Shown: positions 1-64,000, counted from the first letter of the stretch. The stretch is DNA of 64,000 nucleotides from an uncultured Pseudomonadales bacterium (GCA_964635905.1 CAZWPK010000001.1:352293-416292); one strand, 5' to 3'. The notes: generated from the letters alone by a model not told the origin. A program made the numbers and translations.

Positions 1-3000
1 GGCTTCACCCAATGGCGCTTCGGAGGTAATTCCGATTGCATAGACGGAATCTGTGCTCCCAAACAATGCTTCTGGGTCTATTTCAAAGTCTGTTGTGGTG
101 TCTGGTCCTGGTGAAAATGCAGGGGTGACGGTGAGAGTTGTGGCAGTATTGGAAATAATACGTCGCGATTGTCCGGAGCCTGTTCCACCAGAAAGCATCA
201 CGATCATGCCTGAAAATTCGTTGGTCGTCCACGACTCTCCCGAGTCACCGATCGTAGTGGAACTCACGGTAGTCGCATCAGACACAGTGACCACACGTTT
301 CCCTACTGTTGGTCGCGCATCGTTATATAAGCGTCGTGCTTGCGCAGCAGACATTTGAGCAACCGTCGTTGCACCTGCGCTGAAGGTGACATCATCAATT
401 TGACCGTCCCAAAAGTTGAGAGCGTTTGCGGAAGCGCAGTTTGCTCCAGTTGTCGGGGAGCAGGACGCTCCAATCGTCACAATTTGGCTTCCATCTACAG
501 TTAGCGTGTTTCCTGTAGCGGTACTTAGGTTTAGAGGGTTTCCATCAATGTAGGAGTCCACGTCGTTTGCGTTCGTACGAGAGATAACTAATTGATGCCA
601 CAAGTTATCGTTATACGTTAGTGTCGATGTGGAGGTAATGTCGTAGGAAGAGCCTTGTGTCCACGTCGCATCATCGTCATTGGCAACAACGATCGTTCCA
701 GTACTTGTCATGTAGGCTGCCACACAGCCGATTGCTTGTCCTGGTGTGGCGTTGACACATTTTTCAAATAGCATATCGACACCTGCAATAGAGGTAGAAT
801 GCTTGAACCACAATGAGAGTGTCCAACCTGTTGTTGACATGTTAAAGCTCGTGTCTACATCGCAGGTTCCATTTTGATCGGCATCAGAACAGAGATATTG
901 GGAGGTTCCGTTCAAGGAGATTGCTTTTCCACGGACACCGGAGACACCTAAAGTCGGAGAGTTCACATACGTCATGTCGGTGTTATTGAAACTTATGTCT
1001 TGGGCTAGGGTTCCCGCGCTATCATCGAGCATTAAAGCCATATCAATCGCATTTGGCATCAACATCGTTTGTCGCGTTGTGTTGTAAAACTTTGACCAGC
1101 CATTGGTGAGCGTTGAGTGATCGTGGATCTCTGTTAGTCCCAAACTGTGACCAACGTAGATGATATCGGAAGCTTCTTCTGCTAGTGATCCTCGTTCAAT
1201 AACCTCCAAAGCATCCGGGGCACCGGCAATGATATTGGGGGTAGAGGTCCACAGTGCAGGACCAACTGATTCATCCCAGCGCCCATCGTACGCACCGTTG
1301 ATTTCACTGGCTTTATCGGTATCAAAGTTGTTCCAGCGCTCAACTTGATCAGAAGTCGTATTGAGGGCGTACATACGCCCTCTGCGGGTTAACTGAACTG
1401 CGGTGTAGTCATCTGCAGTGGCGTCGGAGTACTGAATAAGTTTTTGGGCGGCCAGATTAACCACGGTTATGCCAGAATCCGTTGCTAAACCGATAAAAGT
1501 ATTGCCCCCGCCTGGACTAGTGTTGGTGGCTGCACCGATTGCAATCGCAGTCGTGCTACCCGTAACTACAGCGACCGAAACATCATTGATTTTTTCCCAC
1601 TCTGCCGCAGTTCCAGAGACGGATAAATCTAAGGAAGTTGTTGTATCTAAGGAATAAGTCATCGCAGTGTTCCGTTGTCCAATTCCAACGGTGGCACTGG
1701 CACGATCAGTTCCATCAATGTTCCACATTCGATCATTCACGAAATCGATGATATACAGCCCCCCAGGAGAAGATCCGTTCGTTCCCACATAGATAACTCC
1801 ATTGACGGCTGTTACACTCGAAGGATCATTATTAGTATCCAGACCCAATGCATATCCGGATGCGTTTTGACTAAACTTCATCCACATATCGTTTGTTGCG
1901 GCATCGAAGATGTATAAAGCGTCGGTGGTAACCACAAGAATTGCTTTGCGCGGAAAATTTGTCGTGTAACAACGATCATCGTTAGCGATATCACAGGGGT
2001 CGGATGGTCCATCATCCAAGGTCTCGGTATACCAGGATAATTTATCAGTGGTAGCCCAATCGATCCAGCGACCACCATCACTATCTGCCGTCGTGTCATA
2101 GACATAAATATCTTTGATGTTGGAAAGCGAAGTCATTTGGGATAACCCAGCAGAAATCACATCTCCATAAATCGCCGCATTCCCGCGGTTGGTTCCGGAT
2201 CCAACTTGGAGCATACGTTCCGTTGAGCCTGTGACAGAAGATGTTCCAACCCCTACGCGGCCATTTCCATCGACAATGAATGGTGTGACATCAGCGGATT
2301 GATCATTAATACGCAATGCTAAATTGTTTGTTCCTGTGGCTTGATGATCAATGAGTAACGAAGTGTTCGCGTTCGCGGCACCCGTATTGGACACTTTTAA
2401 GACACTTCCATTATTTGAAAAATGAGAACCAGTTAAGGAAAATTCCGCAATAGAGCCTCCTGTAAAGTTAGTTGCACTCGAACTGACAGTTAACCCCTTT
2501 CCACTAGTCAGGGCATTAGCGGTGATTGCCAATCCAGTTTCGGTATCAATCGAATTTGCAGTAAGGTTGATTCCATTTGCAGCGTTGGAAAGTTGAACAA
2601 AGTCCGCAACTGCCATTGCAGCAGTAGTATTGTTTTGATTAAACTGCACGGCAAACGAACTATCACTTCCCGAAGAGGATGGGTTGGTGATGATGATGGA
2701 ATCATCCGTGGAGGACAAGGTGATGGTGGCATCGGAACCGTCAGCATCCGCTTCATAGGTTTGTTGTAGCGTCCCTGCTCCGCCAACCCCGCCCGCATCG
2801 GTTCCACAGGACAAAACTCCATTGCTATCGGTATCAATCGTGTCACAGTTTGCAAGATTACTGATTGCAAAGGTGGTTCCCGCATCGGTGGTAAAGACAA
2901 TGTCACCGGTGCCATCGGCAGTGAATGTTAAATTTTCATTGCTCACGGTGGTCATATCTGTAGTCGCTCCGGAAAAGGTGAGTCCGGTGGAGCCAATAGA

Positions 3001-3579
3001 TTTGTTCGTGAGTACCTCGACTCCAGCTAACGTTGCCAGGGTTCCCGTCGTTGGCAACGTCACAGTTGTCACTCCTGTTGTAGTGAAGGTTGTTGCATTG
3101 GCACCCGAAAACGTAATGACCGTACTGTTGGGAATGGTGAGTGTCCCCGTAGTATCCGTGACGGTAAGTCCTGAAACTTTGAGGGCATTCATCGCCTGCG
3201 GAACGGCTGAAAAGCGCACCCGAGGACTCATTTCCCCATCACCATTAAAGTTAATGCCTAAATAGATATTATCGGTATTAAAATCAACGGATCCCGGAAG
3301 TGTTGTAGTATCTCCTAAGTAAGTCTGGAAAATACCATTGGTAACTGTTAAGGTCTTTGTTTCTGTCCACACATGCGTACCCGCTGATGAGACGTCGTAG
3401 AGGCGGAAAGTAAAGCTATAATCTCCATCCGCAATATTTGTCCCTGTGGTTTTGTTGACAACCTTTCCTTGGAAATTAATTTGCTTAAAGGTACCGGTGG
3501 CTGCATTTGCTGTTCCAGCAAACATCCAGAGTAAACAAGATAGAAAAATGGTAACCGCGAATAGTCGCAAAACTCCCAT
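1..3579 (-). CDS. Giant secreted surface protein with a LamG/concanavalin-like lectin domain. Partial: the C-terminus runs off the window start.
   Basis: Hand translation of the minus strand from the ATG at 3579 gives an open frame to position 1 (>1,190 aa). N-terminal signal peptide MGVLRLFAVTIFLSCLLWMFAGTANA. LamG-like block LSLWFKHS...NLWHQLVISRT...FWDGQIDDVTF. Thr/Ser/Gly-rich beta repeats. It is missing from the ORF track because no stop codon falls inside the window. Confidence 0.7.
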   Translation of the reverse strand, partial: MGVLRLFAVTIFLSCLLWMFAGTANAATGTFKQINFQGKVVNKTTGTNIADGDYSFTFRLYDVSSAGTHVWTETKTLTVTNGIFQTYLGDTTTLPGSVDFNTDNIYLGINFNGDGEMSPRVRFSAVPQAMNALKVSGLTVTDTTGTLTIPNSTVITFSGANATTFTTTGVTTVTLPTTGTLATLAGVEVLTNKSIGSTGLTFSGATTDMTTVSNENLTFTADGTGDIVFTTDAGTTFAISNLANCDTIDTDSNGVLSCGTDAGGVGGAGTLQQTYEADADGSDATITLSSTDDSIIITNPSSSGSDSSFAVQFNQNNTTAAMAVADFVQLSNAANGINLTANSIDTETGLAITANALTSGKGLTVSSSATNFTGGSIAEFSLTGSHFSNNGSVLKVSNTGAANANTSLLIDHQATGTNNLALRINDQSADVTPFIVDGNGRVGVGTSSVTGSTERMLQVGSGTNRGNAAIYGDVISAGLSQMTSLSNIKDIYVYDTTADSDGGRWIDWATTDKLSWYTETLDDGPSDPCDIANDDRCYTTNFPRKAILVVTTDALYIFDAATNDMWMKFSQNASGYALGLDTNNDPSSVTAVNGVIYVGTNGSSPGGLYIIDFVNDRMWNIDGTDRASATVGIGQRNTAMTYSLDTTTSLDLSVSGTAAEWEKINDVSVAVVTGSTTAIAIGAATNTSPGGGNTFIGLATDSGITVVNLAAQKLIQYSDATADDYTAVQLTRRGRMYALNTTSDQVERWNNFDTDKASEINGAYDGRWDESVGPALWTSTPNIIAGAPDALEVIERGSLAEEASDIIYVGHSLGLTEIHDHSTLTNGWSKFYNTTRQTMLMPNAIDMALMLDDSAGTLAQDISFNNTDMTYVNSPTLGVSGVRGKAISLNGTSQYLCSDADQNGTCDVDTSFNMSTTGWTLSLWFKHSTSIAGVDMLFEKCVNATPGQAIGCVAAYMTSTGTIVVANDDDATWTQGSSYDITSTSTLTYNDNLWHQLVISRTNANDVDSYIDGNPLNLSTATGNTLTVDGSQIVTIGASCSPTTGANCASANALNFWDGQIDDVTFSAGATTVAQMSAAQARRLYNDARPTVGKRVVTVSDATTVSSTTIGDSGESWTTNEFSGMIVMLSGGTGSGQSRRIISNTATTLTVTPAFSPGPDTTTDFEIDPEALFGSTDSVYAIGITSEAPLGEA

Positions 3580-3633
3580 ACTTTCATCGTAACAATGTCT
3601 TTTGAAGGATGCAATGGCAGCGTAAGAAGTTGC

Positions 3634-4548
3634 TTAGTGTTGCGAGAGTCGAAGTGTCCACAAATGTTGCGCGATTTTAACTGTTGCTATTTCTTGAGGT
3701 GTGTCGGAAGTAATTTCTTTCTGAACACTTTTGTAGAGCAGATGCTGAGGTTGAAGGGATTCTCCATCATAAACCTCAATACAGTAGCGTTCCTTTTCTT
3801 CAGATGTGAATAATGAATCAAACAATTCGTTGACACGAAAGGCCAAATTCACTGTTCCAATGAAGGTGGATTTTCGAAGCTGTGGGGTATCTATCGATGC
3901 ACCAGGAATGTATAAGGGTAACACTAAATAGAAACTGGGAGTATTGGTTGTGACTGCCCGAACTACGGAGGACAGTTGTGGGGAATTTGTGTCTCTAGCC
4001 CGCTCCAACACAGCTGCTCGTTGCGGTTCAGAAGTAAAGTCAAAACCCATCCCTTTGATCGTAACCTCATTGAGTGGTTCCATATACGTTATGACCATAT
4101 ACTCGGATTTACGTTCATCTGGGAAAATTGTAAAGCTCGGGTATCCAGTTTCTTGTAAAGACGTATCTTGCCGAACTTGGGCGATATACGAGAGCCGGTC
4201 TTCCTCCTTAACGCGCTTCATATACGCCACGGTTGCAACTCCTGGATATCGACGCGATATATCCAGGGATGTGACAAACTGTCTCCATTCTCTTCGAGTA
4301 ACTGAATCACTCGCACTAAACATGGCTCGAGCAGCGTAAAGTAAATTAATATTCGCGTTCATGCGTTCTTCAATTCGTGATGTCATTTGTCCGGCAGACT
4401 TTACAAACTCTTCGCGTTCAACGCGTTGGTCGGAATAGACTAAAGCTCGAAATGTCCAACTGGCAATCAGAAAAATCGAAATTGCGGCCAAGGTAATAAA
4501 CCCCCTTGTGACAAATATTGAAAAGTTGGATTGTTTTACGATCGCCAT
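3634..4548 (-). CDS. Membrane-anchored CHASE-domain sensor protein with no output domain.
   Basis: N-terminal TM helix, then CHASE-like motifs (YPGVATVAYMKRV, YMVITYMEPLNEV, GFDFTSEPQRAAVLERARDT, YLVLPLY). The ORF stops directly after the sensor domain. Confidence 0.5.
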   Translation of the reverse strand: MAIVKQSNFSIFVTRGFITLAAISIFLIASWTFRALVYSDQRVEREEFVKSAGQMTSRIEERMNANINLLYAARAMFSASDSVTRREWRQFVTSLDISRRYPGVATVAYMKRVKEEDRLSYIAQVRQDTSLQETGYPSFTIFPDERKSEYMVITYMEPLNEVTIKGMGFDFTSEPQRAAVLERARDTNSPQLSSVVRAVTTNTPSFYLVLPLYIPGASIDTPQLRKSTFIGTVNLAFRVNELFDSLFTSEEKERYCIEVYDGESLQPQHLLYKSVQKEITSDTPQEIATVKIAQHLWTLRLSQH

Positions 4549-4569
4549 ATCCGTTATGATGAAAGAGCT

Positions 4570-6876
4570 ATGTCTCGATTTCGAGCTTTTGTTCTTCTTC
4601 TTACCTTCATCATACCGTTTTTTGTGGCATTTTCTAGCGTATCTGCCTTTGACGATACAGGCACTGTTGCCGTGACTGGCTCGGTTGGAGCGTCTGCCAC
4701 TGATGTTTCGTTAGGAATAGAGAGTTCTGCAGGATCAGAAGTTTCATCAGGATCAGAGATTACCTACACAATCACCTACGGATCTACGTCACCAATCTCC
4801 TTTCCGGTGACACTAGTAGCTCAATGGGAGAAAGGGAGTATTGAAGGAGCTATTGGACCGACGGTAGAGCTATTGACCTATACAGAAGGTAGCGCTACGA
4901 CAGCCTATGGTGGTACTGTACCCGTCATTGACGTTGTAAACCGAAAAATAACCTGGACAATACCATCGTTTCCAGCGCAAACAGTGGATCAAACAGTTCA
5001 GTTCGTACTCACAACTACATCGGAATATCGAGGATCCAAGAATGTGACCGCCAGAGTAACTGCAATGGTCACTACTCCCTCCGGTGTTCCTGATAAAACT
5101 GTGGTAACCACCTACAAATATCAAGAACCAGCACAGACATCGACTCCAACACCCACTCCTTCCTCCACAACAGCACCTCTCGTCAGCTCCCCCAGTTTTG
5201 AGCAAATTGAATTGGTCGAGTTGTCCGATACGCGTGCCACCTTTCGTATAACCTCGAATTCTGAGCTTCAAGTGACAGCAAAGCTAGGGACCAACACTGC
5301 ATCCATGGCAGAACGTGTTACGACGGCTGCACGATCAAAGCTACAACCACTGACACTTGTAGAGCTTTCTCCGGATACAACATATTTTGTTCAGTTTACG
5401 GGGATCAATGGAGCTGGAAGTCGAGTGACATCAAGTATCTACACCTTTAAAACAAGTAGCAAAGCTAATCCGGATTTGATTGTCGATCGTAATTCTATCG
5501 TTGTATCGCAATCCTGGGGAATTTTATTTAATCAGTCGATGCTGCAAAAGCCTACTGACTTGCCGCATTTTTCAGTCAGTCAGAATACGATGCTAGATTT
5601 TCTCTTTCGGATCCCCCTATCCAGAGACTTAAAGGAAGCGACATTGTTGTTGCGGGACCCTTATGTTTTAGGAATCTCTTCGGATCCTGAAAGTGACTAC
5701 TCTTCTTCAACGACACGGTTAGTGGAAGTGAATCCTGGAACCTTTGTTGGAAAAATAAAAACTCCATTGTTAAGTCGGACGTATGAGATTGCGATTCGCA
5801 CGGAAGATATCTATGGCAATTTGTATGAACAGACCGTAGGTCAAACTACTGTTGTTCAACCATTTCGAGTGGTTGATACTGCCTCTAAACCACTCTGGGG
5901 TGCGGAAGTATTATTGTGGTCGTATCAAGATAAAACGCGACAATTTGAACTTGCACCGTTTAATGCGCTTTCCTTTCAAAACCCCATCATTACAAACAAA
6001 AACGGCACTGCGGATTTTTCACTGATCCCAGGTCGGTATAAGGCCCGTGTCAGTATGACAGGGTTTGAAACCAAAGAAGTGGAATTTGATATAACTGCGC
6101 CCCAAAGTGAAGATCTTCCCGTTGTATCGCTTCGGCCAGTGCGATTTGGCATCCTTGGACGCTTTATGACGGGAATAGAGCTTGGGCGTCAAAACTTGAA
6201 ACTCACCATCGGTGCTCTTCCGCAGGCAAATCCGACGGGTTCGCTCTATGATGTGTTACTGCCCTTTAATCTGGTGTTCCTTTTCTTACTGATTATCGCA
6301 ATTGTGTTTCAGTTACGCATTCTCCGGTTTCCATTGCGAACCCTACTCTCTCATTTGAAGTCGAAGAACTCACAGATGTTCTCAGTCGTGTTAGAGGACG
6401 CGTCAACTTCCAGTCGGGTTTCAAATGCCATGATCTATTTGGTGGATGAACAAAAACATTTAATTGTCGCTCGTGCAAAGACGGGATTGGATGGATCTGT
6501 TCAGTTCCCCTTGGCGCTCGTACCAGCCATAAGTTCCTTCTTCATCAAGCGTCATGGCTACATACTGCCCAGTCACCCAACGTATAACAAGGCTGAAATC
6601 CAAGGTAACGCAACGATCCCCGTAACGGTGGAGCAGTTACCAGCAACCACAGTACTGACACTCTTAGCTCAGGAACTTCGATCCATGAGTAGTGAATTTA
6701 TCGGCTTTGGCAGCGAAGCGTTTCTAACTCTCTCGTTATTATGTACGCTATTATTCACGATGACCTTAACACCGACTAGAACGATTGTCTTTGCATCTCT
6801 GACACTCTTAAATGTGGCGCTTTGGCTGATTATTGCGCGGCATTCGTATGGATTACGCATCCAGAAGAATGTGTAA
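4570..6876 (+). CDS. Large secreted, membrane-anchored protein with two carboxypeptidase-regulatory-like (transthyretin-like) domains and C-terminal TM helices.
   Basis: 781-aa ORF in the track (4531, TTG start); the first ATG is at 4570 (MSRFRAFVLLL...). CarbopepD_reg-like blocks (VVDTASKPLWGAEVLL...GRYKARVSMTGFETKEVEFDI and VVLEDASTSS...DGSVQF) alternate with hydrophobic helices. Confidence 0.45.
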   Translation: MSRFRAFVLLLTFIIPFFVAFSSVSAFDDTGTVAVTGSVGASATDVSLGIESSAGSEVSSGSEITYTITYGSTSPISFPVTLVAQWEKGSIEGAIGPTVELLTYTEGSATTAYGGTVPVIDVVNRKITWTIPSFPAQTVDQTVQFVLTTTSEYRGSKNVTARVTAMVTTPSGVPDKTVVTTYKYQEPAQTSTPTPTPSSTTAPLVSSPSFEQIELVELSDTRATFRITSNSELQVTAKLGTNTASMAERVTTAARSKLQPLTLVELSPDTTYFVQFTGINGAGSRVTSSIYTFKTSSKANPDLIVDRNSIVVSQSWGILFNQSMLQKPTDLPHFSVSQNTMLDFLFRIPLSRDLKEATLLLRDPYVLGISSDPESDYSSSTTRLVEVNPGTFVGKIKTPLLSRTYEIAIRTEDIYGNLYEQTVGQTTVVQPFRVVDTASKPLWGAEVLLWSYQDKTRQFELAPFNALSFQNPIITNKNGTADFSLIPGRYKARVSMTGFETKEVEFDITAPQSEDLPVVSLRPVRFGILGRFMTGIELGRQNLKLTIGALPQANPTGSLYDVLLPFNLVFLFLLIIAIVFQLRILRFPLRTLLSHLKSKNSQMFSVVLEDASTSSRVSNAMIYLVDEQKHLIVARAKTGLDGSVQFPLALVPAISSFFIKRHGYILPSHPTYNKAEIQGNATIPVTVEQLPATTVLTLLAQELRSMSSEFIGFGSEAFLTLSLLCTLLFTMTLTPTRTIVFASLTLLNVALWLIIARHSYGLRIQKNV

Positions 6877-7572
6877 TTACTGAACGTTTTCTCCGAGGAT
6901 GACTAACAGATCTGCACTGGGTTTTTGTTCGATTGCAGGAAGAGATCCAACGGTACCGCCATACGCTTTTGCTAGTGTTTGTGCTAAGGTGGGCTGTTTT
7001 CCAGAAAGATCAACAACCATAGTTGCGGGATATTGCTGCGCTGCAGTGGCTTTGTTTGTGACTTGAAGCTGAGGATATTCCGAACTAATTCGCTTCTCAA
7101 AAGCCGTTGCCAACCCGGTTCGAGTGGTGCCGTTATAGAGAGCCACGGGAATTCCTGTCGGTGTTAAGGAAGAGGGGGACGCGGATTCTGTTGCCTCTGT
7201 ATTGGTTCGAATAGTGGTAATGTCGATAACTTTTTGAATTGATGGTCGATACAAGATTGCTTTTCCTGCCTGGGTGTAGAGCAACACTTTGTCACCATTT
7301 TGAGACTGTGCAAAGAATGGTTGGCTTGCGAGTTTGTCTTTATCGGTTACTGTTGCAATCGTTGGCGTTTCATTTGGTGGTAACAGCATTCCCTTCTCAA
7401 TGGACGCAACAATGGAATTTAATTCTGCTTCTGCTTGAGCGGCTGCTTTGGCCGGGGCATCCGATAATTTCTTGTATTGGTAGTAATACCACCCTGCTGT
7501 GGATGTGGAAATCAGCAGGACGAGTCCTCCAAAAATATATGGTAGTACCCGAAACAAAGAAGGTCGTTGCAT
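6877..7572 (-). CDS. LytR_C-domain (LytR cell-envelope-related C-terminal) protein, N-terminally membrane anchored.
   Basis: TM helix near the N-terminus. C-terminal block ALYNGTTRTGLATAFEKRI...TMVVDLSGKQPTLAQTLAKAYGG...ADLLVILG is typical of LytR_C. Confidence 0.5.
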   Translation of the reverse strand: MQRPSLFRVLPYIFGGLVLLISTSTAGWYYYQYKKLSDAPAKAAAQAEAELNSIVASIEKGMLLPPNETPTIATVTDKDKLASQPFFAQSQNGDKVLLYTQAGKAILYRPSIQKVIDITTIRTNTEATESASPSSLTPTGIPVALYNGTTRTGLATAFEKRISSEYPQLQVTNKATAAQQYPATMVVDLSGKQPTLAQTLAKAYGGTVGSLPAIEQKPSADLLVILGENVQ

Positions 7573-7587
7573 ATCGATAGACTACTA

Positions 7588-8640
7588 TTAAAATGTTGCA
7601 CTGGCAATGAGAGTAATCGTGTCAGTGTAGTCACTGGAAGCGGGAGTGAGTCCACTTGCTTTGGCTTTTACCAGTATTGCACTTCGTCCACTACTGATCC
7701 GATTTCCTGAGGATGTCAGGATATTTCTGGAGGTTGTGGAAACAATTCCTACGTTGTCACTTGCCCCATTATACGGACTGACAGCGGCAAGCGGACCCCC
7801 TGAGGACTGCGTAACAGACTCAACACGCAAACCATACCCCTCATCTACCGATGCTAGGTTTGCTGTTGCTGAGGTCAGTGTATATGAGGCGTTAGTACTA
7901 GTTAACCCGGTTCCACTGGAGTAAATGTATACAAACGCACCGGACTCGCTATTGGTGTCTAGATCCACCCAAATCTTATTGGTTGCAGTTGTTACCGAAC
8001 CTGGTGATAATTGTCCAACCGCAATGGTATATGGTGGTCCGGATTCACTATCTGAGCTGGCGATATCAATATCATAGCTAAGACTTGGATTTGTCGTCGC
8101 CGCAGTGGAGGTGCTACTAAATTCTGTTTCAGTATATTTTGTCTGGACTGCTTTCACTTTGATTTTGTAGGTAGTGTTACTACTCAAACCAGTTACGAAT
8201 TCCCCACTAGCTCCGCCCCAATCTGCGTATGTTTGATAGACTGCAGTCGCTCCAACAGTGCCATCGGACTGAATGTAAGATGTCGTAGCAAAGTCATCGC
8301 TACTAATGGCGATGACATACAGCGTATCTGATGGGTTGCTCGTATTCTCCAAAATGAATTGCAGTCGATTATAGTAATTATCCGGGTTACTAAACGTAGG
8401 GGCACCTGGCACATTGCTTTGTCGTGCAAAGGTCAGTCCAGGGCCAAGATCATAGGCTGTACCAGTCAGTTCATTTCCCGATACTTCCCCAGATATCCCA
8501 CTGATGGAATACGAGGAAGAGTTTCCAACTCCAACTCCCCCGCTTCCCAACCCCATGTCATGCAGTTGGTAGTTTGTACTAGACGGCAGAGCGAATAAAA
8601 AAAAGCCAGCAAGTAGTGTTGAACGTTGACTCCAGTTCAT
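7588..8640 (-). CDS. Secreted beta-rich surface protein, a candidate WxL-like or CscB/C-like cargo. Paralog of the 12304..13362 gene.
   Basis: Signal peptide and an FN3-like stretch (TYKIKVKAVQTKYTETEFS). The C-terminal motif SGLTPASSDYTDTITLIASATF is shared with the paralog (SGLTEAASDYADTLTVVGSGIF). Confidence 0.45.
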   Translation of the reverse strand: MNWSQRSTLLAGFFLFALPSSTNYQLHDMGLGSGGVGVGNSSSYSISGISGEVSGNELTGTAYDLGPGLTFARQSNVPGAPTFSNPDNYYNRLQFILENTSNPSDTLYVIAISSDDFATTSYIQSDGTVGATAVYQTYADWGGASGEFVTGLSSNTTYKIKVKAVQTKYTETEFSSTSTAATTNPSLSYDIDIASSDSESGPPYTIAVGQLSPGSVTTATNKIWVDLDTNSESGAFVYIYSSGTGLTSTNASYTLTSATANLASVDEGYGLRVESVTQSSGGPLAAVSPYNGASDNVGIVSTTSRNILTSSGNRISSGRSAILVKAKASGLTPASSDYTDTITLIASATF

Positions 8641-8660
8641 ATCTAGAGTTGTAGCATGAT

Positions 8661-9257
8661 TTACTCTTGCATCTCAAGTGTGGAAACAAGTTCAGTAAAG
8701 GATACTGCGTTGGGATTGGGAATTCCCGTTGCCGCAATCGAAACAGTCCATTCCTCTGATGCCAGAAATATTGTCGATGTATCAGATTCTATAAATTGTA
8801 GTGTTTCCGGCCAGCCAGTAGCCGGAGCTTGCGTTGGAACAAACTGTTCTGGGCGTTGTAATCGGGTCAGTACAGCGGTTTGTTCCAAAAGCGGACCTTG
8901 AGATGGTTTGGCTTGAATTGCAAGTCGTCCACTTGGGATCAATTTTGCCTTGAGTATACAATCATCTTGCACTGGCAAGTGCTCCAGCGTATGTGGCCAA
9001 GGGATCGAGATGGAAAAGCACGGTGTTCGATACTGTTGTGTCCCTAACACGGCCGTGGTTGGTGGAGGTGTGGCCATGGATACTTCATTCCACATGCTGG
9101 TGCCGGTTTCTCGTTGCTCTCGGATAAAATCCGTGGCTCGCTTAGACAACACACCAGTGGAACGTAAAGCTGCTACCTCGTCAAATGTCGCGACACTATG
9201 AAATAAAGGAGCACAGATCACTGCAAATGCTAGTAACTGTAGGAATCGTATGATCAT
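8661..9257 (-). CDS. Small secreted hypothetical protein within the surface cluster.
   Basis: 198-aa ORF with an N-terminal hydrophobic signal. No recognisable motif. Confidence 0.35.
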   Translation of the reverse strand: MIIRFLQLLAFAVICAPLFHSVATFDEVAALRSTGVLSKRATDFIREQRETGTSMWNEVSMATPPPTTAVLGTQQYRTPCFSISIPWPHTLEHLPVQDDCILKAKLIPSGRLAIQAKPSQGPLLEQTAVLTRLQRPEQFVPTQAPATGWPETLQFIESDTSTIFLASEEWTVSIAATGIPNPNAVSFTELVSTLEMQE

Positions 9258-10276
9258 GTCTTCCTTTTAGACTGTTTCCAACTAAGATATGCAACGACAG
9301 CTAACACGGGACACAAAAGTAGTAGCGCTGAGGGGGCATCAAGGATTACCACAACCCCTTCTTGCGTAAATTTCACATCTCCTGGTTCCGAGTGACCGGT
9401 GATGTTTACCGTGTAAGCTAAGGATGGAAGCAAGGGTCGAATGCTTCGAAGTGACACGCTGAGTTCGCGTTGCGCCCGTGGAAGTACGATAAACGATCCT
9501 TCGTTAATTGTTCCCTCTAGTACAGTTCTGCCCCAGAGATCTGTAATGGTGATTGTTCCTCTGGGAATGACATGAATATTTCCCTGATTTTCAAATAGTA
9601 ACGGGACGGTCGAGGGAAACTGGGGTTGGAAAAATGATTGCAACAACTCGACCTTACCCAACGATAAGTGGTACTGTTCCCCACCAATTTTTCGGATTAG
9701 TAAAAAAGATGATAGTGCGGGAACAACGGAGGGTGTGTCCTGAATCGACGATGAATTGGAACGTATGACCACAGCCGCATAGTGTCCACCGGGTGCTAAA
9801 TTTAATTGGTTTGCTACCCGCACTGTTAATGACTGGGTTTGTCCGGCTTTCAGCACAAATGTGGCAGGTGTCACCGTAATCGAGTCAGCTATAGAAACTG
9901 ACTCACTCGTGACGGGTTTATCCGTGAGAATTGTTGTTCCCTGACTATCAACTTGCGAAAACAAGAAGACAGAGGCGCTAAACTCTAAGTCTTTTTCAGT
10001 GGAATTATGCAATGTGAGCTCTTGAGTCGTTTCAAGACTGCCTTCCGATAATGAGAGCTGAGCAAATGGTGGACTAAGCGTGACTGTCGAATCCGTTGTC
10101 TGTGCTTGCACGGACAATGGAGAAATCACTACTCCTAGATAGACGGTGGCGGCGGCGAACGCTGCAATTTGGAGCGAATAAAGCGTACGAACGAACCGAT
10201 AGTGGTTCGTAAACCAATTCCAATAAATATGACAATGAGCAAAACTGCGAGACATATTCTCCATGGGATTACCCAA
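9254..10276 (-). CDS. CscA-like surface protein (DUF916/WxLIP_PGBD plus DUF3324/WxLIP_HBD-like architecture) with a C-terminal TM anchor. The start is uncertain.
   Basis: Signal peptide, two beta-sandwich-like halves, motif NQGNIHVIPRGTITI, and a C-terminal TM (ALLLLCPVLAVVAYLSW) followed by KQSKRKT. Paralog of the next two genes. The ORF-track start overlaps the upstream gene by ~140 nt, so the true start is probably internal (e.g. ~10255) or a frameshift is present. Confidence 0.45.
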   Translation of the reverse strand: MGNPMENMSRSFAHCHIYWNWFTNHYRFVRTLYSLQIAAFAAATVYLGVVISPLSVQAQTTDSTVTLSPPFAQLSLSEGSLETTQELTLHNSTEKDLEFSASVFLFSQVDSQGTTILTDKPVTSESVSIADSITVTPATFVLKAGQTQSLTVRVANQLNLAPGGHYAAVVIRSNSSSIQDTPSVVPALSSFLLIRKIGGEQYHLSLGKVELLQSFFQPQFPSTVPLLFENQGNIHVIPRGTITITDLWGRTVLEGTINEGSFIVLPRAQRELSVSLRSIRPLLPSLAYTVNITGHSEPGDVKFTQEGVVVILDAPSALLLLCPVLAVVAYLSWKQSKRKT

Positions 10277-11211
10277 AACGATACAAAGGATTCTACAGGA
10301 ACATCGCGTTCCCCATTATCGTACACTAGAAGGAGGTGGGCTGTGTAGCGCCCAATCCGAAAGGTATCCGTTGTAGAAAAATCGACATTCAATCGTTCCC
10401 CTGTTTCCTTTCCATTTTCTTGCTTTGTCACATAATTGGGAAATCCTTCATTCCATTTAATGGAATAGGTTCTCGTAGAGTCTGGCAAAATCGTCGCTTG
10501 GTTGGGGTTAAGTGCCATGACCGCAAGGTCTTTCTCTCCTCGGCCGTCAATGAAAACATTTCCAGTAGGAGTCACATGCACGTTTCCAGTGTTTTGAATC
10601 GTGACAATAAATTCTTGTGGCAAAAATTCTACGATCGGTCGGCGTACAGAAAACCCTTGTAACGCGAGCTCTCGTTTTGCAAAGGGTGAGTTCACATTGG
10701 CTAAAAGTAAGATAGCTGGTGCTCCCGCAATGCTTGTGTTTCCATCAGATTTTGCCGCAACCGATCGTTCAACAATGATCGTATAGTAATACGAGAGTGC
10801 AGCATCTTTTGGAGGGGAGAATGTAAGCGGTATAGTTTTCCATTCACCTCCCTGAATAAGAATTGAGTCTTTGGTAATTTGGAGCCAAGAGAGATAGACA
10901 TCTTCTGGTTTTCCATCGACAAAGATTGGCTTGTTTCCTGTCGCATCTGCGCGAAATGTTCCGATTCGTATTCGGACCGATTCTTCTTGCGTTCCATTAT
11001 TTCGGATTTTAACTTCAATATCTTTTGGCACACCAGGATCAGTTTGTACATTCAGTGTCACTGGTGAAACGGTCAGCGAGAGTGGTTGGGTAGGTGGAGC
11101 AATACTGGCACTCGGTGTGCCGATCGATTCGGTATCGACTGCTCGTACTAACGAGATTGGAAGTCGATTGACTCCAATGGTAAGTAGGATGAGGGTAACA
11201 ATTAATTTCAT
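10135..11211 (-). CDS. CscA-like surface protein paralog (DUF916/DUF3324-like, C-terminal TM anchor).
   Basis: 358 aa with signal peptide. Motifs NTGNVHVTPTGNVFIDGRGEKDL and YTAHLLLVYDNGERDVPVESFVSFWVIPWR, then a TM and a basic tail. Confidence 0.5.
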   Translation of the reverse strand: MKLIVTLILLTIGVNRLPISLVRAVDTESIGTPSASIAPPTQPLSLTVSPVTLNVQTDPGVPKDIEVKIRNNGTQEESVRIRIGTFRADATGNKPIFVDGKPEDVYLSWLQITKDSILIQGGEWKTIPLTFSPPKDAALSYYYTIIVERSVAAKSDGNTSIAGAPAILLLANVNSPFAKRELALQGFSVRRPIVEFLPQEFIVTIQNTGNVHVTPTGNVFIDGRGEKDLAVMALNPNQATILPDSTRTYSIKWNEGFPNYVTKQENGKETGERLNVDFSTTDTFRIGRYTAHLLLVYDNGERDVPVESFVSFWVIPWRICLAVLLIVIFIGIGLRTTIGSFVRFIRSKLQRSPPPPSI

Positions 11212-12302
11212 GGTAAGGGTTCCACAACTTGTTTTTTAAGCTGCCAACGCATGAGGACATAGACTAGAATGGCGGGGATCATCGGAATGGCAATAGCAAG
11301 AGCAATGAGCCGAAACGGTATCACCCAAAACGTTACATACGACTCAATGGGCACGTCGCGTTCCCCATTGTCAAACACAAGTAAAAGATGAGCAGTGTAG
11401 CGTCCAAAACGAAACAAGTTTGCTTTAGAAAAGTCCCACGAGAGTCCATTGGTCGTGTTCACTGGAAACCCATCGTTCCAGGGAATTTCTAGAATACGTT
11501 TAGAATTGGGAAGCACAACACTGCTATTTGGATTTAATGGTAACACCGACAAATCCTTTTTCCCTTGTCCATCGATAAAGATATTGCCGATAGGAGTGGT
11601 ATGGACATTTCCAATATTCTCAATTTCTACCTGAAACGTTTGGGGAAGAAACTCAAGAAGTCTATGCGAAACATTAAACGCATTTAAGGATAGTTCTCGT
11701 TTGGCATACGGTGAATCCACACTCGCAAGCAGCAAGATAGCAGGTGCCCCACTTATTTGAGTTGCATTTCCATCCGGGTTTGTAGGTGATAAGCGCTCAA
11801 TGGTTAAGGCATAATAATAAGCAAACGCCGTGTCTTTAGGAGGGTGAAAACTAACTTTAATGGTTTGCCATTCCTGCGGCTGTATGACAAATTCGTTCTG
11901 AGAAAAGCTAATCCATTCAAGGTACGTATCATCAGGCCGCTTCTCGCGAATTTTTGGTTTGCCTGTTGACTGCTCTGCTTCCAATGGGAGTGGATAAATA
12001 CGGACAGGTTCTGGTTTTTGACCATTGTTGCGAACCCGAATTTCCGTAAACACTTCTTCTCCCGGAGACGTCGAAAGCTGTGCAACAATTGGTGATAACG
12101 TCAAATTAAGCTGATCAGAGGGAACAATAGAGGGGGTTGGCGATGCAGAAGAGCTTGCTTGTTCCAAGAACTCGATACCAGGGCTAGACTGAGCCTGAAC
12201 AGATCTTGGAAATCCAATTGTTGCAAGAACCAACACTAAAAGAATGCAAAGGACACGCATATACCGATTATTACAGAAAAAAGGAAGTCCGCTAGAGTGC
12301 AA
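11208..12302 (-). CDS. CscA-like surface protein paralog (DUF916/DUF3324-like, C-terminal TM anchor).
   Basis: 364 aa, a close paralog of 10135..11211 (YTAHLLLVFDNGERDVPIESYVTFWVIPFR; NIGNVHTTPIGNIFIDGQGKKDL). It overlaps the previous gene by 4 nt, which looks like operon organisation. Confidence 0.5.
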   Translation of the reverse strand: MHSSGLPFFCNNRYMRVLCILLVLVLATIGFPRSVQAQSSPGIEFLEQASSSASPTPSIVPSDQLNLTLSPIVAQLSTSPGEEVFTEIRVRNNGQKPEPVRIYPLPLEAEQSTGKPKIREKRPDDTYLEWISFSQNEFVIQPQEWQTIKVSFHPPKDTAFAYYYALTIERLSPTNPDGNATQISGAPAILLLASVDSPYAKRELSLNAFNVSHRLLEFLPQTFQVEIENIGNVHTTPIGNIFIDGQGKKDLSVLPLNPNSSVVLPNSKRILEIPWNDGFPVNTTNGLSWDFSKANLFRFGRYTAHLLLVFDNGERDVPIESYVTFWVIPFRLIALAIAIPMIPAILVYVLMRWQLKKQVVEPLP

Positions 12303-12303
12303 T

Positions 12304-13362
12304 TTAGAAAATTCCAGATCCTACGACAGTGAGGGTGTCAGCGTAGTCACTTGCGGCTTCAGTCAAACCTGAGATTGCTGCTCTTGGAATTAGTGTCACA
12401 ATATCGCCGTTGCCTGCTCCATTGGAGGAAGCGATCGGTTGATACGACGTTGATAATGTTCCACCCGAAGAGGTATCAGAACCATCGTACTCTGCATCAA
12501 TCGTTACTGTTCCACCACTACCAGCATCAGTTGTTAAGTTCACATCTAAAACATATCCTTCTGTACCCGCAGAGAGCGAGGAAGGTGCCGCATTGATCGT
12601 TCCCGTTGTGGCAACCGTATATGTCGCATTTGTTGAAGTTAATCCAGCGTTTGCGCTTTTGACCCAAGCAGTCCAGCCACTTGCAGAGTTAGTGGTGATC
12701 GTGATTCCCGTTCCAGTTCCGGAAGAGACAGAACCTGTCGTTAAAGTTCCTAGAGCCTGTGAGTTATTTGCAAAAGAAAACGTAAAGGTTGGTGCAACGG
12801 TTGCCGTTACCGCAATTTGATCATCGGAAATTGTAGGAACTGCGACATCTTTGGTATCTGCAGTGCCAGCATCCGCACCCGTACGTGTAAAGATCGTGTG
12901 AAGAATAGTTGTTGAGGCAGAAGGATTGGAGATTAATCCTGTTCCACCATTCGTTATGAAAAACCCATACGTTGTACTATCTGTGAGGGCAGTAATCGGG
13001 AAACGGATTGTATTCGATGATACTGAATCCGCCGTAGAGACACCTGGCATCGCTGTAACTCCAGCTGGGAGGCCGGTTGTTGAAACCGTGTAATTTGATG
13101 CTGTGGTTGAGAAATTGGTGGTAGATACCCATTCTGAATCAAGTGTGATTTTGATCGAGGTTTCGGTGGCTGCGGTCGCTGAGGTGGTAAAGACTACTAA
13201 GCAGTTTCCTGGGTTTGTAGCGGCTTTCATTCTGTCACAGCGCATATAGGTGTTTCCTGCGGCTGCGGCTTGGACTTGCGCCACTCGAAGGTGAATTGCG
13301 ATCGAGAAGAACACGAACGGAACAACGACTGCAACGGTAATACTCTTTTTTACAAAACTCAT
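12304..13362 (-). CDS. Secreted beta-rich Thr/Ser/Gly-rich surface protein, paralog of the 7588..8640 gene. Candidate WxL-like cargo.
   Basis: The track ORF extends to 13476, but the plausible start is the ATG at 13362 (MSFVKKSITVAVVVPFVFFSIA signal). Shared C-terminal motif and shared internal GLTSTNATYT block with the paralog. Confidence 0.45.
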   Translation of the reverse strand: MSFVKKSITVAVVVPFVFFSIAIHLRVAQVQAAAAGNTYMRCDRMKAATNPGNCLVVFTTSATAATETSIKITLDSEWVSTTNFSTTASNYTVSTTGLPAGVTAMPGVSTADSVSSNTIRFPITALTDSTTYGFFITNGGTGLISNPSASTTILHTIFTRTGADAGTADTKDVAVPTISDDQIAVTATVAPTFTFSFANNSQALGTLTTGSVSSGTGTGITITTNSASGWTAWVKSANAGLTSTNATYTVATTGTINAAPSSLSAGTEGYVLDVNLTTDAGSGGTVTIDAEYDGSDTSSGGTLSTSYQPIASSNGAGNGDIVTLIPRAAISGLTEAASDYADTLTVVGSGIF

Positions 13363-13426
13363 ACACTCATCATACGCACAGCCAAAAATCAGTGTCAAGC
13401 TGGACTTCTTACAGAATCGGTACTCA

Positions 13427-14083
13427 ATGAGGCTTATATTGCTCAAAACTCTTGAGGAAGCGGTTCGCAATAGCATGATAAACTTATCTCACATGAAAAG
13501 CGCACAGCCTTCAACAGACTATGAAATTCGTTCGTTCGCAAGCCAAACGGATTGGGAGGCCTGGCTAGAGATGTATCATGACTCGGTTAACGGTGTTTGG
13601 TTACAGTTTTCCAAAAAAGGATCTGCGATTCCCTCTGTAACGTACTCACAGGCATTAGATGTTGCATTGTGTTATGGATGGATCGATGGTCAATCTAAAC
13701 GGTTGGATGAATTTAGTTATTTACAGAAATTCACGCCAAGACGAACAAATAGTCTGTGGTCCAAACTTAATATTGAACGTGTCACTCGCCTAATTGCAGA
13801 TCACAAGATGAAGCCAGCAGGGATAGCACAATTCGAGGCTGCAAAAGCGGATGGCAGATTACAACGTGCGTATGATTCTCCTTCTACGATGCACGTTCCA
13901 GACGATTTTTTATCCCTACTGGATCAGCATCCGAAAGCGAAGTCATTCTTTGCGACACTATCTAAAACAAACGTCTATGCCATTACCTGGAGATTGCAGA
14001 CAGCTAGAACGCCGGCTTTGCGACAGCAACGTCTGGAATCCATTGTGCGTAAACTCAACAACCACGAGGTTTTTCATCAATAA
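13427..14083 (+). CDS. YdeI/OmpD-associated family protein.
   Basis: Motifs WEAWLEMYHDSVNGVWLQFSKKGS, ALCYGWIDGQ, FTPRRTNSLWS and PAGIAQFEAAK are characteristic of the YdeI/OmdA family. The start may be an internal Met. Confidence 0.55.
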   Translation: MRLILLKTLEEAVRNSMINLSHMKSAQPSTDYEIRSFASQTDWEAWLEMYHDSVNGVWLQFSKKGSAIPSVTYSQALDVALCYGWIDGQSKRLDEFSYLQKFTPRRTNSLWSKLNIERVTRLIADHKMKPAGIAQFEAAKADGRLQRAYDSPSTMHVPDDFLSLLDQHPKAKSFFATLSKTNVYAITWRLQTARTPALRQQRLESIVRKLNNHEVFHQ

Positions 14084-14143
14084 GAGGTATAATACGAGAT
14101 TCTATAGTTCTGGATTTCTACGCATTCTTGTGCGTGGTGTCTC

Positions 14144-14509
14144 ATGAAACAATCGCTTCGATTTTATACCAGCTACTTTTTAATTCCTGGCTTTATTTTA
14201 AAGGCAGGCGTTGTCGTGTTGCTATTTGGTTCCACGATGTTTTCCTATGCCTGTTCTCCGGCAGATACACTGACCTATTTCTTCTATTTATTGTTATTAA
14301 CTGTATTCCTCATTCCAATTGTTGATGTCCCGATCCTTGCGGTTTTACGGTTCCAGCAACTACGCGGACATCCAATCGCGCGCAAAGTACGATCGATTAG
14401 TTATGCTGTAGTCGTCGGGCTTGGAGTTGGGATAGCAACGATTGTCATCGCCTTAGCACTAGTCAGCATTATTACAATGCTGGGACTTCCATTTTGTGGT
14501 CGGCCATAA
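14144..14509 (+). CDS. Small integral membrane protein (hypothetical).
   Basis: 121-aa ORF that is almost entirely hydrophobic helices. Confidence 0.35.
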   Translation: MKQSLRFYTSYFLIPGFILKAGVVVLLFGSTMFSYACSPADTLTYFFYLLLLTVFLIPIVDVPILAVLRFQQLRGHPIARKVRSISYAVVVGLGVGIATIVIALALVSIITMLGLPFCGRP

Positions 14510-14527
14510 CTCGGGTCACAAAGTTCT

Positions 14528-16468
14528 TTATTCTTGGTACACCGCTTGCAGGAGCAGACTTTGTAATTTCAGCCCATTGGAAGATTGCACTTGCCCTAAT
14601 ACGGATTGAGCTTGATCTCGATTTATTTGCGCCAGTACTGCGGTATATAAATCCCCCCATTCGTGTGCTGCTGGGTTCGGCACCGTTCGCTGCACTTCTG
14701 TCAGGATTGCTGGAAGGGTTGTAATAGTGGTCAAATAGTCACTTGCTGGGGTAAAGGGAAGCCACTGAATTCCGTACACGTGCATCGGATCCGCAGAGAA
14801 CCACGTTGCAAATTCGCGCTTGCCTCCCCAAATCAAAGAGGCAGTTGGACGTGAGTATCCGGCTGGAAAGGGGTTGTCTTGCGCAAACCAATAGGACTGT
14901 ATTGCTGATAAATCCGTTGCGAACAGCCACTTGGCGCGATTGGTAAGTTCTGGCTGCTTAGTGTATTCTCCCCATAACGCAATGGCATACCAAGCGTTTA
15001 ACGATTCAGAACTGGATTCTTCATTGTTTCCATCTGCAAATTGCGCACGTCCATCCGCCCAAGCATGACCTTCAAAGACAGAAAACATCCGTAACCGAGG
15101 AAAGCGATTGCTAGGATCTTCCAATGTGGCGATATCTGCAATTAACTCTTCCATTCGTGGTTGAAAACGTTCCTGTAGTGCCGGTCGGTACTTGACCAGT
15201 ATCGCTGCAGCTCGGATGTAATAGGCGTAATGAAAATGATGATCATTTCCAAATTCGTTGCCAAATTCTGGGTTCGTTGCCACCATCATCGTAGTAGCTT
15301 CGTCATAGCGAAATTGCGAAAGGGATTCGGTGGTGACGCGTTCTAAAAGATCTAACAATTGGTCTCGTTCCGTTGTCAGGGAATACAGATCGGCAAGTTG
15401 TACCAAAGAAGTTAGTGACCCAATCCATGTTCCTTTAAAATACACACCCTGCGGCATGGCATTTTTGCCAGTCAGAAACCCTTCTGCATCGAGCCGAATT
15501 GCAGCTTGTAGTGCTTCGACTTGTGAAGGCGAGGTAACGGCAGAAAATTGTGTTGGTAGGGCTGGAAGCGGCTGACTCGTCGTAAACTGAGTACCCTCTC
15601 GAATCGTTTGAACTCCAAGGACTGTTTCATACACTCCCAGAGTTGCGGGTAATGGTGTTTCTAATCGGTGATGCGGCCATGTTGTAAAGAGTATTGGTTG
15701 GTTATCTTTTGTAACGAAATGGTAGGTGGTACGCACAGTATCCCCCTCCACAGCGTAGGATGCTTGCGTGTGGGTTGGAATTGTCCACGGTAACATTGTG
15801 ACGCGTTCCAACAATGGCTGTGATTCCATCGGCAGAATAATCACTCGAAATTGCGAATCAAGTGAGGATAGGGTTGCATCCCGTTCGCTGGTGCGAACAA
15901 CGGTTCCATTATTTGCTTGGAACAAAACAGCAAGACGTTCATTGCGTAAAATCACACCTTGCTCTGTTTGCTCAATCAATCCACCTGGACACTGTAGCGT
16001 AATCGTCGACACATCTGTGACATAGGAAACAGGGCTTCCTGAGAGTAGATGCAGTAGCATGGATGACTGATCATTCCCGGCTGCGATTGTGACGTTCCAG
16101 TCTCCATAGGAGACCACAGAGCTTGTAGTCAGGGAAAACTCCGGTTTGATCGTACACAGTGTTGCAAACGGTGCTGCAACTAAGGTTTCTGTCGCACGTA
16201 CACTAGGATACGAAACTTCAATTCCTGTTTGAGAAATTTTAAATGCTCCAGGGTAGGAAAAGAGCGGCTGTGACGGAAAGGTAAACGCACTACTAAACCA
16301 AGCATTAGTTTTTCGCGCTGTTGAGACAATGGGACGTGTCAGTTCCACGCCCTGAGACTTTTGGGTATCTGGACTAAGTATATTTTTAGGGACAAATTTC
16401 CAAGCGGAAACTCCTCCAATAATTAGGAGGATTCCCATGACTGCAACTTGGAATGATTTATCGATCAT
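14528..16468 (-). CDS. Glycoside hydrolase family 81 endo-beta-1,3-glucanase, membrane anchored.
   Basis: N-terminal TM. GH81 hallmark NDHHFHYAYYIRAAAIL. An ExxxE pair of catalytic-type glutamates lies in GNNEESSSESLNAWYAIALWGEY. Confidence 0.65.
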   Translation of the reverse strand: MIDKSFQVAVMGILLIIGGVSAWKFVPKNILSPDTQKSQGVELTRPIVSTARKTNAWFSSAFTFPSQPLFSYPGAFKISQTGIEVSYPSVRATETLVAAPFATLCTIKPEFSLTTSSVVSYGDWNVTIAAGNDQSSMLLHLLSGSPVSYVTDVSTITLQCPGGLIEQTEQGVILRNERLAVLFQANNGTVVRTSERDATLSSLDSQFRVIILPMESQPLLERVTMLPWTIPTHTQASYAVEGDTVRTTYHFVTKDNQPILFTTWPHHRLETPLPATLGVYETVLGVQTIREGTQFTTSQPLPALPTQFSAVTSPSQVEALQAAIRLDAEGFLTGKNAMPQGVYFKGTWIGSLTSLVQLADLYSLTTERDQLLDLLERVTTESLSQFRYDEATTMMVATNPEFGNEFGNDHHFHYAYYIRAAAILVKYRPALQERFQPRMEELIADIATLEDPSNRFPRLRMFSVFEGHAWADGRAQFADGNNEESSSESLNAWYAIALWGEYTKQPELTNRAKWLFATDLSAIQSYWFAQDNPFPAGYSRPTASLIWGGKREFATWFSADPMHVYGIQWLPFTPASDYLTTITTLPAILTEVQRTVPNPAAHEWGDLYTAVLAQINRDQAQSVLGQVQSSNGLKLQSLLLQAVYQE

Positions 16469-16470
16469 AG

Positions 16471-17256
16471 TTATTTCTTAATAATGAATCCGTTCCAGAA
16501 TTCCGCAATCCGTTCGGCTGGATTTTTTGCCATCTCGTTTCGTGTCTGTGAAATCACTTCTAATCCTTCTCCTTGAATGAAGGATGCCCCTTCATTTGGA
16601 TCAGAGAAACGAAATTGTAGTTCATACTTACTTTCAGAATATGTCGTTGCCGGGATGACTCGCCCTGCACCTTCCAATGTCACACTAAAGATCTGTCCAA
16701 ATCGAGGACTATAGAGATCCAAGGTTTTGTCTTTTTGAACCTGGGTATATTGTTCATTGTTGACTAGTCCCGTTAGCTTAATATCATCATCCGCAAATAA
16801 AATCATCATAGGTGTGGAGTGATTTAAGTAGGCGCCTTCGGCGATATTAACCTGATACACAATTCCATCTCGTGGCGCTTTAATCTCAAATTGTGGGATT
16901 TGGGCTTGGAGTACCTTTGCTTCGGTTTGTGCGGATAGATTCGAATTTCCCAGTTCTTCTAGCGTTTCCAGTTTTTGAGTGATCGCGTCATTACTTAATT
17001 TGACGAGCGTATCCCCTTTGCGAACATGCTGACCCGCATCAACTTGAAGCGATTCCACCTTTCCTTCTACGGAGTTTGAGATCACCACTTCTGGTTTTTT
17101 GACATTGAGAACCAAGGTCTGTTTTGTCATATGGTAGGAGTTGATCTTTCGCGTGAGCGACAAGGTTGCGATCGAAAATGCCACGATGAAAATGATGACA
17201 AAGTAGATAGTGTTTACGAGTGTTAAGCGTAGGTGAACCAGGTTAGTTGATTTCAT
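16471..17256 (-). CDS. HlyD-family membrane-fusion/periplasmic adaptor protein.
   Basis: N-terminal TM. Biotin-lipoyl-like hairpin VESLQVDAGQHVRKGDTLVKL...IKAPRDGIVYQVNIAEGAYL. Directly downstream of the GT2 gene. Confidence 0.6.
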   Translation of the reverse strand: MKSTNLVHLRLTLVNTIYFVIIFIVAFSIATLSLTRKINSYHMTKQTLVLNVKKPEVVISNSVEGKVESLQVDAGQHVRKGDTLVKLSNDAITQKLETLEELGNSNLSAQTEAKVLQAQIPQFEIKAPRDGIVYQVNIAEGAYLNHSTPMMILFADDDIKLTGLVNNEQYTQVQKDKTLDLYSPRFGQIFSVTLEGAGRVIPATTYSESKYELQFRFSDPNEGASFIQGEGLEVISQTRNEMAKNPAERIAEFWNGFIIKK

Positions 17257-18794
17257 ACGGTTTTTAGGGAGTGATGAACTTTTCGATTTTCTCCCGTGAT
17301 AAAGATAATAAGTAAATACATGTTAAACAGAGCCCAGATGCTGTTATAAAACGTGGACCAAAAGTTGACAGGGTCATACCAGCCGATGATCAAGGCAAAT
17401 ACCGTGAGGATAATTAAAAAGACGTGTGGCCAGATCCATTGTAAGTCAAAGACACCTTTTGTGTTCGTGGTGGTGGCAATCCATCGCAGTTTCGTTCCAA
17501 AAATCACCGTAATCGAGGCAAGGATGTAGGGGTAGAAACTTGCCATAGCAGTCGCAATCGTGGAAATATGCAGTCGGCCCACCAATAGCCAGGTCAAACC
17601 ATAGTACAAACCAAAGAATGGGAGGTAGTGAATAAGCCACATCAATCCATTTTCTGTCTCTAACGACTTAATTCCAAACAATAAATAGATTAACGGAAAC
17701 AAGATATACATGAGGATGGTAAAGCCACACAAGTAAAAGAAGTTGGCAGAAAAGTAGTGAAGCTTTTGATCAATCGTTAAATGCTTGGACAACAACGGAT
17801 TGTGCAAAAACATCATCGATAGTCCCCCTTTGGACCAGCGCAACTGTTGTTTGAAAAAGGAGGCAATTGTAGAAGGAGCCATGCCGACCGCTAAGATTTC
17901 GTTGACAAAGAGTGTCTTCCATCCGTGTTCATGCAATAAATAGGAGGTCCAAATATCTTCGGAGTGTCCCACCTGTGCAATGCCATTAATTTCATCGATT
18001 GCTTTTCGTCGAAAGATAACGTTTGTTCCCACACAAAAGGCACTGTTCGTAACATTCTTGGCGGGACAGACGTGACGGTAAAAGATTTCTTGGGCTTGGG
18101 CGGTTCCATGGGCGATAAACTCATGTGTGTTTTTGTAATGCTGTGGAGACTGTACCATCGCAATTTCTGGATTGGCTAAGAATGGGAGAAGTTGCACTAA
18201 GAAGTTACGTTTGGGAACTTGGTCAGCATCAAAGATTGCAAAGAATTCTGCACTACTATAGCGTAGTCCATGATTCATGTTTCCAGATTTTGCGAACTCT
18301 CGATTCGTTCGGGTGATGTAGTGTGCTCCGAACTGCTTAGCGAGCGCTTCCACCTCTTTGGACTGTCCATCATCAAGTAGAAACGTTTGGTGAGGATAAT
18401 CCATGGCGACAGCTGCTTTGATCGTCTCTGCAATAATCTCCACAGGTTCTCCTGCGACAGGAATAAAGACGTCGACGGTGCGGATATCTTCAAACAAGGA
18501 GTGATTCTCTTTAGAAGATAAGTGTCGATGATGAATGGCAACTAACACATCCATCAGAATGGTTAACCAAAGGGAGAGCAAAATAACAATTGAGATCAAG
18601 TCTACCGAAGCATGAAGCAGATACATAATAGGATGGTCTGCATTTGCAGGATTAAAAACGAACGAACCATACAAGAGCACCACGATCGGAGCTGCCAGTA
18701 AAAATAGGATGGTTGTTCCCTGTAGTTGATCGGCGGTGAGTTTGTTAAAACTACGATTAAAAGCCATATTAGTTTTCCCTCGCTGTAACAACAC
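17253..18794 (-). CDS. Processive family-2 glycosyltransferase of the cellulose/curdlan/chitin-synthase type, i.e. a beta-glycan synthase.
   Basis: Multi-TM. GT2 motifs DDG, FDAD (DxD), SED and QQLRWSKGG (QxxRW). Overlaps the HlyD gene by 4 nt. Confidence 0.7.
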   Translation of the reverse strand: MLLQRGKTNMAFNRSFNKLTADQLQGTTILFLLAAPIVVLLYGSFVFNPANADHPIMYLLHASVDLISIVILLSLWLTILMDVLVAIHHRHLSSKENHSLFEDIRTVDVFIPVAGEPVEIIAETIKAAVAMDYPHQTFLLDDGQSKEVEALAKQFGAHYITRTNREFAKSGNMNHGLRYSSAEFFAIFDADQVPKRNFLVQLLPFLANPEIAMVQSPQHYKNTHEFIAHGTAQAQEIFYRHVCPAKNVTNSAFCVGTNVIFRRKAIDEINGIAQVGHSEDIWTSYLLHEHGWKTLFVNEILAVGMAPSTIASFFKQQLRWSKGGLSMMFLHNPLLSKHLTIDQKLHYFSANFFYLCGFTILMYILFPLIYLLFGIKSLETENGLMWLIHYLPFFGLYYGLTWLLVGRLHISTIATAMASFYPYILASITVIFGTKLRWIATTTNTKGVFDLQWIWPHVFLIILTVFALIIGWYDPVNFWSTFYNSIWALFNMYLLIIFITGENRKVHHSLKTV

Positions 18795-20862
18795 TTGGCA
18801 TAGGACTTGTTGGGGCCAGAGACCCGATGACGGGATCGGATGCTAATGGTGTAACCTTCTTTTTCTTACTTGCATGGGATGTTCCAATTGCTCTGGAAAT
18901 TAGATCCAGGATTACCACCAGAATTGTCAAACCAATCATGTTTAGTTGTAATGGCCAATGCCATGCTGGCCAATGATTTTCTAAGTGGACGACAGACGGA
19001 CGATTGGAGCTAGGAAGTCGAAGCACCATCAGTCGTTCGGAGGTTGGTGACAGAGTGAATCCACTCTCTTGAATTTTCCAGTTAGAATCGTAACTTTGCA
19101 TCAGCAATACATTATTAATTGATGATGGTACATTCGATAAATCGATCTCCAATTTGTTTGTATCGGAAGTTCTCAACTCAATGGGAAGCAACTTCTTTTC
19201 TCGGATTGCATAATCAAGTGCGACAAATCGTTCATCCCACGGTTTCCAACTCGTTGCGTGCATCGTTGGTTTTTTAAGTGGAGCATACGAAATCACGGAA
19301 TCATCCAAGACTGCATACGCACTCGAGATGGGAAATGTAGATTCCAACACAACCAAACCAGAATTTGTTTCAAATGGAATCTGTTTGAAACCAGAGCCAT
19401 TGAGCGATTCTCTAGTCAACATGGGTATACTCGGTGATAACTTTGGCAAAAAGAGATACTGCAAACCTAAGACATGCGAGTAGGAAATCAAATAATCAAC
19501 CTGTTGCTGTGAGATTCCTGTATAGGCAATATCGTTTCGAAGTAGACCTGCAAACCGCATTGCTGTGGGGCTTGGTAGCATTTGTTCGAAGTATGAGTTC
19601 ACAAACTGGGTTCCACTTGGAGATAAAAACGACGCATTCGCAATATCTGTCGTGAAAATTCTTCCCTTTGGTGTTCCTTGCTTGTTTACAAATTCCGCTA
19701 CAGGACTGTCAACAGAATTAGTAGCAGATGGAGCATATCGCGATGCATTACCAATTGCGGAACTACAGAAGAAGGCTAAAAGTAAGACTCCAACTGTCTT
19801 TAAAAAACGTGAGTGCTTTGGCCAAACCTGATTGGCAATAGATGCGATAACAAAGCTTAAAAGTACTCCGAGTAATGGCACTGATCGAGCAAATTGCAAT
19901 TGAAGAATGAAGCTTGGGAGAGCCCCTGATTGACCAAGTCGAATCATGATAAAAAAGATTGTTACAAAGACTAATAAAACTTTTGTCCATTTCGGTACTT
20001 GCCGAGGCATTGCTAAGATCGATAACCAAGAAACACTTAGAAGTGAGAACATGAGAAGCCCAAAGCCAAAACTTTCCCCAGGCAAATTTTCCCGATAGAA
20101 CTGAGCTGAAGCAAATGACGGATTTCCAAAATAGTAACCTTTAGTGATGTAAGGAAGCCAAAATACACTTGAGATGATCAAATATAGGATGGCTCTACTT
20201 AAGATCTGTCGTATACTATGCCAATTCAGTTGAAGATTAAACGTAAAGAGCCAAAGTCCACCGGTCACATACGCTAATGTGGGATGAAATACCCAAGCAA
20301 TTCCTGCTAATGCAGGGAGGATAAATGAGTGTCGTTTGTGGATCATGTCTTGAATCCACAAATAAGTGAACAAAGATATTAACGTTAGAGGGAACAAAAT
20401 ACTAAACTCCTTGACTGGTGCCCATAACTGCGGCATCGTCAAAAATGCGATGATAGCCAACAAAGTAGGTAGCGCTTTAATCCTTAGTTTTCGTAATAGT
20501 ACATACGTGACGGATAGGTGAAGCAGTAGAATCCCTACAGTTTCGATGATCATCGCTTTTGTCAAAGACACGGATAGAAACTTCGAGATTCCAACGGCAA
20601 CAGCGTGTGGTAAATACTGGTATAACCGCCAGTGATTCATCCCATTTGCCCAGATATGATCCCAAGATGCAAATCCATGTTCTGCAACAGATTTAACTTG
20701 GAATGCCTGATACATCCAATCTGCATAACTAACCCACAAATATTCATAGAATAGATATGAACCAAAGAGGAAGAGTCCAAAACCGATCAGCAAAGACAGG
20801 AAAAGCACGTCAAGACCCACGGAAAGAATGGAAAATTTATGCTCAGTATGATTGGCAGACAT
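18769..20862 (-). CDS. Large polytopic membrane protein with a C-terminal extracytoplasmic domain, possibly a GT-C-type glycosyltransferase or polysaccharide-associated protein.
   Basis: Track ORF 18769..21003. The likely ATG is at 20862 (MSANHTEHKF...). There are at least 10 predicted TM helices followed by a ~300-aa hydrophilic C-terminal region. No diagnostic motif. Confidence 0.35.
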   Translation of the reverse strand: MSANHTEHKFSILSVGLDVLFLSLLIGFGLFLFGSYLFYEYLWVSYADWMYQAFQVKSVAEHGFASWDHIWANGMNHWRLYQYLPHAVAVGISKFLSVSLTKAMIIETVGILLLHLSVTYVLLRKLRIKALPTLLAIIAFLTMPQLWAPVKEFSILFPLTLISLFTYLWIQDMIHKRHSFILPALAGIAWVFHPTLAYVTGGLWLFTFNLQLNWHSIRQILSRAILYLIISSVFWLPYITKGYYFGNPSFASAQFYRENLPGESFGFGLLMFSLLSVSWLSILAMPRQVPKWTKVLLVFVTIFFIMIRLGQSGALPSFILQLQFARSVPLLGVLLSFVIASIANQVWPKHSRFLKTVGVLLLAFFCSSAIGNASRYAPSATNSVDSPVAEFVNKQGTPKGRIFTTDIANASFLSPSGTQFVNSYFEQMLPSPTAMRFAGLLRNDIAYTGISQQQVDYLISYSHVLGLQYLFLPKLSPSIPMLTRESLNGSGFKQIPFETNSGLVVLESTFPISSAYAVLDDSVISYAPLKKPTMHATSWKPWDERFVALDYAIREKKLLPIELRTSDTNKLEIDLSNVPSSINNVLLMQSYDSNWKIQESGFTLSPTSERLMVLRLPSSNRPSVVHLENHWPAWHWPLQLNMIGLTILVVILDLISRAIGTSHASKKKKVTPLASDPVIGSLAPTSPMPSVVTAREN

Positions 20863-21106
20863 AGTACGTAAGAAAGAATAACAAACACTAAACTTACCGG
20901 TGTATGAGTTGTGTGAAAGAATGGTAAGTATGACAGTCTGGCTGTGATCCAGATTACAAACGAAAAGAGTGTCTATTATAGGGGGATGCAATCGTCGTTG
21001 CAAGCTCAGGTTCTTACGATAGTAAATCTATAGTCTGCTGGAAGTCTGTACTACTAGATTCTTTCTTCTCAAACTTTCTGGTAAAATAGCAAAGTCCCGT
21101 TGCGTT

Positions 21107-21177
21107 TGCCCGGTCGTCTAAAGGTAGGACTGCAGATTTTGGATCTGCGTATTGGGGTTCGAATCCCTGCCGGGCAG
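21107..21177 (+). tRNA. tRNA-Gln (anticodon UUG).
   Basis: Perfect 7-bp acceptor stem TGCCCGG/CCGGGCA. Canonical GGTTCGAATCC T-arm. Anticodon loop TTTTGGA with UUG at positions 34-36. No encoded CCA. Confidence 0.8.
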
Positions 21178-21258
21178 CACATCAGCGCATCTGATTACAA
21201 TTTTTAAAAACCTCAATGTTTTTAGTTTTTTATTTGAGATAGCGACTGATCTATTTTT

Positions 21259-21837
21259 ATGTCCCCTACAGTGATTTTTATCCCCGGTTGGCACAACGGC
21301 GGAATTGATATGCTTTCCCCGAAACACCAGATGTGGTTTGGGTGGCTAGCAGAGAAACTTTCAAAAGTGAATGTCCCTGTACTCGCACCCAATTATCCTG
21401 ATGCCTACTTGTGCAGAGCGAATTCTTGGTTGCCTTTCTTGAAGCAAATAGGTGCTGATAAGCACACAATTCTAGTAGGCCATTCAACTGGGGCAATTGC
21501 AAGTATGCGATTTGCTGAAGAAAACCAGATCCTAGGGTCGGTGTTAGTCGGCAGTTACTATACGGACTTAGGTGATGCGGATGAGGCAGCGAGTGGATAC
21601 TTCGATCATCCTTGGGAATGGGAAAAAATCAAGGCAAATCAAGAATGGATTATCCAGTTTCACTCAACCGATGACCCCTGGATTCCAACTTCCGAAGCAT
21701 CAGTGGTTCATGAAAAATTGGATACGGAATACCAACAATTTCATGATAAGGGGCATTTTGGAGTTGATCGTCCATACATAGAATTCCCTGAGTTACTTGC
21801 TGCGCTGACACAAAAAATCCCTGCGATTCATTCGTGA
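21259..21837 (+). CDS. RBBP9/YdeN-family alpha/beta serine hydrolase.
   Basis: Nucleophile elbow GHSTG. Blocks VGHSTGAIASMRFAEE, TDLGDADEAASGYF, PWEWEKIKAN and IIQFHSTDDPWIP closely parallel RBBP9. Confidence 0.75.
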   Translation: MSPTVIFIPGWHNGGIDMLSPKHQMWFGWLAEKLSKVNVPVLAPNYPDAYLCRANSWLPFLKQIGADKHTILVGHSTGAIASMRFAEENQILGSVLVGSYYTDLGDADEAASGYFDHPWEWEKIKANQEWIIQFHSTDDPWIPTSEASVVHEKLDTEYQQFHDKGHFGVDRPYIEFPELLAALTQKIPAIHS

Positions 21838-21951
21838 AACGATAAGATTTTGTAATTTTCTATACTGTTTTCTCTTTCTACAATTATCGAGGGTCTTTCT
21901 TTTCTTTCAGACGGTATTACAATCAGAGTTAATTTGAGAGGAGAGGATTGT

Positions 21952-22284
21952 ATGACTGAGACACTGAAGCGAATAGAAGTACTCAAGTTTTTCGTTATCA
22001 TTGAAGGTCATCAGATACCCGCTCAATTGAGAGGCAATCAAGTTGCTGCTGAAAACGGCTCATTTTCCAATTCTAGACTCTACGATAGTGTCGAGAATGC
22101 TCAAAAGGCAGCCCGATCTTCGGCAAATGCAGCAAAAACAATTGAAATTCATGCTTATCTTGCAACACTAACGGCTGAAGAGAGAGCTCAACTTCCAAAG
22201 GGATTGCCATTGAGTTCGAAGTTAGATTCAACCCAAATTAATCTTGAGCATACTGGACTACGAGCAACAATTATCCGAAAATAA
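21952..22284 (+). CDS. Hypothetical protein.
   Basis: ATG at 21952 preceded by GAGAGGAGAGG (strong SD). No recognisable motif. Confidence 0.35.
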   Translation: MTETLKRIEVLKFFVIIEGHQIPAQLRGNQVAAENGSFSNSRLYDSVENAQKAARSSANAAKTIEIHAYLATLTAEERAQLPKGLPLSSKLDSTQINLEHTGLRATIIRK

Positions 22285-22331
22285 GGGGAAAATCTACGTA
22301 GCTTGGGGTATATATTGTTAGTAGGTTTCCA

Positions 22332-22934
22332 TTAATACAGTAGTGCTTCGCCAGAGCTGACCTTGGATTGTAGTGCATCTATATTCAGTAATCGAATTCG
22401 GTGTTGAGAAATTTCAATCAGCTTTTCCTGACGAAGATGGCTGAGTTCTCGGGTGACCGTTTCTCGGCTTAGCCCGGTAAGCTCTGCAAGTTGTTGGTGC
22501 GTCAACGCGATATGGATCGTTCTTTCATTGGAACTGTCTGGAAATCGCTCACTTAATATTAATAGCGTTTGTATTAACAACGATGCGGCATCTCCCTGCA
22601 TCAGTTTTTCGGTTTTTTGAAGCATTCCATGCAGACCGCTTAACAAGCGCAGCATCACAGAATACGCAACCGTTGGATCCGACTGTAAGTATTCCTTGAC
22701 CTTAGAAAGTGGAGCCTTAAATCCTTGACACTCCGTGACACAGACAAAGGCATAGGTGTTGGGAAGATCCAGGAGCCCATTCATCAAGGGAAAGAAGCTA
22801 CCCGGTTTAAAGAGATTGAGTGTCAACTCCTGACCTTTGGGGGTCGTAGCGATTTGCTTTACAATCCCATTCGTTAAGTAAAAGACTTGGGGTGTCGTCG
22901 TATGTGAGGTGATTAAGAGTTCAGTGGGTTGCAT
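22332..22934 (-). CDS. Crp/Fnr-family transcriptional regulator.
   Basis: cNMP-binding-like N-terminal domain. C-terminal HTH LTHQQLAELTGLSRETVTRELSHLRQEKLI. Confidence 0.7.
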   Translation of the reverse strand: MQPTELLITSHTTTPQVFYLTNGIVKQIATTPKGQELTLNLFKPGSFFPLMNGLLDLPNTYAFVCVTECQGFKAPLSKVKEYLQSDPTVAYSVMLRLLSGLHGMLQKTEKLMQGDAASLLIQTLLILSERFPDSSNERTIHIALTHQQLAELTGLSRETVTRELSHLRQEKLIEISQHRIRLLNIDALQSKVSSGEALLY

Positions 22935-23096
22935 CGTAAATGGTGCGAATTGCCCAAAAAATCATAGCAATGATGGGTTCTGGGAGTGCTTTAGTGACGA
23001 TGAGTGGGCCATGATTACTCTATAAACGTGGACAATACTACTCTGTGAGTTCTATCACGAAACTACGGTAAAAAAAAGACTATCCTACAACCGTAG

Positions 23097-23112
23097 ATCA
23101 ATCAAAATTGAT
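23097..23112. promoter_or_regulatory. Perfect 6-4-6 palindrome ATCAAT-caaa-ATTGAT in the divergent crp/fnr-ldh intergenic region. Candidate operator.
   Basis: Read directly from the sequence. It sits ~60 nt upstream of the ldh ATG (23174) and ~160 nt upstream of the regulator start. Confidence 0.4.
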
Positions 23113-23173
23113 TCTTCCGTTGGCTAAGAATATAGTAAAAGCATTCTTACTCTACCTACCGATAGGAACACCT

Positions 23174-24094
23174 ATGCAATGTGATTTACGAAAAGTAGCC
23201 ATTATTGGCGGAGGACATGTTGGGATTACTGCTGCATATGCCCTCCTGTTAACCCACACCGTCGATGAGTTGATTCTCGTCTCCCGGTCTCTGGAAAAGC
23301 TAGAGGGAGAAAAATTAGACCTAGAACATGGACTTTCTTTTCTGGAAGCGACTAAAGTGACGGCTACGACCGACTATGCAGCTCTCCAAAATGCCGATGT
23401 TGTGATCATCACTTCCGGAGTGGCACAAAAATCGGGACAAAGTCGCATGGACCTAGTGGAGGAGAACAAAGCCATCCTTGCGGAAATGGCACAACAGATC
23501 CTGCCCTACGTCCAAAACAGTGTGGTCGTTGTGGTCAGTAATCCCGTCGATGTGCTTACCTTCCATCTTGCCAAGGCCCTCGGATTACCAGAAGGACGAG
23601 TCTTTGGAACGGGAACGATGCTAGACACAGCCCGCTTTCGTTTCCATTTAAGTGAATTTTTGCACTTAAATCCGCGCAGTATTCATGCCTATATTTTAGG
23701 TGAGCATGGGGAGAGTGCTTTCCCTGCATTAGAGAGCGCCTCCGTGGGAGGTCAGCCACTTTCTGAGTTTCCGCACTACTCCAAAGAACAGGCTCTAGAA
23801 TCCTTCACCAAGACTCGGGAAGCCGCGGCAAGTATTATTAAGGCTAAAGGAGCGACCTATTACGCCATTGGCGTGGTGATTAGTCAGGTTGTCCGTACCA
23901 TTTTGTTAGATCAACGTTCCGTTCTCCCAGTCACCATATCCATTGAAAATTACTATGGAGAATCCGAGGTAGCTGTAAGTGTCCCCTGCATCGTGGGAAG
24001 AAATGGCGTACAGCAGATATTACGCGTGAACCTTTCGAGCGAGGAACAAGAACAATTCAAAAAATCGTGTGGAATTGTGCGATCGTTTATTTAA
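23174..24094 (+). CDS. ldh: L-lactate dehydrogenase.
   Basis: Rossmann KVAIIGGGHVGIT. Substrate loop GVAQKSGQSRMDL with Gln at the specificity position (LDH rather than MDH). Catalytic ILGEHGES. The track start 23108 is a TTG; the ATG is at 23174. Confidence 0.8.
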   Translation: MQCDLRKVAIIGGGHVGITAAYALLLTHTVDELILVSRSLEKLEGEKLDLEHGLSFLEATKVTATTDYAALQNADVVIITSGVAQKSGQSRMDLVEENKAILAEMAQQILPYVQNSVVVVVSNPVDVLTFHLAKALGLPEGRVFGTGTMLDTARFRFHLSEFLHLNPRSIHAYILGEHGESAFPALESASVGGQPLSEFPHYSKEQALESFTKTREAAASIIKAKGATYYAIGVVISQVVRTILLDQRSVLPVTISIENYYGESEVAVSVPCIVGRNGVQQILRVNLSSEEQEQFKKSCGIVRSFI

Positions 24095-24176
24095 TTGAAT
24101 ACATGCGAGTGAAAGCCATTGTACTCTTGAAATTGTTTGATAGACTTTAGGGCAGTACGACTAGAGGAGGAACCCT

Positions 24177-24422
24177 ATGGAATATCGCGCCTATTTTGAA
24201 ACGGGTACGAATGGGGAAACACGACATAACATAGAAGCAGAGAGTGCGGACGGATTGATGGAAGCCCTTACAGCGTTACTTGTGTCGCTCCAATTAGATA
24301 AAAACTACATCGAAGATATAGTGATTTGGACGCCAAACAGGGATCACTGTTTACTGGTTGAGCGTGACCCTCATGGGGTCATACTTGGCAGTTTTACCAA
24401 ACGTCCTATCCGATTGATTTAA
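24177..24422 (+). CDS. Small hypothetical protein.
   Basis: 81-aa ORF with SD GAGGAGG upstream. Confidence 0.35.
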   Translation: MEYRAYFETGTNGETRHNIEAESADGLMEALTALLVSLQLDKNYIEDIVIWTPNRDHCLLVERDPHGVILGSFTKRPIRLI

Positions 24423-24471
24423 CACCATGGGCTCCGTGGTACTTAAGAATTTCTGATCAATTACCCATTGC

Positions 24472-25581
24472 GTGTTTCGTTGTTTTTCCCTTCGTTCTTA
24501 CACTCCTGGTATAATAGATCCTCTGAATACTGGACTCTCTCACTCCTATGCCCTTCGGTCTAAACAGAAAACGAACATCCTTAGACCGTTGATCACTAGT
24601 GCCCTGAAAACGGGGCTCGTTCTTTTCATGGTGCTTTTGCCACTGCTCATCACGCGCTTTGAGAGTGTAACAAGTTGGATCCAACGCCTACAGTCTCCTA
24701 CTCCCGTGCGCGTTCACAAGAACTTTCCCATTACTTTACCAACCTGTACTGCCAAGTCGGGTTCCATTGTGTTTTCCTCCGATCGATCCGGGAATTACGA
24801 TCTATATATTCAAGAGTTATCGACTGGGATGATTACGAACAAAACGACTACCGCTTTTGATGAATTTAATCCGCAAGTGTCAACAGACGGAGCCAAACTT
24901 GTCTATTATGCGAATCGCTATGGAAATACCGATATCTTTTCGATGGAGATTGGAAGTGGAGCCTCATCGCAGTTAACCAGCGATCCATCCAGTGACTATG
25001 ATGCGACCTTTGCCTATAACGATCCTGATACCGTGGTCTTTAAATCAAATCGCGATGATGGGTTTGGAGATCTCTTTTCAATGTCAATTTCTGGAGAATT
25101 GCAAACGAATTTAACGCCCTTGCGAAAAACCTCGGAAGAGTGGAAACCGGAATTTATTTCTGAACACGTGATGGTCTTCTCCTCGCGCTTAAACCCGGCA
25201 AGTGGCAAAGATGTCTCTGATGAGCTGTTTACTTTGGATTTGAATACCAATGTCTATGTGCAGTTAACCTCCAATGACTATTCCGATTGGTATCCAGCCT
25301 ATGATCACACGAACAATACGTTTGTCTATGTGAGTAAAGGTCCCAACAACGATCAAGCTATTTTCCGGATGAATCCGGATGGAAGCGGGAAGAAACTGGT
25401 GATCGATCATCCAGGTGATGATGTGGATCCAAGTGTTGGAGAAAATGGGGATTTAATCTATCTGAATAACAAATCTGGAGATTGGGATATGCGGATCATT
25501 GATGTGCACGGCAATGAATGTATCGTGAACAATGATGATTCCGACGAGCTGTCCCCAGAGTTTATTCCCACTACAAAGTAA
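24472..25581 (+). CDS. TolB-like (PD40/WD40-like) beta-propeller repeat protein, membrane anchored.
   Basis: Repeated blocks SSDRSGNYDLY..., YYANRYGNTDIF..., FKSNRDDGFGDLF... and YVSKGPNNDQAIFRMN typical of TolB/PD40 repeats. N-terminal TM. Confidence 0.55.
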   Translation: MFRCFSLRSYTPGIIDPLNTGLSHSYALRSKQKTNILRPLITSALKTGLVLFMVLLPLLITRFESVTSWIQRLQSPTPVRVHKNFPITLPTCTAKSGSIVFSSDRSGNYDLYIQELSTGMITNKTTTAFDEFNPQVSTDGAKLVYYANRYGNTDIFSMEIGSGASSQLTSDPSSDYDATFAYNDPDTVVFKSNRDDGFGDLFSMSISGELQTNLTPLRKTSEEWKPEFISEHVMVFSSRLNPASGKDVSDELFTLDLNTNVYVQLTSNDYSDWYPAYDHTNNTFVYVSKGPNNDQAIFRMNPDGSGKKLVIDHPGDDVDPSVGENGDLIYLNNKSGDWDMRIIDVHGNECIVNNDDSDELSPEFIPTTK

Positions 25582-27438
25582 TTAGCGTTTCAGCACGTCT
25601 TGCAGTGCCCGAACCGCAGAGAGTGGTTCATAGTTTTCTCCAAAGGGTAAACCATCACCGATTTCTAAGGTTTGATTGCGTCCGAGTCCGGACGTGGAAC
25701 TGTATTTCTCTGTGATTCCCCACATGCTAAACGCGATACAATTTGGTACCTGGATACAGGCTGACAGTGTGTTTGAAAACTGGCTTGCTTGCTGTGAACT
25801 ATCATGGCCATATGCATCCAATTCGGAAACCCGCACGTAGAGTTTTTTGTTGTATTTATTGCCAAGTGTTACCACCTGCTCCATATGAGACTGTAAGGTT
25901 TTGGTCGAAATTTCATCACCACGTTCATAGACATGCGCCTGGAATCCGAGTCCATCGATCGGGACATCTTTTTTCAGAAGTTCCTCGATCAGTGTGAGCA
26001 TCCCAGTGAAGCGGTCACTCTCTTCTTCCAGTCCCCATTCGTTGATAAAGAGTAAAGCTTGGGGATCACTGGCTTTAGCTGCGCGCAGTGCTTTTTCGAT
26101 ATAGGAGGGACCCATCGCCTGATGCCAAAGATGATTGCGATAGGTTACCTCTCCATCCCAGTAGTCTTCATCGAGGGGCTCATTAATCACATCCCAGGTT
26201 TTAATCGTTCCCTTATAGTGGGAGACCACGGTTTTAATATGGGAGAGCATCATTTCTTCACGTTTTTCTTTGGGAGTTTGCTGCATCCAGGCTGGGTTGG
26301 CTTCCCCAAACACGAGCGTGTGTCCATGCACGGCAATTCCGGCTCGTTTTGCGACGGTGACGATAGCATCGGCTTCGCCAAATGCATATTGATCTGGGGC
26401 CGGATGTACAAATTGGGCTTTGAGTGCATTTTCCGTGGTAAAGACCCCATACCATCCCTGAGTAGCCAACTCAAAATACCACGGATCCGAGACTAATGGG
26501 CCCAATGCGACTGCCGCTCCGATCTTTAAACTGGATGACTTCTTTTTGGCAAGTTCTTGCCAGGATTCAGCAATTTTTGCCGGCAGTTGTAGGGTGTCTG
26601 GGGTGTTGACGATCGTTGTAGTGGAGCCCTGTAGTGGGGTCAAGGAAAATTGGGTCAAGCGAAGTTCGCCACCTGGTGTGGGAGTATCTAGACCGAACCA
26701 TAGTTTCCCATTGGAGAGTAACGACTTTGTGGGTACGGAGCCGACGGTGTTGCCATTGAGTGTAATCGCGATGGTTTGTGCATTCGTCTCCACCGAGAGT
26801 TCTGCGGTGCTAGTGGGTGGTACCGAAAAGGTCGTTTGGGTGGGTCGATTCCTTGCGCCATCGTACTGAGCTAGGCGAAGTGAGCCAGCATTCAATTCTA
26901 CGACCAGTGCTGGTTCCCAAAACAAAAACTCGTCATAGATTCGAGGAGGTCTTCCGTACAACGATAATCGCCAGGCGTTGGTGGTGGTGATTTTTGCGGT
27001 GATTTTGAAATCACCGGCTAGTTTTAATTGCGGTCCAAATAAAGCGATGGCCGGATTTTGGACACCCGGTGTTCCATCTTGTTCTACGATGGAGCGACCC
27101 GTGTGTTTGACGATGAGTGTTGCTCCCTCTCTGGAAGAGCCAGGCAGTGAGGTCCAATCGCGACCGGATAGGAGGTCGGTTGGGGATTGTTGAACCACTA
27201 CTGTTTTGGGTTGTTGCGTTGCTGCTGGTGACGCCGTGATCGTGGGTGTGGGGCTAGGAGTGATCGCGGTGGCACTACTGCTCGCACTTGCGCTCGCGTC
27301 ATCTGCCAACGGGGTTGTGGGTGGGAGTCGTTTCACTCCAATCAACGAGAGACAGATCATCGACAACGAGACGATCTGGTGCCGGAGAGCATCGAGGGCG
27401 GGAACAACGGTCTGACTAAATGATGTATCCATAGGCAT
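25582..27438 (-). CDS. Secreted GH10 endo-beta-1,4-xylanase with an N-terminal Thr/Pro linker and a putative binding module.
   Basis: GH10 blocks WDVINEP (acid/base Glu), FINEWGLEE and VSELD (nucleophile Glu). TM/signal plus PT-linker. Confidence 0.7.
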   Translation of the reverse strand: MPMDTSFSQTVVPALDALRHQIVSLSMICLSLIGVKRLPPTTPLADDASASASSSATAITPSPTPTITASPAATQQPKTVVVQQSPTDLLSGRDWTSLPGSSREGATLIVKHTGRSIVEQDGTPGVQNPAIALFGPQLKLAGDFKITAKITTTNAWRLSLYGRPPRIYDEFLFWEPALVVELNAGSLRLAQYDGARNRPTQTTFSVPPTSTAELSVETNAQTIAITLNGNTVGSVPTKSLLSNGKLWFGLDTPTPGGELRLTQFSLTPLQGSTTTIVNTPDTLQLPAKIAESWQELAKKKSSSLKIGAAVALGPLVSDPWYFELATQGWYGVFTTENALKAQFVHPAPDQYAFGEADAIVTVAKRAGIAVHGHTLVFGEANPAWMQQTPKEKREEMMLSHIKTVVSHYKGTIKTWDVINEPLDEDYWDGEVTYRNHLWHQAMGPSYIEKALRAAKASDPQALLFINEWGLEEESDRFTGMLTLIEELLKKDVPIDGLGFQAHVYERGDEISTKTLQSHMEQVVTLGNKYNKKLYVRVSELDAYGHDSSQQASQFSNTLSACIQVPNCIAFSMWGITEKYSSTSGLGRNQTLEIGDGLPFGENYEPLSAVRALQDVLKR

Positions 27439-27478
27439 GCCTTGGATTGATCATCCTAACACGTTTTGGAACAGATGC

Positions 27479-28051
27479 CTATTGAAGTTTGGCGCGTGCT
27501 TCTTTGAGGACCTCACCCCAGAAGGTGAGTTGATCAATTATTTCATTGGCAGATTTTTCATGGCGTTCATTAAACTGATAATTGCCCTGTGCATCCAGGT
27601 TTTCCCAGTAATTGGGAAGCAGTATTTGTTCCCGCAGATCGTACAGTCGAACCTCGGCAGCAATTTGTCGCAAGTGTTCGACCGCCCGTGATCCTCCTGC
27701 AAGAGAACCGTACGAGACAAAACTGACTGGTTTGTAATGCCACTCCGAAAAGAGATAATCAATCGCATTTTTTAAGGCTGCGGAAGTGGAGTGATTATAT
27801 TCCGGGGTCACCATAATGAAGGCATCGGCACTTTCAACGAGGGTGGACCATTGTTTGGTATGCTCCTGACTGTATTGATGCATGGAAGGTGGAACGGGCT
27901 CATCTAAGAGAGGTAAATGTATCTTGGAGAGATCCAAGAGTTCGACCGCAATGTCCGTTCGCTTCTTCGCTAAGTTATAGATCCAGTGAACGGGTTGGTC
28001 GTTGAATCGACCTGGACGAACGGAGCCAGTAAGGATTTTAAGGGTGATCAT
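27479..28051 (-). CDS. NADPH-dependent FMN reductase family oxidoreductase.
   Basis: Flavodoxin-like IMVTPEYNHSTSAALKNAIDYL motif. Confidence 0.7.
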   Translation of the reverse strand: MITLKILTGSVRPGRFNDQPVHWIYNLAKKRTDIAVELLDLSKIHLPLLDEPVPPSMHQYSQEHTKQWSTLVESADAFIMVTPEYNHSTSAALKNAIDYLFSEWHYKPVSFVSYGSLAGGSRAVEHLRQIAAEVRLYDLREQILLPNYWENLDAQGNYQFNERHEKSANEIIDQLTFWGEVLKEARAKLQ

Positions 28052-28136
28052 AGCTTCTATTTCTTTTTACGTAACGAGCTATTAGAATAAACACCAACAG
28101 CCAATAGAACAAGTACACACTAAAAGAATAGGTACT

Positions 28137-28460
28137 ATGCATGAAGTACGTATGAATGCACCATCAAACTGCCATGTCGATACCACGCTGCAAGTCATCG
28201 GTGGGAAATGGAAACCCGTTATCCTCTGGCACCTAACCCAACAAACACTTCGTTTTAGTGAACTTGAAAAACGAATTAACGGAATTACCCAGAAGATGCT
28301 GACCCAGCAGCTTCGAGAAATGGAACACGATCGCCTTATCACCCGTACCGTGTACCCGCAGGTCCCACCCAAAGTGGAGTATGCACTCACCGATCACGGA
28401 CGGTCCCTGCAATCGGTGTTACGTGCTCTAAGTGACTGGGGAATTGCCCATGAGCACTAA
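28137..28460 (+). CDS. HxlR-family winged-helix transcriptional regulator.
   Basis: LQVIGGKWKPVILWHL...RFSELEKRINGITQKMLTQQLREMEHDRLITR. Divergent from the FMN reductase gene, which is a classic pairing. Confidence 0.75.
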   Translation: MHEVRMNAPSNCHVDTTLQVIGGKWKPVILWHLTQQTLRFSELEKRINGITQKMLTQQLREMEHDRLITRTVYPQVPPKVEYALTDHGRSLQSVLRALSDWGIAHEH

Positions 28461-28713
28461 GGCATTTATTGTCTACATGCTGGAATGTGGTGATCACACC
28501 TTTTATATCGGCTCGACGAGTGACATTTCCAATCGAGTGCATCAGCACAATCACACAGCAGCGGGTGCAAAATATACCAAAGCCCGTCGTCCGGTACGTC
28601 TTGTCTATCAAGAAACCTGTGCAAATTACGCTATAGCAAGAAGTCGAGAAGCAGCCCTCAAGCGCCTGACAAGAGCTCAGAAACTAAAATTGTTCTTCAA
28701 GTCGAATGTTTAA
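28450..28713 (+). CDS. GIY-YIG nuclease family protein (UPF0213/YhbQ-like).
   Basis: FIVYMLECGDHTFYIGSTSDISNRVHQHN...GAKYTKARRPVRLVY. Confidence 0.65.
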   Translation: MSTKAFIVYMLECGDHTFYIGSTSDISNRVHQHNHTAAGAKYTKARRPVRLVYQETCANYAIARSREAALKRLTRAQKLKLFFKSNV

Positions 28714-28771
28714 GCAAACTGTCAGAATCGAGCATCGTTCTGTTCTCTTTAGTTATAGTTCTTGTTAAAGA

Positions 28772-29428
28772 GTGTCTAAGGTAATATTATCTCAGGCTAC
28801 AGGCTTAGGAAGTTTTATGGATGTATCTACAATTTCTGCAACTACGTCCGCAGTAGCACAATTGACCAGCAGGACTCAAGGTTATGGTGCAATTGAGATT
28901 TCTGCTTTTCTCATTTCTTCCGGATTTTTATTTACTTTAGTCAAACTAATTTTTGTGTTGGGGAAAAATCAAAGAAGCTTTGAAGATTTAAAAGAAAGCG
29001 TTAATAAATTGACCCCAGTGGTGACGAGATTAAATAGTTGTGTTCAAGAAATACAGTCAGTCATGAAAAACAGATATAAAACTCTCACCCTTATGCAGGA
29101 AACTATGGACATGTATGGAATTGCAAATAGCCCAATCGTTTTGAAAGAAGAATTTAAACACTATATTCTGGAATCAGGACTTTCAAATCAAATTGAAGAG
29201 AATAAGCCAAAAATTATTGAGTGGCTAAAAAAGAAAAATCCTATAACAGGGCTTGATGCACAAAATTTCCTTATGGATTTTGTCGTCTCCGATAAGATTG
29301 ATAAGTATTTGGACACTAGGGAATTCAAAAAATTACTGTATGACAGTGGAAAAACTGCGAAGGATTACTATTTTATTTTAGCAATTTATTTGTTCGAGGT
29401 AATAATTCCAGAAGTAATTGAAGAATAA
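28772..29428 (+). CDS. Hypothetical membrane protein encoded in an AT-rich segment.
   Basis: 218-aa ORF (GTG at 28772; ATG at 28817). One TM helix, Lys/Glu-rich. Local GC is visibly lower (~30%) than in the flanking genes. Confidence 0.35.
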   Translation: MSKVILSQATGLGSFMDVSTISATTSAVAQLTSRTQGYGAIEISAFLISSGFLFTLVKLIFVLGKNQRSFEDLKESVNKLTPVVTRLNSCVQEIQSVMKNRYKTLTLMQETMDMYGIANSPIVLKEEFKHYILESGLSNQIEENKPKIIEWLKKKNPITGLDAQNFLMDFVVSDKIDKYLDTREFKKLLYDSGKTAKDYYFILAIYLFEVIIPEVIEE

Positions 29429-29596
29429 TGCGTAATCCTATTTTTAGCAGGCACCCATGCCCTTCGGGAGCAACTACTGCAAAATTCTGTATACCATAGA
29501 TTTCATTATTTTGAGAACGAGTGATATAAGTGCAGATTTGCCATCTTCCATTGCAGTTCCTTGCGTGGCTCGCTAGAATGCAAAGACGATTCAAAT

Positions 29597-30487
29597 ATGT
29601 CGCACGCAGCGCGTTTATCCAAACTCCAGCACCACAACAAAAAATCCAAAGAGAAACTGGCGCGTCATTTTCCCCACGCGATGACAAAGCTACAACAATT
29701 AGGTCTCGACTTAAAAGAGTTACGACGTCATACAAGCCGGGTCCTGTCCGCAGCGGCAATTGCCTCGGGTGTGTTTGCCACGGCTCCACTCATCAAAGAA
29801 ATCAGCTTCCCGACACAACAGCAGATGGAGGTCTCAACCGAGCAAAAAACGGAACAACTCAAGATGGGTTTAAAAGCGATCTTGCCCCCGCTCGTCGGTC
29901 CCTTACCCAAAGAAACAGAACAACAGATCTCAAGGCTCGTGAAGTCGACGATCGGCGTGAATGCAGTCGCTTCCCTTAATGGGAATAAGCTGAATACTTC
30001 CTATGGGATCATTGGTGGAGAGCAGCACATGCCCCGTTTTCCCGGAGATACACTGGCGAATCATGATGCATTGCAAGTCAAAGGTATTACTGCCCATCGG
30101 GGAGCGTTTGGATATTTTGCTGACTCTCCCGCTTCGTTATCACAAGAAGCCATTGATCAGGAAAAATACTATGTGGCGGTGCAGACACTGTATTTACCCA
30201 ACTGGAATCAGGAGCATAAGACACTCAAGCAATGGTATAAATTCCGCAAAGTTTTGGTCGTCAACCCAACGACGGGCAAATCGGTAGTAGCAGTAATCGG
30301 CGATGCTGGTCCCGCAGCCTGGACGAAAAAGCACTTTGGTGGATCACCGGAAATCATGGATTATCTTCGTCCTTGGGAACAGCAGAACAAAGGAAAAGTG
30401 CTCCTCTTTTTTATCGATGATTCCCATCAACACATCGCACTCGGACCCGTAGATGGACCCATCACACAATTTATTGCACAAAAATAA
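29597..30487 (+). CDS. RlpA-like double-psi beta-barrel (DPBB) domain protein, a putative cell-wall-active protein.
   Basis: C-terminal block YKFRKVLVVNPTTGKSVVAVIGDAGPAAW resembles the RlpA/expansin DPBB motif (V.V.N..NGksv.vrvnDRGP). N-terminal TM. Confidence 0.4.
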   Translation: MSHAARLSKLQHHNKKSKEKLARHFPHAMTKLQQLGLDLKELRRHTSRVLSAAAIASGVFATAPLIKEISFPTQQQMEVSTEQKTEQLKMGLKAILPPLVGPLPKETEQQISRLVKSTIGVNAVASLNGNKLNTSYGIIGGEQHMPRFPGDTLANHDALQVKGITAHRGAFGYFADSPASLSQEAIDQEKYYVAVQTLYLPNWNQEHKTLKQWYKFRKVLVVNPTTGKSVVAVIGDAGPAAWTKKHFGGSPEIMDYLRPWEQQNKGKVLLFFIDDSHQHIALGPVDGPITQFIAQK

Positions 30488-30488
30488 T

Positions 30489-30848
30489 ATGGCAACTGTT
30501 TTTTACGATCATTTAATTCCCTGGCATAAAGTCGAGGCGTTCATCGTTTCGGTTCAACCCACTGCTGAGGAAAAGTGGGAGCTAATAGAGATCATTGAAG
30601 AAACGGTGCACACCGAGGTTCTCACGCTCGTGCTCTCGCACCTGCCAGAGACGACCCACGCTGAATTTTTAGAGCGTTTTCATGCCGCTCCCCATCAGGA
30701 GGAACATCTGCATTTTCTACGATCACAAAACACAGTGGATGTGGAAGCTACAATTGCTGCAGCTATGGATCTCTTTATCGAAGACTTACTGTCCTCTTTG
30801 CAATCTCCCGACGAAAGTTCTCCAGAGGACGTAGGGAGCGTAGCATAG
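30489..30848 (+). CDS. Acidic hypothetical protein.
   Basis: ATG at 30489 sits right after the upstream stop codon. Glu/His-rich, no motif. Confidence 0.35.
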   Translation: MATVFYDHLIPWHKVEAFIVSVQPTAEEKWELIEIIEETVHTEVLTLVLSHLPETTHAEFLERFHAAPHQEEHLHFLRSQNTVDVEATIAAAMDLFIEDLLSSLQSPDESSPEDVGSVA

Positions 30849-30866
30849 GCAGAAAGGACGAAGAGT

Positions 30867-31250
30867 ATGGGAATTTTGCATGGGTTGCTTGGAAATGCAT
30901 CCGAAGTCGATATTGATCATGTTGAACGAGAACTGCTTCCACTGCTTGCTCCAGCGGAAGATGTGGAGAAAGCGTTTCGCTTAATTCGCGATTTATTTAT
31001 CTTCACCAATAAACGATTAATTCTTATAGACAAACAAGGACTTTCTGGAAAGAAAACGGAATATCATTCCATCCCCTATCGCAGTATCGCGCATTTTTCT
31101 GTGGAATCAGCGGGACATTTTGACCTAGATTCAGAGCTCAAAATTTGGGTTAAAGGGATGTCAAGTCCGCTCATTAAAACATTTCGAAATGGTTCGAATA
31201 TCGTGGGGGTTCAACAAGCTCTGGCAACGTACATGTTTAACTTGGGGTAA
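30867..31250 (+). CDS. Bacterial PH-domain (YokE-like) protein.
   Basis: Pattern LIRDLFIFTNKRLILIDKQGLSGKKTEYHSIPYRSI...DLDSELKIWV matches bPH/GRAM-like domains. Confidence 0.45.
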   Translation: MGILHGLLGNASEVDIDHVERELLPLLAPAEDVEKAFRLIRDLFIFTNKRLILIDKQGLSGKKTEYHSIPYRSIAHFSVESAGHFDLDSELKIWVKGMSSPLIKTFRNGSNIVGVQQALATYMFNLG

Positions 31251-31444
31251 CATGGAAGAAACCATACACAAAGACATGCAGTTAGAGAATATAGAAGAGA
31301 AACTCTCGTTTATAAAATGGAATAGTGTGTAGCATTGCGGGAATTTCTTTCTCAATTTTTGTGCAATTCCTCTACGCAATACAACCGGATGTTGACCATC
31401 TTACCAACATATGAAAATCAACTACAAGTGCTTAATACTGGGGA

Positions 31445-32602
31445 CTAGTTTCGATCGTGTCCAAGTGAGGCATTCATGCGTTGAAGTTGACGAATATCTT
31501 TCTGGAGAACTGTCCATTTTTCAGGGATGATGACTCCTTCTCTACGTAGATACACAAGTACCCGCTTCACAATCTCTGACTTGCTTCCTCCCTTTACTAG
31601 TTCTTGAGCTAATATAGTATAAATATTTGCTTTAAGCGCTATTCTTTTTCGACGATTGATTGATCTGTTAATTGAGAGATTGAACAAATATTCAAGGTAA
31701 GCATTTGCTCGTTGTTCTGTATATTCCAGTCCTCTGATTAATTTAAAATGTTGTGATTCTTTTTCCGAGAATTCACTAATATCTGGAATAAAACTTAAAT
31801 CCAACATGTACAATTTCCCCGTTGGTTTTCCGTCCTCTAACTCAACTTGAAATTGGCCAGGATGGATATCCGTATGAATATAATACGTTCCATGACGTAT
31901 TGGATGTTCAAGCATCTGAATCGTCGCTCTCTCGATAAGCCTTAATGAGTTTGTTACGATTGCTTGATCCCCAGATAATGCATACTGGCGCAATGTACTA
32001 CCATTAACCCATTCCTCCATCTTTATTTTTGGAACTCCACTATATACAAATTCTGGAATAGCAAGTTCTATGTTTGGTAGTGTGACAGAGGATAAATGAG
32101 TTCTAAGTTCCGATCGTTGGCCGTACTGCTCTACGGCATTAATGTCGGCAACACACCACGTTGCAATATCCGCAAATAATCCACTGCTAATCTGGATATC
32201 ACGGATTAATGAAGGATTTTTTTTGACTCGAGGGCGATGACGCAGTTCCGCAACAACAGTATTTATTTCCTGTAACGATTCGCTGATACGAGCTTCCGCA
32301 TTTGGGACTAAAACTTTAATTGCTAATTCTCTAAATGGGACGGTCTGCATGTCGGATGCCGTAAGTGTCGCGCGATATACTCCAGTTAATGAACCTCCTG
32401 CTCCCGTAGCATAAAATCCTTCTAATGACTTGGCAGAGATCTCCAGCCTTTGAAGGCTGGAGGTGAATGCCTGCCCGGAGCGAAGCGGAGGTACAATGTC
32501 ATGATTGATGAGAGAATATAAAACAGGAGCCTCCACAAAACATAGACTGCTAGTACATTTGGTGTGGTGCCCGAAGTATCGACGACGGGTATTGATAGGC
32601 AA
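31445..32602 (-). CDS. ABC1/UbiB-like (APH-like) atypical protein kinase, apparently 5'-truncated or fused by the IS200 insertion.
   Basis: N-lobe GAGGSLTGVYRATL...ELAIKVLVPN. Catalytic-loop-like IHTDIHPGQFQV and LDLSFI. The first ~55 codons of the ORF are antisense to the IS200 left end and tnpA start. No start codon exists between the IS and the conserved kinase N-lobe. Low GC. Confidence 0.45.
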   Translation of the reverse strand: MPINTRRRYFGHHTKCTSSLCFVEAPVLYSLINHDIVPPLRSGQAFTSSLQRLEISAKSLEGFYATGAGGSLTGVYRATLTASDMQTVPFRELAIKVLVPNAEARISESLQEINTVVAELRHRPRVKKNPSLIRDIQISSGLFADIATWCVADINAVEQYGQRSELRTHLSSVTLPNIELAIPEFVYSGVPKIKMEEWVNGSTLRQYALSGDQAIVTNSLRLIERATIQMLEHPIRHGTYYIHTDIHPGQFQVELEDGKPTGKLYMLDLSFIPDISEFSEKESQHFKLIRGLEYTEQRANAYLEYLFNLSINRSINRRKRIALKANIYTILAQELVKGGSKSEIVKRVLVYLRREGVIIPEKWTVLQKDIRQLQRMNASLGHDRN

Positions 32603-32955
32603 AGTAGCCGAACGGTTGAAAGAACTGTTTGAACAATGTTGTCAGATGAATGAATGGGATATTGTAGAGCTGAATGTGCAGAGGGATCACGTTCACCTGT
32701 TAATACAGATCAATCCACGGAACTCAGTAGCAGAGGTTATGCAACGATTGAAAGGTGGGAGTAGTAGAGTGATCCGCATGGAATATCCAGAACTAGAAGA
32801 GTTTTTGTGGGGGGATAGCTTTTGGTGTGATGGCTACTTTGCCGAGAGTGTTGGAACAGTGAACCAGACCATCATCCAAAACTATATTAAAAATCAACAT
32901 CAATCATGAGGTAGGAGTAAAATCCCCGCTCTTCAGAGCGGGGATTACATTAATC
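32430..32955 (+). mobile_element. IS200/IS605-family insertion sequence (tnpA only). Ends are approximate.
   Basis: Y1/HUH transposase gene flanked by a left-end hairpin (ctccagcctttgaaggctggag, 32441..32462), a GGAGCGAAGCGGAG motif, and a perfect right-end hairpin atccccgctcttcagagcggggat (32922..32945). Confidence 0.6.
32508..32909 (+). CDS. tnpA: IS200/IS605-family transposase TnpA (HUH Y1).
   Basis: HRLLVHLVWCPKYRRRVL, RDHVHLLIQINP (HuH), SFWCDGYFAESVG (catalytic Tyr region). The track start 32505 is a TTG; the ATG is at 32508. Confidence 0.85.
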   Translation: MREYKTGASTKHRLLVHLVWCPKYRRRVLIGKVAERLKELFEQCCQMNEWDIVELNVQRDHVHLLIQINPRNSVAEVMQRLKGGSSRVIRMEYPELEEFLWGDSFWCDGYFAESVGTVNQTIIQNYIKNQHQS

Positions 32956-35900
32956 TGTGCCAAACTTCTTTTAAGGTCGGTGCTGCATTCTTCCCCAAGG
33001 CTTCTCTACGAAACGATCGCATCGCGGTGTATTTAAGTTGTCCCCGAACGCTATCAAAGGAACTTTGTAAAGCCTCTTCATATTCTTTTGCAAGATTATG
33101 TGCGACTGTTGCATTTTGCTTGTACCGAACACCCATTGGACCTTTTGAATCGGCAAGAAGAATCATGCTTTCAATCGGAGTATAGCGCTTTGTTTGTGTA
33201 TTTCGCTGTCCTGATCTAAACGAGTGAAGCAGACGTTCTTTTTGAGCTTTGAAATCTTCAATTTCAATACTTTGTCCAACAGTAGTTTCACTCGGATTAA
33301 AATCCAAAATTCTTGTTGCAATCTCAACTCCTAATGTGGCTCCTCTGTCCTCAGTATCAAAGAAGACAATTGGAAGTTCATTTTCATCATTTTCAGTACG
33401 CAAATCTTCTTGCAGTTGTTCCAGATCTTGGCGAACTTCCCGTTCAAAATACATGAAATTGGAAAGATCGAACTGATTTCCACCTACAAACTCCGTGTTT
33501 TTTCCAATCCGATCCGCCGCAGCTGTGTTATCCCCTCGCTTATTTGGTTGAATAAATAGTTGATTTCGTAAAAGACGCATACAGATATCCCCAAGATTTG
33601 TGGGGTGAATCGTTAATGTTTCGTCGTCATGTTTATCAACGGAAAGGATACAAAAGAGTAGATCTTCTACCAATTCATTTGCTGAGGGATCTTTAGATGG
33701 CTCAATCGCTTTACTAAGAACCAGATGATATAGCTTTGTTCGACCTTCTTGAGTTGTAAGTAGACCATTAGGGGCAAATAGCATTCGTCGCAGAAGGTAA
33801 TCGATTTCAGGCTGTGTTAGGGAAGTATAAAAACTGTTAACAAACGTATCGAATGACCTGTAAGAATGGATATCACCCAATAGATATGGATGACCAGTAT
33901 CGTCGAGCATGATTTTTACGTCCCGATTTGAATGGACCGATAGAATCACAGAATGGATCCAAAATGGTGCGAGTAGCTCTCGTAGTTTTGAATCACTACC
34001 CGTGTCCATAGCTGCTTCAAACAGCTCAATTGCATGGTTTCCTAAGAAATAGTCGAACCTCTCATCGGTAGTAGCTAATAAGGTGATTTTTTGTTCTCCT
34101 GTTCGCGTAATGGAATCAATGTTGCGTTGAAATAATGCGTCAAAGCGTTCAAATTCTTCTTTACTATTCATTAATTGTTCTTGTACATAATCCAGAACAT
34201 GAATATTTACTTTACTGTTTTCGAAGAGATAATCAAGAAAAGCAATTGCTTGGTCAAATGTCATCAATTTGACCATGATCATTTCAAACTTGTATTGATA
34301 GTATTCTGTCTCTCGTCTATTTAGAAGTATGGGGAGTAATTCATAAACCTCCCACAACGAATGCAAACTATGCTCATCCAGTTCAACTCTTTTTAGTGCA
34401 TCGATCATCGTACTAAGCAATGGGCCAAGAAAATTTTGTTGGGTGGGTGATTTTCCAATCAGTGTCTCTTCATCGGATTTTCCAAATGCAATAGATGCGA
34501 CACGGCTAATCTGTGTATACAATCTGGAGATTGTAGGATTTTGTTGTAGCACAAATTGGACGTACTCATCTCGAAGAGTAATCAGAATTGGATGAGCATA
34601 GAGTCCATCTAGGGCTGCTGAAGCCGACAGTTCATTACTTGAGCGGTAATTTGCGCTGCGCTTTAACTCCTCTAAGATCGTCCCTAACAGCAATACTCTC
34701 CCAGCAGTTGAAAGTCGAAACGGTTCTACCTTGTCTAAAATGGATCGACATGCCTGTTCAAAATCTGAAGGATCTGGAAGACTGCGTACAAAATCGAATA
34801 CATTTGCGATATAACCAAAACATTCTAGATCATATCTATTCACTCTCAGCGGTTCAGAATGATGTAGAACGGTAATCGTGAACTGTTCTTCTGATGGATT
34901 TGTTTCTGTAGGAATTTCGAACTCTTCAAAAATTTCTGAATAGAGTTGTATTAACCGGGTGTCCTGCGGAATTCTAGTATCAATAAAGGAAGAATCTGGA
35001 GAACAGAATAACGCATGAAGCTCATCTACTGCATACATAGAACCAGTTGCGTGAAGATGCGTTTGAGGTAAATAAGATCTTAAGTGGTCAATGGTGAAAA
35101 AATTTGTAGATTGATATACCGATGCAATATCCCCCGGTTGTATTCCCTCCTGTAATGCCAAATGATAGTCGGACAGAGAAGCGTCCACTCTGGTGAGTGC
35201 TTGAATTAAATGATGTTCAGTTCGAGTTTGGACAAAGGGATCATTCAATGATCTGCTAATGGATCGATAGTATACCTGTACAATCGATCCAATACTCTGA
35301 CTGAAGTCGGCGATCAAACTTCCATAGTTTCTACTTCGACGTAAATGTTTGGTAGTTTCGTGCACTTTTACAAATTGTAAGATGATGGGGAGCAACAATG
35401 TTTCCTCTTGTGAATAGAGATAGTCTTTTGCTTGTTCAAAGTCATTTGATTGAAGTGTTTTTAACTTGATAGTTTGTATTTCTTGAGCCTGAACGATCAT
35501 CGGTTCGACCGTGTGTTTCTGTAATAACTCAGGAATACCGTATGCTTTTTGTCTTCCATTCCGAACCTTAGCAGTTAGAGTCGATAAATAACCTGTAAAC
35601 TCAGTTAGTAAAATATTCCCATCTTGGTCTAAGAAGCAGTCTTGAAATGATGGAAGTAGTAATAACTCATCTAAAATAGAATTCCAGGATTCATCTCCTG
35701 AGCTTTTCAGAGTTTCCCAAAGATGAATTAAAAGAGATCTGGGGTTACTCACAACACTTCGTGTTCTGTGATTTCGGCGAAACTGATGTGCGAATTCAAA
35801 AAATGCTACAAATCTTTCTGGTGTATCAATGCTTTGTAGGAATCGTTGGTGAATATCAATTCCGTTGACAAGATCTAGAGTTTCTGAGTTAGATTTAGAC

Positions 35901-36985
35901 TGCTGTTTTGGTGAATAAAAATTGATAACTGCATCATAAGATGCAAAGGTGATATACAAGCTCCATGTTTTTTCAGGTTCCGATGCAACGAGGACTGTCT
36001 CATCTACGATTCCTTCAATGATTTTTTGCAATTTACTAATCTGATGCTTTATCGTCTTTAGTTCATTTGCATCTGTTAGTTGAGATGAATCAAAGAGCAG
36101 TTGTCTAAGCAATCGATTGAAGAGTGACATTAGCGTAGAAAGGGAGAAAAACGGTAGAAGTTCCTGGATCGCGGGTTCATTATTTGTCGAGATTGCCGTA
36201 AGCAACTGCTTGATACGGCTATCTTTTTCCTCAAGATGTTCAAGTACCCTTGGTTTCGGTGTCGGTTCTTGCTGTGAATGTTCAAAATCATGAAGCTGAG
36301 CTAGGTATCCTTGCCAACTCATGCGATCATACAGGGAGCCATGTGCGAAGTCAGAATTATTATTTCCTGGATTAATAAAGAGTTCAAGTGTGCTTCTGTA
36401 TTCACTCGCTCGGTACCCAGCCTGATCTACTCGAAATGGACTAATTGTTTCGGCTTCCCATTCATGGATTCGTGGGAGAGAAGCAGCCGTGATAGAGTCT
36501 TCAATATCGTGAGTCAAACTTTCCAGGTCATATTGCTTCAAGCCATGCAATTGTTGGACATGTGCTCCTTCATGAGCGCCTATACTTGCAATCTTATCTT
36601 CCGAATTCAACCGATTCATCATCGCTGTAGAGACAAACAATTCTGTTCCCAATGCATAGGCGAATTCTTCATTCGACTTACAAAGCCAAATATTATCTGG
36701 AAGTTGTTTCGCTGAGTCCAACACTCCTAACCCTGACTTACCTTCATAGATGATTCGTTTTAGCTCTTTTACCTCTGGGGATTCCGGATCATACGTTTCG
36801 TAAATTTCCAAAAAGTACTTAATTGCTTTCTTGCATTCTTTCACATACTTTTCCATTGCGTTCACTCGAAGTTCTTCAAGGTAACGTTGATACGCATCCG
36901 ATTGGCGTGCAACAGGTGTCCATTCTCGGTTCTTGTGGTGGATTGACGAAGATTCTCTAGGTGAAATTTCGTGTACAACTGCCAT
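32945..36985 (-). CDS. Giant (1,346 aa) cytoplasmic protein with a single HExxH zincin-like motif and otherwise unknown function. Low GC.
   Basis: Uninterrupted ORF. Motif IGAHEGAHVQQLHG near residue 140. No signal peptide, TM or P-loop. GC is noticeably lower than in neighbouring housekeeping genes. The stop codon abuts the IS200 right-end hairpin. Confidence 0.5.
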   Translation of the reverse strand: MAVVHEISPRESSSIHHKNREWTPVARQSDAYQRYLEELRVNAMEKYVKECKKAIKYFLEIYETYDPESPEVKELKRIIYEGKSGLGVLDSAKQLPDNIWLCKSNEEFAYALGTELFVSTAMMNRLNSEDKIASIGAHEGAHVQQLHGLKQYDLESLTHDIEDSITAASLPRIHEWEAETISPFRVDQAGYRASEYRSTLELFINPGNNNSDFAHGSLYDRMSWQGYLAQLHDFEHSQQEPTPKPRVLEHLEEKDSRIKQLLTAISTNNEPAIQELLPFFSLSTLMSLFNRLLRQLLFDSSQLTDANELKTIKHQISKLQKIIEGIVDETVLVASEPEKTWSLYITFASYDAVINFYSPKQQSKSNSETLDLVNGIDIHQRFLQSIDTPERFVAFFEFAHQFRRNHRTRSVVSNPRSLLIHLWETLKSSGDESWNSILDELLLLPSFQDCFLDQDGNILLTEFTGYLSTLTAKVRNGRQKAYGIPELLQKHTVEPMIVQAQEIQTIKLKTLQSNDFEQAKDYLYSQEETLLLPIILQFVKVHETTKHLRRSRNYGSLIADFSQSIGSIVQVYYRSISRSLNDPFVQTRTEHHLIQALTRVDASLSDYHLALQEGIQPGDIASVYQSTNFFTIDHLRSYLPQTHLHATGSMYAVDELHALFCSPDSSFIDTRIPQDTRLIQLYSEIFEEFEIPTETNPSEEQFTITVLHHSEPLRVNRYDLECFGYIANVFDFVRSLPDPSDFEQACRSILDKVEPFRLSTAGRVLLLGTILEELKRSANYRSSNELSASAALDGLYAHPILITLRDEYVQFVLQQNPTISRLYTQISRVASIAFGKSDEETLIGKSPTQQNFLGPLLSTMIDALKRVELDEHSLHSLWEVYELLPILLNRRETEYYQYKFEMIMVKLMTFDQAIAFLDYLFENSKVNIHVLDYVQEQLMNSKEEFERFDALFQRNIDSITRTGEQKITLLATTDERFDYFLGNHAIELFEAAMDTGSDSKLRELLAPFWIHSVILSVHSNRDVKIMLDDTGHPYLLGDIHSYRSFDTFVNSFYTSLTQPEIDYLLRRMLFAPNGLLTTQEGRTKLYHLVLSKAIEPSKDPSANELVEDLLFCILSVDKHDDETLTIHPTNLGDICMRLLRNQLFIQPNKRGDNTAAADRIGKNTEFVGGNQFDLSNFMYFEREVRQDLEQLQEDLRTENDENELPIVFFDTEDRGATLGVEIATRILDFNPSETTVGQSIEIEDFKAQKERLLHSFRSGQRNTQTKRYTPIESMILLADSKGPMGVRYKQNATVAHNLAKEYEEALQSSFDSVRGQLKYTAMRSFRREALGKNAAPTLKEVWHRLM

Positions 36986-37033
36986 AGTTGTAAGCTCTAA
37001 AAAAAGTATTATAGGGTAACACTGGCATAAAGT

Positions 37034-38803
37034 CTACTCCAGAGACAGGATAGAAGAGGTATTCACAATGTCATTTGGTGTTGCCCACCCGCGCTGTGCA
37101 TTAAAGATTCCGTAGTGCATCATTGCCATGCCATCTACATGATGAGCATCGGTATTAATAATGAATTTCACTCCTGCTATCTTTGCGTCACGAATGAGGG
37201 GAGCCGGAAGATCAGTGCGATCGGGACCGCTGTTAATCTCCATCCAAATATCGTTTTCACCACAGAAGGCAAAGATTGCATTCCAGTCGGCATCGATTCC
37301 ATCGCGCGACTCTAAGATGCGACCGGTTGGATGTCCCATAAAACGTACTTTGGGATGGGAGAGGGCTTTTAAAATTCTAGCGGTAGCTGTTTTGCGATCC
37401 TGACGAAACTGCGAATGCAAGGATGCAATCACATAATCAAGTTCATCGATCGCTTCTTCTTCCAGCGCCAAATTTCCATCGGGCAGAATATCTATTTCAA
37501 GCCCTTTATAGACTTGAATGGTTTGTTTCTTTCCCTTAAAAAACCGGGCGACTATTTCATCGATAGCAATATTGCGCTCTTTGACACAGGTAAGGCGCTC
37601 TGCTGCTGTCAACCCGGTACGCTTGGGATTATGATCAGAAAAGCCGATGTAGGAATACCCTAATTCTTTTGCCCGTAACAAGAGATCATCGATGGTACTT
37701 CGACCGGAATCATGACTACTGGGAAACGGCAAATTGGTATGGATATGCACATCCCCTTTGATCATTGGAAGTGTCACGAGGTTTGGCAGTGTGTTGGAAG
37801 TTGCCTTAACGATTTCTCCACTGTCTTCGCGTAGCATCGGTGGAATCCATTCCATTCCCAGCTCTTTATACAGGAGTGCTTCAGTGGCATAGGTGTGGAC
37901 TTTTCCGTCTTTCTCAATACCCCGCTCAGAGAGTGACCATCCTTTTTTGACAGCGATCGTTCGCAACGCAATATTGTGCATTTTGTTTCCGGTGTAGTGT
38001 TGCAGCATGGAACCCCAGGCTGCAGGGTCGCTTGTTTTACAGTCCACCTGCCAGCCGGTGGCGTGGATGAAGGTGAATTGTTTTGCCCCTCTTCCGATTA
38101 ACCGATTAATTCCTGGATAAGTTGCCAGATGATCAAAGACGATAGCACTATCTTTCGTGGATATGGCAATATCGATGTCCCCAACCGTGGGTGATTTTCG
38201 ACGCAGACTTCCTAAAGGTTCTGCAGCAAGTACTACCGGACAGGAGGAAATAAACGCAACTACATCACCGGCGATTTGTTCTGCGATGGGAAGCAAGAGT
38301 CGTGCTTGGGACTTCTCTCGGGTGTGTTCAATTGCCGACAAAATGCGTGCCTGCGAGACTGCAGAAAAGCCCTCCAAAGCAGCAATGCGATTTTCTGTGG
38401 CAGCTTGTTTAACCTGCTCGACTGCAGATTCTGCAGACGTTAGATTGAGTTGGGTGACCAGTTTTAGGGCAGTTTTGGGACCGATCCCCTGAATGGGGAG
38501 TAAGGCAAAGAATCCTTGAGGAACAGTGTGCAGCAGGTTCTCAAAATGTTCCACCTTCCCTTCCAAAAACAAGGTGTGTAAATCCCCGGCAATTGCTTTC
38601 CCTACCCCCGGGATGGCATCCAGTGCCTCGTCATTGGTCCAAATGTCTTGGATGGGAATAGAATACTGCTCAATACTATTGGCGGCATTCTCAAACGCTT
38701 TAATCTTAAAGATATTCTCTCCATTGAGTGCATAGATTGCGGCAACATTGCGAAGTAACGTGGCTACTTGTGCGTTAGAAAAAGAGATTGCTGGTTTGTG
38801 CAT
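37034..38803 (-). CDS. polX: DNA polymerase X family protein (Pol beta-like polymerase domain plus C-terminal PHP phosphoesterase).
   Basis: HhH motifs IPGVGKAIAG and IQGIGPKTA. Pol-beta palm GSLRRKSPTVGDIDIAI. PHP His clusters (GDVHIHT, HSQFRQ, INTDAHH). Confidence 0.85.
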   Translation of the reverse strand: MHKPAISFSNAQVATLLRNVAAIYALNGENIFKIKAFENAANSIEQYSIPIQDIWTNDEALDAIPGVGKAIAGDLHTLFLEGKVEHFENLLHTVPQGFFALLPIQGIGPKTALKLVTQLNLTSAESAVEQVKQAATENRIAALEGFSAVSQARILSAIEHTREKSQARLLLPIAEQIAGDVVAFISSCPVVLAAEPLGSLRRKSPTVGDIDIAISTKDSAIVFDHLATYPGINRLIGRGAKQFTFIHATGWQVDCKTSDPAAWGSMLQHYTGNKMHNIALRTIAVKKGWSLSERGIEKDGKVHTYATEALLYKELGMEWIPPMLREDSGEIVKATSNTLPNLVTLPMIKGDVHIHTNLPFPSSHDSGRSTIDDLLLRAKELGYSYIGFSDHNPKRTGLTAAERLTCVKERNIAIDEIVARFFKGKKQTIQVYKGLEIDILPDGNLALEEEAIDELDYVIASLHSQFRQDRKTATARILKALSHPKVRFMGHPTGRILESRDGIDADWNAIFAFCGENDIWMEINSGPDRTDLPAPLIRDAKIAGVKFIINTDAHHVDGMAMMHYGIFNAQRGWATPNDIVNTSSILSLE

Positions 38804-38831
38804 AGCAGTGATCCCGTATAATATCCCGACA

Positions 38832-39968
38832 ATGTCACCCTGTCGATTCGAAGCAGTTCAACCATTGTACGGGAGTTTTCAGGATTATTTGAGCCCCGTA
38901 CTAGATTCTACCCAAGATAGCTCTGTTCTCGTGCAAGTTCCCATGGTGGGAGAAGGTAATCCTGCCACGGCGATGGCAATTGCACGAAAACTACGATCCA
39001 GTCACCTACCCACAGAGTTGTCGTTTCTGACGATCTCCGGCTTCCCTGCGAATCTTTGGCATCAAAAGATGACCCAATCGGAAAAAAAAAGCGCAGCATA
39101 TACGGTTTCAAGTGAACAGAGACGCAAAGGACCATTAGCCAAAGTGTTTGGGAATCTTTCCAAACTGGAGATGGACATTTCTCTTAAAGAATTCTTTGAT
39201 TTTAATCCTTCCCCAGTCATGATTGGTGTGCAGGAACTACAATTTCTCGCATTCACGGTTCCGCAACTCTTAGCGCGTTTCTTAAAAACCTTTCTCTATA
39301 TTCCTGATGTGTTTCCCAAAGCGAGTGCCGTAGAGATTCTCCAGCGTTTGCCGATCACCGCCTTAGTTTGGAATGCAGAAGCACGGGAAGACTTGGAGAA
39401 GAAAAGAATCACGGTTAAGCTGGTTGAGCCGGTACTTCCCTATGCCTTCGCAGACGCATTTCCTGTTTCGTCTCCATCAGACCCCTATGTGTTGATCAAA
39501 TCGTCGGGAAGCGGAATGCCCAGAAAACTTGCAGAGGCATTGACGACCTTTTATCGCGAGAAAAAGATTCCGTTTCAACTCTGGCTTCCTGATCGTGTGG
39601 AACTGTTGGAGGAAAGTCGACCGCTTCCCATCGCACGTCAGGAAAGAACGATGGCTTTTTATCACAATCTCTTGAATTGCCCTCCCCAAGCGGTGATTGC
39701 CTACCCTTCGGAAATGGTGCAAGTCTTGTATGCATTGGCAGTGCATGGGCAGCGTATTCCCTACTTGAGTCTTCCACCACGGGGAGCGCACGAGCTCGCG
39801 AATTTAAATTGGGGGATGAAAAAAGGAGTGATTAGTGCCGAGTGGAAAGGCAAAGAGACGTTATCACGCTTCCAGGACACGCTTAGTGGCAACGATCGAA
39901 AGCCAGTGGTTCTGCCACAAACCGATGCTGTTTCGCTTCGGGAGCTGATTACTCGAGTGCGTTCTTAA
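38832..39968 (+). CDS. Putative GT-B glycosyltransferase with a MurG/GT28-like C-terminal domain.
   Basis: Track ORF starts at 38748 and overlaps polX; a plausible ATG is at 38832. C-terminal pattern SSGSGMP...YPSEMVQVLYALAVHGQRIPYLSLP...ELANLNWGMKKGV resembles the Glyco_tran_28_C fold. The match is weak. Confidence 0.3.
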   Translation: MSPCRFEAVQPLYGSFQDYLSPVLDSTQDSSVLVQVPMVGEGNPATAMAIARKLRSSHLPTELSFLTISGFPANLWHQKMTQSEKKSAAYTVSSEQRRKGPLAKVFGNLSKLEMDISLKEFFDFNPSPVMIGVQELQFLAFTVPQLLARFLKTFLYIPDVFPKASAVEILQRLPITALVWNAEAREDLEKKRITVKLVEPVLPYAFADAFPVSSPSDPYVLIKSSGSGMPRKLAEALTTFYREKKIPFQLWLPDRVELLEESRPLPIARQERTMAFYHNLLNCPPQAVIAYPSEMVQVLYALAVHGQRIPYLSLPPRGAHELANLNWGMKKGVISAEWKGKETLSRFQDTLSGNDRKPVVLPQTDAVSLRELITRVRS

Positions 39969-40019
39969 GGTCGACGTGCACTACTTGGACTTTTATCGGG
40001 ATACGCTACACTACAGACT

Positions 40020-40883
40020 ATGCCACGTGATAAATTTACCGCAACTTGGATCTCACATTCTTCACTCTCAGATTTCTTGAAATGCCCGCGAGCGTACTAT
40101 CTAAAGAACATGTACAAGGATCCAAAGACTGGACACAAAATTCAACTCATGTCTCCTCCATTAGCCTTAGGGCAGGCCGTGCATGAAGTGATTGAATCCT
40201 TATCCATTCTTCCCACCGAGTTGCGTTTTAACACCCCATTACTTGAAAAGTATGAAAAGGTTTGGACCAAGTTATCAGGGAAACGCGGAGGCTTTCTCTC
40301 TCCCGATACCGAACAGCGCTACAAAGAGCGTGGGGCCCAGATGTTGCGACGAGTCACCAACAATCCTGGTCCTTTAGCAAACAAAGCCGTGAAGCTCAAA
40401 GAAGACATCCCCAATTTCTGGTTGTCGGATGAGGACAATATTATTTTGTGCGGGAAGATTGATTGGATGGAGTACACCAGTAGTACTGACAGTGTCCACA
40501 TCATTGATTTTAAAACAAGTAAAAGTGAAGAAGATGGCAAGTCACTCCAGTTGCCCATCTATGTTCTCTTAGCTTCTCGTTTGCAAAAGCGTCCTGTCTC
40601 AAAAATTAGTTACTGGTATTTAGATTTTTCAGACTATGTCACGACCAAAGAGATGCCAGACACCGTCGCTGCGAAAGAAGAGCTCCTAAAAATTGGGAAA
40701 CAACTCAAGCTTGCCCGACAGTTAGGTAAATTGGAATGTAAGAGTGGGGGGTGCCGGCATTGTGCTGATATGGAACGCATTCTGTTAGGTGAAGGTGAAC
40801 TAGTCGGATTGGATGAAACCAATAAAGATATCTATATTCTTCCCACGATTCCTGCAACAGAAGATGATAGTGTTCTTTTGTAA
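40020..40883 (+). CDS. PD-(D/E)XK nuclease of the Cas4/RecB family with a 4-Cys Fe-S cluster. Stand-alone.
   Basis: N-terminal FLKCPRAYYL. Nuclease motifs IDWMEY...IIDFKTSK...QLPIY. C-terminal CKSGGCRHC. Confidence 0.65.
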   Translation: MPRDKFTATWISHSSLSDFLKCPRAYYLKNMYKDPKTGHKIQLMSPPLALGQAVHEVIESLSILPTELRFNTPLLEKYEKVWTKLSGKRGGFLSPDTEQRYKERGAQMLRRVTNNPGPLANKAVKLKEDIPNFWLSDEDNIILCGKIDWMEYTSSTDSVHIIDFKTSKSEEDGKSLQLPIYVLLASRLQKRPVSKISYWYLDFSDYVTTKEMPDTVAAKEELLKIGKQLKLARQLGKLECKSGGCRHCADMERILLGEGELVGLDETNKDIYILPTIPATEDDSVLL

Positions 40884-40896
40884 AGAAAGGTAGCGT

Positions 40897-41514
40897 ATGG
40901 TTGCTCGATACCAATTACTTCTCGTGTTGTTCTGTGGTTTTCTGTTTGTTGCTTGTTCACAACAAACAGCCGCTCCGGTTGAGACAAGTAGAAATGCTAC
41001 TCCAGTTATCTCCTCTGCTCCAAGTCCCATCAGTCACAGTCGTCCAATTGAGTCCGAACGACAATTTTTAGAACTGATGATTGCGCATCATCAAGAAGCC
41101 ATTGATCGCTCCAATGAAATCCAAGAACGCACTACAACTCCCAAGCTACTGCAGTTTTCCCAAAATGTTGTTGAGGCGCAGCAAAAAGAAGTCGATACCA
41201 TGCAGCGATGGCTCAAGCTCTGGTATGGAAATGAAGCAGACTCATCAACATCGTATGTTCCCATGATGGAAGACTTGAGTGGTTTGGATCAAAAAAATGC
41301 GGAACGTGTCTATCTTTCCGGTATGCTCGAGCATCATCGGGAGGCAATTTCCATGGCTAAACAAGTAAAACTCAAATCTCCAAGAGCCGAAGTAATCAAG
41401 CTGGCAGACGAAATTATTTTGATTCAAAGCAAAGAAGTAAACTTGCTATCTCTCTGGATTATGGACTATGAAGGTCAAAACATCCAACAAGAGAGTAATC
41501 CAACAGATCACTAA
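40897..41514 (+). CDS. DUF305-family lipoprotein.
   Basis: Lipobox LFVAC. Two FLELMIAHHQEAI / YLSGMLEHHREAISMA repeats typical of DUF305. Confidence 0.6.
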   Translation: MVARYQLLLVLFCGFLFVACSQQTAAPVETSRNATPVISSAPSPISHSRPIESERQFLELMIAHHQEAIDRSNEIQERTTTPKLLQFSQNVVEAQQKEVDTMQRWLKLWYGNEADSSTSYVPMMEDLSGLDQKNAERVYLSGMLEHHREAISMAKQVKLKSPRAEVIKLADEIILIQSKEVNLLSLWIMDYEGQNIQQESNPTDH

Positions 41515-43001
41515 GGTAAGCGAATAGAGATATCCGCAGAAGTCGAGTTCGTTTTGTTCCCGGAAGTTACTGTGGTGTATGGAAGAAGGGTGTGAAGGTT
41601 GGCCAGTACCTCTTCTGCGATTCTTTCATGGTGCACTGTAATCGCTGCCGACGATGTCGCTGCGTATTTTTGGTTTTTTACCGGATACCACTTCGCTGAT
41701 AACGCAGCAGAAAGAGAGGCGGAGAGACTGGCCGATTGCTGGGATGCCAGTATCTCAATTTGTGGATAGCGCAGCGCAATTGCAGGATTTTCTGTGGACG
41801 CAATCCAGTTGTGAATGGCTTGATAGTTACCCTGCCCAGCTTTGGGAAGCAAGACGTACTGTTTGTCCACTGGAAGATCATCCGAGAGGTAATTTTGATC
41901 GGTTAGGGACAGTGAGGTAATCGGATAATCTCGGATTGCAGACGCTTTCGGGAGGTATGTCACCCAGTCAGCAGCCGAAAAATCCGTATCAATATGGGAT
42001 CGAAGTGTCGTGACAAAGCTGGGTAATTTGGTGATTTGGTTGAGCGAAAATAGTTTGTCCACTACAGCCAGCATTAATTTCTTTTGCCGATTGGATCGGG
42101 AAAAATCCGAACCCTCTTCACTACTATGACGGGAGCGAACATATTTGAGGGCCAGACTACCCGTTAAGTGCTGTTCTCCCGCCGCAAACCGAAGAGCTTC
42201 ATAGCGACAGGGAAATTCTTTTGACAATGCAGGAAGGGAGTCAGGATTGAGCGTGCCCGCAGCAATTTCTTCTTGCAGCGAGGTAGGAGTGTTCGTGGTT
42301 TTCTCAATCGCAGTGGCACAGTCGGTCCGTTCCCGACCAGCGATCGGATATTCATAGTCTACAAAGGCACGATCGACGGTTACATCAACGCCTCCGATCA
42401 GATCAATGGCTTGTTCAAATCCAGAAAAATCGAGCACCACATACCGATCCAGTGATAGACCAGTAACGGTAGAAAGAACGGTTTTTACCAATGCACCTCC
42501 ACCAGTAGGCCCAGTAAATTTCTCAAGCTTGTTGGAATAGTTCTTGGAATCAATGCCAATGGCGTACGCAGCATTCAATTTTCCAACATGGTATGTTCCG
42601 TCATACGGGATGTCGACGTACAGATCCCGAGGAACGGAAAGTAAGAGTACCCGTTTAGATTCCAAGAGAATCTTGGCGATCACAATGGTGTCGGTGAGTG
42701 CGCCTCCATCATGTCCTGCTCCACCGCGACCAAGCAAGACAATCGAGAACGAGGGTTCGGGGCTGGGCAGTGGTGTACCACCTGCTGAAGGGAGTGGAGA
42801 CGCTGGTAGATTTGTAGATGAGAGCGGACGCGCCTGCGGCAGGATTAAACTGACAATGAGGAGAACCACTGAGAGAACAGTAGCTAGGCTGCCGGCAATC
42901 AGCCAACGATGCCCACGATTTGGCGGTGGGAGTGATGAGGTCAACTGATCCTCTGATGGTGGTATCTCTTGCGGCGTCTGCATGACACCATAGCCTAGCA
43001 T
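41511..43001 (-). CDS. LCP-family (LytR-CpsA-Psr) cell-wall polymer transferase.
   Basis: TM anchor, Pro-rich linker, LCP core TDTIVIAKIL...LLLSVPRDLYVDIPYDG...KLNAAYAIG...LDRYVVLDFSGFEQAIDLIGGVDVTV. Confidence 0.75.
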   Translation of the reverse strand: MLGYGVMQTPQEIPPSEDQLTSSLPPPNRGHRWLIAGSLATVLSVVLLIVSLILPQARPLSSTNLPASPLPSAGGTPLPSPEPSFSIVLLGRGGAGHDGGALTDTIVIAKILLESKRVLLLSVPRDLYVDIPYDGTYHVGKLNAAYAIGIDSKNYSNKLEKFTGPTGGGALVKTVLSTVTGLSLDRYVVLDFSGFEQAIDLIGGVDVTVDRAFVDYEYPIAGRERTDCATAIEKTTNTPTSLQEEIAAGTLNPDSLPALSKEFPCRYEALRFAAGEQHLTGSLALKYVRSRHSSEEGSDFSRSNRQKKLMLAVVDKLFSLNQITKLPSFVTTLRSHIDTDFSAADWVTYLPKASAIRDYPITSLSLTDQNYLSDDLPVDKQYVLLPKAGQGNYQAIHNWIASTENPAIALRYPQIEILASQQSASLSASLSAALSAKWYPVKNQKYAATSSAAITVHHERIAEEVLANLHTLLPYTTVTSGNKTNSTSADISIRLP

Positions 43002-43039
43002 ATCTGGATTACTGTGCGAAAGGACAGTATCAATAGGAC

Positions 43040-43672
43040 TCAGTCCGCTTTGAAGGATCTCTGTGCGTGCGCAATCAACAGGCTACTACTGCTTGCGATA
43101 GCAATGGCTAAACTTGCTCCTCCGAGGATATCTGTTGTCCAATGTTTCCCTAAGACAATCAAGGCAATCACTAGACTGAGTGCAATCAATGAAAAAAGTG
43201 TCGCAACGGTGAGATGAACGATGTTCAGTGATTTACTGACCATCAAGTGCAGAATCACCAGAGTTGCAGCAAAAAACGTGCGATAGGTGTGTCCCGATGG
43301 GTAGGAATACTGGATTTGGACATACGAACTGGGGAAATGCAATCCACTCCCACCGCGATGGAACAAAAATGGGGGTGCTGGATGGTGGAGTGTTTCTTTG
43401 CCCACCCAAATTAAAAATAGACCGATCACATATGCTCCCAACACTCCAAGTTTGTAGCGTTTTTTTGTCGGAAGTAGTGCGGTGATCCCCACAACGATGA
43501 GGGTCATGAATTCCATACTGCCAATATCGACAATATAGGCAAGTTCATTGTCAAAACGACGGATGACGTTATCTTGAAGTCTAACCGTGAGGTTGAAATC
43601 AGTTTGCACAAATCTACCTTGTGACACCAAAAAAGTGACCAACAAAAAAAACGCAAACGAGAGCACGGTCAA
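43040..43672 (-). CDS. PAP2-family membrane phosphatase.
   Basis: PAP2 motifs YPSGHT and LGKHWTTDILGG within a 6-TM protein. Confidence 0.65.
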   Translation of the reverse strand: MTVLSFAFFLLVTFLVSQGRFVQTDFNLTVRLQDNVIRRFDNELAYIVDIGSMEFMTLIVVGITALLPTKKRYKLGVLGAYVIGLFLIWVGKETLHHPAPPFLFHRGGSGLHFPSSYVQIQYSYPSGHTYRTFFAATLVILHLMVSKSLNIVHLTVATLFSLIALSLVIALIVLGKHWTTDILGGASLAIAIASSSSLLIAHAQRSFKAD

Positions 43673-43762
43673 TCCAACAAGAAAACGCTTATACTGTAGA
43701 GACGAGATTTTCAGAAGATACTATTGTATCAATCGCCCGCAAATTGGATAGAAGAGCAGCGA

Positions 43763-44137
43763 TTACCAGATACCCTGATGTTTCATGAAACAGGCATTGG
43801 AGGTGACCTTGATCCCCAACGCGGTTGCCTTCTGTATGGCGGCAGCTGATTCTGACCCCGGTTGCATCCAGATTTCCTTCACCTTCAGACTGTGACATTC
43901 TTGGACAATAGCTTCGGTTACGGTGGGTGGGACGACGGTGATTACCAGTTCTGGGGTTTGGGGAAGCGCAGAGAGGGTCGGATAGACAGTCTGACGTTCG
44001 ATGGTTCCCCCTTTTGGATTGACTGCAACGACGGGGTATCTGGCAATCAGTAAATCTTTAAAGACGCGATGCCCATATTTGGAAGGGTCTGCGGAGACGC
44101 CTACGACAGCGATGGAAGAAAAGACAGGCCTAGTCAT
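43763..44137 (-). CDS. CoA-binding domain protein (YccU-like).
   Basis: IAVVGVSADPSKYGHRVFKDLL...VVAVNPKGG...VPP...WMQPGSES pattern of the CoA_binding_2 family. Confidence 0.6.
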   Translation of the reverse strand: MTRPVFSSIAVVGVSADPSKYGHRVFKDLLIARYPVVAVNPKGGTIERQTVYPTLSALPQTPELVITVVPPTVTEAIVQECHSLKVKEIWMQPGSESAAAIQKATALGIKVTSNACFMKHQGIW

Positions 44138-44210
44138 AGTGGTATGAACAAACTATACTACTTGGTAGGCGCTTCTCCTAGGGCGCTTTTTTAGTTACAG
44201 TAATCGTACT

Positions 44211-44711
44211 ATGCCAGCCTCTTCTTTGGATACTCTATCCGATCACGTCACCCGTTGGATGGGATCTACCCTCTCCATTGCATTACACACCGTTTTGTTT
44301 ATCGGAGCGTTTGCCCTGCTTTTAATTGGTATTGAATTTGACAAAATTTTGCTGGGACTGACGACGATTGTCTCTTTGGAAGCAATTTATTTATCCCTCT
44401 TTATTCAGCGCTCGGTAAACAAACAATCGGCCAAACTGGAGCAAGCGGTAGAAAAAATTGTTCATAATGTGTCGGAGAATTTAGAGCAACCGTTGGATGA
44501 AGTCGTGGGAGAAATATTACACGTGGTCAACAGTACCCATCATGCTGTCATTCGAGTAGTCGCCGCCGAATCCGATGAAGTGATTGAGAAAGTCTCCGCT
44601 CGCTTGGTTGCAGAATCTGATGATGTAGTCAAAGAAGTCACCGACCAACTGAAAGAAGAAACGGACGATTTGTTGGAAGACCTAAAAAACCACAAGAAGT
44701 CACTTTCCTAG
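44211..44711 (+). CDS. DUF1003-like membrane protein with an acidic coiled C-terminus.
   Basis: Two TM helices flank LEAIYLSLFIQRSVNKQ, followed by a Glu/Asp-rich helical tail. Confidence 0.35.
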   Translation: MPASSLDTLSDHVTRWMGSTLSIALHTVLFIGAFALLLIGIEFDKILLGLTTIVSLEAIYLSLFIQRSVNKQSAKLEQAVEKIVHNVSENLEQPLDEVVGEILHVVNSTHHAVIRVVAAESDEVIEKVSARLVAESDDVVKEVTDQLKEETDDLLEDLKNHKKSLS

Positions 44712-44756
44712 AATTCTGCTTGTCAGCTGATACCCCTAGAGAGTATAAAAGGAACA

Positions 44757-46184
44757 ATGGAACCTTTCGCATTCTTCTTATTTGGGGTAACGGGAAACCT
44801 TGCTCAAATTAAAGTCATTCCGGCAATTTACGACTTGTTTGAAAAAGGTCGTATCCCAACGGGCACACCCATCGTTGGTGTCGCGCGCAAAGAGATGAGC
44901 AATAATGACTTTCGTTCTTTCGTGTGGGATATTTTACAGATTCCCAATAAAAGCCATCAACACGTCATCAAACCCGACGTTTGGGAGACAATGGCTGCCT
45001 CCCTTTCCTACATTCAAGGCGATTTTTCGGATCCGACATTGTATGTAAAAGTTCAGGATCAGGTTGAGTCTGCACCCACCCAAAACGCCATCTATTATTT
45101 AGCAACGTATCCGCAGCTGTATGAAACGATTTTCCATCAATTAAAACAGCACGCTCTAACCGACGAGGAACACGGTTGGAAGCGTCTCTTAGTTGAAAAA
45201 CCGTTTGGAATTGATTTACCATCCGCCCAAAATCTCAATGCCCTGATGGCCTCCTATTTTAAGGAATCTCAAGTCTATCGTCTGGATCATTATTTAGGCA
45301 AAGAAACACTTCAAAACATCCTCACCTTTCGTTTTGGAAATGGATTATTGGAGCCACTGTTTTCTCATGAATATGTCGATCACATTCAGATTTCTGCATT
45401 AGAAGATATTGGAATTGGTCGACGTGGAAACTATTTTGATAGTGTCGGAATGTTAAAGGATGTCGGACAGAATCATAGTTTGCAAATGTTGACGCTGTTG
45501 ACCATGGATGCCCCCAGTGCCTTTACCAATGAGGAGGTTACCAAGCGACGGGTAGAAATTCTCAAGAAAATCGTTGCCGATCGCTCCTCGATCGTCTTTG
45601 GTCAGTATGATGGGTATTTGGGCGAAGAGTTCGTTTCAGAACGATCGACCACGGACACCTTTTTTGCGTTACGCACCACCATTGATGTTCCACGTTGGAA
45701 AGATGTCCCGATTTATATCCGTGCGGGAAAGCGACTTAAACAGTCGTGTACCGAAATCTCCGTGATCTTTAAGACTCCGATCAATCGCTTGTTCAAGCAC
45801 TTGGAATCTGGAATGGAACCCAATGTATTAACCTTTCGGATTCAACCCAATGAAGGGATTGTCTTGCGCTTCCTCTCAAAGAAGCCCGGACATGAATTAG
45901 AAGTGGAGTCGCAAGCGATGCAGTTTTGTTATCGATTGCAAACCTCCGATCTTCCTGATGCCTATGAACGTTTAATTGCGGATGTTGTGGAGGGAGATCA
46001 AACCTTTTTTAATGATGCCGTAGAAGTGGAAGCACAATGGGAGTTTACCGATGCCCTAATGAAAGAGCCGCATCAAGTCTTCCCCTATTCTCAACAATCA
46101 TGGGGTCCAGAGGCTTCCAACACGTTAATTCAGCGCGATGGCCGAGAGTGGCTCGAACCGAGTTCTATCGTTTGTGCGCTGTAA
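44757..46184 (+). CDS. zwf: Glucose-6-phosphate 1-dehydrogenase.
   Basis: NADP-binding FFLFGVTGNLAQIKVIPAIYDLF. Active-site RLDHYLGKE. EKPFG motif. Confidence 0.85.
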   Translation: MEPFAFFLFGVTGNLAQIKVIPAIYDLFEKGRIPTGTPIVGVARKEMSNNDFRSFVWDILQIPNKSHQHVIKPDVWETMAASLSYIQGDFSDPTLYVKVQDQVESAPTQNAIYYLATYPQLYETIFHQLKQHALTDEEHGWKRLLVEKPFGIDLPSAQNLNALMASYFKESQVYRLDHYLGKETLQNILTFRFGNGLLEPLFSHEYVDHIQISALEDIGIGRRGNYFDSVGMLKDVGQNHSLQMLTLLTMDAPSAFTNEEVTKRRVEILKKIVADRSSIVFGQYDGYLGEEFVSERSTTDTFFALRTTIDVPRWKDVPIYIRAGKRLKQSCTEISVIFKTPINRLFKHLESGMEPNVLTFRIQPNEGIVLRFLSKKPGHELEVESQAMQFCYRLQTSDLPDAYERLIADVVEGDQTFFNDAVEVEAQWEFTDALMKEPHQVFPYSQQSWGPEASNTLIQRDGREWLEPSSIVCAL

Positions 46185-46317
46185 CGAAGGCCTTATCTAA
46201 AAGTGTTCCAAATCACCGAAAAGTAGAATTACTGTAGGTCATACTGATGGAGATTACAGTCTTCTGGGGGATACCCCCATTGACTTTACCTTTGTAAGAA
46301 GAGTGTAATGGGTCTAT

Positions 46318-47226
46318 ATGGATGCAACCTCAGTCAACCCTACAAACTCAACCACTACTGTTAAAGATTCCACAAAATCTGATTGCTGCGGAAAAGGAAA
46401 TTGTGGAGAATGCTTAAAAGGCGGAATGCCGTTTAGAAAAGAACTGCTTTCCTTTGCCTTGATGCTGATGATTGGGCTTTCTACAGTGCTTACAGTTCTT
46501 TTTATTCAAGCAAAGCGTGAAAACTCCGTCCAGCCTGCACAGTCCGCCAAAGTTGAAACGGTGGCGCCGAGTCCAACACTCTACCCGACATCCGCACCAC
46601 GCACCTACAGTAACTCCATTGCCTTACCAAAGCCGAGTCTAAAGGGTAGTTTGTCGGTAGAAGCTGCACTTCAAACGCGACGAACCAAGCGTACGTACAC
46701 GAGCGAATCGGTGAAACTTGCCGATCTTTCCCAGATGCTCTGGTCTGGTCAAGGAATTACGGTGCCTGGAACTGAAAAGAGAACGGCACCATCTGCACGT
46801 GAATCCTATCCAATGACACTCTTTGTTGCAGTCAAACGTGTTGAAGGTCTGCAACCGGGTCTGTATGAATATTTACCAAAGACGCATTCCTTGGGTCTGA
46901 TGAAGGCTGGCGATATTGATCCAGCGCTCAAAGAAGCTGGGGTGCAAGAAGGGGCTCAGTCTGCACCAGTCGCAGTCTTAATTAGTGCCGCGATTGGAAA
47001 CTACCAGGCAAAGACGAAATCAACGACAACCACTGCAACGTATCTTGAGGCCGGACATATCGGACAAAATATGTACCTCCAAGCAGAATCGATTAAACTG
47101 GGAATGGTTGTCATGGCAGGTTTTGATAGTCAAAAAGTAGCCAAGGCCTTAGAGCTTGGTGCCGGAGAAACCGTTGAATATGTGGTGCCAATGGGCTATC
47201 CAGCACCGGAGCCAGTTGAAGAATAA
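46318..47226 (+). CDS. Nitroreductase/SagB-type dehydrogenase family protein with an N-terminal Cys-rich segment and a TM helix.
   Basis: RRTKRTY (RxSxRxF-like), LISAAIGNY...LEAGHIGQNMYLQAE nitroreductase-fold blocks. N-terminal CCGKGNCGEC. Confidence 0.45.
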   Translation: MDATSVNPTNSTTTVKDSTKSDCCGKGNCGECLKGGMPFRKELLSFALMLMIGLSTVLTVLFIQAKRENSVQPAQSAKVETVAPSPTLYPTSAPRTYSNSIALPKPSLKGSLSVEAALQTRRTKRTYTSESVKLADLSQMLWSGQGITVPGTEKRTAPSARESYPMTLFVAVKRVEGLQPGLYEYLPKTHSLGLMKAGDIDPALKEAGVQEGAQSAPVAVLISAAIGNYQAKTKSTTTTATYLEAGHIGQNMYLQAESIKLGMVVMAGFDSQKVAKALELGAGETVEYVVPMGYPAPEPVEE

Positions 47227-47228
47227 TT

Positions 47229-47912
47229 GTGTACACTGTATCTATGATAAAACGCTCACTCCTTCTTTCGTTGCTGATTGGCTTTCTGCTCCTATTGTTG
47301 GGAAGAACTCCAGTGTTTGCGCAAACACAAACCATTACATTGGAAGAGCTTAGTAAGTTTGACGGAAAAGATGGACGCAAAGCCTACTATGCTTTCGAAG
47401 GTGTAATCTATGATGCGACAAATAGTCCACAGTGGAAGTTGGGCCAACATTTCGGATTGAGTGCGGGTCGTGATCTTACGGGAAAACTGGAAGGTGCCCC
47501 CCATGGCGATGGGTTGGTAAAAAGCATGCCTGTTGTGGGAACAGTAGCAACGACGACTTCAACACAAGTTACGCCCGCAGCAACTGCCGCACCGACCACA
47601 CCAACCGAAGCGAAACCCACATCTGCTTGGTGGCAGTCTCGTATTCGGATTCTCGGCATTAGCATTTTGGGATGGACGGGCATTATTCTTGCAGTCGTCT
47701 TTATCTTAAACTTTGCGACCTGCTTTGCGTTACCCTGGAGTAAGCTTCCCTTGCCTTGGATGGGGTCACGTCCAGGAGCAGATCCACTGGATACCACGAA
47801 GGTGCACTTAAAATGGGCGCAGATCCATAAGTATTTTGCCTGGTCGACGGTCATTGTCGGAATCATTCACGGGGTCATTGGGTTGTTACAGGTATTGGGA
47901 ATTTATCTGTAG
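47229..47912 (+). CDS. Cytochrome b5-like heme/steroid-binding (MAPR-like) domain protein with a C-terminal membrane domain.
   Basis: TLEELSKFDGKDGRKAYYAFEGVIYDATNSPQWKLGQHFGLSAGRDLT matches the MAPR/cyt-b5-like fold without the His ligands. Followed by TM helices. Confidence 0.5.
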   Translation: MYTVSMIKRSLLLSLLIGFLLLLLGRTPVFAQTQTITLEELSKFDGKDGRKAYYAFEGVIYDATNSPQWKLGQHFGLSAGRDLTGKLEGAPHGDGLVKSMPVVGTVATTTSTQVTPAATAAPTTPTEAKPTSAWWQSRIRILGISILGWTGIILAVVFILNFATCFALPWSKLPLPWMGSRPGADPLDTTKVHLKWAQIHKYFAWSTVIVGIIHGVIGLLQVLGIYL

Positions 47913-47992
47913 CTCTTACCAGAATCTTTAATAGGTGTGGTAGTGTTACTATAGACAGTAAAGAGTTACCACAATTCCTTTCTGTCACACCC

Positions 47993-49249
47993 ATGGTTAA
48001 CTTTTTCCAATCGTTACTTGTGAGGGAATATCAGACCTTTCTCTCCATTTCTAATTCTGCACGAAAGTTGCTTCTGTCCGTCTTTGTTTTCAACCTGGCA
48101 ACACCACTACTCAATTTATTTTCGAGTTCCTTTTTGTTACGTACAGGAAATGACTTCAAAATGGTTGCGATCTATAACATCGCTGTCTACGTTGCCCTTG
48201 CTTTCAGTTATTACCTCAATGGCAAGTTATTCCGTTTTGCTTCCGTTACGCAGCTGTATCAGATTGGAGTCTTGGGACAAGCGGTCGTACTGGTAGCATT
48301 TTTCTTTTCAGCACCCACCACAGTGATTGGGGTTCTCATCTTTGGACTGTTGCATGGAATTCCGGCAGGGCTATTTTGGGCTAATCGAAAATTGATTGCA
48401 ATGGATACGACGGCGGACGGACAACGTTTTTACTTTACCGGGATTGAACAGATCTTAGGTGTAATTGGAGGAATACTCACTCCTCTCGTCGTGGGCTGGT
48501 ATGTAGGCGATTTACATGCACTCTCGCAGAGTGTGAGTTCGCGCTACCAAACACTGTCGTTGGTCGCTTTTGTGCTACTGGCGGTGTCGGCATTCTATGC
48601 CACAAAAATTCGGCAAAAGATACCCGTTGAATTTCAGTTTCATCCCCCATTTACAAGTTTTCGCTGGAAGCAGGTGCGAAAGATTCAGTTTCTAGAGGGT
48701 TTTCGCAATGGGGTGAATGGATTCTTACTTCCCTTGTTTGTGTTTGAATATGTCGGGGCAGAAAAAGAACTCGGGAGTATCGCTTCGCTGGCAGCTCTAT
48801 CTTCTTGTGGAATTTTATATGTGTTGATCCGCAAACTGAAAACTCGGGCCAGAATGGAAGTACTGGCAATTACCTATCTAGCCTTTATCATGGTGACGTT
48901 GATTCACTTTTTTGTAGGGTCCAACGCCAGTGCCTTAGCGTTTGTGTTACTGATTGATCCGATCTTTAATCTGAATTGGTCGGCATTCAATCCTCTGTTA
49001 CTTCGACAAATTGAGATAGAAGATCAGGGAATCAAACGACACAACTATGCCTATATCACCGATTTACAAGCATTTTTAAATGGAGGCCGAATTGTATCCA
49101 CACTTCTATTCTTGGTTGCGCTGTTGTATCTGTCACAGTCACAAGTGTTACGATTCTTTCCACTGCTGTTAGCGATTTCCCAACTAATCATTCTTCTTTT
49201 GTTTCGAAAAGTCCAGTCTGAGAGGCTTGTACGAAGCGAGCAGACCTAG
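47993..49249 (+). CDS. MFS-type transporter.
   Basis: About 12 predicted TM helices. Arg/Lys-rich cytoplasmic loops (RKLIAMD, RKLKTRAR). Confidence 0.55.
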   Translation: MVNFFQSLLVREYQTFLSISNSARKLLLSVFVFNLATPLLNLFSSSFLLRTGNDFKMVAIYNIAVYVALAFSYYLNGKLFRFASVTQLYQIGVLGQAVVLVAFFFSAPTTVIGVLIFGLLHGIPAGLFWANRKLIAMDTTADGQRFYFTGIEQILGVIGGILTPLVVGWYVGDLHALSQSVSSRYQTLSLVAFVLLAVSAFYATKIRQKIPVEFQFHPPFTSFRWKQVRKIQFLEGFRNGVNGFLLPLFVFEYVGAEKELGSIASLAALSSCGILYVLIRKLKTRARMEVLAITYLAFIMVTLIHFFVGSNASALAFVLLIDPIFNLNWSAFNPLLLRQIEIEDQGIKRHNYAYITDLQAFLNGGRIVSTLLFLVALLYLSQSQVLRFFPLLLAISQLIILLLFRKVQSERLVRSEQT

Positions 49250-49316
49250 TTTGCTCTTACATCCTTGTGTAGTGCTTGTGATGGAAGTTCGTTGCTCTGA
49301 TGGATATAGTAGTTGT

Positions 49317-49688
49317 ATGAATCCTGTTGCTACAAAACATCTCCAGTTTGCTCGAACACTTACCTACTTTTTGGATAGTCGATTTTCAATTCTTGGGTTT
49401 CGTTTCGGTCTTGATCCCATCTTGGATCTAATCCCAGGAATTGGAACCGTGGTTCCGACCGTGTTGTCTGGCTATTTGATTTGGATTGGAATTCAAGTAG
49501 AGCTACCAGGCAAATTGTTGACCCAAATGATCATTAATGTGATTGTGGATGGCATTTTAGGGAGCATTCCTGTGGTCGGGCTAGTAGCAGACGCCTTCTT
49601 TAAAGCTAACGAAGAGAACTTAAAGATCTTGGAAGCGCATGTTCAACGGGATGCGCAGGACAAACCCACAAAACGTATCGTAACTTGA
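49317..49688 (+). CDS. DUF4112 domain membrane protein.
   Basis: FRFGLDPILDLIPGIGTVVP...VDGILGSIPVVGLVADAFFKANEENLKIL is the DUF4112 signature. The ATG is at 49317 (track start 49227 is upstream). Confidence 0.6.
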   Translation: MNPVATKHLQFARTLTYFLDSRFSILGFRFGLDPILDLIPGIGTVVPTVLSGYLIWIGIQVELPGKLLTQMIINVIVDGILGSIPVVGLVADAFFKANEENLKILEAHVQRDAQDKPTKRIVT

Positions 49689-49742
49689 ACTGTCTGGGCT
49701 GCTTGGCTTGTGAAAAAAAACAATAGCATTTAAGATGCAAGG

Positions 49743-50291
49743 ATGGGGGAAGATCGGAAACAAGCAATCGCTACGTCAAATATTCGTGTATTAAGTTCTT
49801 CGGACGCAGCCGACTATCAGAAACTTCGTCTACTCGCGTTAACAACCGATGCGGATGCCTATTTTTCCACCGTTGAGGAAGCTAGAAACCTTCCGTTGTT
49901 TGCCTTTGAACAAGAAGTACGCACCCAGCCGAGTCCCTTTGGTTACTATGGCTGGTTTGAGGATGGCTTAAAAGCCTATGTCTCTTTGCAGATGCCCTAC
50001 TTTGAAAAGCAGCGACACACGGCAGATATTTTTAATCTCTATGTGCATCCGGACTTTCGTAAACGTGGGATCGCCCGTGCCATGGTGACGCATGTAATTG
50101 AGCGTTCCCATCAGATTCCAAAAATCGAAGCCTTGTTTTTGTCGGTGATGGACAGCAACACAAAGGCTATACAACTGTATGAACATTTAGGCTTTCAAAT
50201 CTATGGCAACAAAGAGCATGCCTTAAAGTCCGGTACCCGCTACGTCAACGAGCTCTACATGCGGTTAGATTTAACCACGACAGGGTTGTAA
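49743..50291 (+). CDS. GNAT-family N-acetyltransferase.
   Basis: Acetyl-CoA binding motif LYVHPDFRKRGIARAMV. Confidence 0.7.
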   Translation: MGEDRKQAIATSNIRVLSSSDAADYQKLRLLALTTDADAYFSTVEEARNLPLFAFEQEVRTQPSPFGYYGWFEDGLKAYVSLQMPYFEKQRHTADIFNLYVHPDFRKRGIARAMVTHVIERSHQIPKIEALFLSVMDSNTKAIQLYEHLGFQIYGNKEHALKSGTRYVNELYMRLDLTTTGL

Positions 50292-50363
50292 CGGATTTCA
50301 AATCAAGAGCACGACGCGCACCCCAATGCGGATGATAAGATAGCTGTAAAGGAATGTACGTGT

Positions 50364-51602
50364 ATGACGCAACCACAAGTATTAAAAGGTTTTCGAGATT
50401 TTATGCCCGCTGACAAAGCCGCCAGAGATTTTGTCATGGAAAAACTAACGCATACCTTTCAGTCTTTTGGATTCTTGCCCATTGAGACTCCTACGTTAGA
50501 ATATCGAGAGACCATCATGGGAAAATACGGGGACGAAGCGGATAAGCTCGTGTATCAATTCGTTGATAACGGCGATCGTCAGGTTGCGCTGCGCTATGAC
50601 CAAACCGTTCCGACAGCTCGTTTTATCGCCAACCACTTCGGAGAGATCACCTTCCCTTTTCGTCGCTATCAGATGCAGAATGTGTTTCGCGCAGATAAGC
50701 CACAACGCGGCAGATACCGAGAGTTTACGCAGTGTGATATCGATCTGTTTGGGTCCACGGACCCGATCGCTGATGCCGAAGTACTTGCCTGTGTGTATGC
50801 GTCGTATACCGCAATTGGCTTTTCCTCCATACAGATTCAAGTTAATGATCGTCAAACGTTAGTTTCTGCCTTGGAAGGTTGTACGAAACCCGGCGTGAAT
50901 GTTTTTTCATTGATCCAGTGCATTGATAAATTGGACAAACTGCCACCGGATGAAGTCATTGCCGAATTAGTGCGAAAAGGTTTAACCAATGTCGAGGCTG
51001 CTAAAGTCTTAGAAACGTTAGGCCAGCTACAGCCATCGGCCAATTTAGAACAAATACTGTCGCTTGCCCAGAGTTTGGGTGTGCCAACCTCCCAACTGCA
51101 GTTTAATGCTGCCTTAGCCCGTGGTTTGGATTACTACACCGGAATGATCTTTGAAGTGCGGATTCCGGAATACACCGTCGGTTCCGTTTGTGGTGGTGGT
51201 CGGTATGACAATTTAATTGAGCAACTATCCGGAATCAAGATGCCTGCAGTGGGTATGGCGGTTGGATTTGATCGAACAGTGGAGGCAGCCAAGCAACTCG
51301 GACTACTTTTCGATGCTGCTAGTAATCAAACAGTGTTAGTGACGGTGTTTGATGAACATCTGGTCGGTGAATCCGCCAAAATTACAGCCTCACTTCGGAA
51401 TGCAGGCATCCCTGCTGAGCTCTATTCCAAAGTTGATAAATTAGGGAAACAGTTCAAATATGCGGACAAGCGTGGAATTCGGTATGTCGTAGTCCTGGGC
51501 TCTGAGGAGCAGACGCGACAAGAATGTGTCGTAAAGGATTTACAGTCTGGAGAACAAGAAACTATGCCCATTGCTGATTTGGTTTCTAAATTGTTGGGTT
51601 AA
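50364..51602 (+). CDS. hisS: Histidine--tRNA ligase.
   Basis: Class II motifs. HisRS-specific blocks RYDQTVPTARF, FRRYQMQNVFRADKPQRGRYREFTQCDIDLFG and GGGRYDNL. Confidence 0.9.
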   Translation: MTQPQVLKGFRDFMPADKAARDFVMEKLTHTFQSFGFLPIETPTLEYRETIMGKYGDEADKLVYQFVDNGDRQVALRYDQTVPTARFIANHFGEITFPFRRYQMQNVFRADKPQRGRYREFTQCDIDLFGSTDPIADAEVLACVYASYTAIGFSSIQIQVNDRQTLVSALEGCTKPGVNVFSLIQCIDKLDKLPPDEVIAELVRKGLTNVEAAKVLETLGQLQPSANLEQILSLAQSLGVPTSQLQFNAALARGLDYYTGMIFEVRIPEYTVGSVCGGGRYDNLIEQLSGIKMPAVGMAVGFDRTVEAAKQLGLLFDAASNQTVLVTVFDEHLVGESAKITASLRNAGIPAELYSKVDKLGKQFKYADKRGIRYVVVLGSEEQTRQECVVKDLQSGEQETMPIADLVSKLLG

Positions 51603-51613
51603 GAAAGGAAGCT

Positions 51614-51964
51614 ATGACCAGCCGAATTTTAGAAGAGAGCGGAGTTTCTGCAGACGATCATCTTTCTTTGCGCTGGAAAAAAGTAGTTGCCGCAAATCCA
51701 ACTTGGAATGAGTTGAACGATATGCAATTCTTATTTGCTCTTAATACACAAATAGAAATGCATAACCCATTCCTTTTTGTGGTGTCTGAACGAATAATGA
51801 AGGCACCTATTTTTTCAGTTTTATCGCCATTCATGCTAGAGGCAATTTCTCGAACCCTTCTTGTGTCCACCGATCAAGAAATCCTACAGATGCCAGGAAT
51901 TGAGGAGTCCGACGCATCACTGATTGATTCTGCTTTTCGCATGCTACAGTCTCAACGAGACTAG
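51614..51964 (+). CDS. Hypothetical protein.
   Basis: 116-aa ORF with an SD-like GAAAGGAAG upstream. Confidence 0.35.
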   Translation: MTSRILEESGVSADDHLSLRWKKVVAANPTWNELNDMQFLFALNTQIEMHNPFLFVVSERIMKAPIFSVLSPFMLEAISRTLLVSTDQEILQMPGIEESDASLIDSAFRMLQSQRD

Positions 51965-52030
51965 AGATCTGGAACTTTAAAAAAAGAATTATGGTAAATT
52001 ATTGCTTTCCATGCAGAAAACCGCGCAGGA

Positions 52031-52162
52031 CATTCCATTGGAGCGAAGCGAGGAATGCGCGGATGAATGAGCGAGAGCATGGCGGAGCCATGCTAAGCTG
52101 TTCATTCCTTGCACAGAACCCCGCATAAGTTACCATTGGAGCGAAGCGAGACGAATGCGGGG
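52031..52162. repeat. Cluster of three imperfect palindromic hairpins (IS200-family subterminal structures). Two share the loop ATTGGAGCGAAGCGAG.
   Basis: cattcc-ATTGGAGCGAAGCGAG-gaatg (52031..52057). agcatgg-cggag-ccatgct (52077..52095). ccccgcat-...ATTGGAGCGAAGCGAG...-atgcgggg (52119..52162). The GGAGCGAAGCG motif is also present in the other IS left end (32475..32488). Confidence 0.6.
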
Positions 52163-52207
52163 GTGGATGAAACTAACTTGCCACGTGAAATGTGGTAAGT
52201 TGTCAGC

Positions 52208-52639
52208 ATGAGAACAAGGAAGTTGAATCATTCTGTGTACCAGCATCAATATCACTTGGTGTGGGGTACACGGTATCGTAGACCCTTCATCAAACAGTAT
52301 GTGAAAGATGAACTCCTCATCTACATTAAACGGATTGTGGCCAAGTACCCCACACTCCACCTCATCGAAGTGAATACTGATAAAGATCACATCCATCTTC
52401 AGATTGAGATACCACCCAATTTGACAGTAAGTACGGTTGTGCAACGCATCAAGAGCGAGAGTAGCGTGCCATTAAAGAAACGATTTCCCTTTATCAAGGA
52501 GATGTACTTAGATGAGGGGGTATGGAGTGTGGGCTATTATTCAAGCACGGTAGGACTCAATGAGAAAACAATACAGGAATATATTAAGTATCAGCAACGA
52601 GAGGAGAAGCCCACACAATTCAAACTTCCGTTCTCATGA
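52208..52639 (+). CDS. tnpA: IS200/IS605-family transposase TnpA (HUH Y1).
   Basis: YHLVWGTRYRRPFI, DKDHIHLQIEIPP (HuH), VWSVGYYSSTVG (Tyr region). Confidence 0.85.
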   Translation: MRTRKLNHSVYQHQYHLVWGTRYRRPFIKQYVKDELLIYIKRIVAKYPTLHLIEVNTDKDHIHLQIEIPPNLTVSTVVQRIKSESSVPLKKRFPFIKEMYLDEGVWSVGYYSSTVGLNEKTIQEYIKYQQREEKPTQFKLPFS

Positions 52640-52724
52640 TGGAACGTTGGATACCCCGTACGACCATCGGGAGTGCGGGGAGGACGTCATTACCTACAAC
52701 TTTCCTTAATTGTCTGAAGCATTT

Positions 52725-53084
52725 ATGACAACAAGATATTTAGAGCAACATCTTCCCATGTTGATACATTCCAGCTTAGATATTCGGGCTTCAAAAGTTG
52801 AAGAGGAATGGCCAGGTATTAGACATGTTCCAGATGAAATACTACGGGTTGAATTAATTGGGGCATTTCAACTTCTCGCGGAGAGGCTAGATTTTAACAA
52901 ATCTAAAGAACGTGCAAATAGAATCCTGCAGTTGCTGTATAGATCAGGAAAGGTACTACCTGGATTTAATATCGCCGCTCAGTTTTTAGCTTCTGCAACC
53001 AATAGAGAGTTAGCTTCAATTGCACATATTCCTCATGATGAAATCGATGCAATTGATTTAGCATTAAGAAATAATCGAGAGTAG
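52725..53084 (+). CDS. Small paralogous protein (family A) with a C-terminal HhH-like motif.
   Basis: Shares the W-PG-R...LLRSGK...GF block and C-terminal ELASIAHIPHDEIDAIDLALRNNRE with the 53240 and 54599 genes. Confidence 0.45.
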   Translation: MTTRYLEQHLPMLIHSSLDIRASKVEEEWPGIRHVPDEILRVELIGAFQLLAERLDFNKSKERANRILQLLYRSGKVLPGFNIAAQFLASATNRELASIAHIPHDEIDAIDLALRNNRE

Positions 53085-53239
53085 TCTGTAGATGCATGCC
53101 ATTCCGTCTGTATGTTGAGATGTAGTGTCCTATCTCCCCTGCCAGCGCTTGAACCCTCTGGGTCTAGCAATCTGCCAGTCCAACTAGAGTTGTGTTAGAA
53201 TTACGGCCAGCTAAGTACTCGTTTAGTGTAGGAGAGAAT

Positions 53240-53602
53240 ATGACCACTGAATTTATTCAAAACAACTTCCCTGATTTCGAGAAATGGTATCTTTCGCTTC
53301 GAGCTAGAAAAGTTGTTGAAGTATGGCCCGGGGTTCGATTGGTGAGTGACGAAGATTTTTTCGTTGCTCTAACACAAGTATCGGCCAAATTAAACCCTGA
53401 TGCGGATGCGAATAGGTGGGAAGCGAATGCACGAGGAATTCTCAACCAACTACTGCGCTCTGGTAAAGCGATACACGGGTTTGATATGACAGCCAAAGTT
53501 TCAGCAGCGTTAACAGATGCAGAGTTACTAACGATTCCTCAGATTGGCCGTGAACGTATCAAGGCTATTAATCTGGCCATAGATTCCCTGCGACGTGAGT
53601 AA
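53240..53602 (+). CDS. Small paralogous protein (family A) with a C-terminal HhH-like motif.
   Basis: Strong SD AGGAGAG before the ATG at 53240. VEVWPGVRLV...LLRSGKAIHGF...ELLTIPQIGRERIKAINLAIDSLRRE. Confidence 0.5.
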   Translation: MTTEFIQNNFPDFEKWYLSLRARKVVEVWPGVRLVSDEDFFVALTQVSAKLNPDADANRWEANARGILNQLLRSGKAIHGFDMTAKVSAALTDAELLTIPQIGRERIKAINLAIDSLRRE

Positions 53603-53628
53603 GGTAGGCAACGATTATCATTAGTCTC

Positions 53629-54516
53629 ATGCGATCATCTGTACGATTCGGCGCAACATTTTCGCATTTGCATGCACAGTGGCTAGGTCTTGATGTTCGT
53701 TCTACCTTCAAACAGACACTCGCGTTGAAATTCGATTACCTTCGTTTGTGCTGCTACTGGAAAGAGTGTGAACCACAGCGGGGTGAGTACCATTTCTCCT
53801 CACTGGATGAACTGCTCACATTTTGTGAGCGATCAAAACAAGCGGTGGTAGTGACTGTGGGAATGAAAGCTCCACGATGGCCAGAATTTCATCTCCCAGA
53901 GTGGACCAGTTTTGATGATCCTGACCTCCATGCGCATGTGTTGCGATTCATAACAGCTGTTCTTTTGCATCTGCGTCACTATCATTGTATTCGTTATTGG
54001 CAGGTAGAAAACGAGCCGATAGAACGAATGGTTACGAATTTCCGTGCTATCTCTACGTCGTTTTTTTATCAGGAGGTATCATTGGTGCAAAGCTTAGATC
54101 ATCGTCCGATCATCGGTACGATGCTTGCCAATTCCCGTTACCTTTTTTTCCCCGAGCGGACTCTAGGGAGATACTGTGATGTCCTGGGAGTTGATTTGTA
54201 CTTCAAGATCCCGATTTTGGGAGTCTTGACCCTGCCCTTTCTCGAAATTCCAGGAAGTCTACGACGATTGATCATGGGAAGTTCGAAACCTGTTTGGATC
54301 ACGGAACTTCAGGCAGAACCCTGGGAATCGCAGAACTCTTTTTCCAAACAGAAACGAACTGTGGACATCACGGCATCAGGACTTAGAGACAACACGTATA
54401 AGGCACAAAAAATGGGTGCGACAACCATTTTCTTTTGGGGAGTGGAGTATTGGTTTGCTCAACAAAAAAGAGGAGATCGTTCGCTTCTACAAACAGCAAA
54501 AATGATCATGCGTTAG
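53629..54516 (+). CDS. Clan GH-A glycoside hydrolase (GH5/GH42/GH113-like).
   Basis: Acid/base WQVENEP and nucleophile ITELQAEPW spaced ~100 aa apart, as in the (beta/alpha)8 clan GH-A. Confidence 0.45.
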   Translation: MRSSVRFGATFSHLHAQWLGLDVRSTFKQTLALKFDYLRLCCYWKECEPQRGEYHFSSLDELLTFCERSKQAVVVTVGMKAPRWPEFHLPEWTSFDDPDLHAHVLRFITAVLLHLRHYHCIRYWQVENEPIERMVTNFRAISTSFFYQEVSLVQSLDHRPIIGTMLANSRYLFFPERTLGRYCDVLGVDLYFKIPILGVLTLPFLEIPGSLRRLIMGSSKPVWITELQAEPWESQNSFSKQKRTVDITASGLRDNTYKAQKMGATTIFFWGVEYWFAQQKRGDRSLLQTAKMIMR

Positions 54517-54598
54517 CCTCGATAGATTCTTACCGTATTTTCAAACATTTGGCGTATACTCTGCCCTACAGAGACACGATCCTACTATTTAGAGTTTG

Positions 54599-54964
54599 AT
54601 GACCGATCAATTCTTGGCTCAACAACAATTTTCCTCCCCTACTTCCTTTGACGCTCGCATGGCGATTTTAGTTAAGCTGGAATCTCTTGAGCGTATCCGA
54701 ACCCTGACCGATCACGCCACAATTCAATTTCTGATAAAAGCCCAGGTCCAATTAGGTGGCACAGAGAAATCTGCCAGCTCGTATGCGACGCAGATCTATC
54801 ATATCTTCATCCGCAAAGGTTGGGTTCTCGTGGGAATGCAGGAATTTGCTGTAGCACTGCACGCGGTAACAACCAAAGAGCTTCTTTCCGCTGATCGAAT
54901 AGGAAAAATTGCTATTCCTCGAATAGATCTTGCGATTGCACTCATGCATGGAAATAGGCACTAA
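54599..54964 (+). CDS. Small paralogous protein (family A) with a C-terminal HhH-like motif.
   Basis: KELLSADRIGKIAIPRIDLAIALMHGNRH aligns with the C-termini of the two paralogs upstream. Confidence 0.4.
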   Translation: MTDQFLAQQQFSSPTSFDARMAILVKLESLERIRTLTDHATIQFLIKAQVQLGGTEKSASSYATQIYHIFIRKGWVLVGMQEFAVALHAVTTKELLSADRIGKIAIPRIDLAIALMHGNRH

Positions 54965-54967
54965 GCA

Positions 54968-55711
54968 CTACTCCAAGAAATGGACAAACAGTCCTAAGAG
55001 CAGGATTCCTCCCAAGAACGGCAGAGTCTGCATCCACTTCCGTTTTTCCGAAAGTTCTTTGTGCAGTTCCGGGATCAAATCTGAACAGGCGATGTACAGA
55101 AACATTCCAGCCGTAAAGCTCAGAAGTATCCAGGAGAGTCCCTCGATCGTTTCAAAGAAAAAGTACGCAGATACTGCCCCAATTACGGCGGTGAGTCCGG
55201 AGATGAAGTTATACAGCAACGCTTTTTTCTTTTTCATCCCCCCACTAATGAGCACACTAAAATCTGCAATTTCCTGGGGAATTTCGTGCGCGGCAATGGC
55301 CAGAGTGGTAGTCATCCCTAGAGCTGGATTAACCAAAAAGGCAGCCGCGATCGCAACCCCATCGATGAAGTTATGTACGGCATCACCAAGCAAAATCAAT
55401 ACTGAAGTGGGAGCATGTCCGTGCGAGGCATGGTGGTGATGAAACCAGACTACAAAGCGTTCTAAAAAGAAAAACGCTACGATTCCCACCAAGACTGGTA
55501 CAAAGACAGCTTCTTCCCCGCCGGAAGCCTCTAACGCTTCTGGGAGCAAGTCTAATAAGGCTGCCGATAACATGATGCCAGCCGCAAAGCTTACTAATGA
55601 CGAGGTAAAGGTTGAGTTGGAGAAAAGCCGATGATTGACTAGAAAGATCCCTCCCACAAACGAGACGGCACTGACTAAAAGGCTTGCAAGCAAAATGAGG
55701 AGTAATGTCAT
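54968..55711 (-). CDS. ZIP-family divalent metal transporter (ZupT-like).
   Basis: His-rich loop HHHHASHGH. ZIP signature LGDAVHNFIDGVAIAAAF and HEIPQEIADFSVL. Confidence 0.75.
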   Translation of the reverse strand: MTLLLILLASLLVSAVSFVGGIFLVNHRLFSNSTFTSSLVSFAAGIMLSAALLDLLPEALEASGGEEAVFVPVLVGIVAFFFLERFVVWFHHHHASHGHAPTSVLILLGDAVHNFIDGVAIAAAFLVNPALGMTTTLAIAAHEIPQEIADFSVLISGGMKKKKALLYNFISGLTAVIGAVSAYFFFETIEGLSWILLSFTAGMFLYIACSDLIPELHKELSEKRKWMQTLPFLGGILLLGLFVHFLE

Positions 55712-55743
55712 GCCCTAATTATCGCAACAGAGTTGCGTATTGT

Positions 55744-56316
55744 CTAGAGGGATTTGAGTGCAAATTCTAAACCGATTCGATGGATTTCACCATACAGCTT
55801 GCCATAATCACTCCAGCGAAAGATTTCTTCCTCTATGATAAGAGGGTTTTTACTTGGAATGGTAATAAGCTCTGAAGGTAGGGAGGCATACGTGCTTATC
55901 AGCTCTTCCATTTCTTTGAGGGTGAGATGTCTGACTCCATCGAGATCATCATTTGCGGTGATATCTTGAGAGTCACAGGTAAGCGCATACAGATAGGTGG
56001 TAAACTCGTAGGCTTTTTTGGTGGATTCCTCATCAATTTGCGCAATGATGGTGGCAACCTCGTTGAGAGCGGTAGGATATACCTCAATACCCAGTTCTTC
56101 TTGAAGCTCTCGTGCTGCTCCCGTTTTAGGATCTTCGTTCCCCTCCAGTCCCCCTCCGACAAAGCGCACAATTCCAGGAGGATAGATATCTTTGGCGCCC
56201 AGTACAAGCTTCCCCTGCTCATCGATGACCATGATGAGGGCATGTCGACCACGTTTCATGACGGGCGGTACGTGTGTAAATGAAAACTGCAGTTTACGGG
56301 AAGGAGCTGAATCCAT
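55744..56316 (-). CDS. NUDIX hydrolase.
   Basis: Nudix box GGGLEGNEDPKTGAARELQEELGIEV. Confidence 0.8.
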   Translation of the reverse strand: MDSAPSRKLQFSFTHVPPVMKRGRHALIMVIDEQGKLVLGAKDIYPPGIVRFVGGGLEGNEDPKTGAARELQEELGIEVYPTALNEVATIIAQIDEESTKKAYEFTTYLYALTCDSQDITANDDLDGVRHLTLKEMEELISTYASLPSELITIPSKNPLIIEEEIFRWSDYGKLYGEIHRIGLEFALKSL

Positions 56317-56368
56317 AGAGTTCTATTGTACATGGAAGCGAATCATTTTCCCATGATATACTCGAGGA

Positions 56369-57133
56369 ATGCAGCATTCACATCAATCCTGGGATAATGT
56401 ATCGACTTGGTATGACAAGTTAGTCGGAGCCAAAGGGCAATATTTCCATCAACATGTTATTTTCCCAAACGTCTTTTCGCTCCTTCGCTTAAAGACCCCG
56501 GTGTCTATTTTAGACTTAGGTTGTGGACAAGGAGTCTTTTGTCGAGAGTTAGCCCAAAAAGGGCACACCGTGACCGGAGTGGACGCATCAAAGAAACTCA
56601 TTGAACAAGCCAAGCACTATAAGTCAAACGCCAGCATTGACTACATTGTGGATGATGCCCGCACGCTAAAAAACCTTACCAATCGGCAATATGATCGGGT
56701 TGTCTCCATTCTCTCATTACAAAACATTGATCCGATTGAGGGTGTGTTTGAACGCGTGAAAGCGCTGTTGAAACCGGGTGGTCTATTTGTCGTTGTGATC
56801 CTGCATCCCTGTTTTAGATCGCCGCGTATCACGGGATGGGGTGAGGATGAACGACGAAAACTGCAATATCGTCGCGTTGATCGCTATCTATCCCCCATGG
56901 AAATTCCGATTCAAATGCATCCCGGAAAAGAACATGGACCCATTACTTGGACTTATCATCGTTCCTTGACCTTCTATAGCAAAATAGCCAGAGCCAATGG
57001 TTTACTGATTGATGCCATTGAAGAATGGACCAGCGATCGACAATCTGAAGGAAAATTTGCGAAGATGGAAAATTTAGCTCGAAGTGAAATTCCGATGTTT
57101 ATGGCACTTCGCTTCAAAAAGGTAGTCAAATGA
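56369..57133 (+). CDS. Class I SAM-dependent methyltransferase.
   Basis: Motif I ILDLGCGQGVF. Post-I acidic VTGVDAS. Motif LKPGGLFVV. Confidence 0.75.
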   Translation: MQHSHQSWDNVSTWYDKLVGAKGQYFHQHVIFPNVFSLLRLKTPVSILDLGCGQGVFCRELAQKGHTVTGVDASKKLIEQAKHYKSNASIDYIVDDARTLKNLTNRQYDRVVSILSLQNIDPIEGVFERVKALLKPGGLFVVVILHPCFRSPRITGWGEDERRKLQYRRVDRYLSPMEIPIQMHPGKEHGPITWTYHRSLTFYSKIARANGLLIDAIEEWTSDRQSEGKFAKMENLARSEIPMFMALRFKKVVK

Positions 57134-57759
57134 CACGTGTACTACACTGGCTAGCCTTAGTCATTATTCCCATCTGGTGGATCTTTCATCTGTTATGGAA
57201 TCCTGTCGTTGTGGATGTCATGGCTTCCATAAGTTATCGATTACAATCACCAATTGTTTCGTCGACGACACTTCTAGAGGCTCGAAATCGTGCCCTAAAA
57301 ATTGCAACCAACGGCACTAGGGATGAGCGTGATGTTGTGTTCACTCCCAATGAGGTTTCGCATTTAAACGACGTGGCGACCTTGTACATTCCAGTTGCTA
57401 GGGTTCTAAATTTCTTATGTGTCTGTGCCTGGATACTACTGTTGGCGACGTTACTTAAACAACACTCCATCCTCCCAAGTTTGAAACTGGCGGCAGTGAC
57501 ATTTAGTGTTCTTGTGGTCATCTTAATTCTTTGCAGTCTCTTTTTCTCGCTCTTCTTCACCCAATTTCATTCGTCGCTGTTTCCTCAAGGAAATTGGCAG
57601 TTTCCCGAGGATTCTTTGCTCATTCAATCCTTTCCAGAGATCTTTTGGAAACTCATGGTAGCGCTTCTTGCCCTGCTTTGTGCTGGTGTGGCAACACTCT
57701 ATGCGCTACTATCGTTGCTAGGACGGTCGTCCTCAAGCAATGATGAATCTACTTGCTAA
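57130..57759 (+). CDS. Integral membrane protein (DUF1461/TIGR01906-like).
   Basis: Four TM helices plus FHSSLFPQGNWQFPEDSLLIQSFPEIFW, reminiscent of TIGR01906. Overlaps the MTase gene by 4 nt. Confidence 0.35.
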   Translation: MTRVLHWLALVIIPIWWIFHLLWNPVVVDVMASISYRLQSPIVSSTTLLEARNRALKIATNGTRDERDVVFTPNEVSHLNDVATLYIPVARVLNFLCVCAWILLLATLLKQHSILPSLKLAAVTFSVLVVILILCSLFFSLFFTQFHSSLFPQGNWQFPEDSLLIQSFPEIFWKLMVALLALLCAGVATLYALLSLLGRSSSSNDESTC

Positions 57760-58348
57760 ATACGGTCACTATCTGTTTCTACTCATCGTTTCCCTTGGTC
57801 TGATTTATGGCTCGGGTGGTTCGATTAAGTTGGATCAGTTGCCGACAATCTATCCTAAAGTGCTTTCGATGTTCATATCGGTTCCGGAAGGTTTCGTGCC
57901 CGTTCTAGATGTGTTAGACGGCGATACCATTGTGGTTGATTTGGATGGATCTGAAGAAACGGTACGACTATTAGGCGTTGATACTCCAGAAACACGCGAC
58001 CCGCGCCGACCTGTTCAATGTTTTGGCAATCAAGCCTCAGACTACACCAAACAGATGCTGTTAGGCAAAGCGGTCAAATTGGTGATTGATCCTACAGATG
58101 ATAACCGTGATAGTTTTGGGCGACTGCTTCGCTATATCTATCTTGAAGATGGCACCATGATCAACGAACGATTAGTGTATGATGGCTATGCCTTTGCCTA
58201 TGAAAAATACCCAACAGCGCGAACGACTCTGCTCAAACAAATGGAAGCCGATGCAAAAAAGAACAATCGCGGATTATGGGGAGGCTGTGACGTAACGATC
58301 AAAGACAATGGAAAATCAAAGGCTACCCAGTCCGTAATCAAACCCTAA
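57740..58348 (+). CDS. Thermonuclease (staphylococcal nuclease-like, SNase) family protein.
   Basis: VLDGDTIVVDL...VRLLGVDTPET...GKAVKL..D...DSFGRLLRYIYLEDGTMINERLVYDGYA...GLWG. Confidence 0.8.
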   Translation: MMNLLAKYGHYLFLLIVSLGLIYGSGGSIKLDQLPTIYPKVLSMFISVPEGFVPVLDVLDGDTIVVDLDGSEETVRLLGVDTPETRDPRRPVQCFGNQASDYTKQMLLGKAVKLVIDPTDDNRDSFGRLLRYIYLEDGTMINERLVYDGYAFAYEKYPTARTTLLKQMEADAKKNNRGLWGGCDVTIKDNGKSKATQSVIKP

Positions 58349-58354
58349 CACTGT

Positions 58355-59020
58355 ATGGAAACCGGAATTGTATACACCCGAGTAGTCTCCGATCGGGCAC
58401 GACGTATTTCAATCAAAATTAATGCGCAAGGAGAAGTGGTGGTCACAACACCCCGCTGGGTTGCCAACCGCGATTTGAGTCGCTTTGTAGAAGCATCCCG
58501 CGATTGGATTATGGCCCACAAACATAAAGTCGCGACTAAGCCACATTTAATCAGCTTGCAGTCAGTCTATTATTTGGGCAAGGAGTATGCACTCAAACAA
58601 TCCAACAAGATGGACGGTTCGGTCCGTTTTTATCAGGATTCTTTGATCCTCGCGCCGACCATCCTTACCGCAAAAAACGCACTAGCATTACTTGAAAAAT
58701 GGCTGCAATCCAAGGCACGACACCTCATCACGCAGCGAACCCAGTATTGGAGTGAACAGATGCAGCTTCCTTTCAATGGAATGGCATTCAAACAGCAAAA
58801 AACCCGATGGGGCAGTTGTTCTTCAACCAAGCACTTAAATTTTAATTGGAAACTGATTCATGCACCACTGGAAGTCATTGATTACGTGATCATTCATGAA
58901 TTAAGCCATACCAAGCACATGAATCATGGCAAGCAATTTTGGGATTTGGTGGCACGTTTTGACCCAGATCATCCGCACCATCGACGCTGGTTACAGCGAT
59001 TCGGGAGTACCGAAGACTAG
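58355..59020 (+). CDS. YgjP-like (DUF45) M48-family metal-dependent hydrolase.
   Basis: C-terminal HExxH IIHELSHTKHMNHG in the YgjP/WLM context, with KTRWGSCS upstream. Confidence 0.7.
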   Translation: METGIVYTRVVSDRARRISIKINAQGEVVVTTPRWVANRDLSRFVEASRDWIMAHKHKVATKPHLISLQSVYYLGKEYALKQSNKMDGSVRFYQDSLILAPTILTAKNALALLEKWLQSKARHLITQRTQYWSEQMQLPFNGMAFKQQKTRWGSCSSTKHLNFNWKLIHAPLEVIDYVIIHELSHTKHMNHGKQFWDLVARFDPDHPHHRRWLQRFGSTED

Positions 59021-59094
59021 TTGATGCCTGAGTCATAGACGACTTTCTTACAAAAGGCGTACAATACTCGGTAGTACAATTTTCAAACCCTTGT

Positions 59095-59475
59095 ATGGAT
59101 ACTTTGAACAGCCCAGATGATTACCGAAGTGACGACATTTCATCTCAGCCTTCTGGAGAGGCTAGCACACCCATACCGTCTACTAACAAGCGACGAATTG
59201 GACTCATTTCGAGTGTGATACTCGTGCTTTTTTTAGGTGCATCTGTAAGTTATGCAATGTTGAAACGTTCAACCACGAATGGCAATGCAACGGAAGTCAC
59301 ACAGGAAGAGTTGATGGAAGACACTCTACCCGATCATAATTCTCGTCAGGAAGACGATACGCGTGATACGCTGACGGCAGCAACCCGCTCCGCAACAGCG
59401 TCACCTGCAGTTGTTCGGTCGACGTCATCCCCGCCGAGTGGGATACCCCCACCATTTTCTCCCCTAATAATCTGA
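59095..59475 (+). CDS. Hypothetical Ser/Thr-rich membrane protein. The 3' end overlaps the recombinase gene, which may be an element junction.
   Basis: One TM helix (IGLISSVILVLFLGASV). Low-complexity C-terminus. Its last 130 nt are antisense to the recombinase C-terminus. Confidence 0.3.
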   Translation: MDTLNSPDDYRSDDISSQPSGEASTPIPSTNKRRIGLISSVILVLFLGASVSYAMLKRSTTNGNATEVTQEELMEDTLPDHNSRQEDDTRDTLTAATRSATASPAVVRSTSSPPSGIPPPFSPLII

Positions 59476-60935
59476 TACATGGGGCTAATTTCATAGTTCG
59501 GTGTGCCTGTTTTGTCCATACTCAGTCCGGAAGGGAAGACCGAACACAACAAGACCTTGATCTGGTGGCGATTAGATCGTTGGTACGTTTCTCCTAAATC
59601 AGCTAAGCGAGTTTTGACGAAATCAGTAATAGCAGTGATATCGTACTTCTCAAAAGTACCGTCATCTTTAGCGATCTGAGCCATTAGCATTTTTTCTTCG
59701 ATGATGTCGTTTTGTTCCTTAAAGACATCGTCTGAGTACACCCCATTTAAGTTTTTCCCCACCAGGGTTTTTCTAAGATCCTTCAGATTAGCTATTTCTT
59801 GCTCAGCACTCTGTCTAATGACACTAAATTTTTTCAACCGGTCGGTGTAGGTTCTGGTAATCATAGCAATGAATAAGTCTAAACCCTCCTTTTTAGGTGA
59901 GATACCTTTGAGCAGGGACACTACAGTACTTTCAACTTTGTCAGCATTCACCGAAGCGGTCACACACTTATCACTACAACGGTAGTAGCCATACTTTTTG
60001 AGTTTCCCCTTACTCCACGAAGCAGTCAAACCTGCTCCACAATAACTACAGCGAATAATACGGCGCAAAGGGAAATCTATGCTTAGCTTATCGCGCTGAG
60101 CAAATTGGATTTTACTGACATTTCTGCCATCCAGAATTGCTTGTACCTTATAAAACTGTTCTTCACTAATCATGGGAACGTGCTGGCCTTTTACTTCATC
60201 TGGATACTTTCTTGACGTGATAATCCCCATATAAAACTTGTATCTGAAGATTCGTTGAGTGGTTTGTGGCCTAAGCAATTGCTTGTGGTGACCTCTGCCG
60301 TCTCTTAGCCCCCACTCATTCATAACTTTGGCTATGTCAGCCAAACTCTTACTACCAGTTGCCATCAAATCCCAAGCGTCTTTGACTTTGTCATAGGTCT
60401 CGGGATCTTTTACGACTAAACCATTCGATAAAATGTACCCTAGAGGTGGTTTACCGCTGATTAAACCAGACAGGAAACGTGCTCTCAAACCATTTCTAGC
60501 TCGTTCTCCTCGGATATCGTTATCCAGTTGTGCAAACCCTGCCAGCATTGTTTCTACTAACTTTTCAGTTGGAGTATCACCCGTTGGTTCTGTCGCCGAA
60601 ATAACACTCACACCATATTCTTCCAGTTTCTTTCTAATGGCAAGGTAGTCGGAAGTCTGGCGAGAAATGCGGTCTAACCGATAAATAAAGACCGCACCTA
60701 GCTGACCTTTGTTTTTACGGCAGTACTCAATTAAATTCAGCAAAGTTGGTCGCCCAATAATTGTTTTGGCTGACTTTCCTTCCTCCCTAAAAGTATCTAT
60801 AACTTCATACCCTCTTTTTTGAGCTTCTTTCCGACAGATATCTGCCTGTGTTTCTAGTGAGAAGTTTTCAACTTGTTCCTCACTGGATACCCGCAGGTAG
60901 AGCACCGCCTTCTTTAGCTCAGCGTCGTTTGACAT
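59346..60935 (-). CDS. Large serine recombinase (resolvase/invertase N-terminal domain, recombinase domain and zinc ribbon).
   Basis: Catalytic YLRVSSEEQ. Motif ISATEPTGDTPTEKL. Zn-ribbon CSYCGAGL...YYRCSDKC. The ATG at 60935 has a perfect AAGGAG SD (track start 61001 is upstream). Confidence 0.85.
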   Translation of the reverse strand: MSNDAELKKAVLYLRVSSEEQVENFSLETQADICRKEAQKRGYEVIDTFREEGKSAKTIIGRPTLLNLIEYCRKNKGQLGAVFIYRLDRISRQTSDYLAIRKKLEEYGVSVISATEPTGDTPTEKLVETMLAGFAQLDNDIRGERARNGLRARFLSGLISGKPPLGYILSNGLVVKDPETYDKVKDAWDLMATGSKSLADIAKVMNEWGLRDGRGHHKQLLRPQTTQRIFRYKFYMGIITSRKYPDEVKGQHVPMISEEQFYKVQAILDGRNVSKIQFAQRDKLSIDFPLRRIIRCSYCGAGLTASWSKGKLKKYGYYRCSDKCVTASVNADKVESTVVSLLKGISPKKEGLDLFIAMITRTYTDRLKKFSVIRQSAEQEIANLKDLRKTLVGKNLNGVYSDDVFKEQNDIIEEKMLMAQIAKDDGTFEKYDITAITDFVKTRLADLGETYQRSNRHQIKVLLCSVFPSGLSMDKTGTPNYEISPMYQIIRGENGGGIPLGGDDVDRTTAGDAVAERVAAVSVSRVSSS

Positions 60936-61251
60936 AAGCTCCTTTCTCGTGCAGTATTTCTGCAACTGTTTTACCTTTAAAAATACTTTTCTCAAATTCA
61001 TCTAACCAGCAGGTAGTGAGATACTTCACCTCAGTAACAATTTCCTTTAACTCATCAGCTGTAAATTCATCTGCCAGATCACCAAGTATTTTCCTTGCTT
61101 CTTTTACTTCTTTATCCTCTGAATCAAGCTGGGAAAAGTAGGATCGTAGTAACTCGCCAGTGTTTTCTTCAGTTTGCCGAAAAGATTCTTGAGAGGGCAT
61201 GGTTGAAAATTCAGGGAAAGTCGTAGCAGGAGCAGCATAGGTATCAGGCAT
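60919..61251 (-). CDS. Small acidic hypothetical protein upstream of the recombinase, possibly an element accessory protein.
   Basis: 110-aa ORF overlapping the recombinase start by 17 nt. No motif. Confidence 0.3.
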   Translation of the reverse strand: MPDTYAAPATTFPEFSTMPSQESFRQTEENTGELLRSYFSQLDSEDKEVKEARKILGDLADEFTADELKEIVTEVKYLTTCWLDEFEKSIFKGKTVAEILHEKGAYVKRR

Positions 61252-61394
61252 ATCACTTCATTCAAGTTTCATCATACTATACTCATATTGATATAACTAT
61301 AAGTATAGTTTACCAGATGAGATAGGCCTGTCAAGTAAAGCTAAAAGAAGTTATTTGCGTGATATACTAAGCACTAATTTGATGATGTAAAAAT

Positions 61395-64000
61395 ATGGAC
61401 ATACTTGAGTATTTAGTTACTACCATTCCACTTTTTCAAAAACTGAGTTTTTTTCTAGTTGAACTAAGAATTTTGCTCAACGCAGTACTGCCTATTTTTT
61501 TGCTTTTAATTGTGCTGGCAACTATTATTGTGACGATTCTACAAATAGCCATAAGAATGTATCGTTTCGCTGTCTTTAAGAAACAAAAAACAGTTTTACT
61601 CGAGCTGATACCGCCCTCTGTCACTAATCAAGAACCACACACTACAGAACAACTTTTTTCTCTGATTCACGCCCTGGGTGGAAGAGGTACTTTTATTTCA
61701 CGGTTACTTGGCATTAAACCCAGATTTTCACTAGAGATTGTTTCCACCAAGCATCAGGGCATTCGCTATTTAATCCAAACTTCAGTAAAAGAAGCGGCTA
61801 CGCTTAAGCAGAACCTTCTCTCATACCTGCCACAACTGACAATTCGGGAAACGATTGATTATGTTCCCCAAACGGTTGCAAAAAACAATGAACGCTTGAT
61901 TGAACTGTCTTTAGCTCGCCACTTTATCTACCCATTAAAGAAACAAAATGAGCTGGATGAACATGACCCCATTGCCTACATCACCGGTATGATGAGCAAG
62001 TTGCTTCCAGGGGAACTGATTGCCTTGCAGATTGTCCTGTCACCAGTCGTATCAAGAGAAGCTAAGAAAATAGCCCAGCAGGCTTTAAACAATAAAGACA
62101 TACTTTCTGTCATTGAAAACCAAGAACGAAACAAAGTTTTTTTGCTCGTTTCTGTTCTAAAATTTATTTTTACTTGTGTTAGCTTTATTTTCACTTTGCC
62201 AGTTTGGCTGATTGGTAACTTAGCGACTGATGGCAATACGCCGTTTCCGATGGAGCTATTTCCTAACAATCACAAGTTGCGTCAGGAGACTACTTTTGAA
62301 AAAGATGTGGTTAATAGTATCTACGCCAAAGCTAGCCAACCGTTATTTGAAGCTTCAATTCGGTTGGTAGTGATGACTGATGCTCCGCATACGTTGGACA
62401 GTAGACTAAAGGGAATTGTGACTTCTTTTTCCAGTTTCAACTCGCCTCAGGGTCAAACCTTAGTCAGCAAAAAGCCATCTTTTTTTAGCTTTATGAAGAG
62501 TAGGCATGAAGAATTTAGTTATCGCTTACCATCACTCAAACCAGCCGTTCTTTCAGTCTCTGAGGTGTCTGACTTGTATCACTTCCCCCATACGCGGATC
62601 ACAAAGACAGAAGATATTGTTAAAACATATAGCAAACAATTGCCAGCACCACTATCTCTCAAGAGAAATACACTGCTCGATGTGACGTTTGCGCAAAATA
62701 CCTATGGTGGCACTAGTACATCAATTGGCTTAACTGAAGAAGAACGTCGCCGTCACGTCTATATCCTCGGAGCCACTGGAACCGGTAAAACAACCTTACT
62801 ACTCTCCATGCTTAACCAAGACATTCAAAAAAGGAAAGGTGTCTGCTTAATTGATCCTCACGGTGATTTGGCAGAAAGCCTCTTACCGCTAATACCTAAA
62901 GATAGAGTCAAAGATGTGATTTATTTTAATCCTGATGATAGTGAAAATCCCATTGCCTTAAATCTGCTTGAGCTGCCTAACTCGCCTGGTGCTACAGAAG
63001 CGGAGAAATTGCGAGATCAAGAATTTATCACAGAAAGTATTATTTCACTCTTTAATAAACTTTATCCAGATCATACTGCCCGACCACGGATGGAATACAT
63101 ATTGCGGAATACGATCTACACCGCTTTTCTCACACCAAACCCAACTATTTTTACGATTCTGAAATTACTGGTGGATGCACCATTCCGACGAACAGTGGTG
63201 AAGAAACTCGCCACACTGCCTGATAAAAATTTATACAACTTCTGGAAGTATGAATTTAACAAAGCGGGTGATTACCAAAAAGTGTCTATGATTATGCCGA
63301 TCACTAACAAAATTGGCCGTTTCCAGTTTTCACCTACAGCCCGAGGCATATTAGAACAAGAAAAATCAAAGATTGATTTTGAAAATATTATGGACTCAGG
63401 GAAGATCCTAATTTGTAATGTCTCCAAGGGCAGATTGGGAGAAGATATTTCAGAGATGTTTGGGATTTTACTGCTGACTAAGATTCAACTTGCGGCTCTG
63501 AGAAGAGCGAAAAAGAAAATAGCTGATCGTAAAGATTTCTATCTGTATGTTGATGAGTTTCAAAACTTTGCCACTCCTGCCTTTGCCCAAATTTTATCTG
63601 AGGCTCGAAAGTATCGTTTGAATGCGATTTTGGCTCACCAAACCGTTTCTCAAATTGAAGATCGCTCATTGGTGAATGTCACCTTAGCCAATGCTGGCAC
63701 GGTCATTTGTTTTAGAACAGCCAACCCTTTGGACGAAGAATTAATGTTACCTCAATTTGTACCCCATATTGATCAAGGTGAAATCAGTAACTTACCTTCA
63801 TATCATTTCTTTATGAAGGTTTCTGCCATTGAACCACAAATGCCTTTCTCCGGTGAAACTTTACCAGTAAAAATACCAGATGATCGAGAAAAAGTTGCGA
63901 ACATTATTGAGAGTTCAAGAGAACAATATTCCACACACATTAATCCAGTGTTATCAGCTCAGGAGCAAGAAAAAGATAAATCTCCAAAACCGAGAACTGA
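61395..64000 (+). CDS. TraD/VirD4/TraG-like (FtsK/HerA-clade) P-loop ATPase with N-terminal TM helices, a putative type IV coupling protein. Partial: it continues past the window end.
   Basis: Open frame from the ATG at 61395 to the window end (>868 aa), absent from the ORF track. Two N-terminal TM helices. Walker A YILGATGTGKTTLL. Walker B FYLYVDEFQNFAT. Low GC. Confidence 0.55.
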   Translation, partial: MDILEYLVTTIPLFQKLSFFLVELRILLNAVLPIFLLLIVLATIIVTILQIAIRMYRFAVFKKQKTVLLELIPPSVTNQEPHTTEQLFSLIHALGGRGTFISRLLGIKPRFSLEIVSTKHQGIRYLIQTSVKEAATLKQNLLSYLPQLTIRETIDYVPQTVAKNNERLIELSLARHFIYPLKKQNELDEHDPIAYITGMMSKLLPGELIALQIVLSPVVSREAKKIAQQALNNKDILSVIENQERNKVFLLVSVLKFIFTCVSFIFTLPVWLIGNLATDGNTPFPMELFPNNHKLRQETTFEKDVVNSIYAKASQPLFEASIRLVVMTDAPHTLDSRLKGIVTSFSSFNSPQGQTLVSKKPSFFSFMKSRHEEFSYRLPSLKPAVLSVSEVSDLYHFPHTRITKTEDIVKTYSKQLPAPLSLKRNTLLDVTFAQNTYGGTSTSIGLTEEERRRHVYILGATGTGKTTLLLSMLNQDIQKRKGVCLIDPHGDLAESLLPLIPKDRVKDVIYFNPDDSENPIALNLLELPNSPGATEAEKLRDQEFITESIISLFNKLYPDHTARPRMEYILRNTIYTAFLTPNPTIFTILKLLVDAPFRRTVVKKLATLPDKNLYNFWKYEFNKAGDYQKVSMIMPITNKIGRFQFSPTARGILEQEKSKIDFENIMDSGKILICNVSKGRLGEDISEMFGILLLTKIQLAALRRAKKKIADRKDFYLYVDEFQNFATPAFAQILSEARKYRLNAILAHQTVSQIEDRSLVNVTLANAGTVICFRTANPLDEELMLPQFVPHIDQGEISNLPSYHFFMKVSAIEPQMPFSGETLPVKIPDDREKVANIIESSREQYSTHINPVLSAQEQEKDKSPKPRT

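What the first reader, a model, noticed from the sequence alone, without database searches (positions are those of the whole stretch)
59346..64000. Edge of an integrative element: large serine recombinase plus TraD/VirD4-like ATPase, lower GC
A 529-aa large serine recombinase with a perfect SD is followed by an AT-rich intergenic region and a divergently transcribed, TM-anchored P-loop ATPase with Walker A GATGTGKTT and Walker B LYVDEFQNF, resembling type IV coupling proteins. GC drops compared with the upstream housekeeping block (SAM MTase, thermonuclease, YgjP). This is the signature of an integrated conjugative or mobilizable element whose remainder lies beyond the window.
Basis: partly seen in the sequence, partly recalled or inferred. 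Interest (0 to 1): 0.6.

Follow-up and report, generated by a model that had tools for sequence, protein, structure and literature searches.

The report
Integrase end of a mobilizable element
The window ends inside an integrated mobile element of an ultra-small (Patescibacteria/CPR) bacterium that carries its own integrase, DNA-coupling ATPase and relaxase; the family is widespread, usually sits beside tRNA genes, and hints that these bacteria exchange DNA by conjugation.

Summary
A 529-aa large serine recombinase lies at 59346-60935(-). A membrane-anchored VirD4-like P-loop ATPase starts at 61395(+), and GC is lower here.

I recovered 12.6 kb beyond the window from a 100%-overlapping contig. 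It holds a MobC-type (Replic_Relax) relaxase candidate, DUF2958 and a restriction-modification/Z1 cluster. It holds no VirB4.

The backbone recombinase / small gene / coupling ATPase / relaxase / DUF2958 recurs in over 100 Patescibacteria loci with unrelated flanks. In about 94% of them the recombinase 3' end overlaps the 3' end of a convergent tRNA gene. Copies 99.85% identical sit at two different tRNA-Ser genes, which indicates recent mobility.

The window copy is atypical: it has only a degenerate tRNA-like vestige, and its far end is unmapped.

On the sequence recovered this is an integrative mobilizable element, not a demonstrated self-transmissible one. Closest analogues are streptococcal IME class 8 and Dehalococcoides ssrA islands. 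It is a new variant of a known kind, of moderate interest.

The parts
59346..60935 (-). Large serine recombinase (integrase), 529 aa. The last ~37 codons (59346-59456) are a non-conserved tail that runs past the predicted element end.
   Evidence: Pfam Resolvase, Recombinase and Zn_ribbon_recom. NCBIfam's best match is CcrB, far below cut-off. PDB sequence hits are the TP901-1 and A118 integrases. It is 54-67% identical to recombinases of related loci.
60919..61251 (-). Conserved small partner gene ('SM', 110 aa) directly upstream of the recombinase and overlapping it by 17 nt. Function unknown. I infer a candidate directionality factor or regulator.
   Evidence: Present directly upstream of the recombinase in 65 of 69 related loci with room for it. 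It has a conserved C-terminal ~70 aa with W82, L83, E87 and F91 invariant. No Pfam or PHROGs family matches.
61252..61394 (.). AT-rich divergent intergenic region. It holds a promoter-like site (TTGACA-16-TAAACT, TG-extended) at 61334..61307 on the minus strand, facing the SM-recombinase operon.
   Evidence: Consensus scan. The total number of promoter-like sites is not above the shuffled expectation, so this is only a candidate. Sequence.
61395..64000 (+). VirD4/TrwB-like type IV coupling ATPase with an N-terminal DUF8128 domain. 868 of its 881 aa are in the window, and it ends at window-equivalent 64040.
   Evidence: Pfam. P0001 carries PF26449+PF10412+PF01935+PF12696. PDB profile hits are TrwB and DotL. 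Foldseek hits are VirB4, DotL, Cagbeta, TrwB and HerA. The C-terminus is seen in L166.
59430..59441 (.). Predicted left junction of the element (about 59435|59436). It lies where the conserved recombinase tail '...PLG' ends and family similarity stops.
   Evidence: By analogy with junctions in relatives. The family's element-end motif GGGATA starts 4 nt inside (59440). The same motif lies at +3 to +5 in 31% of 61 recombinase-adjacent tRNA junctions and in 0% of 99 other tRNAs. Inferred, not shown.
59438..59452 (+). Hairpin GTGGG-ATACC-CCCAC followed by CATTTTC, just inside the element end.
   Evidence: Terminator-like scan. A hairpin at this position, with different stem sequences, is common in relatives: mean MFE -7.8 against -5.4 kcal/mol for shuffles, lower in 77% of 64 junctions.
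59360..59432 (+). Possible degenerate tRNA vestige (tRNA-Cys(gca)-like, poor stems), placed where relatives have an intact convergent tRNA.
   Evidence: No tRNA is found by ARAGORN at default settings or by Rfam at E<=10. It is detected only at ARAGORN -ps75/-ps70. A chance hit on that strand ending within 5 nt of the junction has a probability of about 0.01-0.02. Weak evidence.
59095..59475 (+). 126-aa ORF (one TM segment, low-complexity tail) that overlaps both the vestige and the recombinase 3' end. It is either a real gene cut by the insertion or a spurious ORF.
   Evidence: Listed and called as a gene on the Logan contig. No Pfam or NCBIfam hit. Not resolved.

Best explanation
Window 59.44-64.0 kb is the integrase-proximal end of an integrated mobilizable element in a Patescibacteria (CPR, Microgenomates-like) chromosome.

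The element's backbone has these parts:
- a large serine recombinase with a small, translationally coupled partner gene;
- divergently from them, a membrane-anchored VirD4-like coupling ATPase;
- just beyond the window, a MobC-type (Replic_Relax, restriction-endonuclease-like) relaxase candidate and a DUF2958 gene;
- after those, restriction-modification/Z1 cargo.

Proposed mechanism (inferred, nothing here was assayed):
1. The recombinase excises the element as a circle.
2. The relaxase nicks an unidentified oriT.
3. The element's own coupling protein docks the relaxase-DNA complex onto a type IV secretion system. That system could be the host cell's resident one or one carried by a larger element.
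4. In the recipient, the recombinase inserts the element. In this family the site is normally the extreme 3' end of a tRNA gene.

The window copy is atypical. It abuts only a degenerate tRNA-like sequence, so it may sit at a secondary site or be an old insertion.
For: The parts are shown by domain hits.

The continuation beyond the window is secure. L166 positions 1-456 equal window 63545-64000 at 100%. P0001, P0122 and P0241 are all recorded on a contig of 504,786 bp.

The relaxase candidate P0122 carries PF13814. Its relatives score 27-49 bits against a cut-off of 25.3. Its model (pLDDT 90.5) best matches FokI, then MarR-type winged helices. PF13814 corresponds to MobC (PMC5357655, Table 1).

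The module recurs:
- In 24 genome loci seeded with the ATPase, the recombinase or relaxase accompanies it in 16.
- In 80 metagenome loci seeded with the recombinase, SM is present in 65/69, the ATPase in 31/40 and the relaxase in 28/30 of those with room.
- The flanks are unrelated.

Evidence of mobility:
- L101 and L133 are 99.85% identical over 7.5 kb but abut tRNA-Ser(gga) and tRNA-Ser(tga) respectively. Acceptor positions 7 and 66 covary, which places the crossover in the last ~11 nt of the tRNA or just 3' of it.
- Near-identical recombinase ends are joined to different tRNA-Leu genes.
- 24 of 80 contigs break within 150 nt past the recombinase end, against 2 of 80 on the other side.
- A convergent tRNA lies at the recombinase end in 73/83 copies by a strict rule, and about 78/83 after inspection.

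The low GC continues for at least 12.6 kb past the window.
Against: - The window copy has no intact tRNA at its end.
- Its far end, any att repeat and any empty site were not found.
- No VirB4 or mating-pore genes lie in the 12.6 kb recovered. I could not check whether this genome has a type IV secretion system at all.
- The ATPase fails every curated NCBIfam coupling-protein cut-off (best 51 bits against 366).
- Its structure model is mediocre (pLDDT 65) and matches VirB4 and HerA as well as coupling proteins.
- The relaxase has no tblastn match in PLSDB plasmids, and its nicking chemistry is untested.
- Contig breaks at tRNA genes could partly reflect tRNA sequence being repeated across a community rather than element polymorphism.
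- The published survey regards Patescibacteria T4SS and coupling proteins as probably exapted for non-conjugative roles (PMC12102498).
Confidence: 0.8

Rival explanations
1. Fossil element. The block descends from such an element, but this copy is fixed. Its target tRNA has decayed and it no longer excises or transfers.
For: There is no intact tRNA at the recombinase end, unlike about 94% of relatives. Only a vestige appears, and only at a permissive threshold. The closest relative by ATPase (L082, 68%) also lacks a tRNA and has a similar degenerate tail. That suggests an older, vertically inherited sub-lineage. No att repeat was found.
Against: The recombinase, SM, ATPase and relaxase reading frames are all intact, with catalytic motifs. 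The element-end motif and hairpin are preserved. The cargo differs between the window element (Z1 plus a type II restriction-modification system) and L082 (type I restriction-modification system), which indicates turnover.
Confidence: 0.25
2. Self-transmissible ICE. The element is larger than the part recovered and carries its own type IV secretion genes further on.
For: In L006, L007 and L008 the same module is followed within 5-9 kb by a pilin, a pilin-VirB6-like protein, PrgI, a VirB4-like ATPase and an M23 hydrolase. In L097, L118 and L125 pilin-like genes lie beyond DUF2958. GC is still low at the end of L166.
Against: No mating-pore gene lies in 12.6 kb after the ATPase. The last genes there (MFS transporters and the 185-aa protein P0241, 55-80% identical across many CPR) look chromosomal. 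In L083 the module appears bounded at 6.4 kb by a 14-nt repeat, without secretion genes.
Confidence: 0.12
3. Not mobile. The ATPase is the coupling protein of the resident, essential Patescibacteria type IV secretion system, used for host interaction. The recombinase next to it is an unrelated or regulatory gene.
For: Coupling-protein homologues are very common in Patescibacteria: 5,713 in 2,918 genomes, mostly far from virB4, with exaptation proposed (PMC12102498). In Saccharimonadia loci L015-L023 a homologous ATPase ends the secretion operon and no recombinase is nearby.
Against: Here the ATPase is flanked by an integrase and a relaxase candidate, not by secretion genes. The three-gene linkage persists while the flanks change. 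Near-identical copies occupy different tRNA loci.
Confidence: 0.07
4. The ATPase is a HerA/FtsK-type chromosome or repair translocase, and the region is ordinary chromosome.
For: DUF87 (HerA central domain) is the top Pfam hit at 41 bits. HerA 4d2i appears among the fold matches.
Against: TrwB_AAD_bind and TraG-D_C also pass their cut-offs. HerA_C and the NCBIfam HerA model are far below cut-off. The PDB profile search ranks TrwB and DotL first. TM-scores normalised to the target are higher for TrwB, DotL and Cagbeta (0.41-0.47) than for HerA (0.36). The protein has an N-terminal membrane anchor and an adjacent relaxase, and no NurA/Mre11/Rad50 context.
Confidence: 0.02

Closest known systems
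Streptococcal IME_Class_8 (Coluzzi et al. 2017, PMC5357655; reviewed in PMC5704250)
   Same: A compact integrative mobilizable element with the same triad: a serine integrase, a Rel_PF13814/MobC relaxase and its own VirD4-type coupling protein, with no mating-pore genes. The proposed logic is also the same: the element substitutes its own coupling protein for that of a helper secretion system.
   Different: The host phylum differs. The coupling protein here carries an extra N-terminal DUF8128 domain. The relaxase is too divergent for tblastn against plasmids. Serine-recombinase IMEs are described as inserting inside protein-coding genes (PMC5704250), whereas this family sits at the 3' end of tRNA genes. 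There is also a conserved small partner gene of unknown family.
Dehalococcoides ssrA genomic islands with the CcrB-like serine recombinase DsiB (McMurdie et al. 2011, PMC3146451)
   Same: A large serine recombinase gene sits at the island edge, and its 3' end overlaps the 3' end of a tRNA-like gene on the opposite strand. Its C-terminal tail is variable. The elements are interpreted as IMEs. The window recombinase's best NCBIfam match is also CcrB.
   Different: - DsiB islands use a single target (tmRNA), insert in the T-loop and leave a 20-bp direct repeat.
- This family uses many tRNA species. The crossover maps to the last ~11 nt or just 3' of the tRNA, and no repeat of 12 nt or more was seen.
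- ssrA islands encode a second small serine recombinase (DsiA) and no coupling protein or relaxase.
CloDF13-type mobilizable plasmids (MobC relaxase plus own coupling protein), as summarised in PMC5704250
   Same: A MobC-class relaxase is paired with an element-encoded VirD4-family coupling protein on a non-self-transmissible element.
   Different: CloDF13 is a plasmid rather than an integrated element, has no integrase, and comes from Proteobacteria. No direct sequence comparison was made here.
Patescibacteria type IV secretion system and its coupling-protein homologues (Quinonero-Coronel et al. 2025, PMC12102498)
   Same: Same phylum and the same kind of ATPase. That survey noted many coupling proteins far from virB4, and a few relaxases (MOBC the commonest) of which 39 lie close to a coupling-protein gene.
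   Different: The survey found relaxases in only 103 genomes and concluded that the system is mostly non-conjugative. It did not describe the integrase-linked module or its tRNA association. Here the Replic_Relax family alone has 480 representatives of 50%-identity clusters at E<=1e-30. The taxonomy of those hits is unknown.

Membership tests
Large serine recombinase (serine integrase) | N-terminal resolvase catalytic domain with the serine nucleophile motif | tested here: met
   PF00239 at 115 bits against a cut-off of 23.3. YLRVSSEEQ and DRISRQ are present in the translation.
Large serine recombinase (serine integrase) | C-terminal recombinase domain plus zinc-ribbon domain | tested here: met
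   PF07508 at 40.5 bits and PF13408 at 36 bits, both above cut-off. A118 and TP901-1 integrase chains match.
Large serine recombinase (serine integrase) | Short att sites with a 2-bp crossover and no long direct repeats | tested here: inconclusive
   No repeat of 12 nt or more between the junction and the element interior in 30 loci, apart from a 14-nt match in L083. This is consistent with the feature, but the crossover itself is not mapped.
Type IV coupling protein (VirD4/TrwB/TraD) | N-terminal membrane anchor followed by a Walker A/B nucleotide-binding domain | tested here: met
   The model has a helix at residues 2-63 and the sequence there is hydrophobic. GATGTGKT and YVDEFQ are invariant in 18 homologues.
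Type IV coupling protein (VirD4/TrwB/TraD) | Family-specific domains (TrwB_AAD_bind, TraG-D_C) and an all-alpha insertion between Walker A and Walker B | tested here: met
   PF10412 at 37.5 bits (cut-off 20.5) and PF12696 at 25.3 bits (cut-off 22). The model shows nine helices between residues 535 and 668. TrwB and DotL are the best PDB sequence hits.
Type IV coupling protein (VirD4/TrwB/TraD) | Passes a curated equivalog or subfamily model (TraD, CD1115, CedD) | tested here: not met
   The best is TIGR03743 at 51 bits against a cut-off of 366. I therefore file it as VirD4-like, not as a member of any named coupling-protein equivalog.
Type IV coupling protein (VirD4/TrwB/TraD) | Fold closer to coupling proteins than to VirB4, HerA or FtsK | tested here: inconclusive
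   Model pLDDT is 65. The lowest E-values go to VirB4 TrwK (TM 0.2-0.3). The best target-normalised TM-scores go to TrwB, DotL and Cagbeta (0.41-0.47), with HerA at 0.36.
MOBC relaxase (Replic_Relax, PF13814) | Matches PF13814 above the gathering score | tested here: met
   P0122, encoded 1.4 kb past the ATPase, carries PF13814. Relatives score 48.7, 40.8, 36.3 and 26.9 bits against 25.3. The PF13814-to-MobC correspondence is from PMC5357655.
MOBC relaxase (Replic_Relax, PF13814) | Restriction-endonuclease-like catalytic domain. I recall this from Francia et al. 2013; I did not re-read that paper here. | tested here: inconclusive
   The model has pLDDT 90.5. The top PDB match is FokI (E 3.4e-5, TM 0.34), and the N-terminal half matches MarR winged helices. 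A PD motif (P148, D149) is conserved, but no canonical (D/E)xK was identified.
MOBC relaxase (Replic_Relax, PF13814) | Site-specific nicking at an oriT | not testable with these tools
   No oriT was identified. This needs biochemistry.
Integrative and mobilizable element (IME) | Own integrase plus own relaxase (with or without a coupling protein), and no mating-pore genes | tested here: met
   Integrase, coupling ATPase and relaxase lie within 7 kb. No VirB4, VirB6 or pilin gene lies in the 12.6 kb that follows. The element's far end is unknown, so 'no mating-pore genes' holds only for the part recovered.
Integrative and conjugative element (ICE) | VirB4 and other mating-pore genes inside the element | tested here: not met
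   None in window 59-64 kb or in L166. Some relatives do have them.
tRNA-3'-end-targeting sub-family of these elements (defined here) | Recombinase 3' end overlaps the 3' end of a convergent, intact tRNA gene | tested here: not met
   The window has no tRNA there, only a vestige at a permissive threshold. Relatives: 73/83 by a strict rule, about 78/83 after inspection.
HerA/FtsK translocases | HerA_C, FtsK_SpoIIIE or HerA equivalog models, and a NurA or division-gene context | tested here: not met
   HerA_C scores 15.4 bits (cut-off 22) and the NCBIfam HerA model 15.9 bits (cut-off 970). The neighbours are an integrase and a relaxase.

The most novel reading that the evidence does not exclude
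This locus belongs to a phylum-wide family of Patescibacteria mobile elements with three features. Their large serine recombinases are targeted to the extreme 3' end of many different tRNA genes. They bring their own coupling ATPase and a divergent MobC-like relaxase. They use the Patescibacteria type IV secretion system, reported as essential for epibiotic growth in one Saccharibacteria strain, to move restriction-modification systems, diversity-generating retroelements and other cargo between cells. If so, that secretion system is conjugation-competent, and relaxases in this phylum have been under-counted.
Probability: 0.45. Interest if true: 0.75.

Novelty: new variant of a known kind. Interest (0 to 1): 0.55.

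Why it matters
How Patescibacteria exchange genes, and what their type IV secretion system transports, are open questions. In the Saccharibacteria strain tested, that system is essential for epibiotic growth (PMC12857230).

The published survey found few relaxases. [quoted passage not shown]

The module identified here contains a recurrent, divergent MobC-like relaxase linked to a coupling ATPase and an integrase, and there is sequence evidence of recent movement between tRNA loci. That gives concrete candidates for testing conjugative DNA transfer in these bacteria.

It would also extend serine-integrase target choice beyond the one published case I found (tmRNA in Dehalococcoides) to ordinary tRNA genes. 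That is of interest for integrase tool-building.

For this particular window the finding is more ordinary: one edge of one such element, and an atypical copy.

Tried and rejected
- Fetching the source contig. P0001 and P0241 are not in the position index. The genome scan returned only relatives. The metagenome scan found no identical copy, with a best match of 67%. The extension finally came through the relaxase homologue P0122.
- Direct or inverted repeats of the junction. None of 12 nt or more in 30 loci, apart from a 14-nt match in L083 and a second tRNA-Leu in L025. None in L166.
- A tRNA at the window junction. ARAGORN at default settings and Rfam at E<=10 were negative. Only a sub-threshold hit appeared.
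- An empty site. Not attempted further, because the nearest retrievable relative shares only 68% ATPase identity and 54% recombinase identity.
- Function of the small partner gene. Pfam and PHROGs scans of 37 members gave only noise. Structure prediction was not possible, because the alignment rows come from fetched loci, which are not accepted for that tool.
- The 185-aa gene at L166 11271-11828. I first took it for element cargo because it appears near two other elements. I rejected that because it is 55-80% identical across hundreds of CPR proteins.
- Phage origin. The recombinase is only about 25% identical to phage integrases, and no phage genes are nearby.
- The PDB profile search with the relaxase alignment found nothing meaningful.
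Full report
**1. What is in the window.**
The minus strand carries a 529-aa ORF at 59346..60935, with AAAGGAG just before its ATG. It has the three domains of a large serine recombinase: Resolvase 115 bits, Recombinase 40.5 bits and Zn_ribbon_recom 36 bits. Its motifs YLRVSSEEQ and DRISRQ are intact.

Directly upstream, overlapping the recombinase by 17 nt, is a 110-aa ORF (60919..61251).

A 143-bp AT-rich spacer follows. Then a plus-strand frame opens at 61395 and runs off the window, giving 868 aa that contain GATGTGKTT and LYVDEFQNF. This ORF hits DUF87, TrwB_AAD_bind and TraG-D_C above their cut-offs.

GC is 0.38-0.41 at 61-64 kb against 0.44-0.47 just upstream, though 31-36 kb is equally low. 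The upstream genes are a methyltransferase, Lit, SNase and YgjP.

**2. Organism.**
The ATPase has more than 2,296 homologues at E<=1e-5. The named ones are from Woykebacteria, Woesebacteria, Collierbacteria and 'Patescibacteria group'. One protein, P0001, is 100% identical, is 881 aa long and sits on a 504,786-bp NCBI contig. That contig is the likely source of the window.

**3. Extending past the window.**
Direct look-ups of P0001 failed. A search with the gene that follows the ATPase in the closest relative (L082) returned P0122. P0122 is 249 aa, carries PF13814, and is recorded on a contig of the same length, 504,786 bp.

P0122 is also on a Logan contig, L166, from run SRR8893623. That run also yielded a contig identical to window 52045-63573. 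L166 positions 1-456 equal window 63545-64000 at 100%, so a window coordinate equals an L166 coordinate plus 63544.

Beyond the window lie, in window-equivalent coordinates:
- the ATPase stop at 64040;
- a 383-aa membrane or secreted ORF (-) at 64109-65260;
- the Replic_Relax protein (+) at 65461-66210;
- DUF2958 (-) at 66185-66502;
- a Z1-domain protein, an NgoFVII-type endonuclease and a C5 methyltransferase (-) at 66691-70768;
- a small FtsK_alpha-like protein and a zinc-finger protein;
- two GNAT acetyltransferases, MFS transporters and a 185-aa protein.

These 12.6 kb contain no tRNA and no VirB4. GC stays at 0.33-0.42.

**4. The module recurs.**
I ran a genome scan with an ATPase alignment and clustered the ORFs. 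Among the 24 closest loci, the recombinase family or a ~256-aa family lies next to the ATPase in 16.

The ~256-aa family is Replic_Relax, scoring 27-49 bits against a cut-off of 25.3. A ~104-aa family is DUF2958.

In L006-L008 the block is followed by a pilin, a pilin-VirB6-like protein, PrgI, a VirB4-like ATPase and an M23 hydrolase. In Saccharimonadia loci L015-L023, by contrast, a homologous ATPase simply ends such a secretion operon, with no recombinase nearby.

An independent metagenome scan seeded with the recombinase gave the same order:
- the small gene is directly upstream of the recombinase in 65/69 loci with room for it;
- the ATPase is within 2.5 kb in 31/40;
- the relaxase is upstream in 28/30;
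- DUF2958 is upstream in 14/25.

The flanks beyond the recombinase are unrelated. Some of these loci are the same element seen in different samples, so the counts are not fully independent.

**5. The tRNA association.**
In nearly every locus the recombinase ORF runs into the 3' end of a tRNA gene on the opposite strand, and it often stops at the TGA of the T-loop complement. By a strict positional rule, 73 of 83 copies with enough flank have such a tRNA. Inspecting the exceptions raises this to about 78. The tRNAs are Leu (five anticodons), Gly, Ser, His, Lys, Glu, Val, Met, Arg and others.

Recombinase 3' ends that are near-identical are joined to different tRNA-Leu genes, and identity breaks at the acceptor stem.

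L101 and L133 are 99.85% identical over 7.5 kb, yet they abut tRNA-Ser(gga) and tRNA-Ser(tga), and their outer flanks are unrelated. In these two tRNAs, acceptor positions 7 and 66 covary (A-T against G-C). The acceptor 3' strand is therefore chromosomal, and the crossover lies in the last ~11 nt of the tRNA or just beyond it. This is the strongest evidence that the family is mobile.

Three weaker observations agree with it:
- 24 of 80 metagenome contigs end within 150 nt past the recombinase, against 2 of 80 on the other side. tRNA sequence shared among community members could contribute to these breaks.
- Long terminal repeats are absent, as expected for serine integrases. One locus, L083, has a 14-nt repeat that brackets exactly the 6.4-kb backbone.
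- Just inside the junction, many copies have a hairpin and a G[GA]GA[TC]A motif at +3 to +5. The motif is present in 31% of 61 junctions and in none of 99 other tRNAs.

**6. The window copy is an exception.**
No tRNA is detected near 59.35-59.5 kb. By analogy with relatives that share the tail '...PLG', the junction falls at about 59435|59436. The GGGATA motif starts at 59440, and a hairpin lies at 59438-59452.

On the chromosomal side, ARAGORN reports a poor tRNA-Cys-like fold at 59360-59432, but only at a 70-75% threshold. A chance hit at that place and on that strand has a probability of about 0.01-0.02.

The closest relative by ATPase, L082, likewise has no tRNA and has a similar degenerate tail. 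I cannot tell whether this is a decayed target, a secondary site or an old fixed copy. A 126-aa ORF (59095..59475) spans the spot and is unresolved.

**7. What the proteins are.**

*ATPase.* The PDB profile search ranks TrwB and DotL first. The AlphaFold model is mediocre (pLDDT 65). It shows an N-terminal long helix, an alpha/beta DUF8128 region, and a P-loop domain with a helical insertion between Walker A and Walker B. Foldseek returns VirB4, DotL, Cagbeta, TrwB and HerA. Target-normalised TM-scores are highest for the coupling proteins. The protein fails all curated NCBIfam cut-offs. I therefore call it VirD4-like, not a member of a named equivalog.

*Relaxase candidate.* It models well (pLDDT 90.5), as a winged-helix domain plus an alpha/beta domain. 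FokI is its top PDB match. PF13814 corresponds to MobC in Coluzzi et al. (PMC5357655). It has no tblastn match in PLSDB plasmids. A profile search of 1.84 billion cluster representatives finds 480 at E<=1e-30 and 971 at E<=1e-10. The taxonomy of those hits is unknown.

*Small partner gene.* It matches no family.

*Recombinase.* It is only about 25% identical to phage integrases.

**8. Comparison with the literature.**
- Streptococcal IME_Class_8 has the same triad: a serine integrase, a MobC relaxase and a VirD4 coupling protein (PMC5357655, PMC5704250). However, serine-recombinase IMEs are described there as inserting within protein-coding genes.
- Dehalococcoides ssrA islands have a CcrB-like serine recombinase whose 3' end overlaps the tmRNA gene (PMC3146451). 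This is a close precedent for the gene/target overlap. It differs in having one target, a T-loop crossover and a 20-bp repeat.
- The Patescibacteria T4SS survey reports 5,713 coupling-protein homologues, mostly far from virB4, and relaxases in only 103 genomes (PMC12102498). It favours a non-conjugative role. It does not describe this integrase-linked module.
- My full-text searches found no paper describing it. That is an absence in one library, not proof of novelty.

**9. Verdict.**
On the sequence recovered, the region is the integrase end of an integrative mobilizable element, and a self-transmissible element has not been shown. The mechanism is inferred from gene content and from analogy. 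None of it is shown:
- excision by the recombinase;
- nicking by the MobC-like protein;
- docking through the element's own coupling ATPase onto a type IV secretion system;
- re-insertion at a tRNA 3' end.

The activity of this particular copy is uncertain.

Noticed in passing
L093, L102, L139, L152, L154, L160-L164 (e.g. L152:1148-2227, L093:4666-5025, L093:1-2268): Cassettes with the parts of diversity-generating retroelements lie next to the relaxase / small gene / recombinase block in several related loci. The parts are a reverse transcriptase (RVT_1), bAvd and a large FGE-sulfatase/C-type-lectin-fold protein, often with Bro-N and Fic genes. In L160-L164 the cassette takes the place of the coupling ATPase. 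They may be cargo of these elements.
   Followed up: partly
L009:7591-7730 and L012:7726-7843: Just upstream of the target tRNA, on the chromosomal side, the tRNA 5' part plus its leader is repeated in tandem: 46-nt and 43-nt exact repeats, plus a third partial copy. These might be footprints of repeated recombination at the site. Unexplained.
   Followed up: no
window 52208-52639 (+): An IS200/IS605-type Y1 transposase (PF01797, 106 bits), 7 kb from the element. No partner TnpB gene was noticed next to it.
   Followed up: partly
window 52710-53084 and 53192-53602 (+): Two adjacent paralogous small ORFs (124 and 136 aa) right after the IS200-like gene. The 124-aa ORF has no Pfam match; the 136-aa one was not scanned.
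   Followed up: no
window 32945-36985 (-), within the low-GC stretch 31-36 kb: A 1,346-aa ORF with no Pfam match lies in a region whose GC (0.38-0.40) is as low as that of the element. This could be another acquired segment or a fast-evolving surface protein.
   Followed up: no
window ~53-55 kb: Cumulative GC skew rises steadily to about 54 kb and then falls. This may reflect only the change of gene strand and the inserted element, or it may be a replication landmark.
   Followed up: no
L155:~7450-9300 and L154/L156: A second, opposite-strand recombinase copy (613 aa) lies about 2 kb beyond the first element's tRNA, among a cluster of tRNA genes. This suggests neighbouring or tandem elements at tRNA clusters.
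   Followed up: no
L002, L003, L005, L009-L011, L041, L079 (record titles): Several loci carrying this module are titled Gammaproteobacteria or Methylococcaceae MAGs, although their closest protein relatives are from Patescibacteria. This is probably mis-binning or a default label. One such MAG holds two diverged copies of the element (L003 and L010).
   Followed up: no
L166:3147-7224 (window-equivalent 66691-70768): The cargo next to DUF2958 is a Z1-domain protein (weak MzaC-like hit), an NgoFVII-type endonuclease and a C5 methyltransferase. The closest relative, L082, instead carries a type I restriction-modification system plus RadC at the same place. This looks like a swappable defence slot.
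   Followed up: partly
L091, L102, L123 (recombinase 3' ends): Three other copies also lack a tRNA after the conserved tail. Their downstream sequence could be the joined ends of an excised circle (attP) or another kind of target. Not examined.
   Followed up: no
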